A program made the position numbers and the translations under genes. From Piromyces finnis finn (lineage: Eukaryota; Fungi; Neocallimastigomycota), in the NCBI GenBank assembly GCA_002104945.1, contig MCFH01000007.1, positions 372,001 through 436,000 of the forward strand: 64,000 nt of DNA, written 5' to 3'. Below are positions 1 to 64,000 of this stretch, in pieces. Within the stretch, counting starts at the first letter, position 1, and every line of letters starts with the position of its first letter. The notes below the pieces were generated by a model. The model ran no database searches, was not told the origin of the DNA, and saw only the letters and a program-made list of their open reading frames with translations.

Positions 1-285
1 GAATTCAAGAGTTTACTCATTTAATATTTCTTTTTAATTTTACTTATTTATAATAACCCATACAAAGTTATTTTGGAAAATTAAACTAGATTGTTTTATA
101 TAAACGGCTAAATTGTTAAAAAAATATTTATATTATAATAGTTCTAAATCTTCTAAATCTTCCTATAGAATTCACGAGCTTACTCATTTTATCATAATTA
201 TTAGGTTGTCTTTTTTTATCGAAGCCATAAACTATTTTTCAGGTGATTACTTTATATATTAATTAAAAAACAGTTTTCTATATTT

Positions 286-440
286 ATAAAATAAAATAAA
301 ATAAAATAAAATAAAATAAAATAAAATAAAATAAAATAAAATAAAATAAAATAAAATAAAATAAAATAAAATAAAATAAAATAAAATAAAATAAAATAAA
401 ATAAAATAAAATAAAATAAAATAAAATAAAATAAAATAAA
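286..440. repeat. (ATAAA)31 pentanucleotide microsatellite
   Basis: Perfect ATAAA array read directly from the sequence. Confidence 0.97.
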
Positions 441-1228
441 ATAGATATTTAACTTAATATTATATATATTAATTAAAATTCTTGATGAATAATCTTAACC
501 CTATTTATATATCCTAAAATATTAGAAAAATTATTTTTTGTTTCTATTTAAATTAATAATTTATAAAGTATAAAATGTAATGTATATTATTATTAATAAA
601 GTTTATAATTTTATTTATGAATAATTTTGGAAATAAATATTATTGTTTTTTAATTTTTTATTTTATAAATGAATTAATATTTAAATGAATTTATGTATGG
701 AAGGAATATTGGAAGTATTACTTAATATTAATATATATTTTTTAAGCTAGTAATTATTTCAATTATTTACTTGAATATATAATGAAATTTAATTGATATA
801 TTAGTAGAATTATCTAATTTACAAATTAAAAAAAAAAAGCTATTTTTCTATGAGGAAAGTATTTAGTTATGATAATCAATAATATATATATTATTTCTTT
901 TTAAATAATTCTGTTAACTTTCATAAATGATTTCTTAATAAAAGATTTTATTAACTTTTTTCTAAAGAAGCATTCTTTAATATATATTTATTTAATATAT
1001 ACATCTTTTTATCATTATTATTATTATATGTATTTCTTTTAAAATGGTTTAAAATAAAAATAACCTTAAAAATCTTTATAATTAATAAAGTTTGTATAAT
1101 TATATATTTCATTATATTTTTCTTAATTTAATAAAGACGTATAAATATATAAGCTTCTTTTTTTTTTTTTTTAAAAAAAATAAATAAATAAAAACAACGT
1201 TATATATTTATATATTATGATTTGTATT

Positions 1229-1570
1229 AAAGTTATAAATATATTTTTAATATATTTTTATCCTTTTTTTTTTTTTTAACTAGTACATCTATATAATAAT
1301 TAAAAAATTTTAATTTCAATTTCTTTTTCTTTAAAGATGTATTCACTTAAATTTTTACTTACATAATATATAATATATAATAAATATTAATAAAGTTATA
1401 AATATACATTCAATATATTTTTATCCCTTCTATATTATTTGCTTTAAAGGACATCTATATAATATTTAGAAAATTTTGATCTTATTTTCTTTTTATTTCT
1501 TTAAAGATGTGTTCACTTAAATATTATTTACATAACATATAATAAAATATAAATAAAATATTAAATGTAT
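1229..1570. repeat. Diverged tandem duplication (~163-bp period) upstream of the ABC transporter
   Basis: Blocks AAAGTTATAAATATA..ATATATTTTTATCC, ACATCTATATAAT and TTTCTTTAAAGATGT(A/G)TTCACTTAAAT..TTACATAA occur twice in the same order (units start ~1229 and ~1392). Confidence 0.75.
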
Positions 1571-1694
1571 TTTTAATATAAATACTTTTATTTTAATATT
1601 ATTTTAAGATTTAATGAAACTTAAGAAAAAAAAAGTAACATTTATAAATATTAATTTCACTTACTAAATAAAGAAAAATAATAAAAATAATAAT

Positions 1695-4600
1695 ATGATA
1701 TTTAGAAGAAAAAAAAATATAATTCCTGTTCCTGAACAGCCTTCAGAAAGTCCATATACTGAAGCATCTTTTTTTTCGAAAATAACTTATTCTTGGGAAA
1801 ATAAGATATTTAAAGTTGGTTATAATAGACCTTTACAGCCTAATGATATTTATCTTTTACCATATCAATTTAAAGAAGAAAATAATGAAAAAAGATTCTA
1901 TCATTATTGGAATGAACAAAACAACTCACAGGTATCAAAGAGTATATTTAAATGTCTGTGGAAAATATATGGTAATAATTTTATAATTGCTGGTATTTTA
2001 AAACTCATTTCCGATATTTCTAATTTAATTGCACCTGTTTTTCTCGAATTATTATTGGAATTTTTGGAAAATTCACAAAATGAAAGTTCAATTACACAAT
2101 TACCAATTGAAGATACCTCAGTTATTTCTCCTGAATCATGGCAAGAAAAATTAAAACCATACATGGGATGGATTTATATTAGCTTAATTTTTATTTGTCA
2201 ATTAATTTACACATTTTGTGGTAATTATTTTTCAAATATGGTCTTAGAAATTGGTCTATCTGTATATGCCACTATTAATGGAATCCTTTATAATAAAACA
2301 TTTCGTCTTACAAATAAGGAAATGCAAAGTATTGGAGGAGGTAAAATTGTAAATATTATGTCTACTGATTCATATCGTATATGGCAACTCTCAGCTTATG
2401 GCCACTATATTTGGAGTAGTCCTCTTCAGCTTTTTATAATACAGGCTTTATTAGTGCGTTCTCTTGGTATTTGGTCTTTTATTGGTTTATCTATATTTCT
2501 TATTATTATTCCAATTCAGTTATTTGTAATGAAGATATTGATTTCTCTTCGAAAAAAAACAGCTAGTTTAACAGATGAACGTGTTAAAAAAACTCAAGAA
2601 ATTCTTGGAAATATTCGTATCATTAAATATTTTGGTTGGGAAAAAATATTTCAAAATATTATTTATAAACTTAGAGAAAAAGAATTGAAACTTACAAAAA
2701 GTAGTATCATTACCAATTCAGTAACTACAGCTGCTTTTAATATAATTCCATTCTTTGCTAGTGCGCTTACTTTTGTTGCTTATTCTGCAAATGGCAATGT
2801 TCTAACAGCAGCAAAAGTTTTTTCCTGTCATGCTTTATTTAATAAACTTTGTTCTCCACTTTCAAGTCTTTCTACTACATTTAATCAATTTACGAATGGT
2901 ATTATTGGTTTAAGACGTGTTTCTTACATTATGAACGGTAAAGAATTCGACAATCTAACAGAAATCAACCCTATGGCTGATTATGGAGTTTCTATTAAAA
3001 ATGGAAATTTTAATTGGGAAGTTGTAAGACCAGAAGACATTCTTGAAAAAAGTAATAGAGAAAAGAAACTTAGACATATGAATAGCAAGTTAAAAAAAAA
3101 GCCCCAACCTCAAGAAGAAGAAAAACAAAATGAATTAAAGATAGAAATGAAACGAAGACATCGTTACAGTCAAATTGAATGTATATGCAAAGATAATATT
3201 GATGTTGTTACGGATAGTCATAATATAAATGGTGCTATTGCAACAGATGATATGCTTGATCAATCAAAGAACAATGATGCTACTGTTTTTAAAAATATAT
3301 TAAAGTCTTTAAATTCTTTCTGTCTTCGTGATATTAATCTTAATATAAAGAAAGGTTCTTTAACAGCTATTGTTGGTGGTGTTGGTAGTGGTAAATCTTC
3401 TTTAATTAATGCAATTATTGGTGAGATGAAACGGGAATCAGGTCGTGTTATTATTGGAGGTTCTTATAGTTATTGCTCTCAAAAAGCATGGATTCGTAAT
3501 GCAAGTATTCGTGATAATATTATTTTAGGTAAATCATTTGATAAAGATCGTTATGATATAGCAGTTAAAAGTTGTGCTTTACGTCGAGATTTTCGAATTC
3601 TTTCTAACGGAGATATGACCGAATTAGTTGAAGGAGGTGCTAATCTTTCTGGTGGTCAAAAACAGCGTATTAATTTAGCAAGAGCGGTCTATGATAATAG
3701 TGATGTTATATTTATGGATGATCCATTATCTGCTGTAGATGCACATGTAAGTCGTTTTCTTTTTGATAAATGTATAAATGGTGCTTTAGCTAATAAAACT
3801 CGTGTTCTTGTTACTCATCAACTTCACTTACTTCCAAAGGTGGATTATGTTATTGTTATGAAAAATGGTTGCATTGAGGAACAAGGAGAATATAAAGATC
3901 TTTTAATTAAAAATGGTGAGCTAGCTCGATTATTGAGGGTCTCTGGAGATAATGAAAATGAAGATTATGAAGAGTCATTAGATATTTCAGCTAATTCAAA
4001 TAGTAATATAACTAAAAATGATTTTGATAGTGATGAAAGTATTGTTAATAGTATGAATGCGAATGCAAATGATAACAAAAAACCAGTTCAAGGTATTATT
4101 ATTCAAGAAGAAAGATCCACTGGTTCAATTAGCATTAAAGTCTATAATAATTATATAAAAGCTGGTGGTGGATATATTATATGTATATTCATATTATTAT
4201 TAGTTGGATTGACACAAGTAATAAAAATAGGTAGTGATACTTGGCTAGTGTACTGGACAGAAGATACATTAAATATGGAAATAAATGATTACATTCTTAT
4301 ATATTTATTTTGGAACATTGGTCAAACAATTGTTATTTTTATTTACTATGTTGTTATGGCAAATGTAGGTATTAGAGCTTCTAAAAGGGTTCATAACAAT
4401 GCAATTGATAGAATAATGAAAGCCCCTGTTTTTTTCTTTGATTCTAATCCATTAGGTCGTATTATAAATCGTTTCTCAATGGATCAAGATTCTTTAGATA
4501 ATAATTTATTCCTTACGTTACAAATTTTTTTAACTAGCCTTGGTTCTACTATTTCTACTTTAGCTTTAATGCTTTATGCATCCCCTATTCTTGGGGTAGC

Positions 4601-5915
4601 AGTAGTGCCATTACTTATTCTTTATTATCACATTCAACAAATGTATCGTCATACTGCCCGTGAATTAAAGCGTCTTGATGCTCTGAGACGATCACCAATA
4701 TATGATCATTTATCTGAAACCATAGATGGTTTGCCTACTATTCGTTCTTATCATGAACAAGAGCATTTAATCAAACATAATCAATATTTAATTAATGAAA
4801 ATAATCGACCTATCCACCTTCAAATAACTGCTGAGAGATGGATGGAAGTTCGTTTAGAATTGATTGGATCCTTTTTAGTTTTACTTAATGGTTGTGCTGG
4901 AATGCTTTTAAAAGATACTCTTTCTATATCTTTATTAGGTTTAAGTTTATCATATGCTCTTCAACTAACATCTAATCTTAATACTACAGTTCGTAATCTT
5001 TGTAATACCGAGATATATATGAATTCCGCAGAACGTCTTCTTCATTATGCAGAAGAAGTTGAAACTGAAAAACAAGATGGAAAAGAAGCACCATTAGGTT
5101 GGCCAACCCAAGGAAAAGTGGAGATTAGAAACTTAACTATGAGTTATGCACCATACTTACCACCAACTATTCGAAATATCTCTCTAGATATTAATTCATG
5201 TGAAAAAGTTGGTATAGTCGGTCGTACTGGTGCTGGTAAATCTAGTATTATTATGAATCTATTCCGAATGGTAGAACCTGAATTAGGTTCATCAATTACC
5301 ATTGATGACATATCAATTCTTGACATGAAACTCTCTAATCTTCGCAAAAATATTTCAATTATACCGCAAGAACCAGTTCTTTTCTCTGGTACTATTCGTT
5401 TTAATATGGACCCACTTAATGAGCATACAGATAGTGAAATTTGGGATGCATTAGAAAATTCTGGTGTGAAGGAATTAGTTATGAATATGGAAAATAAGTT
5501 AGAAGCTGAAGTTTTATGCCATGGAGAAAACTTTAGTGTAGGTCAAAAACAACTATTTTGTTTAGCGCGTGCTATGATACGTAATAGTCATATTATTATT
5601 ATGGATGAAGCTACTGCTTCATGTGATATTGAAACAGATTCTATTATTCAAAAAGCACTTCGTAACAATTTTAATGAATCAACAATAATAACAATTGCAC
5701 ACCGTCTAAATACTATTATTGATTATGATAAAATTTTAGTATTGGATAAAGGTGAACTTATTGAATATGATTCACCAAAGAATCTACTTTTTGAAAATGG
5801 ATCAAATAAAGAATTAATTCCTATCCATAATACTGAATTTTCAAAACTAGTCGATGAAACTGGTTTGTGCAATGCTGAATTGTTAAGACAAATGGCACTA
5901 TCTAAAAAATTTTAA
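1695..5915 (+). CDS. ABCC/MRP-family ABC transporter (Yor1/short-MRP type, TMD1-NBD1-TMD2-NBD2), 1406 aa, intronless
   Basis: NBD1 Walker A GGVGSGKSS, signature LSGGQKQR, degenerate Walker B MDDPLSAVD. NBD2 GRTGAGKSS, FSVGQKQL, MDEATAS. MRP motifs ASFFSKITYSW and FFDSNPLGRIINRFS. No TMD0. Confidence 0.95.
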   Translation: MIFRRKKNIIPVPEQPSESPYTEASFFSKITYSWENKIFKVGYNRPLQPNDIYLLPYQFKEENNEKRFYHYWNEQNNSQVSKSIFKCLWKIYGNNFIIAGILKLISDISNLIAPVFLELLLEFLENSQNESSITQLPIEDTSVISPESWQEKLKPYMGWIYISLIFICQLIYTFCGNYFSNMVLEIGLSVYATINGILYNKTFRLTNKEMQSIGGGKIVNIMSTDSYRIWQLSAYGHYIWSSPLQLFIIQALLVRSLGIWSFIGLSIFLIIIPIQLFVMKILISLRKKTASLTDERVKKTQEILGNIRIIKYFGWEKIFQNIIYKLREKELKLTKSSIITNSVTTAAFNIIPFFASALTFVAYSANGNVLTAAKVFSCHALFNKLCSPLSSLSTTFNQFTNGIIGLRRVSYIMNGKEFDNLTEINPMADYGVSIKNGNFNWEVVRPEDILEKSNREKKLRHMNSKLKKKPQPQEEEKQNELKIEMKRRHRYSQIECICKDNIDVVTDSHNINGAIATDDMLDQSKNNDATVFKNILKSLNSFCLRDINLNIKKGSLTAIVGGVGSGKSSLINAIIGEMKRESGRVIIGGSYSYCSQKAWIRNASIRDNIILGKSFDKDRYDIAVKSCALRRDFRILSNGDMTELVEGGANLSGGQKQRINLARAVYDNSDVIFMDDPLSAVDAHVSRFLFDKCINGALANKTRVLVTHQLHLLPKVDYVIVMKNGCIEEQGEYKDLLIKNGELARLLRVSGDNENEDYEESLDISANSNSNITKNDFDSDESIVNSMNANANDNKKPVQGIIIQEERSTGSISIKVYNNYIKAGGGYIICIFILLLVGLTQVIKIGSDTWLVYWTEDTLNMEINDYILIYLFWNIGQTIVIFIYYVVMANVGIRASKRVHNNAIDRIMKAPVFFFDSNPLGRIINRFSMDQDSLDNNLFLTLQIFLTSLGSTISTLALMLYASPILGVAVVPLLILYYHIQQMYRHTARELKRLDALRRSPIYDHLSETIDGLPTIRSYHEQEHLIKHNQYLINENNRPIHLQITAERWMEVRLELIGSFLVLLNGCAGMLLKDTLSISLLGLSLSYALQLTSNLNTTVRNLCNTEIYMNSAERLLHYAEEVETEKQDGKEAPLGWPTQGKVEIRNLTMSYAPYLPPTIRNISLDINSCEKVGIVGRTGAGKSSIIMNLFRMVEPELGSSITIDDISILDMKLSNLRKNISIIPQEPVLFSGTIRFNMDPLNEHTDSEIWDALENSGVKELVMNMENKLEAEVLCHGENFSVGQKQLFCLARAMIRNSHIIIMDEATASCDIETDSIIQKALRNNFNESTIITIAHRLNTIIDYDKILVLDKGELIEYDSPKNLLFENGSNKELIPIHNTEFSKLVDETGLCNAELLRQMALSKKF

Positions 5916-6098
5916 ATTTATATATATAATATATATATATTCAAATATTTTTATAATATTAATAGTGTTTAAAAATTAAGCTTTTTATATTAAAATTAAT
6001 TGTTATAACAAATTTAAATTTCAATTATATTTAAACAATAAAATATTACAAAATAATATAATTTAGTAATAAATTTATCATTAAAATTTATTTAAAAA

Positions 6099-6180
6099 CG
6101 TCATCTGCAGGGTTTGAACCTGCGCGGGCAGAGCCCATCAGATTTCAAGTCTGACTCCTTAACCACTCGGACAAACTGAC
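6099..6180 (-). tRNA. tRNA-Ser (anticodon UGA), 82 nt, long variable arm
   Basis: Reverse complement folds as a cloverleaf: anticodon arm TCAGA-CTTGAAA-TCTGA, variable arm GGGC-TCT-GCCC, T-arm GCAGG-TTCAAAC-CCTGC, discriminator G, followed by a TTTTT Pol III terminator. One acceptor-stem mismatch (G5:A68). Confidence 0.93.
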
Positions 6181-6196
6181 ATTCAGTTGTTATTGT

Positions 6197-7273
6197 TGAT
6201 ACGCTACTCACATAAAAACGTAATAAAAACTAGCCGAATAAACACGACTTAACCCATAGCGACTTATAATAAAAATAAAAGATAATAACCCTTAAAAATG
6301 AATAAATAATAATTTTATGGAAATATAACCCTTTCTTTTAAATAAATAATATTCTCTTTATTAAATAATAAATTATGAATAAAAACGACTTAATAGAGAT
6401 AATAATAAAATAAATTATTAAATAAAATAAAACGACTCAATCCAAAAATGTATTAAAATAATAAAATAATAATAAGTAAATAAAAATGAATAAATAAACT
6501 AAAAAAATAAAATGATATACATTAAATTATTAATTCTAGTGTTTTATCCAAGTGTTCTTTAGAAATTCTTTCAAACTTATATATATAAATTAACAAATAA
6601 ATAACTGAGTAATTATTACTAAAAGTGATTAATTTAAAGCCTGGAAATAGAACAATAATAACAATTTCAAAGATAAAATACAGAACTCTTTTATGTTTCT
6701 GTATAAAATGAGTGTTTATAATAATTGATACTTTTAATATTTTAATTTCATTTTAATTTTATTTTAATATTATTTTAATTTTAAATTTTAATTATTTTAT
6801 TCAAGGTATTATACATTTAATGATAGTCAATGATAATTTATAATAATTTTTCTAAATTTAAACATTTTGAAGTAATAAGAAAATCAAATAAGTAATATTC
6901 TATAATATTTTATAATACTAAGACATAATTTTAATTTATTCTTTTAATTTTAATAAATAATAACAATAGTAATAATAACATTCAATAGTTAAAAATAATA
7001 ATACATGTAATAAATGAAAATGTATAAAAGGAAGATAAAATTCTTCTTTATAAAGGGGGGACAATAAATAGACAATAAATAAATTATAAATATAATAAAG
7101 AGATAATTTAAACATAATAAAAAGAGTTTATTTTCGAGTTTTTGAGTGATTTATTTGTTAATTATAAAACATATTTTATTTTATTTTAAATTTATTGTTT
7201 CATCATTATAATATAGAATTTATTATTTATTAAAAACATTATATTATTCACAAATATATCGGTCAACGCATCA
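6197..7273 (+). repeat. LTR1 (1077 bp)
   Basis: Starts TGATACGC, ends AACGCATCA (imperfect terminal inverted repeat); near-identical to LTR2 and LTR3. Confidence 0.95.
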
Positions 7274-7281
7274 TAAAATTT

Positions 7282-7299
7282 TGGTGGAGAATCCGGGCG
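7282..7299 (+). promoter_or_regulatory. Primer-binding site, complementary to a tRNA 3' end (most likely tRNA-Ala)
   Basis: TGGTGGAGAATCCGGGCG reverse-complements to CGCCCGGATTCTCCA-CCA, resembling the eukaryotic tRNA-Ala 3' end (ATTCTCCA, discriminator A). Confidence 0.8.
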
Positions 7300-7413
7300 T
7301 GACCAAAGATATGAAAAAGAATAATATTAATAATAATACTAATAAATTCTAAGATATTAAGCGTTTATAAAAAAACAGTTTACACTTAATTTAATTTTAT
7401 TATATATTCTTCT

Positions 7414-7445
<32 letters not shown>

Positions 7446-8673
7446 AAAAAAAAAAAAAAATTTAATTATATATATAAAAGGAAATATATATAATTTTAAA
7501 ATTATAAAAATTTTAATATTTCTAAAAAGGGTATTTAAGAAATTAAAGATTAAGTGATTAATAGTTAGTCATATACGTTACACAAGGAAGAAAATTTCTA
7601 TAATTCCTATAATCGTTTCCGTTCTTATTATTAATAAGGATAACTTAATCCATTCAGTTAGTTTGTTATATTTCTGATCTATCCAGGGGATCAGTGTGAT
7701 AGTAAAAACTAGGAAAAAAGTTAATCCTTCTCAGCAGTTAATAATAAGATCATAATTTGAATTAAATATACAATTTTTATTTCTTAATTAAGAGAATAAA
7801 TTAATTCACCAGTGCTTATTTGTAGAGGCGGCTGTTGAATGAAAAACTTCTTAGCTTAAGGCTACCTACATATTAAGCGAATAATTTATTTCAATATTCT
7901 TAATTATTGACTAAAAATTTTTTAATTTAAATTATAACAAAAAAAAAAAATAGTAAGTATATATTGGTTGTTGTTATATAATAGACTGAGTTCGAAATAT
8001 AGCAATAATTAAAGCAATTATTATTTAGAGAGTAAGGCGGGTACACACTCAGCAAGAGGGAGTAGGTATACTAGACAGCCTTTATTTGATTCTCAAGTAA
8101 GAGAGTAGCAAGTTCGGCTGAAAATCCTGAGTAAGGAGCAGAACTTTGGAAGTGAAAATTTATCATTTAAAGGTGGGGGTTTAGTAGGGATCCGAAAGTC
8201 TTTATAGTCACTGTGCCTCGGGTGCCTAAAAATAAATAAATAATTGTAACAATATATATAAACTATTATAATTAAATTAAATAAAAAAAAATATACATAT
8301 TCTTATAAATTCCTAATTGCAAAAAAAAAAAAAAAAAAAAAAAAAATTATTCTTTCATTCTTCCTTGATCATTTAAAATTGAGAGTTAATAAATAGCATT
8401 TAAATTTATAATTAGATATTATTCCGTAAAGCTTCTATTATTCCTGACTAATAATAATAATATAATATACTTTCTATAAAATACTTCTCCGATCTGATCT
8501 CATTCAATATTAAATTTCATTATTTATATAATTTTTATAATTTATATAATCCATATAATATATATAATTTATACAATATATATATAGATTTCTGTTGTAT
8601 TACTTATTTTTTATTCTTTTATTTTTCCTTAATATACTTCTCAATTTCTAAATAATTTTCTTTAATTTTTTTT

Positions 8674-8710
<37 letters not shown>

Positions 8711-8944
8711 ATAAATTTTATATTATTTTATACTTTATCAATTTATCAATTATTTATATATTCAATTCTTTTCATTTTTAATTTTATAAATATTATTAAT
8801 ATTATTATATTATTAAAGTTCAAAACACATATATATATATATAATATATAAATTCCAATTATTTTCTTTATTATCATTTATTTCAAATTAAATTATTCTT
8901 TTATTTTAATTATTTTACCTTATAAGAAATTTATATATACAAAA

Positions 8945-10168
8945 ATGAAGATCAGTGAAATCACTAAAATACTACCTAGAATTGGTAGTCAAGATAGGGA
9001 TATCGAAAGCTGGGCTGAAGAATTCAGCAGAGTTATGGACCTATCTGATATCAATGATCCCAAAAAGATATTCGCTTGGGCAAAGGAATGTGTCCAAGGT
9101 AGATTAAAAGGAATCATTGATGACTTAAAAACAGAAAGTGATACTGGAACAAATTATCCTAGTATCGAAGATATTAAAGAGGCTATTGAAGAATACTTAG
9201 AAATCACGCCTCAAGAAAAATGCTTCAATGTTAAGTCTCTAAAAATTAGAAGAGGAGAAAGTATTAAGGATTTCAACTGGAGATACGGAAACTTATATAA
9301 AAATCTTAATGTTGGATCCCAACTATTCGTTACTGTTAAGGATTATACTAATTCCATTATTTCTCGTCCTTTTATCAGAACTCAAGTAATCACTGCCCAA
9401 CCTAAAGATATAGAAGCCGCTTTTAAGGTTGCCGAATTAGCTGAATCAGCAACTGAAGTTCCTCAGTATCATAATGTAAATATGTTTACTGATAACCAAC
9501 CCTACTTTGATCCATATCAAAACCAAAATTATAATCTATTTACTCAACATAGTGGTGGAACTAATTATAATTATTTTAATAATAATGATAGTCCATATAC
9601 TTATAATGGATACTACAATAATAACTATAATAATAATTATGATAATAATAATAATTATAATAATTATAATATGCGATTCAATGGAAACTATAATATGAGA
9701 AATCAACGTTTTAATAAGAGAAATAATTACAGAAATAATTACCCAAATAATTTCAATACTAATAATAATAGTTATAGTAACAATTATAATAATAATTATA
9801 ACAATAATTATAACAACTATCAAGGTGATCAAAATGCATATAATAATGGTTATAGTAAATACCCTTATAATTCTAGTACATTTAATAACAATAATTATTC
9901 CAATATGGAAGAAAATAAATCATATCAAAATTCCACTAATTATTCTAATAATGTTAATGCTAATAAAATGAATACTACTACTAATAGAGTTAATCAAACT
10001 ACATCTCAAAGTCAAGTGAATATGTTTAACCAGTCTCAAAGAAATAAATGTTTTAGATGTCAACAAGTAGGCCACAAAATGCAAGATTGCAAATATACAT
10101 TCCAAGAACTTGCAGAAATGGAAAAACAAGGCCTTATAAACTCTAATCAAAATCATTTAAACTTATGA
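8945..10168 (+). CDS. gag: Gag of Gypsy copy 1 (capsid, Asn/Tyr-rich region, CCHC zinc knuckle), 407 aa
   Basis: Zinc knuckle [14 protein letters not shown]; position upstream of pol. Confidence 0.93.
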
Positions 10169-10190
10169 GTGGGAGAAGGAATACTCCCAT
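10156..10190 (+). promoter_or_regulatory. Putative -1 ribosomal frameshift signal, copy 1
   Basis: T_TTA_AAC heptamer in the gag frame (10156-10162). A -1 slip enters the pol frame. After a 6-nt spacer comes stem GTGGGAG/CTCCCAT (10169-10190). Confidence 0.75.
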
Positions 10191-13100
10191 AAATCAAACC
10201 AATACTACTTTTGCTACAATATCAGTACCAGTAAATGAAGAAATTACTATTCCAGTAATAAGAAAAGCTAAAAAGAATACTGATATTAAACCATATAAAA
10301 GAACTACCAAAGAAAAATTAAGTGACAATCCACAACCAATTAGAGTTCCAAGTAATGAGACTAGAGAACCATTAAATAATACTTATGAAGATATAATTGA
10401 AGTTCCAAATAATGAAGTAGAAATGGAGACTGTAATTGAAAATGAAAATAATAATAATAATAATAATCTTAATAATAATTATAATAATAATATTAATAAT
10501 AATATGAGTATGAATAATGACACTAATATAAATAATAATGAAAGTAATAAAATAGATAATAACATTAATGATAATAATATTAATAATAACACTAATTCAA
10601 CAGAAGCATTAAAACAATTAGATCCTTCATTCATTAATCAACCCACTATAGATAAAGCTAAACGAAATAATAAAAAAGAACGAGAAAAGGAAATAATAGA
10701 ATTAGCAAAAGATATTGAACTTCCAAGTCAAAAAGAAAAAGATGTACCAAATGAAAAAGGTACAAAAAGATTAGTTATATCAGCAGATCAAGAAAAATAT
10801 AATATAACTAAAGATATAGGAGAAAAATTTGCAAATATAACAATAGGTCAACTACTTGAAATTAGTCCTAAATTAAAAACAGAACTTTCAAAAGCATTAA
10901 AATTTACTAAAATTATTGAGGATGAATCTACAATTCTTTCCACCATAAGAAAAGATAAAGTTGTGAAATCAAAATGCAAAATAGAAGGAATAGAAACTAC
11001 TGTATATTTGGATTCCTGTTCATCTATAAATATGATTACTAGAAAATTCTTATTAGAAAATAATATTCCATTAAAACCAGTTTCAAAAATTAGAGAAACT
11101 TTATATCAAGCTTATTCCAATACTACTATTGAGTCGCATCTATATGAAATTGAAATTACTATTGGTAATATAACATCTAAAGAAATATTTAGACTTATTG
11201 AAAAAGAAGATATATTCCAGGTCTTAATTGGTGTAGAAACTTTAGCTAATATGAAATTAATTATGGACTTTTCTGATCATACTTTATATCAGAAAACTGA
11301 TGATATTCACAAAATTGGATCTTTTGAAAGTATTAATGAAATGAATCAAACTAACTTAATAGAAGAATTTGATGAAGAAATTAATCAAGATGCATTAATA
11401 TATTACTTAACTAGTCAGAATGATAAATATCAAGATTTAGAAATTAAAACTACTAGTGATTCTAAATTACAACTTATTAATAAAATAGTTGATGAAACAC
11501 AAAAAGAAGCAAAAGACCAACTGAAGAATCTTTTAATAACTAATATAGATGTTCTAGCTAATGATACTGATGATTTGGGTAAATCAAAATTATTAGCTCA
11601 TGAAATTAAATTAAATCAAGATGATCCTATTAAACAGAAAATGTATCGTATTTCTAATAAAGAACATATGGAAATTCTAAAAGAAGAAATAGGAAAGCTT
11701 TTAAAGAATGATTTAATAGAACCATCACAATCATCTTGGTCTTCTCCAGTTTTATTAGTACCAAAAAAGAATGGAAAATGGAGGATGTGTGTAGATTATA
11801 GAAAATTAAATTCTATAACAATAAAAGATTCATATCCACTTCCATATATTAAGAAATATTATTTTCTATTGGTAATAATGTAAAATATTTATCTACATTG
11901 GATTTATTCTCTGGTTTTCATCAAATACCAATGAAGAAAGAAGATATTGATAAAACATGTTTTACAACAATATTTGGAAATTATAATTACAAAGTAATGC
12001 CTTTTGGTTTATGTAATGCTCCAGCAACCTTTCAAAGAGAAATGAACCGTATATTTCTACCACTTATTGGAAAATGTTTATTTGTTTATATGGATGACCT
12101 TTTAGTATTTTCTCCAAGTCTTGAACAACATATATTAGATCTTCAAAAGGTTTTTAATATAATAAAAGAAAATGGTATAAAAGCAAATCTTTCAAAATGT
12201 CATTTCTTAAAACAAGAAGTAGAGGTCCTTGGTCATATTCTATCAGTAGAAGGTGTCAAACCAGTTGAAAAGAAAATTGAAACTATTAAAAATTGGAAGT
12301 CACCAACAAACCTTACACAGCTAAGATCATTTTTAGGAGCTATAGGATATTACAGGAAGTTTATAAAAGATTTTGCCCAAATTGCTCATCCATTATTTAA
12401 ATTATTAAAAAAGGGTATGAAATTTGAATGGACATCTGAAACTGAACAAAGTTTCCAAATACTAAAAGAAAGACTGATTAAGTCTCCTATTTTAAAATAT
12501 CCTGACTATGATAAATATTTTATTATAAGAACTGATGCATCACTTAATGGTATTGGTGGTGTATTACTTCAAAAAGATGAAAATAATGTTGAACATCCAA
12601 TTCATTATGTTAGTAGGTCTTTAAATGATAGTGAAATTAATTATAGTATAACTGACTTAGAAGGAACCGCAGCTTTTTATTGTTGTAAGAAATTTAAATC
12701 TTATATAAGTGGGAATAAAGAAGAAACGATATTATATACTGACCATAAACCTTTAGTTGGCTTATTTAATAATAAAGAACCAAATAATGCTCGTCAAACA
12801 CGCTGGGTTACTACACTTAGTATGCTCAAGGTAAAAGTCAAATATGAACAAGGAAAGAAAAATGTAGTCGCTGATGCATTATCTAGACTAATACCAGACA
12901 ATAAAAATGATATAAAAATTTCACTAGCTACCTTTAATAATAATGATGGTGAAACTACTAAAAATAATATTTTAAATTCAAATAAAGATTTTTACTCTAA
13001 AAATAATGAAAATATAGTTTATTCTTGTAATTTTAATAATTCATGTATTAATGATAATGAAATAAATAAAAATAACAATATTAATCCTTATATTGATAAA

Positions 13101-14876
13101 AATATTGACCTTAATAAAAATTCTTGTGTTAATGAAAGTGTAAATTCAATTAAATATTCTAAACTTAATAATGTTGATTTAAATAATTATATCTCTACTA
13201 ATAATAATTCACATGGGAGTAAAAATATAAATATAAATTTTAAAAATGATATTGATAAAAGCAAGAATAATAATTATTTTAAAAATAATGAAATAAATGA
13301 ATTATCTGAATATAATAATGATATTGTTTATAATGAAGTAATGAATAGTGATATCAATGACTTAAATAACACTTGCTACTTAAATAATAAAATAGATATA
13401 AATAAAAATGATTTTCCTAAATTAAATGAAAATACTACAACTAACTATTATAATTCTAACATCCACAATAATAATAATCTTAATAAAATTCATTCATTTG
13501 AACCATCTAATATTTTTAATATTGATAAAAATAATTATTTTAATATAGAAAATAAAATAAAAATATCCTCCGTTTCATTTGAAAATGAAAAAGAAGAAGT
13601 ATTAGATAATGATACTGACTTAGAAGCTGTACTTGTAACTGAAGTAACTGATACATCTATTGGTACCACCAGTGAAAATAATTCTAATGAATATCCAGGA
13701 AGTAATAAAATTAAAGACTTTCTTAAAAAGAAAATTATCTTAATAAATGGAATAAAGTACTATAAAGATGGTGACAATATCAGAAAAGTTGTCGAAGATA
13801 AAGAAGAGAAAATAGAATTACTATTAGCTGCACATTCAATAGGTCATGAAGGATTTTATAAAACTTATAACCGATTAAAGAAAAATTATTATTGGAAAAA
13901 TATGTCTAAAGATGTAGAACTACTTGTAAAAACTTGCCATGATTGTCAATTAAAGAGACCTCAACCTATTAATAGTGGTACTGAATCATTTGCTACAAAA
14001 CCAGGTCTACCATTCACTAGAGTTGGTTTAGATATTATTGGACCACTACCAATAACTAAAAATAATAATAAATATATAATAGTACTTGTAGACTATTTTA
14101 CCAAATGGGTTGAAGCTGAACCACTAAAGTCAATTGAATCTACGGATGTTATAAAATTTCTTACAAATGTATTTTCTAGACATGGTACTCCGGAAATATT
14201 AATTACTGATAATGGTCCACAATTTACTTCTGATGCTACTAAAGGCTTCCTTGATTTATATGGTATATATGTTCAATATTCTAGCACTTATCATCCAGAA
14301 ACAAATGGGCAAGTAGAAAATCGTAATAGAGAAATTGTTAAAAATATTCGACTACTAGGAAACTCAAATAAAGAATGGGACGAAGTTCTACCATCTGCTC
14401 TATGGGCTCTACGTACTTGTAAAAATGAAGTAACAAAATTTTCTAGTTTTGAATTATTATATGGTCGTACTGACCTTCAACCATTTGAACTTATGATAGA
14501 ATATAATAATAAAAATGAATACGAAACTCCAGAAGAATATTTAATAAATAAATTTACTACACATTGGGAATGGATTATTGAAGTTACCAAAAATATTCAG
14601 AATGCTAATAAATTATGGGAAAATAGAAGAAAACAAAAAGCTTCAATGAATACTGCATTCTCAGCTGGTGATTTAGTACTTGTTAGAAATTTTTCAAGAA
14701 GAAAGTTAGATCCATTTTTCATGGGACCTTTCCGTATTATTAAAATGGAATTTAATACTGCTACATTATGTGACCCTATTAGTGGTGCAATAGCTGAAAG
14801 AAATGTTCATCAAAAGAATTTAGTTCATTATCATACTTGGCACAATGAGACTTCCAGGGACGAAGTCCAAACTTAA
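10165..14876 (+). pseudogene. pol: Pol of Gypsy copy 1, broken by a 1-nt deletion in RT
   Basis: Near-identical to copy 2 but lacks the G of ATT-GAA-GAA between 11850 and 11851, giving two ORFs (10165-11883 and 11898-14876). A sequencing error cannot be excluded. Confidence 0.85.
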
Positions 14877-14885
14877 GTGGGGGGA
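14875..14885 (+). promoter_or_regulatory. Polypurine tract of copy 1
   Basis: AAGTGGGGGGA ending 3 nt before LTR2; same motif at 23564-23574 before LTR3. Confidence 0.85.
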
Positions 14886-14888
14886 TCT

Positions 14889-15964
14889 TGATACGCTACT
14901 CACATAAAAACGTAATAAAAACTAGCCGAATAAACACGACTTAACCCATAGCGACTTATAATAAAAATAAAAGATAATAACCCTTAAAAATGAATAAATA
15001 ATAATTTTATGGAAATATAACCCTTTCTTTTAAATAAATAATATTCTCTTTATTAAATAATAAATTATGAATAAAAACGACTTAATAGAGATAATAATAA
15101 AATAAATTATTAAATAAAATAAAACGACTCAATCCAAAAATGTATTAAAATAATAAAATAATAATAAGTAAATAAAAATGAATAAATAAACTAAAAAAAT
15201 AAAATGATATACATTAAATTATTAATTCTAGTGTTTTATCCAAGTGTTCTTTAGAAATTCTTTCAAACTTATATATATAAATTAACAAATAAATAACTGA
15301 GTAATTATTACTAAAAGTGATTAATTTAAAGCCTGGAAATAGAACAATAATAACAATTTCAAAGATAAAATACAGAACTCTTTTATGTTTCTGTATAAAA
15401 TGAGTGTTTATAATAATTGATACTTTTAATATTTTAATTTCATTTTAATTTTATTTTAATATTATTTTAATTTTAAATTTTAATTATTTTATTCAAGGTA
15501 TTATACATTTAATGATAGTCAATGATAATTTATAATAATTTTTCTAAATTTAAACATTTTGAAGTAATAAGAAAATCAAATAAGTAATATTCTATAATAT
15601 TTTATAATACTAAGACATAATTTTAATTTATTCTTTTAATTTTAATAAATAATAACAATAGTAATAATAACATTTAATAGTTAAAAATAATAATACATGT
15701 AATAAATGAAAATGTATAAAAGGAAGATAAAATTCTTCTTTATAAAGGGGGGACAATAAATAGACAATAAATAAATTATAAATATAATAAAGAGATAATT
15801 TAAACATAATAAAAAGAGTTTATTTTCGAGTTTTTGAGTGATTTATTTGTTAATTATAAAACATATTTTATTTTATTTTAAATTTATTGTTTCATCATAA
15901 ATATTAGAATTTATTATTTATTAAAAATATTATATTATTCAAAAATATATCGGTCAACGCATCA
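14889..15964 (+). repeat. LTR2, shared central LTR (1076 bp)
   Basis: Same termini; flanked by a PPT on the left and a PBS (15973-15990) on the right. Confidence 0.95.
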
Positions 15965-16104
15965 TAAAATTTTGGTGGAGAATCCGGGCGTGACCAAAGA
16001 TATGAAAAAGAATAATATTAATAATAATACTAATAAATTCTAAGATATTAAGCGTTTATAAAAAAACAGTTTACACTTAATTTAATTTTATTATATATTC
16101 TTCT

Positions 16105-16136
<32 letters not shown>

Positions 16137-17362
16137 AAAAAAAAAAAATTTAATTATATATATAAAAGGAAATATATATAATTTTAAAATTATAAAAATT
16201 TTAATATTTCTAAAAAGGGTATTTAAGAAATTAAAGATTAAGTGATTAATAGTTAGTCATATACGTTACACAAGGAAGAAAATTTCTATAATTCCTATAA
16301 TCGTTTCCGTTCTTATTATTAATAAGGATAACTTAATCCATTCAGTTAGTTTGTTATATTTCTGATCTATCCAGGGGATCAGTGTGATAGTAAAAACTAG
16401 GAAAAAAGTTAATCCTTCTCAGCAGTTAATAATAAGATCATAATTTGAATTAAATATACAATTTTTATTTCTTAATTAAGAGAATAAATTAATTCACCAG
16501 TGCTTATTTGTAGAGGCGGCTGTTGAATGAAAAACTTCTTAGCTTAAGGCTACCTACATATTAAGCGAATAATTTATTTCAATATTCTTAATTATTGACT
16601 AAAAATTTTTTAATTTAAATTATAACAAAAAAAAAAAATAGTAAGTATATATTGGTTGTTGTTATATAATAGACTGAGTTCGAAATATAGCAATAATTAA
16701 AGCAATTATTATTTAGAGAGTAAGGCGGGTACACACTCAGCAAGAGGGAGTAGGTATACTAGACAGCCTTTATTTGATTCTCAAGTAAGAGAGTAGCAAG
16801 TTCGGCTGAAAATCCTGAGTAAGGAGCAGAACTTTGGAAGTGAAAATTTATCATTTAAAGGTGGGGGTTTAGTAGGGATCCGAAAGTCTTTATAGTCACT
16901 GTGCCTCGGGTGCCTAAAAATAAATAAATAATTGTAACAATATATATAAACTATTATAATTAAATTAAATAAAAAAAAATATACATATTCTTATAAATTC
17001 CTAATTGCAAAAAAAAAAAAAAAAAAAAAAAAAAATTATTCTTTCATTCTTCCTTGATCATTTAAAATTGAGAGTTAATAAATTGCATTTAAATTTATAA
17101 TTAGATATTATTCCGTAAAGCTTCTATTATTCCTGACTAATAATAATAATATAATATACTTTCTATAAAATACTTCTCCGATCTGATCTCATTCAATATT
17201 AAATTTCATTATTTATATAATTTTTATAATTTATATAATCCATATAATATATATAATTTATACAATATATATATAGATTTCTGTTGTATTACTTATTTTT
17301 TATTCTTTTATTTTTCTTTAATATACTTCTCAATTTCTAAATAATTTTCTTTAATTTTTTTT

Positions 17363-17401
<39 letters not shown>

Positions 17402-17635
17402 ATAAATTTTATATTATTTTATACTTTATCAATTTATCAATTATTTATATATTCAATTCTTTTCATTTTTAATTTTATAAATATTATTAATATTATTATA
17501 TTATTAAAGTTCAAAACACATATATATATATATAATATATAAATTCCAATTATTTTCTTTATTATCATTTATTTCAAATTAAATTATTCTTTTATTTTAA
17601 TTATTTTACCTTATAAGAAATTTATATATACAAAA

Positions 17636-18859
17636 ATGAAGATCAGTGAAATCACTAAAATGCTACCTAGAATTGGTAGTCAAGATAGGGATATCGAAAG
17701 CTGGGCTGAAGAATTCAGCAGAGTTATGGACCTATCTGACATCAATGATCCCAAAAAGATATTCGCTTGGGCAAAGGAATGTGTCCAAGGTAGATTAAAA
17801 GGAATCATTGATGACTTAAAAACAGAAAGTGATACTGGAACAAATTATCCTAGTATCGAAGATATTAAAGAGGCTATTGAAGAATACTTAGAAATCACGC
17901 CTCAAGAAAAATGCTTCAATGTTAAGTCTCTAAAAATTAGAAGAGGAGAAAGTATTAAGGATTTCAACTGGAGATACGGAAACTTATATAAAAATCTTAA
18001 TGTTGGATCCCAACTATTCGTTACTGTTAAGGATTATACTAATTCCATTATTTCTCGTCCTTTTATCAGAACTCAAGTAATCACTGCCCAACCTAAAGAT
18101 ATAGAAGCCGCTTTTAAGGTTGCCGAATTAGCTGAATCAGCAACTGAAGTTCCTCAGTATCATAATGTAAATATGTTTACTGATAACCAACCTTACTTTG
18201 ATCCATATCAAAACCAAAATTATAATCTATTTACTCAACATAGTGGTGGAACTAATTATAATTATTTTAATAATAATGATAGTCCATATACTTATAATGG
18301 ATACTACAATAATAACTATAATAATAATTATGATAATAATAATAATTATAATAATTATAATATGCGATTCAATGGAAACTATAATATGAGAAATCAACGT
18401 TTTAATAAGAGAAATAATTACAGAAATAATTACCCAAATAATTTCAATACTAATAATAATAGTTATAGTAACAATTATAATAATAATTATAACAATAATT
18501 ATAACAACTATCAAGGTGATCAAAATGCATATAATAATGGTTATAGTAAATACCCTTATAATTCTAGTACATTTAATAACAATAATTATTCCAATATGGA
18601 AGAAAATAAATCATATCAAAATTCCACTAATTATTCTAATAATGTTAATGCTAATAAAATGAATACTACTACTAATAAAGTTAATCAAACTACATCTCAA
18701 AGTCAAGTGAATATGTTTAACCAGTCTCAAAGAAATAAATGTTTTAGATGTCAACAAGTAGGCCACAAAATGCAAGATTGCAAATATACATTCCAAGAAC
18801 TTGCAGAAATGGAAAAACAAGGCCTTATAAACTCTAATCAAAATCATTTAAACTTATGA
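17636..18859 (+). CDS. gag: Gag of Gypsy copy 2, 407 aa
   Basis: Near-identical to copy 1 (I/M and R/K differences); CCHC knuckle. Frameshift heptamer at 18847-18853. Confidence 0.93.
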   Translation: MKISEITKMLPRIGSQDRDIESWAEEFSRVMDLSDINDPKKIFAWAKECVQGRLKGIIDDLKTESDTGTNYPSIEDIKEAIEEYLEITPQEKCFNVKSLKIRRGESIKDFNWRYGNLYKNLNVGSQLFVTVKDYTNSIISRPFIRTQVITAQPKDIEAAFKVAELAESATEVPQYHNVNMFTDNQPYFDPYQNQNYNLFTQHSGGTNYNYFNNNDSPYTYNGYYNNNYNNNYDNNNNYNNYNMRFNGNYNMRNQRFNKRNNYRNNYPNNFNTNNNSYSNNYNNNYNNNYNNYQGDQNAYNNGYSKYPYNSSTFNNNNYSNMEENKSYQNSTNYSNNVNANKMNTTTNKVNQTTSQSQVNMFNQSQRNKCFRCQQVGHKMQDCKYTFQELAEMEKQGLINSNQNHLNL

Positions 18860-21800
18860 GTGGGAGAAGGAATACTCCCATAAATCAAACCAATACTACT
18901 TTTGCTACAATATCAGTACCAGTAAATGAAGAAATTACTATTCCAGTAATAAGAAAAGCTAAAAAGAATACTGATATTAAACCATATAAAAGAACTACCA
19001 AAGAAAAATTAAGTGACAATCCACAACCAATTAGAGTTCCAAGTAATGAGACTAGAGAACCATTAAATAATACTTATGAAGATATAATTGAAGTTCCAAA
19101 TAATGAAGTAGAAATGGAGACTGTAATTGAAAATGAAAATAATAATAATAATAATCTTAATAATAATTATAATAATAATATTAATAATAATATGAGTATG
19201 AATAATGACACTAATATAAATAATAATGAAAGTAATAAAATAGATAATAACATTAATGATAATAATATTAATAATAACACTAATTCAACAGAAGCATTAA
19301 AACAATTAGATCCTTCATTCATTAATCAACCCACTATAGATAAAGCTAAACGAAATAATAAAAAAGAACGAGAAAAGGAAATAATAGAATTAGCAAAAGA
19401 GATTGAACTTCCAAGTCAAAAAGAAAAAGATGTACCAAATGAAAAAGGTACAAAAAGATTAGTTATATCAGCAGATCAAGAAAAATATAATATAACTAAA
19501 GATATAGGAGAAAAATTTGCAAATATAACAATAGGTCAACTACTTGAAATTAGTCCTAAATTAAAAACAGAACTTTCAAAAGCATTAAAATTTACTAAAA
19601 TTATTGAGGATGAATCTACAATTCTTTCCACCATAAGAAAAGATAAAGTTGTGAAATCAAAATGCAAAATAGAAGGAATAGAAACTACTGTATATTTGGA
19701 TTCCTGTTCATCTATAAATATGATTACTAGAAAATTCTTATTAGAAAATAATATTCCATTAAAACCAGTTTCAAAAATTAGAGAAACTTTATATCAAGCT
19801 TATTCCAATACTACTATTGAGTCGCATCTATATGAAATTGAAATTACTATTGGTAATATAACATCTAAAGAAATATTTAGACTTATTGAAAAAGAAGATA
19901 TATTCCAGGTCTTAATTGGTGTAGAAACTTTAGCTAATATGAAATTAATTATGGACTTTTCTGATCATACTTTATATCAGAAAACTGATGATATTCACAA
20001 AATTGGATCTTTTGAAAGTATTAATGAAATGAATCAAACTAACTTAATAGAAGAATTTGATGAAGAAATTAATCAAGATGCATTAATATATTACTTAACT
20101 AGTCAGAATGATAAATATCAAGATTTAGAAATTAAAACTACTAGTGATTCTAAATTACAACTTATTAATAAAATAGTTGATGAAACACAAAAAGAAGCAA
20201 AAGACCAACTGAAGAATCTTTTAATAACTAATATAGATGTTCTAGCTAATGATACTGATGATTTGGGTAAATCAAAATTATTAGCTCATGAAATTAAATT
20301 AAATCAAGATGATCCTATTAAACAGAAAATGTATCGTATTTCTAATAAAGAACATATGGAAATTCTAAAAGAAGAAATAGGAAAGCTTTTAAAGAATGAT
20401 TTAATAGAACCATCACAATCATCTTGGTCTTCTCCAGTTTTATTAGTACCAAAAAAGAATGGAAAATGGAGGATGTGTGTAGATTATAGAAAATTAAATT
20501 CTATAACAATAAAAGATTCATATCCACTTCCATATATTGAAGAAATATTATTTTCTATTGGTAATAATGTAAAATATTTATCTACATTGGATTTATTCTC
20601 TGGTTTTCATCAAATACCAATGAAGAAAGAAGATATTGATAAAACATGTTTTACAACAATATTTGGAAATTATAATTACAAAGTAATGCCTTTTGGTTTA
20701 TGTAATGCTCCAGCAACCTTTCAAAGAGAAATGAACCGTATATTTCTACCACTTATTGGAAAATGTTTATTTGTTTATATGGATGACCTTTTAGTATTTT
20801 CTCCAAGTCTTGAACAACATATATTAGATCTTCAAAAGGTTTTTAATATAATAAAAGAAAATGGTATAAAAGCAAATCTTTCAAAATGTCATTTCTTAAA
20901 ACAAGAAGTAGAGGTCCTTGGTCATATTCTATCAGTAGAAGGTGTCAAACCAGTTGAAAAGAAAATTGAAACTATTAAAAATTGGAAGTCACCAACAAAC
21001 CTTACACAGCTAAGATCATTTTTAGGAGCTATAGGATATTACAGGAAGTTTATAAAAGATTTTGCCCAAATTGCTCATCCATTATTTAAATTATTAAAAA
21101 AGGGTATGAAATTTGAATGGACATCTGAAACTGAACAAAGTTTCCAAATACTAAAAGAAAGACTGATTAAGTCTCCTATTTTAAAATATCCTGACTATGA
21201 TAAATATTTTATTATAAGAACTGATGCATCACTTAATGGTATTGGTGGTGTATTACTTCAAAAAGATGAAAATAATGTTGAACATCCAATTCATTATGTT
21301 AGTAGGTCTTTAAATGATAGTGAAATTAATTATAGTATAACTGACTTAGAAGGAACCGCAGCTTTTTATTGTTGTAAGAAATTTAAATCTTATATAAGTG
21401 GGAATAAAGAAGAAACGATATTATATACTGACCATAAACCTTTAGTTGGCTTATTTAATAATAAAGAACCAAATAATGCTCGTCAAACACGCTGGGTTAC
21501 TACACTTAGTATGCTCAAGGTAAAAGTCAAATATGAACAAGGAAAGAAAAATGTAGTCGCTGATGCATTATCTAGACTAATACCAGACAATAAAAATGAT
21601 ATAAAAATTTCACTAGCTACCTTTAATAATAATGATGGTGAAACTACTAAAAATAATATTTTAAATTCAAATAAAGATTTTTACTCTAAAAATAATGAAA
21701 ATATAGTTTATTCTTGTAATTTTAATAATTCATGTATTAATGATAATGAAATAAATAAAAATAACAATATTAATCCTTATATTGATAAAAATATTGACTT

Positions 21801-23565
21801 TAATAAAAATTCTTGTGTTAATGAAAGTGTAAATTCAATTAAATATTCTAAACTTAATAATGTTGATTTAAATAATTATATCTCTACTAATAATAATTCA
21901 CATGGGAGTAAAAATATAAATATAAATTTTAAAAATGATATTGATAAAAGCAAGAATAATAATTATTTTAAAAATAATGAAATAAATGAATTATCTGAAT
22001 ATAATAATGATATTGTTTATAATGAAGTAATGAATAGTGATATCAATGACTTAAATAACACTTGCTACTTAAATAATAAAATAGATATAAATAAAAATGA
22101 TTTTCCTAAATTAAATGAAAATACTACAACTAACTATTATAATTCTAACATCCACAATAATAATAATCTTAATAAAATTCATTCATTTGAACCATCTAAT
22201 ATTTTTAATATTGATAAAAATAATTATTTTAATATAGAAAATAAAATAAAAATATCCTCCGTTTCATTTGAAAATGAAAAAGAAGAAGTATTAGATAATG
22301 ATACTGACTTAGAAGCTGTACTTGTAACTGAAGTAACTGATACATCTATTGGTACCACCAGTGAAAATAATTCTAATGAATATCCAGGAAGTAATAAAAT
22401 TAAAGACTTTCTTAAAAAGAAAATTATCTTAATAAATGGAATAAAGTACTATAAAGATGGTGACAATATCAGAAAAGTTGTCGAAGATAAAGAAGAGAAA
22501 ATAGAATTACTATTAGCTGCACATTCAATAGGTCATGAAGGATTTTATAAAACTTATAACCGATTAAAGAAAAATTATTATTGGAAAAATATGTCTAAAG
22601 ATGTAGAACTACTTGTAAAAACTTGCCATGATTGTCAATTAAAGAGACCTCAACCTATTAATAGTGGTACTGAATCATTTGCTACAAAACCAGGTCTACC
22701 ATTCACTAGAGTTGGTTTAGATATTATTGGACCACTACCAATAACTAAAAATAATAATAAATATATAATAGTACTTGTAGACTATTTTACCAAATGGGTT
22801 GAAGCTGAACCACTAAAGTCAATTGAATCTACGGATGTTATAAAATTTCTTACAAATGTATTTTCTAGACATGGTACTCCGGAAATATTAATTACTGATA
22901 ATGGTCCACAATTTACTTCTGATGCTACTAAAGGCTTCCTTGATTTATATGGTATATATGTTCAATATTCTAGCACTTATCATCCAGAAACAAATGGGCA
23001 AGTAGAAAATCGTAATAGAGAAATTGTTAAAAATATTCGACTACTAGGAAACTCAAATAAAGAATGGGACGAAGTTCTACCATCTGCTCTATGGGCTCTA
23101 CGTACTTGTAAAAATGAAGTAACAAAATTTTCTAGTTTTGAATTATTATATGGTCGTACTGACCTTCAACCATTTGAACTTATGATAGAATATAATAATA
23201 AAAATGAATACGAAACTCCAGAAGAATATTTAATAAATAAATTTACTACACATTGGGAATGGATTATTGAAGTTACCAAAAATATTCAGAATGCTAATAA
23301 ATTATGGGAAAATAGAAGAAAACAAAAAGCTTCAATGAATACTGCATTCTCAGCTGGTGATTTAGTACTTGTTAGAAATTTTTCAAGAAGAAAGTTAGAT
23401 CCATTTTTCATGGGACCTTTCCGTATTATTAAAATGGAATTTAATACTGCTACATTATGTGACCCTATTAGTGGTGCAATAGCTGAAAGAAATGTTCATC
23501 AAAAGAATTTAGTTCATTATCATACTTGGCACAATGAGACTTCCAGGGACGAAGTCCAAACTTAA
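18856..23565 (+). CDS. pol: Intact Pol of Gypsy copy 2 (PR-RT-RNase H-Asn-rich spacer-integrase), 1569 codons from the overlapping ATG
   Basis: PR YLDSCSS; RT LDLFSGFHQI, MPFGL, YMDD; RNase H TDAS, DHKPL, ADALSR; IN HSIGH..CHDC, LDIIGPL, TDNGPQF, GQVENRN, GPF motif. No chromodomain visible. Confidence 0.96.
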   Translation: MSGRRNTPINQTNTTFATISVPVNEEITIPVIRKAKKNTDIKPYKRTTKEKLSDNPQPIRVPSNETREPLNNTYEDIIEVPNNEVEMETVIENENNNNNNLNNNYNNNINNNMSMNNDTNINNNESNKIDNNINDNNINNNTNSTEALKQLDPSFINQPTIDKAKRNNKKEREKEIIELAKEIELPSQKEKDVPNEKGTKRLVISADQEKYNITKDIGEKFANITIGQLLEISPKLKTELSKALKFTKIIEDESTILSTIRKDKVVKSKCKIEGIETTVYLDSCSSINMITRKFLLENNIPLKPVSKIRETLYQAYSNTTIESHLYEIEITIGNITSKEIFRLIEKEDIFQVLIGVETLANMKLIMDFSDHTLYQKTDDIHKIGSFESINEMNQTNLIEEFDEEINQDALIYYLTSQNDKYQDLEIKTTSDSKLQLINKIVDETQKEAKDQLKNLLITNIDVLANDTDDLGKSKLLAHEIKLNQDDPIKQKMYRISNKEHMEILKEEIGKLLKNDLIEPSQSSWSSPVLLVPKKNGKWRMCVDYRKLNSITIKDSYPLPYIEEILFSIGNNVKYLSTLDLFSGFHQIPMKKEDIDKTCFTTIFGNYNYKVMPFGLCNAPATFQREMNRIFLPLIGKCLFVYMDDLLVFSPSLEQHILDLQKVFNIIKENGIKANLSKCHFLKQEVEVLGHILSVEGVKPVEKKIETIKNWKSPTNLTQLRSFLGAIGYYRKFIKDFAQIAHPLFKLLKKGMKFEWTSETEQSFQILKERLIKSPILKYPDYDKYFIIRTDASLNGIGGVLLQKDENNVEHPIHYVSRSLNDSEINYSITDLEGTAAFYCCKKFKSYISGNKEETILYTDHKPLVGLFNNKEPNNARQTRWVTTLSMLKVKVKYEQGKKNVVADALSRLIPDNKNDIKISLATFNNNDGETTKNNILNSNKDFYSKNNENIVYSCNFNNSCINDNEINKNNNINPYIDKNIDFNKNSCVNESVNSIKYSKLNNVDLNNYISTNNNSHGSKNININFKNDIDKSKNNNYFKNNEINELSEYNNDIVYNEVMNSDINDLNNTCYLNNKIDINKNDFPKLNENTTTNYYNSNIHNNNNLNKIHSFEPSNIFNIDKNNYFNIENKIKISSVSFENEKEEVLDNDTDLEAVLVTEVTDTSIGTTSENNSNEYPGSNKIKDFLKKKIILINGIKYYKDGDNIRKVVEDKEEKIELLLAAHSIGHEGFYKTYNRLKKNYYWKNMSKDVELLVKTCHDCQLKRPQPINSGTESFATKPGLPFTRVGLDIIGPLPITKNNNKYIIVLVDYFTKWVEAEPLKSIESTDVIKFLTNVFSRHGTPEILITDNGPQFTSDATKGFLDLYGIYVQYSSTYHPETNGQVENRNREIVKNIRLLGNSNKEWDEVLPSALWALRTCKNEVTKFSSFELLYGRTDLQPFELMIEYNNKNEYETPEEYLINKFTTHWEWIIEVTKNIQNANKLWENRRKQKASMNTAFSAGDLVLVRNFSRRKLDPFFMGPFRIIKMEFNTATLCDPISGAIAERNVHQKNLVHYHTWHNETSRDEVQT

Positions 23566-23577
23566 GTGGGGGGATCT

Positions 23578-24671
23578 TGATACGCTACTCACATAAAAAC
23601 GTAATAAAAACTAGCCGAATAAACACGACTTAACCCATAGCGACTTATAATAAAAATAAAAGATAATAACCCTTAAAAATGAATAAATAATAATTTTATG
23701 GAAATATAACCCTTTCTTTAAATAAATAATATTCTCTTTATTAAATAATAAATTATGAATAAAAACGACTTAATAGAGATAATAATAAAATAAATTATTA
23801 AATAAAATAAAACGACTCAATCCAAAAATGTATTAAAATAATAAAATAATAATAAGTAAATAAAAATGAATAAATAAACTAAAAAAATAAAATGATATAC
23901 ATTAAATTATTAATTCTAGTGTTTTATCCAAGTGTTCTTTAGAAATTCTTTCAAACTTATATATATAAATTAACAAATAAATAACTGAGTAATTATTACT
24001 AAAAGTGATTAATTTAAAGCCTGGAAATAGAACAATAATAACAATTTCAAAGATAAAATACAGAACTCTTTTATGTTTCTGTATAAAATGAGTGTTTATA
24101 ATAATTGATACTTTTAATATTTTAATTTCATTTTAATTTTATTTTAATATTATTTTAATTTTAAATTTTAATTATTTTATTCAAGGTATTATACATTTAA
24201 TGATAGTCAATGATAATTTATAATAATTTTTCTAAATTTAAACATTTTGAAGTAATAAGAAAATCAAATAAGTAATATTCTATAATATTTTATAATACTA
24301 AGACATAATTTTAATTTATTCTTTTAATTTTAATAAATAATAACAATAGTAATAATAACATTTAATAGTTAAAAATAATAATACATGTAATAAATGAAAA
24401 TGTATAAAAGGAAGATAAAATTCTTCTTTATAAAGGGGCGGACAATAAATAGAGAATAAAAGACATAAACAGATAATAAATAAATTATAAATATAATAAA
24501 GATTTAATTTAAAACATAATAAGAGTTTATTTTCGAGTTTTGAGTGATTTATTTGTTAATTATAAAACATATTTTATTTTATTTTAAATTTATTGTTTCA
24601 TCATTATAATATAGAATTTATTATTTATTAAAAACATTATATTATTCACAAATATATCGGTCAACGCATCA
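23578..24671 (+). repeat. LTR3 (1094 bp)
   Basis: Same termini; carries extra sequence and substitutions just after the TATAAAGGGG motif relative to LTR1/2. Confidence 0.95.
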
Positions 24672-25150
24672 TTTGAGGAAGCATAAAATTTATAATAATT
24701 TGTCAGTAATATAATGCCAAAATTTCATGTCACGAATACTAGTGAAATTACAATTTCAAGATCACTTGGAATTGTGAAATCACTTATGAAAATTCAAAAT
24801 CAACAAATATTTTATTTTCAAATAAATTATAAAATTTTATTAAGAAATATTTAAAAATTTAGGAAAGGTTAAAATATGACCTTAACCCTTAATAATTTTT
24901 ATAATAAATAACTTTAACCCTTATCGTTAAAATGGAATAAGAAAAAACACGCGTATCTCCTCAACGAATGACGATTTTTGAATAAAAATGTTTTGGTTAT
25001 AATTACGTTCGTTAGAAAGCCACGCTCGAGACAAACAACATATCTTAAAATCAGGTCAATATCTCTGCTGGTTCACGAGATATTCCAATTTAAAGATATT
25101 TTGTTAGCAATGATTAATTGTTTATTCAGAGAATGATCACCCCTGATATA
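24672..25150. mobile_element. Possible DNA-transposon remnant abutting LTR3
   Basis: GC- and CpG-richer than its flanks, two TTAACCCTT motifs (~24882, ~24914) and an inverted repeat AATATCTC-N11-GAGATATT. No matching second terminus or ORF found. Confidence 0.3.
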
Positions 25151-25520
25151 TCAAACATAAATCATTCACTCAAAGTATAAAAATTATTGTTTAATTAAAT
25201 CAAAATTATTTTCCGGAACTAATTAACTTTATTTTATAATAATTATTTCAATAACATAATTTATAATCTTTGAACTAGAGGATTATAATTATTAATATTA
25301 TATTCAATGAATTATATTATAATTAAGAAATAATTAATATTATAAATATATAAACAATAGTTATTTTTAATAATTAGGAATAAGTCTTAAGTTTAGTTTA
25401 AGTATTATAAAATATATTATGAATATAATCATGTATTGAAAAGTTATTTTATTATTAAATGTAAAATTACAAATAGTATAAATAGTTTAGAATAGTTATG
25501 AAATTAAAATCTTTGTAAAG

Positions 25521-25644
25521 ATTATTAACTATAAATTGTTAACTATAAATTATTAACTATAAATTATTAACTATAAATTATTAACTATAAATTATTAACT
25601 ATGAATTATTAGCTATAGATTATTAACTATAAATTATTAACTAT
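25521..25644. repeat. 14-bp minisatellite (ATTATTAACTATAA), ~9 copies
   Basis: Directly visible tandem array with a few substitutions. Confidence 0.9.
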
Positions 25645-26612
25645 TAATAATAATTAATACTTAATGAGTATTACTACTAAATAATCTTATTATTATATAT
25701 TTTAGCAATATATTATTAAATAAAATAAAAGAAATTATTTTAACCATAATATATAATTTAATTATTCATTTATAAATCAATTAAGATTATTTTAATAAAA
25801 CATTTTTTTTTCTAACCTAGTTATCTTTTAACCTTTTATTTAATTTGATATTTTAATATTAAATTATAAGTTTAGTAAAACTTTTACATTTCAACCGGGC
25901 TTTAAATCCAGAATAAAAAGGCAAAAAAAAAAAAAGAAAAAAGAAAAAAACTTTATAAATGGAAATTTTAATGAATAATTTTACTATTAAAATCATTCAT
26001 TAAAATTTCAAAATTACAAAAAAAAAAAAAAGATATTAGTCAAATTACTGAAAAAAAAAAAAAAAAAATAATCCTTTATTTTGAATAATAAAAAAAAAAA
26101 GGTTAATTTATTAAAATGTAAATAAATCATTTTCTACTTTATAATTTTTGATTAATAACCTCTACCAAAAAAATCAAACCAAAAAAACCTTTCGATTAAA
26201 AATCCTTAGTAATAATTATTAATTAATTAATCATGAGAATATATCATTAGTATCAGTAATTGTTCTCATTTTGAAAAAAATAATAATAAAAAAAAAAATT
26301 TAAACAGTTATTGGAATTTTCTAATATTTATTTGCTTTGTGGGGATGGGGAATCTTTAACCTTTTTTCGTTTAATTAAATTTTAGTAGTTAATGGCTGTT
26401 TTTAAATATATATATATAATATAATGAATAATTCATTATATATACAAATTAATCACTCTATGTTTCATCATTTTACCGTAACCATTCTTTTTTCTATTGT
26501 TATATTCCTATATCTATTCTTATTACCATTTCATTTAAATGGAACCAAAAAAAAGGGTAACAAAGCAGTTTTAAAAATTCAAACCTCTTCAATAGTCAAA
26601 AATATAATCAAT

Positions 26613-26645
<33 letters not shown>

Positions 26646-27377
26646 ACAACTTAACTTTCAAGGTAATTTAATAAATATAAAAACTTTTTTTTAAATTGTT
26701 TTAAAACAGCGTACTAAAATTTTTAAATGTATCAACTAAATAAGTAAAAACCTTAATTTTCTAGAAAATATTTTATTATTATTATTTTTTTAATTTTTTT
26801 TATTATTATTGATTTTTATTTTTTTTTTTTTATTTTTTTATTTTTTTGTTTGCTTATTATTTGAAAAATTTGAAAATATAATAAAAAAACAATCATTTAA
26901 AGAAAAATCGTTTATTATTAACATAAATGATTCATTTTTTTTTTTTTTTTTAAATATTATATATATCATTGCATTTTAAATTCATATAAAGAAAATTATC
27001 TATAGATTGTTTTTCTATTATTTAAAGTATATATTTAATGATTATTATTATTATTATTATTATTTATGTTTTTCGTTGTTTGTTATTAAAAGTATTTTAA
27101 TTAATTTATGAATAAATAAAATCTAATTTGTATGAGTATATCTTTTTTTTTTTTTCTTGCATTAAAATTATTGCTTAAATTTTGGTATTCTATTGAATAG
27201 ATATAAAAATTACTTAAAATTCTAGAATGTAACGTTATGATGGTGTGTATTATATTTGATCATTTATGTTCTAGATAAAACAATTATTTCTTTTTTTTTT
27301 ATTTTTCTTTAAATAAATCTATTTCTTTTACGAAAATTCTTTCTCTTTAAGTTAAAAAGGAGGATTGAATTTTAAAT

Positions 27378-29734
27378 TTATTGGTATCTTTCGTAAGTTC
27401 TACGGAACTTTTCATCAATGTGCTTAAGATAGTAAGTACCTGGGAACATTTCAGTGGTACTAACTGGAGTGTAATCCTTGAGTTGATAAGTCTTTTCTCT
27501 TAAAGACATAATCTTTTCAAATTCTTCTGGTTTGACTTCGGTTCTACTTTCTAATCTTTCATTAATATTTAAGGTCTTGGCAATATCAGCAGTAGATTTC
27601 ATGATTTTGAATGAATACATAGAAGCAGCTAAACCTGAACCGTAAGAGAAGAGAACAACTCTTTTATTTAACTATTTATATTAATTAAATTTTAAGATAA
27701 AAAAAAAAAGTTTTTCTTTAGTATTTATATTACTCTTATAATATCTTTTGATCTTTTTTTTTTGTTTAAAAAACTTACTAATTCTTCAGATGAAACTTGA
27801 GAGATTAAAGAAATTAAAGCACAGTAGACAGAACCACAGTACATGTTACCACAGTTCTTTGGAATGAATAAGGATGGAATAACTTGCTTTTGGAACTTTT
27901 CTTTAGTGTAAGCCATGAAAGCTTTTTCAAGTGGTTTATCATAGTAAGTTTCACTTAAAGTCTTACCCTTGTGTTCTTCTAAACCAGCGTATTTTGGATT
28001 TTCTTGGTCCTTGATAAAGTCATTGAAAGCCTAGTATACATTTTAATCACATTATAATAAAAATAATAAAAATTTTGATTTCAATTAATTTCTTTCACAC
28101 AATTTTTTTATAGCATAAATTATATTTTTTTTATTACGTCATTATTAATGACTGATACTTACTAATCTAGCAAAAGATTTTTGAACTAACTTTGAGTATG
28201 GAGTGTGGAAAACAAAGTATGGAACGGTTTCAATGTCAATCTTTTCACCGGTACGCTTTTGAACCTTTTCGATGTATCTGTTGTAACAGATATCGACAGA
28301 TCTTAAGTAACAAACGTTAGATAAATGGCCATCAACTTCTGGGAATTCAGAAGCGAGGTTTGGCTTGTAGAAATCATAAACATCTTCCATGTGAGAGGCT
28401 CTAACACCTTTATTTTAATAAAGTATAAAAAAGTAATGCTTTAATATCTATATTTTTTGGATTGAAATTTTTATAAATCAATAATTATTTTTTTGATGTA
28501 TATATTTCTAAAAGTTTTTTTTAGCAAACAAAATTTTTTCTTAAAAAGGAATTGTTAATTGGTATAGTTTTAGTCTGTTGCCAAAATGCATATTTTAATA
28601 TTTAAGTATCCTTTTACTTTTTAGATTTTTTTCTTTTAGTTTTGCATTTCCCAATTTAATTCCTTTTTATTTGTTTCCTATCTTATTTTTCATTGTTGAA
28701 TACGTTATGTTTTTAACAATTTTCTTTTTTTTTTTTCGAGTATTTACCTTGTTCCATAACTATTGGAGCGTTTGGACCAATTAACATAGCACAAACACCA
28801 CAACCACCAGTTGGTCTAGCATTACCAGAAGCATAAACAGCAATATCACCAGCAACAACTAAACCGAAACGACCATCCCATGAAGATGATTCCATCCAGT
28901 TAATAGTGTTGAATAAAGCATTGGTACCACCATAACAAGCGTTGGTAGTATCAATACCTTCAATATCAGTGTTACCAGATTCAGCGAAAAGTTGCATTAA
29001 AGTAGATTTAACAGATTTTGATTTATCAATAATAGTTTCAGTACCAACTTCTAATCTACCAATTTGATTGTAATCAATGTTGTATTTTTCCATTAAACTC
29101 TTGACAACTTTTATAACCAAATAATAAGATTTAATTTATAATATATAAAATAATAGTGTAAGCAATTGATGAAAAAAAAGAAATAATAATATTAAAAACA
29201 AATGAAAAATAAATATATTTTAATTAAAATGTCTACTAATATTATAATTTTTCTAAAAAAGGAAATATACCAGTTAAACAAACAGAGTTAATATCTTCTC
29301 TGTCATCACAGAAGGCCATTCTAGTTTGACCTAAACCAATAGTATATTTACCGGTAGAAGCACCATCGTGAATTTCTATTAAATAACAAATTAATTTTAT
29401 TAGTATTTATGGAGTAGCTCAGGTTATGAATTATGAAAATAATTATATATAATATATGTATTTTTTAAATATTTTACCTAATTGAGCTTGATCAACATAC
29501 TATAATAATGTTATAACAAAAGTTAATATTAAAATAAAAAATTAATTTTCAAACGACTACGAATAATAATTGAAATAAATTTCTTTTTTTTTTTTTTTGC
29601 ATATAAAACTTATTTGATATAATATTGTATTTTTCAAAATAATAATAAAAATAAAAAGTTCCAATATATACTTGTTTTGGGAAGTAAATATCTAAAGCAA
29701 CAATACCAACGTTTTCAGCTTTCATTCCACTCAT
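27378..29734 (-). CDS. ERG13: Hydroxymethylglutaryl-CoA synthase, 446 aa; exons 29734-29672, 29499-29478, 29375-29271, 29107-28748, 28407-28163, 28030-27779, 27671-27378
   Basis: All six introns are GT-AG and keep the frame (1341 nt total). Motifs [16 protein letters not shown], catalytic [36 protein letters not shown]. Confidence 0.96.
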
Positions 29735-32700
29735 GCTATTTTATTAATGAATAAAATAAATAAATAAAAATATTAATTATTTATATCTATTTATCTATAT
29801 ATATTTTCTTAAAAAAAGAAATACATGAAATTCAAGAATAAGTTTTATTTTTATTTTTCAAATACTATTAAAAAAGTAAATAAGCTATACTACTTTTTTT
29901 TTTTTTTACTGTATTTAGTTTTTTCTTATAAGGATATTATAAGAAATAATTATAACAAAACTTTTTTTTTCAAATTCTTTTAACATTATCATTAATATAT
30001 TTTTAATTTCTTTTCCTACCTGTTATTATAATACTTTATATAAATAAAGGAAAAAAGGTATAGATTGTTAAATTAAATTAATTGATTTCTTTCGGATGAA
30101 GTGATTATAATTTTTCCAATTAAATACACTTTATTAAAAATAGGTAAAGAGAAAAGAAAAGAAAAAAAAAAAGTTACTATTATTATTATTATTACTATTA
30201 TTATTACTATTATTATTATAATTATTATTATTATTATTATTATTATTTACTTTAATTATTATTAATTTTTTATTAATATTTCATAAATCCTGTTTTATAT
30301 TGATATATTAATTTTTTATTCCTATTCAATTGTATATATATTATAATATTTTGTTATATATTATTTATAATTAATTATATAAATATTTTAATATTTTTTT
30401 TATATTACGAGGTTTATGAATAATTCATCATTAAATATTTTAATATATTATTAATGTCCATTTACAATATATAAACATATATATTAAAGTATATTTATTA
30501 TATTGTCAATAGAGTAGATCAATATTTTTAAACTTTATAAAACAGAAAAAAAACATTCGAAATCAGTATATTGAATAATAAATGGACAATATATATTAGA
30601 ATATAATTAATTTATAAATTTAATTTAATTTTATAAATTTATTAATTTTTTAATATTTTTTTTTAGATCATTTCATTTTTTTTATGACATTTTCTTTAAA
30701 AAAAAATGATGATACAATTAATTTCATTGAAATTTTAATTAATTAAAAATTTTTAATATCTGATAAACTATAAAGAAAAAATTTCGGAAAAGTTGAAAAG
30801 AGCAAAAAAGAGGGAAAAAAAAGCATCAAAGTGGACTTTTTTTTTTTAATCGTTAAATCAAGATTAAGATTTTAAAAAGGTAAATAAGCAAAATTTGTAA
30901 GTAATAATAAAATAATAAATTTAAAAGGGAAACAGGATAATAAAAGTAAATGGAAATATAAAAAAAATAATAATAATACAAAAGAAATAGGTTTAAAAAA
31001 AAAAAGGAAGGCAAGAACAAAAGGAAAGTTTAGTAAATATTTATCATTTAAGTTAATAATAGTATGTAAAAAGGTGTTTTTTTTAAATAAAACAATAAAT
31101 AAATATAAAAGTATTATAAAGAGTAATATTAATAAAAAGAAAATTGACTATTTATTAGTTAGAAAGGGGAAAAAAAGATTAGATTTAAATCAATTTGTTT
31201 TTGTAAATTTAATAGAGTAAATATGAAAAAAGGGGATAGAGGTGGATATTGTTGGTGTAATGACTTTTTTTTTATATATAATTGATAATTTAACTTTATC
31301 TAGTTTAGTTACATGGTTTATTCTTTAGTCCTAAATACTAAAATGAAAATATAATACATAATACCATTTCTACAAATAAAATCTAGAGCTTGGTAAAAAA
31401 GGAAAAAAAAAAGTAGACCACTTTTATTTTAATAACAATTTTTTTTTAGCAAAAGTAAAATATTACCTAATTTTATTTAATAATAATTCCACAATACCTA
31501 TAGTAGTGCTTAAAAAAGAAGAAAATAATACAATTGTGGTTATATTCTTGTATTCCTATTGTATTAAAAGTTTTTTTTTTTAATTTCTCTCTTTTATTTA
31601 ATTTTTAAAAGTGAAAAACCTTTTTCATCTCATCGTTTTATTGAAGGCAATGATCAAACCAACTTTTTTTTTTTTTGTTACACTTTTGACAATTTTAAAA
31701 AAAAAACTTTTCGAAGTAAATAGCAGTTATCACATGATCAGTATAAATAAATGTGCTTTAAATAAATGAATGAAATATTAAATAAATAAATAAATGCTAT
31801 TATCAATTAATAATTTAAAGGGTTAAATATGATAAGCAACTATTGTGGCTTGGTAAAAATAAGCATGATAAAAAGATATCATTAGCCATAATCTGAAAAA
31901 TGATAAAAAAAATGCTTAAATGTATAGCGTTCCCCAGTAAAACAGCCTTACGGATAATAAAGAAGTAAATAATATTTTATATACAAGGTTTGTAATATTA
32001 TCCTATTTGACACATTGATGTTAATGTTGATGAACAAAAAGTATTTTTGATAACTATTTTTTTTTGGTTCGCCCTTTTTTCTTACATTGAAATACATTAT
32101 GTATACATTATGTATCAAAATAATTTTAACAAGCATTTGTTATAAAATTACATTACAATTGTTTTAATATACACAATGAAATAGAAAGAGTAGTAAAAGG
32201 AATTATCCTTTGGTATTGATTTCAATTGCTATTAATGCTTAATATTTTAAATTATAATTACTCTAATACTTTCTATATTTTAATTCTTGTAATATAAAAT
32301 CTTTTTTTCTCTATTACTTTATACTTTTCATAAAATTAATTCTTTTACCTTCAATTAACCTTTATTTTTTAAATGAATGATATAAAAGGATTGGGCCAAT
32401 TTTAAAAAATTTAAAAAACTTTAAAAAAACAACACTTTTAAAAATTAATTTTTTCTTATTGGTTAACTTTTTTAAATTCATTTGTATTTTTAATTTTTGA
32501 AAAGACTTTTTATTACTCTAATTATTATTATTATTATAACTCGTTCTATTTCATTAGAATTCTTCTTCTTAATTATCCTTTTTTTTTTTTTTTTAGATGG
32601 TAAAGAAGCAATCGTTGATTAAAATTCAAATTATAAAATAATAATAATAAAAAAAAGAATTAATGAATTAATGATTTATACAAATGAAAAATTGAAATAA

Positions 32701-33289
32701 TGAAATGAAAGGTAATTCTAATTATCTTTTATTAATAATTTTAAAATACTCATTTTTAATGAATTTATTTATTTTTAACCTTTCTACCTCGTAAAAAAAA
32801 AAAATTCATTATAATTATAAATGTCTTTAAACCTTTTTTTTATTTATTATCACCAATAAAATATTTCATTTTAAATAATTCTATTGATAATTTATTTAAA
32901 AAATCATTATAATTTATTAATTAAAAAAGTTATAAATAGTAACATTAGGGAAAAAAAAAAAAAAAAGAGTTAATGAAATTAAAATATTATTCTTTTTAAT
33001 TTTTTATTTTTCAAATAAATACCATAAACTTTTTCCTCATTTTTTTTTTCTTCATTGTTAATCTAATAAAAAAAAGATTATCATTCTTTAAAAAATTACA
33101 AATAAATATTTAAAAATATTTATTTTATACCATTTTGTTTTATTATTAAAACAAAAAACAAAAAAAAAAGCATTTAAAAAAAAAAAAGAAAAAGCAACTA
33201 AGCAAACCTATTAAATATAATAAAATTAATATTTTTTTATTATACTTTTTTAATTAAAAAAGAAAAAAAAAAAAAGTAATAAAGAAAAA

Positions 33290-34945
33290 ATGGGTAAGCA
33301 CACTGCTATCAACAACAACAACAATTCTTCAAATGTTTTAAGTCAACAAAAAATTTTAAATGATTTACAACAAATGAACAATGGTAATGCTAAGGCTCAA
33401 ATGATGAACCAAACTAATTCTAAAAAGAATGGTGGTAAAAAACAACAACAAAAACAACAACAAAAACAGCAAGTTTCTCAACAACCAAAGCAACAACAAC
33501 AAAAACAACAAGTTGCTCAACAACCAAAGCAACAACAACAACAAACTAAAAAATCCAAACCTTTAAGATTATCCAATGCCAAACTTTTATCTTATTGGAT
33601 TTCCTTCAATAACAAGGAATGGATGAACAGTGGCAACAAATCCTTCATTAAAGATATCAAGACTTTTATTAATAGAAATGATATTCGTAAACAACTTGAA
33701 GGTATTCAAGAAATTCAAATTAAATATACCTTTAAACCAGAAAAAAGTAAGGCAAAAAGAAATGAAGAAAGAAAGCAGAATAAGAAGCAATTAAAGGCTG
33801 CTACTAATGCTACCTTCCCACCAAGTATGCATTCCTACCGTAGAAAACAATTAGTCCAAGAAATGAACGAAAGAAAACAACAAAAGGCCACCCACGATAG
33901 AGTAATTAATCTTATGGTAAAACGTTACTCTCAAAAAATGGACAAATTTGCAGAGGAATATCAAAAAGCCTATAAAACCTATCAAGCCAACATAAAAGAA
34001 AATCTTTGTCTTGAAGAAATTCATCAATCCAAAATTAATGCTCATAAAATGAATTCACGTCAACGTCGTCTTCAAAAGAAAGCCAAATTACAAAAGAAAT
34101 ATTTCAAGAGTATGAATAAACGTGTTCTTGAATCCCATACTTGTCCAGCTCAATGGACCGCTAACCACGAAAAATTGTTCCAAACTGCCACTCAAAAGAT
34201 TTTATGTCAAGGTTTTGATGGTTTCCATTACTTTGGCCGTCCAGAATATAATAGATCTTTAGCTTGGGTTGAAGCTAATGAAAATTCTACTACAAAGGAT
34301 TCTATTTCTGTTGCTAGTGTTTTAGCCTGTCAAAATTCACCAATTCCAGATGAAACTAGACTTGCTTCCAATAGAGTCGCCACTCTTCCAGCCTCCCAAA
34401 AGAAGTCTACCGTTGGTTGTCAAGAAATAAAGAAACAACAAAAACCACAACAACAACAACAACAACAAAAATCAATGACCATTAAAACTCAAACCCCAGA
34501 ACAATACCGTCAACGTATTTCTGGTGGTAAGAAACAACAACAACAAAAAAAGTTAAATAAGAATAACGAATCCACAACAGAAAATAACAACAACAACAAA
34601 AACCGTAAAAATAATGTTCAACAAAGAAAAATGGAAGATAAGCCTGTTTCTCCATCTATTGTTAATCCAGGTCCAGCTACTTGGGTTACTGAATCTGAAT
34701 TACCAGACAACTTTGCTTGGGGTATTTTACAACATCGTCCAAACGGTGGTAACAAGAGACGTTCTGGAGGTAGTAAAAAGAATACAAAGGAAGATGAATC
34801 TCTTCATCTTTTATTCCCAAAGAGTGCTCCAAACAATAACAACAATAATAATGGTGCAAAAAAGCAATCAAGAAACAACAACAACAACAACAACAAAAGA
34901 CAAAATAAGAAACAACAAGGTTACAACATCAGTGAAATGCTTTAA
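33290..34945 (+). CDS. Hypothetical Gln/Asn/Lys-rich protein, 551 aa, intronless
   Basis: Long ORF in stop-rich AT DNA, A-rich start context (GAAAAAATGG), codon usage like the host housekeeping genes. No family recognised. Confidence 0.8.
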   Translation: MGKHTAINNNNNSSNVLSQQKILNDLQQMNNGNAKAQMMNQTNSKKNGGKKQQQKQQQKQQVSQQPKQQQQKQQVAQQPKQQQQQTKKSKPLRLSNAKLLSYWISFNNKEWMNSGNKSFIKDIKTFINRNDIRKQLEGIQEIQIKYTFKPEKSKAKRNEERKQNKKQLKAATNATFPPSMHSYRRKQLVQEMNERKQQKATHDRVINLMVKRYSQKMDKFAEEYQKAYKTYQANIKENLCLEEIHQSKINAHKMNSRQRRLQKKAKLQKKYFKSMNKRVLESHTCPAQWTANHEKLFQTATQKILCQGFDGFHYFGRPEYNRSLAWVEANENSTTKDSISVASVLACQNSPIPDETRLASNRVATLPASQKKSTVGCQEIKKQQKPQQQQQQQKSMTIKTQTPEQYRQRISGGKKQQQQKKLNKNNESTTENNNNNKNRKNNVQQRKMEDKPVSPSIVNPGPATWVTESELPDNFAWGILQHRPNGGNKRRSGGSKKNTKEDESLHLLFPKSAPNNNNNNNGAKKQSRNNNNNNNKRQNKKQQGYNISEML

Positions 34946-35597
34946 ATTAATTTTTATATAAAAATATAAAATTTTTCTATTTCCGATCTATTATTTTTTT
35001 TTATTTTTTTAATTTATTAAAAAAAAAAAAAAAAAAAAAGATAATACATCCTTTTTTCAACTTTTTCTTTAAAATATATATATATATATTTTTCATTTTT
35101 TTTAAGAAAAAAGTTCAAAATAGAAAAAAAAAAACAAATATTGTTTTTAATTTATGATGGACTATAAGGGAAAAAAAGAAAATATATATTATTATACCCA
35201 TCCTAATTAACACTTTAAAAAATTTTAAAGTCCACACACACAAAAAAAAAATAAAATATATTAAAAAGAATATTAAATAAAAAAACCTTTTTTTAAATAA
35301 ATTTTATTATTAATTTCTTTTTTTTTTTTTTTTTTTTTTTTTAGGGATAAGTTTTTATTTTTATGAATTATTTATTTCAATGTATATATTTATATATTGA
35401 GAAAAAGAAAAGGTATCATCAAAAAGGATAACATTTTATCATCTTGATTGAATATCATTAATATTCTTATTTATTGTTATTATTATTATTTCTCTAAATA
35501 GTTTTTTTTTTTTTTTTGAAAAATTACTACTACATTTTTTATTAATCCTTATTTCTTTTGACATTAAATTATTGTTTATTACTTGGTATAATTGATG

Positions 35598-35634
<37 letters not shown>

Positions 35635-35637
35635 TCT

Positions 35638-35982
35638 TTAGGTAAAGAGTCGTTCTTGTATTGTTTTTTGATTATAAAGTCGAGATAAATCTTTCATGGT
35701 TTCATTGTAATAATGATGAGTTTGATATTCGTAAAAAGAAAAGAAATCGGTCAGGGTGAAACCAATAATATTACCACTAATCATTAACATGGTTAAATCC
35801 AAAGATTCCTCCGATAGTTGAACCCCACTAAGTATAGAAAAATAATGTTTTAATTCTTCTCGACTTAACACGCCATCTTGATCTTTATCAAAAGTAATAA
35901 AAATTTCTTTTAAAAGATGACAAAGTTTATCTGTCAAGGTACCATCAGGCTTTAAAAATGAGATTGGAGCACGTGTAGCCAT
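35638..35982 (-). CDS. Small EF-hand calcium-binding protein, 114 aa
   Basis: Canonical loop DKDQDGVLSREE in a helix-loop-helix context; second degenerate EF-hand-like region (GFTLTDF). Confidence 0.75.
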   Translation of the reverse strand: MATRAPISFLKPDGTLTDKLCHLLKEIFITFDKDQDGVLSREELKHYFSILSGVQLSEESLDLTMLMISGNIIGFTLTDFFSFYEYQTHHYYNETMKDLSRLYNQKTIQERLFT

Positions 35983-36768
35983 GATGAAAGAAAGAAAGGC
36001 TTTATAGTTGTTGGGAATAATTTTTAAAAGATTTTATATTTTTTAAAAAAAAAAGAGTGTGGTGTGTGTGTGTATAAGAAAAAAAAATTTTTTTTTTTTT
36101 TCTTTATTTTATTATTATTATTATTATTTTGTACTATTATTGTTTTTTACCGCCAAATATAACGGTATAGTTTCGCTAAGGAGTAAATAAATAAATAAAA
36201 AAACTTTTATTTATATTGAAAATTTGTGGTCAAATTATTTATTTATTTTTTCTATATAAATTAAAAAAAAAAAAAAAAAAAATTATTATTTATTTATTGA
36301 CTGAATCACATCAAAAAAAAAAAAGTGTGGTCAAGGTATTTAAATTTCATTTTCAATATACCTAACAATAATAATTATTCTATATAATGCTTTGTGAATT
36401 TGAGCATAATTGATACATTTTATGAATTTACTTGTTCTATCGGTGCTTTGTTTTTTTTATAATAGAAAGGTTCTATCGGCGGTGTTAATAAATTATTATA
36501 AATAATAACACTACAAATAATATTATCTATTTATTTTTTTTAATTATTTTTTATTTTTATTTTAAAACGTTTCTTTTTTTTAAACGTTTGAATTAACGTT
36601 TAATAATAAAAAAATGAACTTTATATTTACTTAAAGAATAATATTAATAAAAAATATATGACATTTTAAAGTTTTAATTATGATATAGAATAATAATAAT
36701 AATACATTGAAAAAATTTTTTTTTTTTTTTTTAAACTTTCCTATAAACTACTGAGATTCTATATGTTT

Positions 36769-36801
<33 letters not shown>

Positions 36802-37146
36802 CATTAAAATTTTAAGGATAATTTAATAGTATGCCTATCATAAATAAAAAAAAAAAAAAGATATATTCTAGGCATTAATATTTCATAAAACGATAGTTTT
36901 ATTTTTATTAATAAACTTTAATAATAGTTTAAGTGATCTCATTAATCATCTTCATTATATTCTTTTTTTTTTTAAAACCAAAAGAAACTATAAAGAAGTT
37001 ATTTGTCACTTTTTTTCTTCCTTAGTTAAACATTTATTTTAACTCTATTCTCCCAGAAAACACTCTCTTAAACCATGTAAAAAAAAAATTTTTTAAATAA
37101 CCAATAGTAATGGTGTATTATCTATTTTTTTATTTTCCCAAATTTA

Positions 37147-39947
37147 TTAAAATACACCATTTGTTGTCCAGGAAGGTACTGAATAATTCCCATTAATTGG
37201 AGAAGAAACAGCATTGGAAGATGAGGTTTGTTGTTGAGATGGAGTTTGTTGGTAGGAAGGAGGAGGAGCTACTTGATTAGAATAAATAAATTCTTGATTA
37301 TTTGAAGGATAATAAGAAGATTGGGAAGCATTACCAACATTTTGAGAAATGGGTGGATTATTCATTGGAGATGATGGTATCTGAGCATTTTGGTTTGGAT
37401 TTTGAGCATAATAATTATCAGAAGAATAGGCTTGTACTTGAGAGGATTGAGCTTGAGATGGGAAAATGGATGGAACTTGGCTTGGAACGTATGGGGAATA
37501 AGAATTTTGATTATCTGATGAATATTGTGGTACAAAATCTTGTTTTGTAGTATTATAGGTAAGATTAGCATTTAAAGAAGAGTCTTGTTGAGATGGTAAT
37601 TGTGGTGTTTGATACATATAGCCGTTTTGAGCAGGTGAATCTATAGGGGTATTAATATCATTTATTGGATAGAAGGAACCAGTGGTGGCATTAGAAGGAA
37701 TACTGTTTTGATAATTCATTCTTGGTGCATTATTTTCTTCTAGATAAGATGAATTGGCGGCGGTATTATTATCAATACAATTTCTATTGTCATTAAATGG
37801 AAGGGTGTATGGATTAAAAGCATTATTGGAATTTCGATCATTATTGGCTTGGAAGGTTGAATTAATGGAATTTGCTGGATCGAATTGACCGTTATTGGAA
37901 TTCATAAAATTAACATTTTGATTATTCATATAGTGTTCATTGTAATTATTTTGAATTGGATTGGTATAGTGTTCATTGTAATTATTTTGAATTGGATTGG
38001 TATAATGTTCATTGTAATTATTTTGAATTGGATTGGTATAGTGTTCATTGTAATTATTTTGAATTGAATTGGTATAGTGTTCATTGTAATTATTTTGAAT
38101 TGGATCGTTAGGTTGTTCATTGCAATTCTTTTGAACTGGATTGGTATATTGTTGTTTATTGCAGCCTTCTTCAGTTGGATTGATATTTGAACTATCACTT
38201 GTAGATGGAATATTTTTAAAATCAGGTGAATTAAAATCTTCCTTAGCGTCATTGCATGTAACAGATGATTCATTGGAATCGTCATTCAAACATGGATCAT
38301 CATACTCACTACTATTTTGATAATGGCCTGGGCTTCTACTTCTTACAATAAGGCGCTTTGATTCGATAGTAGCAACCTTATACCTTTTAAATGGAGTGCT
38401 AGCGTACAAATCAATGACTAAAGCATAAAATTGTTGCTTTGAAGAACGTCTATTGGTATTTGGAGTAGCAGATTTAAATTGAAGACGTTCAAAGGTAACA
38501 ATGGATTGATTAGAATTAACACCATGATAACAGCTTGGATTACCCCCTGGTTTACAAACCTTTGGAATTGGTTTGTTTTGTGGACCTTTTTCACGTTTAG
38601 CGGTTTGTTGAACAACTCTAATTTCTTTATTACTATCTTTTACCTTGGCACAAATACCAATATAAAAGTTTTGTATACTTAAAAAAGTATTACCAACTTT
38701 TAAAAAACAGGGTGAAAAAAGAGAAGGATCTTTAATATTCTTAGCAGAAAATGAAGCACTAATTTGGAAGTAATTTCTTCTGTAGCAAGTGAAATCTTTT
38801 TCTGGTCCTGTAGGGAAGAAGCCTCTATCCACCTTTGGTATAATTTTTAAATTATAAGATTTAGTTTTTCCAAAATTGAATACTTCATAGTATTGTTGAG
38901 TTTCCATAAACATATTTGTTTTAATGTTATAATGAATATGATCTCCACGCTTTTTTTTGTTTTTTTCTTTCACAGGAGTTTTTGGTGGGGTATTCATTTG
39001 ACTTGAGTTCTTTTGACTTTTGGCGCTAGTTGGGGTTTTTATATTATAAGAATCTTTATTGGAACAATTATATACTGAAGATTGGGTATCATTACGACAA
39101 GGATTAATAAAGGAAGTATCAATAGAAAGTTTTTGTTCATTTTTTTTTAGTAATCTTTTATTATTGTTCAACTTGTTATTTGGCATAGGTGATCCATTTT
39201 CCATTTGTTTTGGATTAGAATAAGAATTTGAATTTAAATAATTTTGTTGACTGGTAACATTACAATTTTGGTTAAAATTTGGTAATTCGTTTGGCTGTGG
39301 TCCATCAACAAATACTTGTGAATTATCAACATAAGAACTATATAAATAAATAATAAAATATATCAGAAAAATTTCATTAAATATATAGCAAATATATATA
39401 TAAAATTATCAAAAAAAAAAAAAAACATTAAATATATATATATATATTTAAGAGAAAATTGAAAACTTATTTCTATCAACTAATTCTATAGTATATTCAA
39501 TGATTTAGTTATTATGCTTTTCATTCTAAACTTTTTTTTTACTTACAGTTCTTGTGGAGATAAAGGCTGAACAGAAGAATTAGTATAATTGATGTTAGAA
39601 TAAGAAGATAAAGATGCAATACTAAAATTGGATGTGTCATTAGAAATGTGGTTAGAGGCTTGATAATCATTACTGCCATGGTTATAAGGTTCCCTATTGG
39701 GAGAGTTGAAGGAAGAGTTTGTATTATTTGTAATAATACTAGTTGTATTATACATATTAATGTTGTTATAATTACTCATATCAGCTGTATTTGAATTATC
39801 ATTAGAAGGTACACAATTATTAATAGTAGGAGAATAATTAAAAGGATAATTTCCACTATTGCTCTTAATATTAAATGAAAATGAAGATAAATTATGAGAA
39901 GTAGTTGGAGGTGTTGGATAATTAACTATTGGGCTTTTTGAATCCAT
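37147..39947 (-). CDS. NDT80/PhoG-family transcription factor, ~863 aa; exons 39947-39547 and 39337-37147
   Basis: NDT80 domain motifs PKVDRGFF, FTCYRRNYFQ, QQTAKREKGPQ, FERLQFKSAT, RSPGHY. A GTAAGT...TAG intron joins the two ORFs in frame. Confidence 0.9.
37930..38150 (-). repeat. 36-bp coding minisatellite (12-aa unit NPIQNNYNEHYT, ~6 copies) in the NDT80-like gene
   Basis: Visible in both DNA and translation. Confidence 0.9.
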
Positions 39948-42900
39948 TATATTCTATAGTAGATATATACATAAATATAAAATGAGAATAATGAATAAGG
40001 ACATTTTTCATTTACTATAGTTTTTCCATATATAATATATATATCTATTATTTATTATTTGAACAATACTCAAGTCTTATTATATAAAAATTCGTTTTTT
40101 TTTTAAAATTTCATAAACTTTTTTTTGAAAAAAAAAAATAATAATAAAACTAAAATTAATATGGATATATATTTTTTTTTTCTTAATACTAATTATCATT
40201 TGTAATTGTTGAGTACTATTATTGAGTATTATTCAAACTTTTACCATTTAGAATAATGAATTTTTAGTCATTACCTTTTAAACTGCCTAGGTATATAAAA
40301 TTAAATTTTTTTACAATAACAAAATTTCATAATACAATTTAAAAATAAATGTAACCTTTTTTTTTTCAATAGACTTTTATAGTGAAAATATTGTTATAAT
40401 AAGAGCGTTATAAACAAAAAAAAATGATTCTATGCTAAAAAGTAGAAAAAAAAAATATATTACGAAAAAATATGAAAATGCATATATATATATAGTGATA
40501 GTGATAGCGATATTGATATAAAATATTGCTATTATTATTTTTAAAAAGCACTTTTTCTTTTCTTTTACAAATAATAAAATGCCAGTTATAATAAATAAAA
40601 TTAGTTAAAAAAAAAAAAAAGGTAATTAGAATAATAATAATAATAAAAAAGAGACTTTTGAGTTATATTTATATAAAAAAAGGTTAATAGACTTTTCTTT
40701 TTTATTAGAATAAAAATTAAATATTCCTTTTCAGGTTCTATTTCCATTTCAATAGAATGATATATTATAAATTTATTATGATCATATATTACAGTATACA
40801 CTACTTTAATTATTACATTAGTTCATTATTAATATATTGTTTCAATTTTTTAATCCACTTTGTTTTTAAAAAAGATAAAGAAGTTGCTGTATATTACAAT
40901 ATATTGTAATATATTTAATATAAAATATTGTTTATTTTTTTTTGGAAAATAAATGAAAAAAATTTATAATATTTAAGGTTTAATTATAGATAATTACCTT
41001 TAAATGAACTTTTTTTTTTCTTCCGATAGTATAATGATAATATATGAGGATTAATTGAAAAATATATTATATTCTATATTATTTTATTTAATTTCCATAG
41101 AATATTAATTATATTAGTGATCCATTTAATATATAATATACATAACTTTATTTACAATATATTAAATTATACTGTAACCAATAAATTGAAATTTGCCAAT
41201 TGAAAAATGGAATAAATTTTAATTTATAATATTTTATTAATTGATTTTAGTATATTAATATATAATATGTATTAATATTAATTTATGTACTTTATATATT
41301 ATTTTGTACTTATACACTGATTTAATAAGAATATATGAATAATATATGTATTAATTTATTTTACTTTATTATTCAATTTCTATCCTCCATAGATTAATTT
41401 CTATTATTTCATTTATTCCATATATTAAATTCAATTAAGATTAAAAAAGAATAAAAATTTATTAAATAATTTCCATTGATTTAAATACACTTTTTTATAT
41501 ATAAAAAATAATATATAATTTTGTTTATTTGTTCTGGATGTTGATTCTTTTTTTTTAAAATTCGAAAAAAGAAAATAAAATTATTTGATAAAAAGTAAAT
41601 TAGTCATTTTATTAAAAAAAAAAAGTTTTTTTTTCCTTTATATCTTATTTCTATGATAAAGAATTTAATTCATTTCTCTTATTTATCTTTGATAGTCATT
41701 TCCCATTTTAACGAGCATCATTTAATACAAAATTTTGTTAAAGGTGGGATTTATTTAGTTTATAGTAATGTATTCACTTATTTTTTGTCCAAGGTATCCT
41801 TCATAGAAATAAAAATGATGACTTTACTATTAAAAAAATTAATAAAAAATTAATTAAATTATTCATTAAATTTAATAAATAAACTTTCAAATCGTTTCAA
41901 AAATAATAAATAAATAAATATCACGTGTATATCAGTGATATATCGTATGCTTTTTATTTTAATTGAAATTGAATTAAACGAGAGTAATACTTAATTCTAT
42001 GAATTAACAAATAAATAAAGATTAAAAAATAATATATATATTCAATTTAACGACTCATATAATAATATTTATTTATAATATATAGTGATTTTATATTACA
42101 ATTCACTAAGATTTAAAATTTGTTTGTTTTTATAAAATAAAAAAAAATTGGTATTAATATTCTTTATAAAGAAGAATAATGCTTATAAAAGTCCTTGGAT
42201 AGACAACAAATCAAAATAAACTAATATTAGCAAGTCTCTTTTTCTCTTCTCTTTTCCTATTTATTCCTAGTTGTTTCTTATCAAAAAAAATTTTTAAAAT
42301 AAACTAAAAATAATAATTATAATCCTTTATGAGATCACCTAGAAAAAAATACTTTATTATTACTAAAAGATGATTTTAATAGATTTGAAGTAAATTTTTG
42401 CTATTAAAAGATTAAAAATGTTTTACATATAATTTCCAACAATAAATTAAATTTATTGTCTTTTTTTTCTTTTACCAACTATTATAAATGTCACACTGAA
42501 AATTAGTTGATATCATGAATTAATCATAATCACAACCACCGCAGCAACCACTACCTCGAATTTATTTAAACAAACTTTTAACAATTAAAAATAATTATAA
42601 ATAAAGTTTTCTATTTTTAAAAAAAATTGATATATTATTAAATTAATTAAATTGCACAAATAATAATCGAATCATTTTTAATTGATTTTTTTTTTTTTTT
42701 TGACTATTTTTTTTTAGAAATTCTTTGATTCTAAAATGATACAAATTTAGTTTTCATTTCTTTTATCAAAAAAGGTCTAGAAACTTTGTGCTATATTAAA
42801 TTATTTTTAAAATAATTAAAATAATTATAAATAAGATTACATCATTAATTAAAGTAAATTTTATTAAATTAAAAATAATATAATAAGATTTAATTCAATA

Positions 42901-44399
42901 AAGAATTTAAACTTTAATTTATAATAAATTTTAAAATGAGGATTATGAATTTTTTAAATAATATGAGAAATTTTGCATAATAAAAATCTTTTAAACTCTT
43001 TATAATATTTTGAAATTAAAAATGTGGATACTACAAAATAAACGATTTATAATATATGACAAACATTTTTTGGAGCAGAAAAAAAAAAAGAATAATAGAA
43101 CTAAACTAAAAAGTAAATAACAAACTATAGCAAAACATAAAAAAACAATTATTTCAATTTTGAAGCGTAATACTAAAAGAAAAAAAAATGCTTAACAATC
43201 TTCACTTTATTGGTTATTATTAATATTATATTAGTTCATTAAATATTACTATTGTTAGTATCAGTTTTTTTTATATCATTAAATAGTATTTACAATCTTA
43301 ATATTAGAATTATATACAATATATAGTATTGTTACAGGAGAAATAAGGAGAAATTATTATTCATTCTTATTTTTTTTATGAATACAAAATTAATAGATTA
43401 ATAGTACTAAATTTTATACATTTATTTTTTATTATTTCTTAGTTGTGGTATTGATTACAAAATTATGTTTTATATTTTGTACCTTTCCTACTCTAAATTT
43501 AATAAAAAAAGGAATTTACATACTAGAATTAATATAATATGTTGTAATTAATTATACATTAATATCTATATTTCAATGAAAAATTATAACTATAGTTGAT
43601 ACAAAAAATTTTAAGTTATAAAACTATTCAAATATTATATATTATAATATAATATATTAACTTTCTTTTTTTCATTTATAATCCTACCTCCTTCTTTAAT
43701 ATTTTCTTAAAGAATGTTTTATTAAATATATATATACTCTATTCTATTTTATATGGTTTATATATTTCATTTATTATCATTCATATATTATTTTGTTCCA
43801 TCTTAAAAAAGTTTTTATATTGGAATGACATATTATTTTTTTAACGATCAAAATTTTGTGCTTTATTTTTATTGGTGGAGTATACTGATTTTATACAAAA
43901 AATTTTAGGAGAATTAATAATTAAAAATTTTAGAAAAATAGAAGTTTCGTATTTTTAATAATAAAAAAAGAAAATGAAATCATCCCTTTTCCCTCATAAT
44001 ATTAAAATTATTTTTTAAAAAAAAAAAAAGGAAAAAAAATGGTTACAATTTATTTAAGCATAACACTAATAGTTATTAAATAATTGACCGTTGATCAAAA
44101 TAAGATACAAAATTAAAAAAGAATAGATTATTCTATAAAATTTTAATTTTCCCTTCATCATCAATTCTAGTCAAGGTTTATTCTACAACTTTATAAAAAA
44201 ATCATTTTTGTTTCTTTATTTTATTTTAATAGAAAAATCTTTAAAAATTAATATATCATTACTATTATTACTGTTATTGTTTATTATTAATCAAGGAGTA
44301 TTAAATAATATTATTATTAAAATTTACATAGTATATAGTATTAATATTTAAAAGAATTGAATAGTATAGTATGCTTATTAGTATATTTATTACAATGCA

Positions 44400-44509
44400 T
44401 ATTATTATTATTATTATTATTCTAATTATTATTATTATTATTACTCTATTATTCTAATTATTATTATTATTATTACTCTATTATTATTATTATTATGTTT
44501 ATTATTATG

Positions 44510-44562
<53 letters not shown>

Positions 44563-44573
44563 CATTATTATTT

Positions 44574-44606
<33 letters not shown>

Positions 44607-44650
44607 TAATTATTATGTTTATTATTATTATTATGCTTATGTTTATGTTT
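44400..44650. repeat. Interrupted (ATT)n microsatellite
   Basis: Direct reading. Confidence 0.9.
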
Positions 44651-45201
44651 ATTATAAATGATTATAAAAAAAACAATAACATTTTACTTTTTAGTTTTTT
44701 TTTAAATGTTTTTTGAATCAAAAAAAAAAAAAAGCATTTGGAAATTCTTTCCAAAAATAGAAAGAACTATAATTATAATTTTTATATATAACAAAGTTCG
44801 TTTATTTTGTGTAACGACAGCGTTAATATATTTTGGGAAACCATTCCAAATGTTACTTTTTAAAAAAACTCAATTGACTTTGCTTATGTGTAAATCATTC
44901 ATAGATGGTAAGAGTATTATGATGATATATTATTAAATAGACTATTAAATTATAAATTTCTTGGATAATACGAATAAGAAAAAAAAAAAGTGTAACATTC
45001 TCAAGCATGTATTATTTACGGCTATCATAATAACACTTGAAACTTTTTTAATTACCATTTTTTACTATTTATTATTTTTAATATTGATCGATTGATAACA
45101 TAAAAATAGAAAATACTTTTTTTTTTCTTCTTATCATTATAAAATTTAAAGATCAAATTTTTTCATTATCATAAAAAGATAAGTATTATTTATTACTAAT
45201 T

Positions 45202-45447
<246 letters not shown>

Positions 45448-47628
45448 TAATATAATTTCAATATTAAAAAAAAAAGAATGTTTATTTTTAAATTTGGTTT
45501 CTTTTTAGAATATTCTATATAGAAAATAATTTTCTATTATATAAAAAAAAAGGGAGTGACCTTTTCTTTCTTTTACTATATTAATTATTATTTACAAATA
45601 CAAATTCTTTTGTACCCAACCAACCTCATTTACTAAAAAATTTACATATCCCTTTATTTTTAAAAAAAAAAAACATTAAAAAATACCATAATTAAATCAT
45701 GTGATATTAATTAAATAAATGTTTTTTTAATTTAAATTTATTGGATTCCTTTTTTACTAATAAAAAAAATAAAAATAAAATTTAAAGTGTTCAAAAAAAA
45801 AATTATGGATCTACATTGAGTTTTTGTTTTTGTTTACTTGTTTTTGGGTTAAAGTATAAACAAAATCAATTGAGAAGAAACACAATAAAAAATGAACGCA
45901 TTTGTTGTTATTACTAAGCTATAATCTATTTTACTAAATAATGATTTTATAGTCATTCTTCAAATTCCTATATTTTATTTATAAAAATGACGATAGAAAA
46001 TGATGTTCCTGAGAAAGTCCAATTTAATCAATTAATAAATATATTATAATATATTAAAGTTTTTTTTTATACCTAAGAAAATGTAACAAAGGTTCTAGAC
46101 TTTTTGTGCATTTTTAAATATATTATTAATTGATTGTAATATATTGTAATAAAAATATTTCAATAGGCTAAAACATTAATTAAATTTAATTTTGTTTATT
46201 AAAAAGTTGTTTGTACATTAATAGTGTAGAGGATGGTAATAACAGTTTGATGCTAGCAAAGTAATAGTAATAGTAATTAATAATAAATGCTAATCACTAT
46301 TATTTACTATTTATTTACTCTATATAAAGAATTTAGTATTAACTTTGATCACTTTTAATTCAATTTTTATTTTTTTTGCTTTATCCTTTTTTCTTAAATT
46401 TCTTTTAAAAAACAGTCACTCCATTTTTTAAAGTTTTAGTTTTCTTATTTATATAAATTCAATTATAAAAATAATTTTCAATATATTATAATCTATTATT
46501 AGTATATTAAAAATATATTATAAAGGAATGACACTTTTTTTAATGTCGATGTTTTAACTTTAAAAGCGTAACACTTTTACCAAGAAATTATGTAGATAGC
46601 CATATACAAAAAAATGATATACTTGACCATAAGAAAATAAAAAAAAAAAAAAAAAAGGAAAAATGACAATGCCCTTGAAACTAATTACTTGATTATATAT
46701 TTACGCATTATCGTATTTTATGCATTTTACAAAAGTTTCCAAAGTATAATTAATCTTTTTTTACCAAAACGAATAATAATAAGAAAAAAAAATAAACATT
46801 AAATAAATGAATAGACTTGAAATTTCTTTTTCATAACACCATTTTAAAGATGGTGTAAAAATAAATTGTTTTTGAAAATGTAGAATTATTCATTAGTAGT
46901 ATGACCATCTTTTTATAATAATAAAGTACACCAATATACTAATAATAAAAGATAATACTATTAAAAAAAAAGATGCCATTAACATTACAATTTTTTTAGT
47001 AACATTATTTTACTTGGTGGTGTTTTTGTAGGCATAAAAATGGTGTACCATATTATATACAAAATAAATTTGGAAACTTCTTTTTATTAATTAATTAAAT
47101 TTTTATATAAAAATTTTCTTTTTTTTTTAATCCACAATATAAATTTAAGGTATGAAATCATATATTATTAATTAAAATAAATTAAATAATTAAATTATAG
47201 AAAATGGTGGTATCAACACTATTCCATATATTATAATATATGATTAATTTATGATGGAATTTTATTGTATTTCAATAACAGAGATAAAAGCAGATGATCA
47301 AAGTTACCTCTTTATCATAAAAAAAAAAGACTCAAAACTAATAAATAATAAAGGAATGAAATAAATAAATAGATAACTAGATCAATAACAACTACATGAT
47401 TAGAATTTATAAAGATGAAATAGATGATATAATGGAATAAGAGGAATAAAAAAATGATTTATATAAATATAGCAAGTAAAATATGAGTATGGAGAGAAAA
47501 AAATAGGAAGGACTCTTGGAAAGAGTAGATTTAAGAGAATAAAAAAAAAAAAGATTAATAGTGGTCGCTAAAGTTATGGTGATTAATAAAATAGATTTAA
47601 AATTAAAAATCTGATCATTAAAATTTAT

Positions 47629-47700
47629 CTCCGCATAGGGGAATCGAACCCCTGCCGCCACGGTGAGAGCGTGGAATCCTAGCCACTGGACCAATGCGGA
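47629..47700 (-). tRNA. tRNA-Glu (anticodon CUC), 72 nt
   Basis: TCCGCAT/ATGCGGA acceptor stem, anticodon arm CCACG-CTCTCAC-CGTGG, T-arm CAGGG-TTCGATT-CCCTA region, TTTT shortly downstream. Confidence 0.95.
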
Positions 47701-47715
47701 TCTTGTTGTAATTCT

Positions 47716-48337
47716 TGATAACGGATTGGTAGTTATATTACAACTTTTTAACTACTTCTTCTGTTATCTTATATTGTTTTATCTCGACAGCTATTGTACG
47801 AGCTTTAACAATATCTACTAGTTTTATTAATTTATTTTAAGTTATTTTATAATTTTAATAGTTTTATTATTTTAATAATATTTATATAGAATAATAACAC
47901 CAGATTTATTCTATAAAATATTATTTATTATTAACACAATAATTACAAATTAGACAAGTTTAATTTCGTTTTTATATTTTCTTTTATTTATTGTTCTTAC
48001 GCTCTTTTTAACAATAATTTTTATTATATAAAAACTTATTTTTTGTCTTTTAAATATTATTATGTATTCACTAATTAATTATATTAACTATTATTAAAAT
48101 TTAACTTATTATTAGTAATCTAAGTCTTCTCATTTTCTACTAAAAATTATTATTATTCTTTATAATAAAAATTATTTTTATAATTTAACCCAATCAAATA
48201 TATAAATTTATAAAATATTTGATTTTATGTAAATTATATTTTTATAATAAACTATATAAAATTATTTAATAATTATTTTATAATAAAAATTTCTACTAAT
48301 ATCAAATGTATAATATATTTATAATTATTATTTATCA
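47716..48337. mobile_element. Probable solo LTR (622 bp) of a second LTR family
   Basis: Termini TGATAA...TTATCA (perfect 6-bp inverted repeat), flanked on both sides by TTCT (47712-47715 and 48338-48341). Begins 15 nt upstream of tRNA-Glu. Confidence 0.55.
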
Positions 48338-49341
48338 TTCTGAAAAATAATGAAATTAATAAATATAAAATTATTATTATACCTGATTTTTAAGTTAACC
48401 CTAAAAGTAACTTAAAACAAGTTATAGTTTAATTAAGTACTTTACCAAAATTCTTAAATAAAATTAATCCTAAACACTGCATATATTTTGATTATTGAAA
48501 GAAAATAATAAACTTTAACTAATCGAGATCAAAATATATAACTTTTGTTAAATTAATTGTTAAATTAAATATTTAATAACTTCGTTAGTAAATTACACTT
48601 TAAAAGTAAACAAATATAATAATTCATGTTATAAAATAATATAATTAAACACCTTTATTAAAACATTAAAAAATAATTATTATTTTAATTAATTGTAAAA
48701 TAAACAACTTTTTATATTCTTTAACTTTTAATTATTTCTTTTATTGTTATTTCTAATTACTTTTATTACTTTTATTGTAAATAGTTATTAATTTTATTGT
48801 TTTAATGTAAATAGTTTAAATTCAAAAGAAAATATAAATACATGTAAATATTCTTATTTTAATCATTATTATTATTATTAATAAAGAAATATTATATAGT
48901 TAGATTAATATTTTATAATTTTAATAATCACTTTTATACTTAAATAAATAAAATTTTAAATATTTAAATATTAGAAAAACAAGTGTTTCTAATAAAACAA
49001 TTTAGTGTTTTAACAAAACAATTTTATTAATTTTTATAAAAACGATTTTAAATCTTAATCAATATAACTTATATAGTTATAACAAAAGATATAATATAAT
49101 AATCACTTTTTGAAGTAAAATTCAAAATTAAGATTATTATCAAATTATATCAATTCAAAGAAAGAAACAAATAGATAATATTTTTTTGGCTATAATCTTA
49201 ATTTTCAAAACAGTAACTACTCGTAAAAGAATTAATAAACTTTCATTTTAATAGCATAATAAAATATTAAATCAAATTGTAATGATAAGGGTTTTTAATT
49301 TAATAAAAAAAAAAACATCAGAAATAATACTATAGATTTAA

Positions 49342-49756
49342 CCCTTTTAATATTAGAAGATGCATAACACTAACCCTTCATACTGTAATTTGATCAAAGG
49401 TTTTTATAAGTTTTATGTTTTTTACTTCAAAAAAGTATTTGTCTCTATAATGTATTATATTAAAAAATGGAACATAACGATACATTTTTAAATTCTTTTT
49501 TAATAGGTTTAAACTTTTACAGCGTATTTTAAAAAACTATTATATATATATAATTTTATAATAAAATTTTATATACATAATTTATTTAACCAATGCTAAC
49601 AACATACTCAAAGAAAAAGACTACTCAAGGAATCAGTTATTCTTACTAATAATATAAAAAATAATATGTTAATTTCTATATAAATAAAAAATGTAAATTA
49701 AATATTATATACTTTATAAAAATTTTTTATTTTTTTTTGGTTAAATATTGAAAGGG
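49342..49756. mobile_element. piggyBac-type MITE (415 bp)
   Basis: TIRs CCCTTT(T/C)AATATT (12/13 match) with TTAA on both sides (49338-49341 and 49757-49760); no ORF. Confidence 0.7.
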
Positions 49757-49829
49757 TTAAATTATTATATATATAAAAAGTATAACCCTTTAGCTTCTTT
49801 TTTACAATGATCTTTTAATAATTTTATCC

Positions 49830-49878
49830 TTTTTATTATTATTATTATTTATTATTTATTATTTATTATTTATTATTA

Positions 49879-49955
<77 letters not shown>
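49830..49955. repeat. (ATT)n-type microsatellite
   Basis: Direct reading. Confidence 0.9.
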
Positions 49956-49956
<1 letters not shown>

Positions 49957-50539
49957 ATTTTATGTAATTGTTACGAACTTTATTATTACTACATTTTTAA
50001 TTTTTAATTATAAATGAATTATATATAAACTATAAAGAATTAATTCTAATAAATTAAAAACTGTAAAAAAAATAAAAACTTTTGAAAAATTTTATAAATA
50101 TAGATCAAGAAAAGTAATGTTTTTTAGTTTTATAATAATAATAATAATAAAACATTTTATTCTTTAACATTATATAGCTAACATATTTTAAGAATGGCAA
50201 TATTGAGGCTTTCAGATAATAGAAATTAGGTTTTTTATAGTTGAATTTTTTAAAATTATAGTTATATTATTCCTTATTATTTTATTTTAATTTTTTTTTT
50301 TTTTTTTTTTTTTTTTCATATCATTAAATAAAATGTTAATTCTGGTAGTACTATTAATTATTTTTCTTGTTGATAGCAAGAAATATTTTTAAGAGAAGAT
50401 ATATTTTAGGATTTCTTATATAAAATCATATAGAATGGTAAATGAATTTTATTTTTGGAGAAATAGTTATTAAACTTTCTTAATGAAAACTATTATTATT
50501 CCATATAAGCTTGTTCTAATGATAAAAAGGATTAAGCTC

Positions 50540-51590
50540 TATATGTTTTATTTATTGGAACTGAACTGAAAATAATAAAGAATAAAAGGAAACTTTACTT
50601 AAAATGGTGGAATAAATGAATGATTATATATTATATTCTTTAAGTCAATAGAAACATAAGGGTTAGTGAGAAAACTTTTTTAGTACATATATTTAATAAA
50701 ATAAATGTTTGGAGAAGAGATCTTTGTTGAGAAAAAATTTTAAAAAATAAGTATATCAAAAAATTTTTAGAATCGAATAACATAACCAATGTAAAAGGTT
50801 GAGTCTACTTAATTAGGGGATCTATTAAAGTTGATAGTTTAACAACAATAGTTAACAATAGTTGTATACTTACTTATTCCAAAAGACATTTCATTTTAGT
50901 TTGCCTAATAAAGAACTAAATTAAACATCTTTTAAAGGTGCCATCAGAATGATGCCATCAGCAAAGTGATTGCCACAGCAACGTCTATTTCTTAAATTAA
51001 TATCAAGCCTTTCACACTTACTTAAAACATTATTGATGAAGAAATTAAATTGGTTAGGAGAAAGAGTGTATCTTTGTCTTGCACCATGGTTGATAGAGAA
51101 TTCATTTGAAAGCATATTCATGAAACGTGTACGGGTTGAGGCAAAGAAGAAATAATTGTGAAAAAATCAAAACATTTACCACATATACCTAATTTGTATA
51201 ACTTTATATAATGATATTAAAAATAGGAATTAAGTCGTATATTTTTTTTTGAGGTCTAAGAAAGCAACATAAGTAGCTTTTCCTTTAAAAATTTGCTTCT
51301 TTGATAGATTTCTCTAATGGATATAAATAGGCTAATCCATTCTTCTTTATTACAAAAATCAAAACTGCTCAGATCTGATAGAGTTATGAGAAAGAGATAT
51401 CTAAATTTTAGTTTTAAGAACTACATTAATGAATGATATATCCTCCGATAATTATTACAGTCTGAAAGATCACCTTTTTTTGGAATGGAAGCAGAGCTCC
51501 ATTTTTAAAGGAAAGGAGCCATTCCAAATTTTATTAAAAATTAATTTAAGACACTTTCTAACAAACTGATGTTTAGTAAAATAAACATTT
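50540..51590 (-). pseudogene. Degenerate RT fragment of an older, related LINE
   Basis: Frameshifted minus-strand translation gives FNKIWNGSFP, KKGDLSDCNNYRRI, YVAFLDLKK, GARQRYTLSPNQFNFFIN, HFADG, NEMSFGI, DSTFY and FLTNPY, in the same order as the intact LINE RT. The left boundary is approximate. Confidence 0.85.
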
Positions 51591-51770
51591 TTTTTTTCTA
51601 ACAACATCAAATATTTTTAAGCTTTATTACTTTAATTAAAATTATAATAAAAATAAATTTAAGACAATTTCTAACAAACTGATATTTAGTAAAAATAAAT
51701 ATTTTTTTTTTCTAACAACATCAAATATTTTTAAACTTTATTACTTTAATTAAAATTATAATACATGTTA
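51545..51770. repeat. 113-bp tandem duplication spanning the LINE A 3' junction
   Basis: TTTAAGACA...CTAACAAACTGAT...poly(T)-CTAACAACATCAAATATTTTT...AAAATTATAATA starts at both 51545 and 51658, with a few substitutions. Confidence 0.9.
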
Positions 51771-51954
51771 TAAAAAACAAAATTAAAAATAAAAATAAAA
51801 ATAAAAAAAAATGTTTAAATAAACACAAATGAATAAAAATTGGGTATAATATATTCGAGTCATTTTAATTAAAGTAAGAAAGCCATTATTATACTAAAGT
51901 ATAATAATTGTATTTGACTTTCAATGGGACACCGAGCCAAAGATCAAAATTTTG

Positions 51955-54900
51955 TCATGGAACAAAATTATGATCTCCATTGGTTGCGCTGGCCCTCCTG
52001 GCCTGTCTTACTGTTTCTTCAGCATTGACGCTCTTGGATGTTGTTTCAAACCTTTTGAACATTGACCATTGCTGGCCAATAGCAAAAGGCATGATTTTGG
52101 TTAGAAGTTCCGCGGTTACCGTCAAGAATGGTGTTCCTTCATTAGTACCAGATTGAATCTGACGCTTACAAAGTTCTTTCCATTCCCTTGAATTGTAATT
52201 GATATTGTTAAAACTTCTTCTCCCAAGAAGGAATTTAAATATTTTATTGCATACACTAGAATAATCATACACATTAATATTCATCGAATTATTAGAACTA
52301 TTAATATTGTTAATTAAATTACTATCTAAATTAGAATTATTAACTTCACAATTGCTATCATTACTAATATTATTATTTCTACTACTACTATTGTACTATT
52401 GTTATTAATATTATTGTTACTATTACTATTAATACTACTACTATCTCTACTGATATTAACATTTTCATTATTATTGATAGGATTGTTGGAATTACGTTGA
52501 CTGAAAAAAATTTAATAGCTGGACGATGGAATTGTAATGTTTACTACGGATATCTCTAAAAAGTTAGATAATCTAATAACCAATGCTTAATACTTTGATC
52601 TCCGCTCTTGCGAACAGTAGTTAGGACAAACTGGATCAACAAATTTAGCAGCTTTTGCAACTCTAGCATCCAACTTGTATCCGCTTCTTGCTTTCAATAG
52701 CCAGTAGAAGCCATAGGCAAACTCTGGGTACTCATAACATAATTTAATAAAATCTTTAGTTTCAATAAATTTATTATCATCATAATATTGCGCTTTGATT
52801 GAATTTCCTTTGAGATCTTTCCAATAAAAGTTTTTAATTGCTTTAACATCTCCATGTTTCTTTAGTTTTTTATCAAGTGTCCTACTTGATTTGCACCACG
52901 TGTATTTTCTAAATTTAGGAATGTAATTGACAAGGTGTGAGATAATACAATTTGAGTTTTTCCATTTGTTAAAACATCTAACCTGAGCTAACGCACATTT
53001 GGCTGACAATGGAGGAATATTCAAATCTTTTGAGATAGAGTATAAAGATATAAACGATACAGCTTTATGAACTCCGGCAATTCATCGTATTCCTTTGTTA
53101 ACATGCTTCTGAGCAATCCTAGACCTAGCTTTGTTGGATCCAAGTAATGGTGCAAAGTATGAAACTCTGCTAATCACTTGTGAGTTAAGTACTAGTTTTT
53201 TGAAAGGAATAGGAATATTAGGATTTCTTAAGAATTTACTGACTGAGAAAAGCCCTTTCAAAACCTTGTTATTAAGAGCTTTAATTACTGGTTTAAGGGA
53301 CAGATTCTTATCAAATGGAACACCAAGATAAGTATAGCAATCAGTAGTTGGAATGGGTTGTCCTGCTAAGTAAAATGTTGGATCTCTCTTGTTCTGATTT
53401 TCTATTGATTCAGGACGAATCACCATCGTTGAACATTTCTGGATACCAAATTCCATTTCATTATACAATGCCCATTCATTAACTCTTCTAAGCATCTTTT
53501 TTAAGCATCCTCTTGTTGGAGCACAAATAACTATATCATCTGCAAAAAGTCCACCACAGCATCGAGTGTCACCTAAACTGACTCCAAGATCTTCGCACTC
53601 TTTAAATATACCATTAATAAAGAGATTAAAGAGAATAGGAGAAAGAGGGCATCCTTGACGGACTCCTTTCTTCACATCAAAAGATTTCGAGAATTGTCCA
53701 TCTAATTTGACATTAGCCTTAGATGTTAAATATAAATTTTTGATAAATTTTAAACTCTTACCTCGGATTCCTAAACAATCTAATTTATGGAAAATATTAC
53801 CGATTGGGACTGAATCGTATGCTTTCCTGAGATCTAAAAAGGCCAAATATGTCTCTTTATTATCTAATTGACGTCTACGGCATATTTCTTGGATTGAAAT
53901 GAAAAGACTGATACTTTCTTCCTTTTTTCGAAAACCAAATTGTTCAGGTCTAATGAAATTATCCTTTAGACCATATTCTGAGATTCTAGTGGTGACAATT
54001 TTGGAAATCAACTTAATGCCATTATTGATAAGTGATATACCTCGATAGTTATCACAATCTGTCAAATCTCCCTTCTTAGGAATAGAAACAATACTGGATT
54101 CATTCCATGAGTTGGGGAAGTCTCCATCCCAAATACGGTTGAATAATTTAAGAATAAAATTTAAACCATGAGCATCATTATCTGAAGTAGTATTACCAGA
54201 AGAATTATTATCTGTAACATTATTAGAATCATTACTTGATGGAATTAATGCTTTGTAAAATTCAATTGGAATACCATCCGGACCTGATGCTTTATAATTT
54301 GGAGTAGAGAGGATAGCTGACTTGACTTCATCAATACTAATATCTTGGTTGATATCCCACTCATCAAGCATAGGAAGTGAAAAACGTTTATTCGTTGGTT
54401 CTTCATACCAATGCTCCAAATCAAGACTTACACCACTTGGATCTGATGCAAGATTTTCGAAATGATCATGCCACACATCTAGTTGTTCTTCCGTAGCAAC
54501 AACTAATTCTCCATTTTTATTTTTAATTGGTTGAGCAATAAAGAAAGAATCTTTTCCAATTTTTGCAGTTTTCTTGATCCATTTCCAGGCCTTCTTAGGA
54601 TTATGACTCTTCATATACTCACATCCTGTTTTAATCCAATGAAGATATTCTTGCTTCCTAAATTCATTACATCTTTTGTGGATGTAATCAATGAGTTTAC
54701 GGTAGATTTTAATTCTTTTAATAAATTCATCTATATCATAAATTCTTTCTTTTTTAAATCTCTTATACAACTTCATTTTGATTTTTTGAAGATTAAAAAT
54801 TTGTTGTGAAATATGAAATGAAGACTTTATAACATTATTTGCTGAGGTAATACTGAGCTCGTCTGCAATTGAAAAAGCAGTTGAAGTAAACTCTTTGGAA

Positions 54901-56444
54901 AGTTCATCTGTAGAAACATTAGGATCGTTGAATTTTGCTGAAAGTATTTGGGATTTATTATGACTGATAATAGATTCCTTTTCCTCAATACATTTTAATC
55001 TATTCCATTTCAGAATTTTCTTAGGAACATTAAAGTCATTAGAAAAATCTTCCATAGGAATAATTTTACCATTAATAAGAAGTGGCTTATGGTCTGATAC
55101 AGGATAAAAATTATTTATAAATGATCCTGAGTGAATAAGATCTTTCATCTTTGAATTGATAAGAGCATGGTCAATGTCGGAAGATTGATCACCTCGAGTC
55201 CAAGAGATAGTAGACCCTCTAAGCGGAAGAATTTTCCAATCTCCTAATCCATTAGTTGATAACCAGTTGGATAATTTTACTTTAGACATATTAAAATCAC
55301 CAACAAGAATCGATGGATGGGATGAATGAGTTTGTAACCACAAGCGAACTTCTAACTTTGCATGATCAACATAGATGTTGTGATGACTATGAGGCATATA
55401 AACATTTCCAATCGAGCATTTGAATCTATTCCAGAGACTAAAAGTATAAATAGAAATAATATACTTTCCAGAGAAGTTTTCAAGTGAGGCTTGACATGAA
55501 TTGTGAAAACCTAAATATAAACCTCTCATTCCCGGAACTGATTCGTCAGCTTTCTTGAAAAAGTGTCTATAGTTTCGCAAAGTAACACGACAAGGATAAT
55601 CTGTATTCGATCCAGAACCATTACCAGTTTCTTGGAAACATAAAAATAATGGTTTGAAAATAGCTGTGAAATAGCTAATACTATCTCTCTTTTCATGATT
55701 CCACCCATTGGTGTTCCAACTAAGACAAAAAGAAAAGTTATCAGGCTTGTTGGATGAGGAAGAATCGTTGCTATTATTATTATTATTAAAGTCATCGTTA
55801 TTAATGGATGATGCATCAGAGGAATAAGTAGAACTATTACTAGATGGCTGTGAAGCTGAAGAACTATCAACTATTGAACTGTTATCAGAGTTGATAGAGC
55901 TATTAGAATTAATTGTTGAATGTTGAGATTGAAATTGTGTTTGCTGTAGATCTGGAATATTTTCATGATTGGAAACTTGTTGAAGATCTTGTTGAAGATC
56001 TTGTTGAAGATCGGATTGTTGATGAGATTGTTGAACTGATTGTTGAAATGATTGTTGAATAGAATGTTGATGTTTATTAGAAACTAAAATTTTACGTTTG
56101 AGAGTGGAAAAAGTGTATTTGTGATTCCTTCTACTACGAGCTGAAAAGGAAATTGAGGTAACTGAAAGTTTCTTCTTTAACATGTGTAAGATTTTAATAC
56201 AATCTTTTGATGAACCATGAACCTTGACTAAGAAAAAGTGATCATTGAAAGTTTGAAAATATTTAACACTAATAACTGAATTAAATTTATCTTCTAGAAT
56301 AACCTCGAGTTTTTCCCATAGCATATTTACTGACCATGATCGAATACCACGGATAAAGAAGGAGCGAATATCATCTAAGGGGATACCATAAGACCGGGTA
56401 CCACGTCTGATATAATTCTTATCTTTAATATAAAGGACTGACAT
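51955..56444 (-). pseudogene. Disrupted APE-RT ORF of LINE A
   Basis: TGG to TGA nonsense change at ~53082, a small deletion/rewrite destroying the zinc knuckle near 52600-52615, and further indels in the Asn-rich part. Confidence 0.92.
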
Positions 56445-56932
56445 GATAATTAATTCTAATTAAAAAATATTGAATATAAAATAAATACTAATAAAAATTA
56501 TAAATATAACGTATATGGAAAAAATCTGTCTCTCTCTCTCTTCTTAAAAGTACTGGATAGTACAAAAATTGTTACGATGCTTTGTTTAAAGTTTCTTTTT
56601 TTGAATTCTAGTTGTAAATTTTTTTTAAAAATTCTAGTTTTGGTTTGTTGTTAGTAAATTCGAATCGCTTTTTGACACTAAACTTGTTTGACTTTACTTT
56701 TCATTAAATATTTAAATTGGTAAAAAAATTTGAATCAAGAATGTCGACACCAGAAAGCTTGTGAATAGTATTTTTACATGATGTAGAGTGAATCAGTCTC
56801 TTACAAGAAACAATACAACAATAGCTACATGAATATAAAAATACAATGCAAATGCTAAAGTTGACTACATTGGATTCTTACAAGAGAAGAGTAGTACTAC
56901 ATGAATACATGAATAAAAGAAAAAATACAGCA

Positions 56933-57076
56933 AAGGCACGTTCCTAAGAGGGCACCAAGCATCCATTGCGCAATACTTGGATTTAATTCTTTCTACTCTC
57001 TCAGTACCATGAGCATGAGTAGACCCCCTTGAGAAACTACATTTATTAAATAAATGAAGGCACGTTCCCAAGAGGG
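56933..57076 (-). repeat. 5' monomer repeat of LINE A (124-bp period, ~1.2 units)
   Basis: AAGGCACGTTCC(T/C)AAGAGGG recurs at 56933 and 57057. Confidence 0.9.
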
Positions 57077-57360
57077 TCTTTTTTAAGCATCCTCTTGTTT
57101 TTTTTTTTTTTTTTTTTTTAACGGCATCAAATATTTTAAACTTTATTATTAATTTAATTAAAATTATAATACATGTAATAAAAAATTAAAAAATAAAAAT
57201 AAAAATAAAAAAAAATATGTTTAAATAAACACAAATGAATAAAAATTGGGTATAATGTATTCTAGTAATTTTAATTAAAGTAAGAAAGCCACTATCATAC
57301 TAAAGTATAATAATTGTATTTGATTTCCAATGGGACACCGAGCCAAAGATCAAAATTTTG

Positions 57361-60300
57361 TCATGGAACAAAATTATGATCTCCATTGGTTGCGCTGGCC
57401 CTCCTGGCCTGTCTTACTGTTTCTTCAGCATTGACGCTCTTGGATGTTGCTTCAAACCTTTTGAACATTGTCCATTGCTGGCCAATAGCAAAAGGCATGA
57501 TTTTGGTTAGAAGTTCCGCGGTTACCGTCAAGAATGGTGTTCCTTCGTTAGTATCAGATTGAATCTGACGCTTACAAAGTTCTTTCCATTCCCTTGAATT
57601 GTAATTAATATTGTTAAAACTTCTTCCCCCAAGAAGGAATTTAAATATTTTACTGTACACACTAGAATAATCATACACATTAATATTCACCGGATTATTA
57701 GAACTATTACTATCATTAACTAAATTACTATCTAAATTAGAATTATTATCTTCACTATTGCTATCATTACTAATATTATTATTTCTATTATTGTTATTAT
57801 TACTATTGTTACTATTACTATTGTTACTATTACTATTGTTATTACTACTATTGTTACTATTACTATTAATGTTATTACTATCTCTACTGATATTATCAAT
57901 TTCATTATTATTGATAGGACTATTGGAATTACGTTGACTGAAAAAATTTAATAGCTGAACTATGGAATCATAATGTTTAATACGGATATCTCTAAATGTT
58001 GGACAATCTAATAACCAATGTTTAATACTTTGAACACCACACTTGCAACATGGACAGTAGTTAGGACAAACTGGATCAACAAATTTGGCAGCTTTGGCAA
58101 CTCTAGCATCCAACTTGTATCCGCTTCTTGCTTTCAATAGCCAGTAGAAGCCATAGGCAAACTCTGGGTATTCATAACATAATTTAATAAAATCTTTAGT
58201 TTCAATAAATTTATTATCATCATAATATTGCGCTTTGATTGAATTCCCTTTGAGATCTTTCCAATAAAAGTTTTTAACTGCTTTAACATCTCCATGTTTC
58301 TTTAGTTTTTTATCAAGTGTCCTACTTGATTTGCACCACGTGTATTTTCTAAATTTAGGAATGTAATTGACAAGGTGTGAGATAATACAATTTGAGTTTT
58401 TCCATTTGTTAAAACATCTAACCTGAGCTAACGCACATTTGGCTGACAATGGAGGAATATTCAAATCTTTTGAAATAGAGTATAAAGATATAAACGATAC
58501 AGCTTTATGAACTCCGGCAACCCATCGTATTCCTTTGTTAACATGCTTCTGAGCAATTCTAGACCTAGCTTTGTTGGATCCAAGTAATGGTGCAAAGTAT
58601 GAAACTCTGCTGATTACTTGTGAGTTAAGTACTAGTTTTTTGAAAGGAATAGGAATATTAGGATTTCTTAAGAATTTACTGACTGAGAAAAGTCCTTTCA
58701 AAACCTTGTTATTAAGAGCTTTAATTACTGGTTTAAGGGACAGATTCTTATCAAATGGAACACCAAGATAAGTATAGCAATCAGTAGTTGGAATGGGTTG
58801 TCCTGCTAAGTAAAATGTTGGATCTCTCTTGTTCTGATTTTCTATTGATTCAGGACGAATCACCATCGTTGAACATTTCTGGATACCAAATTCCATTTCA
58901 TTATACAGTGCCCATTCATTAACTCTTCTAAGCATCTTTTTTAAGCATCCTCTTGTTGGAGCACAAATAACTATATCATCTGCAAAAAGTCCACCACAGC
59001 ATCGAGTGTCACCTAAACTGACTCCTAGATCTTCGCACTCTCTAAATATATCATTAATAAAGAGATTAAAGAGAATAGGAGAAAGAGGGCATCCTTGACG
59101 GACTCCTTTCTTCACATCAAAAGATTTCGAGAATTGTCCATCTAATTTGACATTAGCCTTAGATGTTAAATATAAATTTTTGATAAATTGTAGACTCTTA
59201 CCTCGGATTCCTAAACAATCTAATTTATGGAAAATATTACCGATTGGGACTGAATCGTATGCTTTCCTGAGATCTAAAAAGGCCAAATATGTCTCTTTAT
59301 TATCTAATTGACGTCTACGGCATATTTCTTGGATTGAAATGAAAAGACTAATACTTTCTTCCTTTTTTCGAAAACCAAATTGTTCAGGTCTAATGAAATT
59401 ATTCTTTAGACCATATTCTGAGATTCTAGTGGTGACAATTTTGGAAATCAACTTAATACCATTATTGATAAGTGATATACCTCGATAGTTATCACAATCT
59501 GTCAAATCTCCCTTCTTAGGAATAGAAACAATACTGGATTCATTCCATGAGTTGGGGAAATCTCCATCCCAAATACGGTTGAATAATTTAAGAATAAAAT
59601 TTAAACCATGAGCATCATTATCTGAAGTAGTATTACCAGAAGAATTATTATCTGTAGCATTATTAGAATCATTACTTGATGGAACTAATGCTTTGTAAAA
59701 TTCAATTGGAATACCATCCGGACCTGATGCTTTATAATTTGGAGTAGTGAGGATAGCTGACTTGACTTCATCAATACTAATATCTTGGTTGATATCCCAC
59801 TCATCAAGCATAGGAAGTGAAAAACGTTTATTCATTGGTTCTTCATACCAATGCTCCAAATCAAGACTTACACCACTTGGATCTGATGCAAGCTTTTCGA
59901 AATGATCATGCCACACTTCTAGTTGTTCTTCCGTAGCAACAACTAATTCTCCATTTTTATTTTTAATTGGTTGAGCAATAAAGAAAGAATCTTTTCCAAT
60001 TTTTGCAGTTTTCTTGATCCATTTCCAGGCCTTCTTAGGATTATGACTCTTCATATACTCACATCCTGTTTTAATCCAATGAAGATATTCTTGCTTCCTA
60101 AATTCATTACATCTTTTGTGGATGTAATCAATGAGTTTACGGTAGATTTTAATTCTTTTAATAAATTCATCTATATCATAAATTCTTTCTTTTTTAAATC
60201 TCTTATACAACTTCATTTTGATTTTTTGAAGATTAAAAATTTGTTGTGAAATATGAAATGAAGACTTTATAACATTATTTGCTGAAGTAATACTGAGCTC

Positions 60301-61884
60301 GTCTACAATTGAAAAAGCAGTTGAAGTAAACTCTTTGGAAAGTTCATCTGTAGAAACATTAGGATCGTTGGATTTTGCTGAAAGTATTTGGAATTTATTA
60401 TGACTGAGAATAGATTCCTTTTCCTCAATACATTTTAATCTATTCCATTTCAGAATTTTCTTAGGAACATTAAAGTCATTAGAAAAATCTTCCATAGGAA
60501 TAATTTTACCATTAATAAGAAGTGGCTTATGGTCTGATACAGGATAAAAATTATTTATAAATGATCCTGAGTGAATAAGATCTTTCATCTTCGAATTGAT
60601 AAGAGCATGGTCAATGTCGGAAGATTGATCACCTCGAGTCCAAGAGATAGTAGACCCTCTAAGCGGAAGAATTTCCCAATCTCCTAATCCATTAGTTGAT
60701 AACCAGTTGGATAATTTTACTTTAGACATATTAAAATCACCAACAAGAATCGATGGATGGGATGAATGAGTTTGTAACCACAAGCGAACTTCTAACTTTG
60801 CATGATCAACATAGATGTTGTGATGACTATGAGGCATATAAACATTACCAATCGAGCATTTGAATCTATTCCAGAGACTAAAAGTATAAATAGAAATAAT
60901 ATACTTTCCAGAGAAGTTTTCAAGTGAGGCTTGACATGAATTGTGAAAACCTAAATATAAACCTCTCATTCCCGGAACTGATTCGTCGGCTTTCTTGAAA
61001 AAGTGTCTATAGTTTCGCAAAGTAACACGACAAGGATAATCTGTATTCGATCCAGAACCATTACCAGTTTCTTGGAAACATAAAAATAATGGTTTGAAAA
61101 TAGCTGTGAAATAGCTAATACTATCTCTCTTTTCGTGATTCCACCCATTGGTGTTCCAACTAAGACAAAAAGAAAAGTTATCAGGCTTGTTGGATGAGGA
61201 AGAATCGTTGCTATTATTATTATTATTAAAGTCATCGTTATTAATGGATGATGCATCAGAGGAATAAGTAGAACTATTACTAGATGGCTGTGAAACTGAA
61301 GAACTATCAACTATTGAACTGTTATCAGAGTTGATAGAGCTATTAGAATTAATTGTTGAATGTTGAGATTGAAATTGTGTTTGCTGTAGATCTGGAATAT
61401 TTTCATGATTGGAAACTTGTTGAAGATCTTGTTGAAGATCTAGTTGAAGATCGGATTGTTGATGAGATTGTTGAACTGATTGTTGAAATGATTGTTGAAT
61501 AGAATGTTGATGTTTATTAGAAACTAAAATTTTACGTTTGAGAGTGGAAAAAGTGTATTTGTGATTCCTTCTACTACGAGCTGAAAAGGAAATTGAGGTA
61601 ACTGAAAGTTTCTTCTTTAACATGTGTAAGATTTTAATACAATCTTTCGATGAACCATGAACCTTGACTAAGAAAAAGTGATCATTGAAAGTCTGAAAAT
61701 ATTTAACACTAATAACTGAATTAAATTTATCTTCTAGAATAACCTCGAGTTTTTCCCATAGCATATTTACTGACCATGATCGAATACCACGGATAAAGAA
61801 GGAGCGAATATCATCTAAGGGGATACCATAAGACCGGGTACCACGTCTGATATAATTCTTATCTTTAATATAAAGGACTGACAT
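57361..61884 (-). CDS. Single LINE ORF: RRM-like N-terminus, Q/S/N linker, AP endonuclease, reverse transcriptase, CCHC zinc knuckle; 1507 aa
   Basis: APE motifs SWNTNG, FQET, VGDFN, DIDH, SDHKP. RT motifs KASGPDGIP, LDLRKAYDSV, GVRQGCPLSP, LFADD, YLG. Knuckle CKCGVQSIKHWLLDC. The RRM call is inferred from the pattern only. Confidence 0.95.
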   Translation of the reverse strand: MSVLYIKDKNYIRRGTRSYGIPLDDIRSFFIRGIRSWSVNMLWEKLEVILEDKFNSVISVKYFQTFNDHFFLVKVHGSSKDCIKILHMLKKKLSVTSISFSARSRRNHKYTFSTLKRKILVSNKHQHSIQQSFQQSVQQSHQQSDLQLDLQQDLQQVSNHENIPDLQQTQFQSQHSTINSNSSINSDNSSIVDSSSVSQPSSNSSTYSSDASSINNDDFNNNNNSNDSSSSNKPDNFSFCLSWNTNGWNHEKRDSISYFTAIFKPLFLCFQETGNGSGSNTDYPCRVTLRNYRHFFKKADESVPGMRGLYLGFHNSCQASLENFSGKYIISIYTFSLWNRFKCSIGNVYMPHSHHNIYVDHAKLEVRLWLQTHSSHPSILVGDFNMSKVKLSNWLSTNGLGDWEILPLRGSTISWTRGDQSSDIDHALINSKMKDLIHSGSFINNFYPVSDHKPLLINGKIIPMEDFSNDFNVPKKILKWNRLKCIEEKESILSHNKFQILSAKSNDPNVSTDELSKEFTSTAFSIVDELSITSANNVIKSSFHISQQIFNLQKIKMKLYKRFKKERIYDIDEFIKRIKIYRKLIDYIHKRCNEFRKQEYLHWIKTGCEYMKSHNPKKAWKWIKKTAKIGKDSFFIAQPIKNKNGELVVATEEQLEVWHDHFEKLASDPSGVSLDLEHWYEEPMNKRFSLPMLDEWDINQDISIDEVKSAILTTPNYKASGPDGIPIEFYKALVPSSNDSNNATDNNSSGNTTSDNDAHGLNFILKLFNRIWDGDFPNSWNESSIVSIPKKGDLTDCDNYRGISLINNGIKLISKIVTTRISEYGLKNNFIRPEQFGFRKKEESISLFISIQEICRRRQLDNKETYLAFLDLRKAYDSVPIGNIFHKLDCLGIRGKSLQFIKNLYLTSKANVKLDGQFSKSFDVKKGVRQGCPLSPILFNLFINDIFRECEDLGVSLGDTRCCGGLFADDIVICAPTRGCLKKMLRRVNEWALYNEMEFGIQKCSTMVIRPESIENQNKRDPTFYLAGQPIPTTDCYTYLGVPFDKNLSLKPVIKALNNKVLKGLFSVSKFLRNPNIPIPFKKLVLNSQVISRVSYFAPLLGSNKARSRIAQKHVNKGIRWVAGVHKAVSFISLYSISKDLNIPPLSAKCALAQVRCFNKWKNSNCIISHLVNYIPKFRKYTWCKSSRTLDKKLKKHGDVKAVKNFYWKDLKGNSIKAQYYDDNKFIETKDFIKLCYEYPEFAYGFYWLLKARSGYKLDARVAKAAKFVDPVCPNYCPCCKCGVQSIKHWLLDCPTFRDIRIKHYDSIVQLLNFFSQRNSNSPINNNEIDNISRDSNNINSNSNNSSNNNSNSNNSNSNNSNNNNNRNNNISNDSNSEDNNSNLDSNLVNDSNSSNNPVNINVYDYSSVYSKIFKFLLGGRSFNNINYNSREWKELCKRQIQSDTNEGTPFLTVTAELLTKIMPFAIGQQWTMFKRFEATSKSVNAEETVRQARRASATNGDHNFVP

Positions 61885-62487
61885 GATAATTAATTCTAAT
61901 TAAAAAAATTGAATATAAAATAAATACTAATAAAAATTATAAATATAACGTATATGGAAAAAATCTGTCTCTCTCTCTCTTCTTAAAAGTACTGGATAGT
62001 ACAAAAATTGTTACGATACTTTGTTTAAAGTTTAAAGTTTCTTTTTTTGAATTCTAGTTGTTAACTTTTTTTAAAAATTCTAGTTTTGGTTTGTTGTTAG
62101 TAAATTCGAATCGCTTTTTGACACTAAACTTGTTTGACTTTACTTTTCATTAAATATTTAAATTGGTAAAAAATTTGAATCAAGAATGTCGACACCAGAA
62201 AGCTTGTGAATAGTATTTTTACATGATGTAGAGTGAATCAGTCTCTTACAAGAAACAATACAACAATAGCTACATGAATATAAAAGTACAATGCAAATGC
62301 TAAAGTTGACTACATTGGATTCTTACAAGAGAAGAGTAGTACTACAAGAATACATGAATAAAAGAAAAAATACAGCAACAAAATGTATTACTCTTCTAAT
62401 TAAATACTATACAAACTTACCTGAATATCAAACATTCAACTTATTCATCAAATACTTAAATTCGATGAATAAAATGTTTTTTAATCG

Positions 62488-62779
62488 CTCAGTACCATGA
62501 GCTTAGTCCTAATAATTTTCCCTTGAAGACTAACCAAGCATCCATTGCGCAATGCTTGGATTTAATTCTTTCTACTCTCTCAGTACCATGAGCATGAGTA
62601 GACCCCCTTGAGAAACTACATTTATTAAATAAATGAAGGCACATTCCTAAGAGGGCACCAAGCATCCATTGCGCAATACTTGGATTTAATTCTTTCTACT
62701 CTCTCAGTACCATGAGCATGAGTAGACCCCCTTGAGAAACTACATTTATTAAATAAATGAAGGCACGTTCCCAAGAGGG
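62488..62779 (-). repeat. 5' tandem monomers of LINE B (124-bp period plus one 91-bp variant unit)
   Basis: CTCAGTACCATGAGC starts at 62488, 62579 and 62703; ATTGCGCAAT palindromes at 62544 and 62668. Confidence 0.92.
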
Positions 62780-63346
62780 AAGCATCCTCTTGTTGGAGCA
62801 CAAATAACTATATAATAAAATAAAATGTTCCTAACTATTATATAACCTTTTTTTTTTTTTTATATTCCTTTTATTTCTACTTTTTTTTATACCCAATAAC
62901 TATTATAATACCACAACTGCTTTATTTTCACACACTTTATTAAAAAAATACACACACTTTAATTAATTTTTTTTATTATTTTTATTTTTTTTATGCGTTG
63001 AAAAATATATATTATAATATATATATTTTGAGATTATTATATAATATATGTTATTTTATGTAATAATTAAAAAAGTTATTTTAAATACAAATTAAATTAA
63101 AATAATAAATAACAAATTAGTTCTATGTTTATTTACTATTATTATTAATTAATTTATTTTTATATTTCTTCTATCTTTTAAAATATTTTATTTTTGTTTT
63201 TTGTATTATTATTTTAATTTTGTTTTAATTTTAATTTTTTTTTTATATTTGCTTTTATAGTTTTTATTTTATATTTTATATATGTGTTTTCTTTTTCTAT
63301 TTTCTTTATTATTTATAAAGAAAATTATCTATTTAGTTTAATTAAA

Positions 63347-64000
63347 TTAGAAAAAGATGTTTTCTCCACTTGTTTGATCATTGTTTTCTTTAACGAAGTA
63401 TTCAAAGTATTGGTAAATAGTAGTGACAGCAAGTAAGATACCAGTACCAGAACCAATAGCACCAAGTAAATCAGCGAAAATAGTTAAAGCACCAATTAAA
63501 AGACCACCAACAGAAGCAGCTAATGGGATAATCTTCTTTAATTCCTTGTACATAGAAGTATCACGGTGACCTCTCATAACTAATTGTTGTTCCTTAAGTT
63601 GAGTGGCAACATCTCTTGGGGAAGAACCAGAAACTTCAATCCAGGCCTTAGATAATAAAGCACAAGTAATTAACATGAAGGCAACGTAAACAACTAAGTG
63701 AATTGGATCACGGAGAGCAGCACTTAAACTACGTGGAGAAGACATGTAGTAAGCAAGACCTCCGGAAGCGAATTGTTGGTTGGAACCTTCGTAGTTAGTC
63801 CAAACACCTAATAATCTAACGAAGAAGTTACCCTTGAAACGGTTGTATAACATTTGAGATAAAAGGAAGAGGTTGGAAGTAAGAGCAGATTGAAGCATAA
63901 TTGGCATGTTAGAAGTGTAGAAGAGCTTGATTGGGTAGGAACCTTGTTGACCACGAACCTTGTTAGACTTGACTGGAATTTCAATTCTGAAACCTTGAAG
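63347..64000 (-). CDS. SEC61: Sec61 translocon alpha subunit, 3' part (gene continues beyond the window)
   Basis: Open frame from the window edge: [64 protein letters not shown]. Confidence 0.97.

Follow-up and report, generated by a model that had tools for sequence, protein, structure and literature searches.

Integration upstream of tRNA genes is a textbook case of a mobile element that settles where it does no harm, and it is known from yeasts and social amoebae. One such element is Ty3 of Saccharomyces cerevisiae, whose insertions fall at the start site of Pol III, about 15 nt ahead of the mature 5' end of tRNAs (PMC5006619, PMC5911963). Its aim depends on two integrase contacts, one between the C-terminal domain and TBP, the other between a vestigial chromodomain (residues 446-511) and Brf1 (PMC8632968), a contact with Tfc1 lets it insert in both orientations (PMC8632968, PMC5911963), and its pol is reached by a +1 frameshift (PMC5911963). 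DGLT-A of Dictyostelium discoideum, also of the gypsy type, inserts 13-33 nt (mostly 13-18) upstream of tRNA genes (PMC5006619, PMC6101501) in either orientation (PMC5911963); it has no chromodomain (PMC5006619, PMC6101501) and binds Tfc4 of TFIIIC via RNase H and the integrase N-terminal extension (PMC6101501). Among fungal Ty3/gypsy elements, Tj1 (Schizosaccharomyces japonicus), Tca8, Tyl3, Ylt1 and Tyl6 are found, or have been shown, to lie a few bases upstream of tRNA starts (PMC4600332, PMC5911963). The tRNA-targeting gypsy elements reviewed so far (Ty3, Ty3p, Tj1, Tca8, Tyl3, Ylt1, Tyl6, DGLT-A and Skipper-2) have ascomycete yeasts or amoebae as their only hosts (PMC5911963). The initial annotation of the DNA considered here knew of no description of tRNA-gene targeting in anaerobic gut fungi, and our full-text literature search likewise found no report of it.

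The element of interest, which we call family 1, is a fungal Ty3/gypsy element at tRNA start sites, as are Tj1, Tca8, Tyl3, Ylt1 and Tyl6; their hosts are all Ascomycota yeasts, whereas its host is an anaerobic gut fungus, Piromyces finnis. Two tandem units of it lie in the window, that is, the whole 64-kb stretch of DNA that was analysed. ARAGORN called two tRNA genes in the window (Ser and Glu), both on the minus strand (Table 1). Its bounds for tRNA-Ser(tga) are 6098-6181 (-), which include one extra wobble pair (the eighth) atop the acceptor stem; by the canonical ends, taken from the drawn ARAGORN structure, the mature 5' G is at 6180 and the discriminator at 6099. With these ends the gap to the LTR (6181-6196) has the 16 nt claimed for it at the outset, and gene and element are divergent, as had also been claimed (LTR (+) at 6197, tRNA (-)). 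The final 4 nt of this spacer, TTGT, would be the target-site duplication. The acceptor stem of the tRNA has one G.A mismatch, seen also in other genomic copies. An ORF for an ABC transporter (1,406 aa; a host gene, window 1695-5915) ends 183 nt from the tRNA-Ser 3' end.

At tRNA-Glu, a spacer of 15 nt (47701-47715) is followed by the LTR start TGATAACGG. The initial annotation had taken this for a similar element at a similar distance; the spacer stands, whereas the element proved to belong to a different family (family 2) that is gag-PR-only, and it is the U5 end of its LTR that faces the tRNA (from homology to a full copy, L110). Elsewhere in the window are a host NDT80/PhoG-like ORF (37147-39204) with a 36-nt tandem repeat inside it (37888-38175) and long periodic repeats with a 9-15-nt period at ~44.3-45.5 kb (44260-45480). 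About 4 kb from tRNA-Glu there are two tandem copies of a non-LTR retrotransposon, 97% identical and on the minus strand (51702-56933 and 57108-62378), whose ORFs (53082-56444 and 57361-61884) carry APE endonuclease and RT domains.

Table 1. Features of the tRNA genes and LTR elements in the window (positions are those of the window).
Feature	Position	Strand	Remarks
tRNA-Ser(UGA), insertion target	6099..6180	-	ARAGORN; same 5' sequence at other loci
Spacer between tRNA-Ser 5' end and LTR	6181..6196	.	16 nt; 15 nt by ARAGORN bounds
Family 1 5' LTR	6197..7273	+	1,077 nt, TGATACGC...GCATCA
Primer-binding site TGGTGGAGAATCCGGGCGT	7282..7300	+	8 nt 3' of LTR
gag	8945..10168	+	407 aa from ATG; CCHC zinc knuckle near C-terminus
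pol part 1	10147..11880	+	Aspartic protease (weak Pfam matches) and N-terminal third of RT
T_TTA_AAC heptamer	10156..10162	+	In gag frame, 3 nt before gag stop; G+C-rich hairpin next
pol part 2	11853..14873	+	RT, RNase H, N-rich spacer, integrase
Polypurine tract AAGTGGGGGGA	14875..14885	+	3 nt before next LTR
Middle LTR, common to two tandem units	14889..15965	+	99.4% identical to first LTR
Second internal region	15966..23576	+	gag frame open 17543-18856
Third LTR	23577..24672	+	1,094-1,096 nt (two alignments); 97% identical to other two
tRNA-Glu(CUC), second target in window	47629..47700	-	ARAGORN
Solo LTR, family 2	47716..48337	-	622 nt, perfect TTCT/TTCT, 15 nt from tRNA-Glu
Older solo LTR, third family	48341..49152	.	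Flanks ATTC/ATTC

Judged by its sequence, family 1 is an autonomous Ty3/gypsy (Metaviridae) LTR retrotransposon with gag, protease, RT, RNase H and integrase. The hallmarks of the group are present: direct LTRs of 1,076-1,126 nt with TG...CA ends, a primer-binding site (PBS) that starts with TGG, a polypurine tract (PPT) and 4-bp duplications. In the array of the window the PBS stands 8 nt past each 5'-type LTR and the PPT 3 nt ahead of each 3'-type LTR, while the middle LTR has a PPT upstream and a PBS downstream. Pfam matches run in the gypsy order (RVT_1, RT_RNaseH, Integrase_H2C2, rve), with weak protease matches upstream. The integrase has the HHCC and DDE motifs and a GPF C-terminal domain, and a low-complexity, N-rich spacer of ~290 aa (about 12,900-13,700) lies between it and RNase H. 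G+C is ~19-20% both in the element leader and in a related metagenome contig. The pol frame is -1 relative to gag and open from 10147 only, and the heptamer together with the hairpin at the end of gag would act as a -1 ribosomal frameshift site leading from gag into pol. In the first unit pol has a one-base frame break near 11,850, inside RT, which is seen in this copy only; the pol frame of the second unit runs for 1,575 codons without a break (18838-23562).

Comparison of the window with itself showed that 6196-15965 is repeated at 14888-24672 with 99.4% identity, which gives the order LTR-internal-LTR-internal-LTR; the third LTR is 17-19 nt longer than the first and middle ones. The array has no matching duplication (5' flank TTGT, 3' flank TTTG). 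Most likely, this tRNA-Ser was hit twice and the LTRs that had come to adjoin each other then recombined. An unequal exchange in a single element fits the array less well, because the duplication would then persist. A second array with a shared middle LTR was found at locus L014.

Genome-wide, the LTR's first 404 nt, used as a query, retrieved 390 candidates (41 of them scored), and a 23-mer at the LTR start had ~174 genomic matches (0 in the reversed control). We sampled 99 of these ~174 LTR starts (96 fetched and the three in the window), a sample that favours well-preserved copies; once identical flanks were collapsed and edges running into the element's own PPT set aside, 71 informative 5' edges were left. 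At 17 of the 71 an ARAGORN tRNA 5' end faces the LTR start at 12-18 nt, with the mode at 14-15 nt (12 nt, one site; 13 nt, two; 14 nt, five; 15 nt, five; 16 nt, three; 18 nt, one). The target genes are those for Pro, Trp, Ala (with and without an intron), Met (two kinds), Ile, Thr (two), Gly, Ser (two) and Cys; the 17 sites represent 11 anticodon types and have different spacers and different duplications. Nine further edges (9/71) face, at the right distance, a tRNA-like sequence with a B box that ARAGORN did not call, and a Rfam scan of 20 flanks lacking an ARAGORN call gave no match at E 0.1 or better. Since neither program calls them, the tRNA-like status of these sequences is a matter of A- and B-box resemblance. 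At 45 of the 71 edges the TG... terminus of another LTR lies within 3-9 nt, most of these termini belonging to recurrent families, and anonymous DNA was found at the LTR start in none of the 71. With ~2,900 tRNA candidates (a rough upper count) in 56.5 Mb, random insertion would place about 0.01 of the 71 edges at 12-18 nt from a facing tRNA 5' end, against 17 seen, and chance is therefore excluded. The initial annotation had proposed a Pol III-targeted retrotransposon and had set against this proposal the prospect of most copies lying off Pol III genes with no distance peak near 15-17 nt. The opposite was found, with copies at 12-18 nt (17 + 9 of 71) or, for the rest, stacked, which supports the proposal for tRNA and tRNA-like genes. 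The reading that we favour, at a probability of about 0.92, is that the family 1 integrase complex is guided to tRNA genes by the Pol III pre-initiation complex assembled there.

The targets found are tRNA and tRNA-like genes only. No LTR was seen at five 5S genes (all in identical, homogenised rDNA repeats) or at two U6 genes, a small sample. The 5S rRNA genes, spaced at 8,534 nt and preceded by the same sequence each time (G000:C153:5379-22565; L144-L146), are therefore part of the rDNA repeat unit. Viewed from the side of the tRNA genes, 10 of 20 sampled genes of two tRNA species have another tRNA directly upstream; where the upstream DNA is free, 7 of 10 carry an LTR-type terminus at 12-16 nt. 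The paired genes (L121, L123, L124, L129, L131, L132, L134, L136-L138) are fixed pairs, the upstream member being a Glu-like tRNA for one species and tRNA-Gly(tcc) for the other, and their gap of only 6-10 nt is too short to admit an insertion 12-18 nt from the downstream gene.

Two other kinds of sequence were encountered beside family 1 LTRs. At L001 and L005 (also L009 and L010), a repeat that is at least 400 nt long, has 98.5% identity between loci and is richer in G+C lies upstream of the LTR. It starts as a tRNA-like module, in which an A-box-like stretch is accompanied by a perfect B box, GGTTCGACCCC; the inferred 5' end of this module lies 14-16 nt from family 1, and family 2 uses the repeat both ways. 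The repeat looks like a mobile decoy for tRNA-targeting elements. In addition, foldbacks of ~45 nt (palindromes of the TGTAAGAA...TTCTTACA type) occur at LTR junctions at L017, L028, L038, L062 and L082.

About 63% of the sampled copies do not directly adjoin a tRNA. Where another LTR abuts, the spacing in the stack is the 4-nt duplication; at L009, for example, the order is tRNA-like gene, TATC, family 1 LTR, TATC, family 2 LTR. The stack at tRNA-Glu in the window shows the same pattern: an LTR of the third family was the first to enter, at ATTC, and family 2 followed at TTCT, one base further out. Each new copy therefore keeps to one distance from the gene and displaces the older ones outward. 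We followed 16 stacked copies for 10 kb in the direction of the expected gene; six of these walks arrived at a tRNA in the correct orientation, each time with an LTR terminus 13-17 nt in front of it. One could suppose instead that family 1 homes to the termini of resident LTRs and that tRNA genes are merely the first landing places, an idea that draws on the 45 edges abutting another LTR-type terminus and on some insertions that have an LTR on either side and lack a tRNA within 400-600 nt. We consider this very unlikely, in that 26 of the 71 copies adjoin a tRNA or tRNA-like gene without any intervening LTR, and the abutted termini come from many unrelated families with different sequences. 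Moreover, targeting at a constant distance from the tRNA would leave each new copy no place but the border of the LTR that arrived before it, and thus itself predicts abutting termini. The same few bases are struck repeatedly, and as older copies move outward they form head-to-tail stacks.

The orientation of family 1 is strict. Among 37 loci read on both flanks, a tRNA was found at the LTR start in nine and at the LTR end in none. When a genome-wide pattern was used, in which an LTR terminus is joined to a B box 60-88 nt away, family 1 gave 28 start-facing and 0 end-facing cases (controls 0); both terminal words (11-12-mers) are invariant in 39/39 family 1 LTRs read. Family 2 gave 10 versus 13 in the same test. 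Since family 2 goes both ways, the strict orientation belongs to family 1 and not to the target. The full copy of family 2 (L110, 5-4543; G000:C164:386634-396633) is 4.5 kb long and has gag (CCHC) and a protease-like ORF, with RT and IN absent; the family is presumably moved by the enzymes of another.

Full family 1 elements have LTR pairs (1,076-1,106 nt) that are 100% identical in 4 of 6 cases, and perfect 4-bp target duplications are present at 5 of 6 full elements and at 16 of 20 solo LTRs. On these sequence features, family 1 is young and probably still active. Its youth bears on a second alternative, namely that insertion is random and that copies survive only beside tRNA genes, those elsewhere being purged by selection. 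Ordinary genes do lie nearby (the ABC transporter ORF close to tRNA-Ser), so insertions elsewhere could be costly; selection, however, cannot yield a precision of 12-18 nt, a 28:0 orientation, or the reuse of one 4-nt target, and copies whose LTRs are still 100% identical have not existed long enough for such a sieve to act on them. Anonymous intergenic DNA, moreover, is plentiful, though no flank among the 71 lies in it. We regard this alternative as very improbable. Finally, that the association stems from duplicated tRNA-plus-LTR blocks or redundant contigs rather than from separate insertions is hardly credible, as identical flanks do occur at two or three places (L005/L009/L010, L033/L034, L029/L030, L047/L053) but the 17 tRNA sites are those left after collapsing them, varied in anticodon, spacer and duplication.

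Direction of the integrase complex to Pol III machinery on tRNA genes raises the question of how the position is read. The distance to the 5' end is equal for 72-nt tRNAs, 84-nt Ser tRNAs and intron-containing Ala and Ile tRNAs (~93 nt), which argues for a ruler that runs from the 5' end (transcription start, A box) and not from the B box. The intasome would be tethered by protein contacts at the start site, either with TFIIIB (TBP/Brf1) or with the tauA part of TFIIIC; to name one of the two as the partner would be a guess. The strict orientation implies that the tether is asymmetric. The integrase stops 12 residues past its C-terminal SH3-like domain, which leaves no room for a chromodomain, and no Pfam Chromo match was found in the pol of the element, in agreement with the initial annotation, which had described an integrase with a short C-terminus and no chromodomain. 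Of the relatives with a solved structure, the Ty3 polyprotein (7Q5B, E 2e-81) is the best match, and the alignment to it halts at the GPFR motif, with 39 residues remaining here versus 128 in Ty3. The short end is shared by at least 70 relatives, in which the alignment reaches within 13 residues of their end. The predicted integrase is thus without the chromodomain by which chromoviruses and Ty3 proper are recognised, and, as it ends right after the SH3-like domain, the contact cannot be the one that Ty3 makes through its C-terminal chromodomain.

Family 1 and Ty3 are both Ty3/gypsy elements and both insert about 15 nt upstream of mature tRNA 5' ends, but family 1 is set apart by its strict orientation, its short integrase, its -1 frameshift signal and its 4-bp duplication. 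Ty3 goes in both ways, compared to 28:0 for family 1; the Ty3 integrase carries a C-terminal vestigial chromodomain that the family 1 integrase lacks; and the +1 frameshift of Ty3 has its counterpart in a predicted -1 heptamer (TTTAAAC) with a hairpin. The target duplication of Ty3 is 5 bp long, and its primer is initiator tRNA-Met, from which the PBS of family 1 differs. Taken together, the missing chromodomain, the strict orientation, the 4-bp duplication and the -1 frameshift tell us that family 1 differs from Ty3, and only that. Identity to Ty3 7Q5B is ~37% over the C-terminal two-thirds of RT plus RNase H (counted from the alignment), so that Ty3 is no closer to family 1 than are plant and animal gypsy elements (38-42%). 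DGLT-A is like family 1 in having no chromodomain; it differs in inserting in either orientation and in having a single gag-pol ORF, where family 1 has gag and pol in separate frames. Tj1 expresses pol by stop-codon suppression, whereas family 1 has the signal for a -1 frameshift.

The primer of family 1 also deserves comment. The 19-nt PBS is common to at least four LTR families with unrelated termini (window 7282-7300; L114-L119), and the PBS of family 2, which starts TGGTGGAGAAC, has the same first 10 nt. No tRNA gene ending in the complement of the PBS was found in the whole assembly; among 20 distinct sampled tRNAs the best match was 9 nt, to tRNA-Trp. The PBS is not complementary to the sampled initiator-type tRNA-Met, and the earlier claim that the primer is not tRNA-Met(i) is upheld. 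Either a tRNA that the assembly lacks or an RNA of another kind may serve as the primer.

The closest database relatives of family 1 (56-87% identity) are metagenome sequences and proteins that bear the label of the JGI Orpinomyces project. Three metagenome contigs with close pol relatives (L140-L142), which are short and break at repeats, contained no tRNA. Family 1 might represent a gut-fungus-wide lineage in which targeting is independent of that of Ty3 and DGLT-A and in which a chromodomain-less integrase docks asymmetrically on TFIIIB or tauA, a tentative proposal to which we would give somewhat less than even odds. If true, this would be a third, mechanistically distinct solution, in an experimentally tractable family that still looks active.

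The behaviour described here is of a known kind and the host group is new. Ty3-like behaviour is seen in a gut fungus on a large scale, with ~174 LTR starts of family 1 and several other families at the same sites, and it follows an orientation rule shown by neither Ty3 nor DGLT-A. Family 1 therefore offers a natural comparison for asking how often, and via which contacts, integrases learn to read the Pol III machinery. Its insertion habit also accounts for much of the repeat architecture (stacks and tandem arrays) around tRNA genes in this genome, an architecture that matters for the annotation and assembly of very AT-rich genomes.
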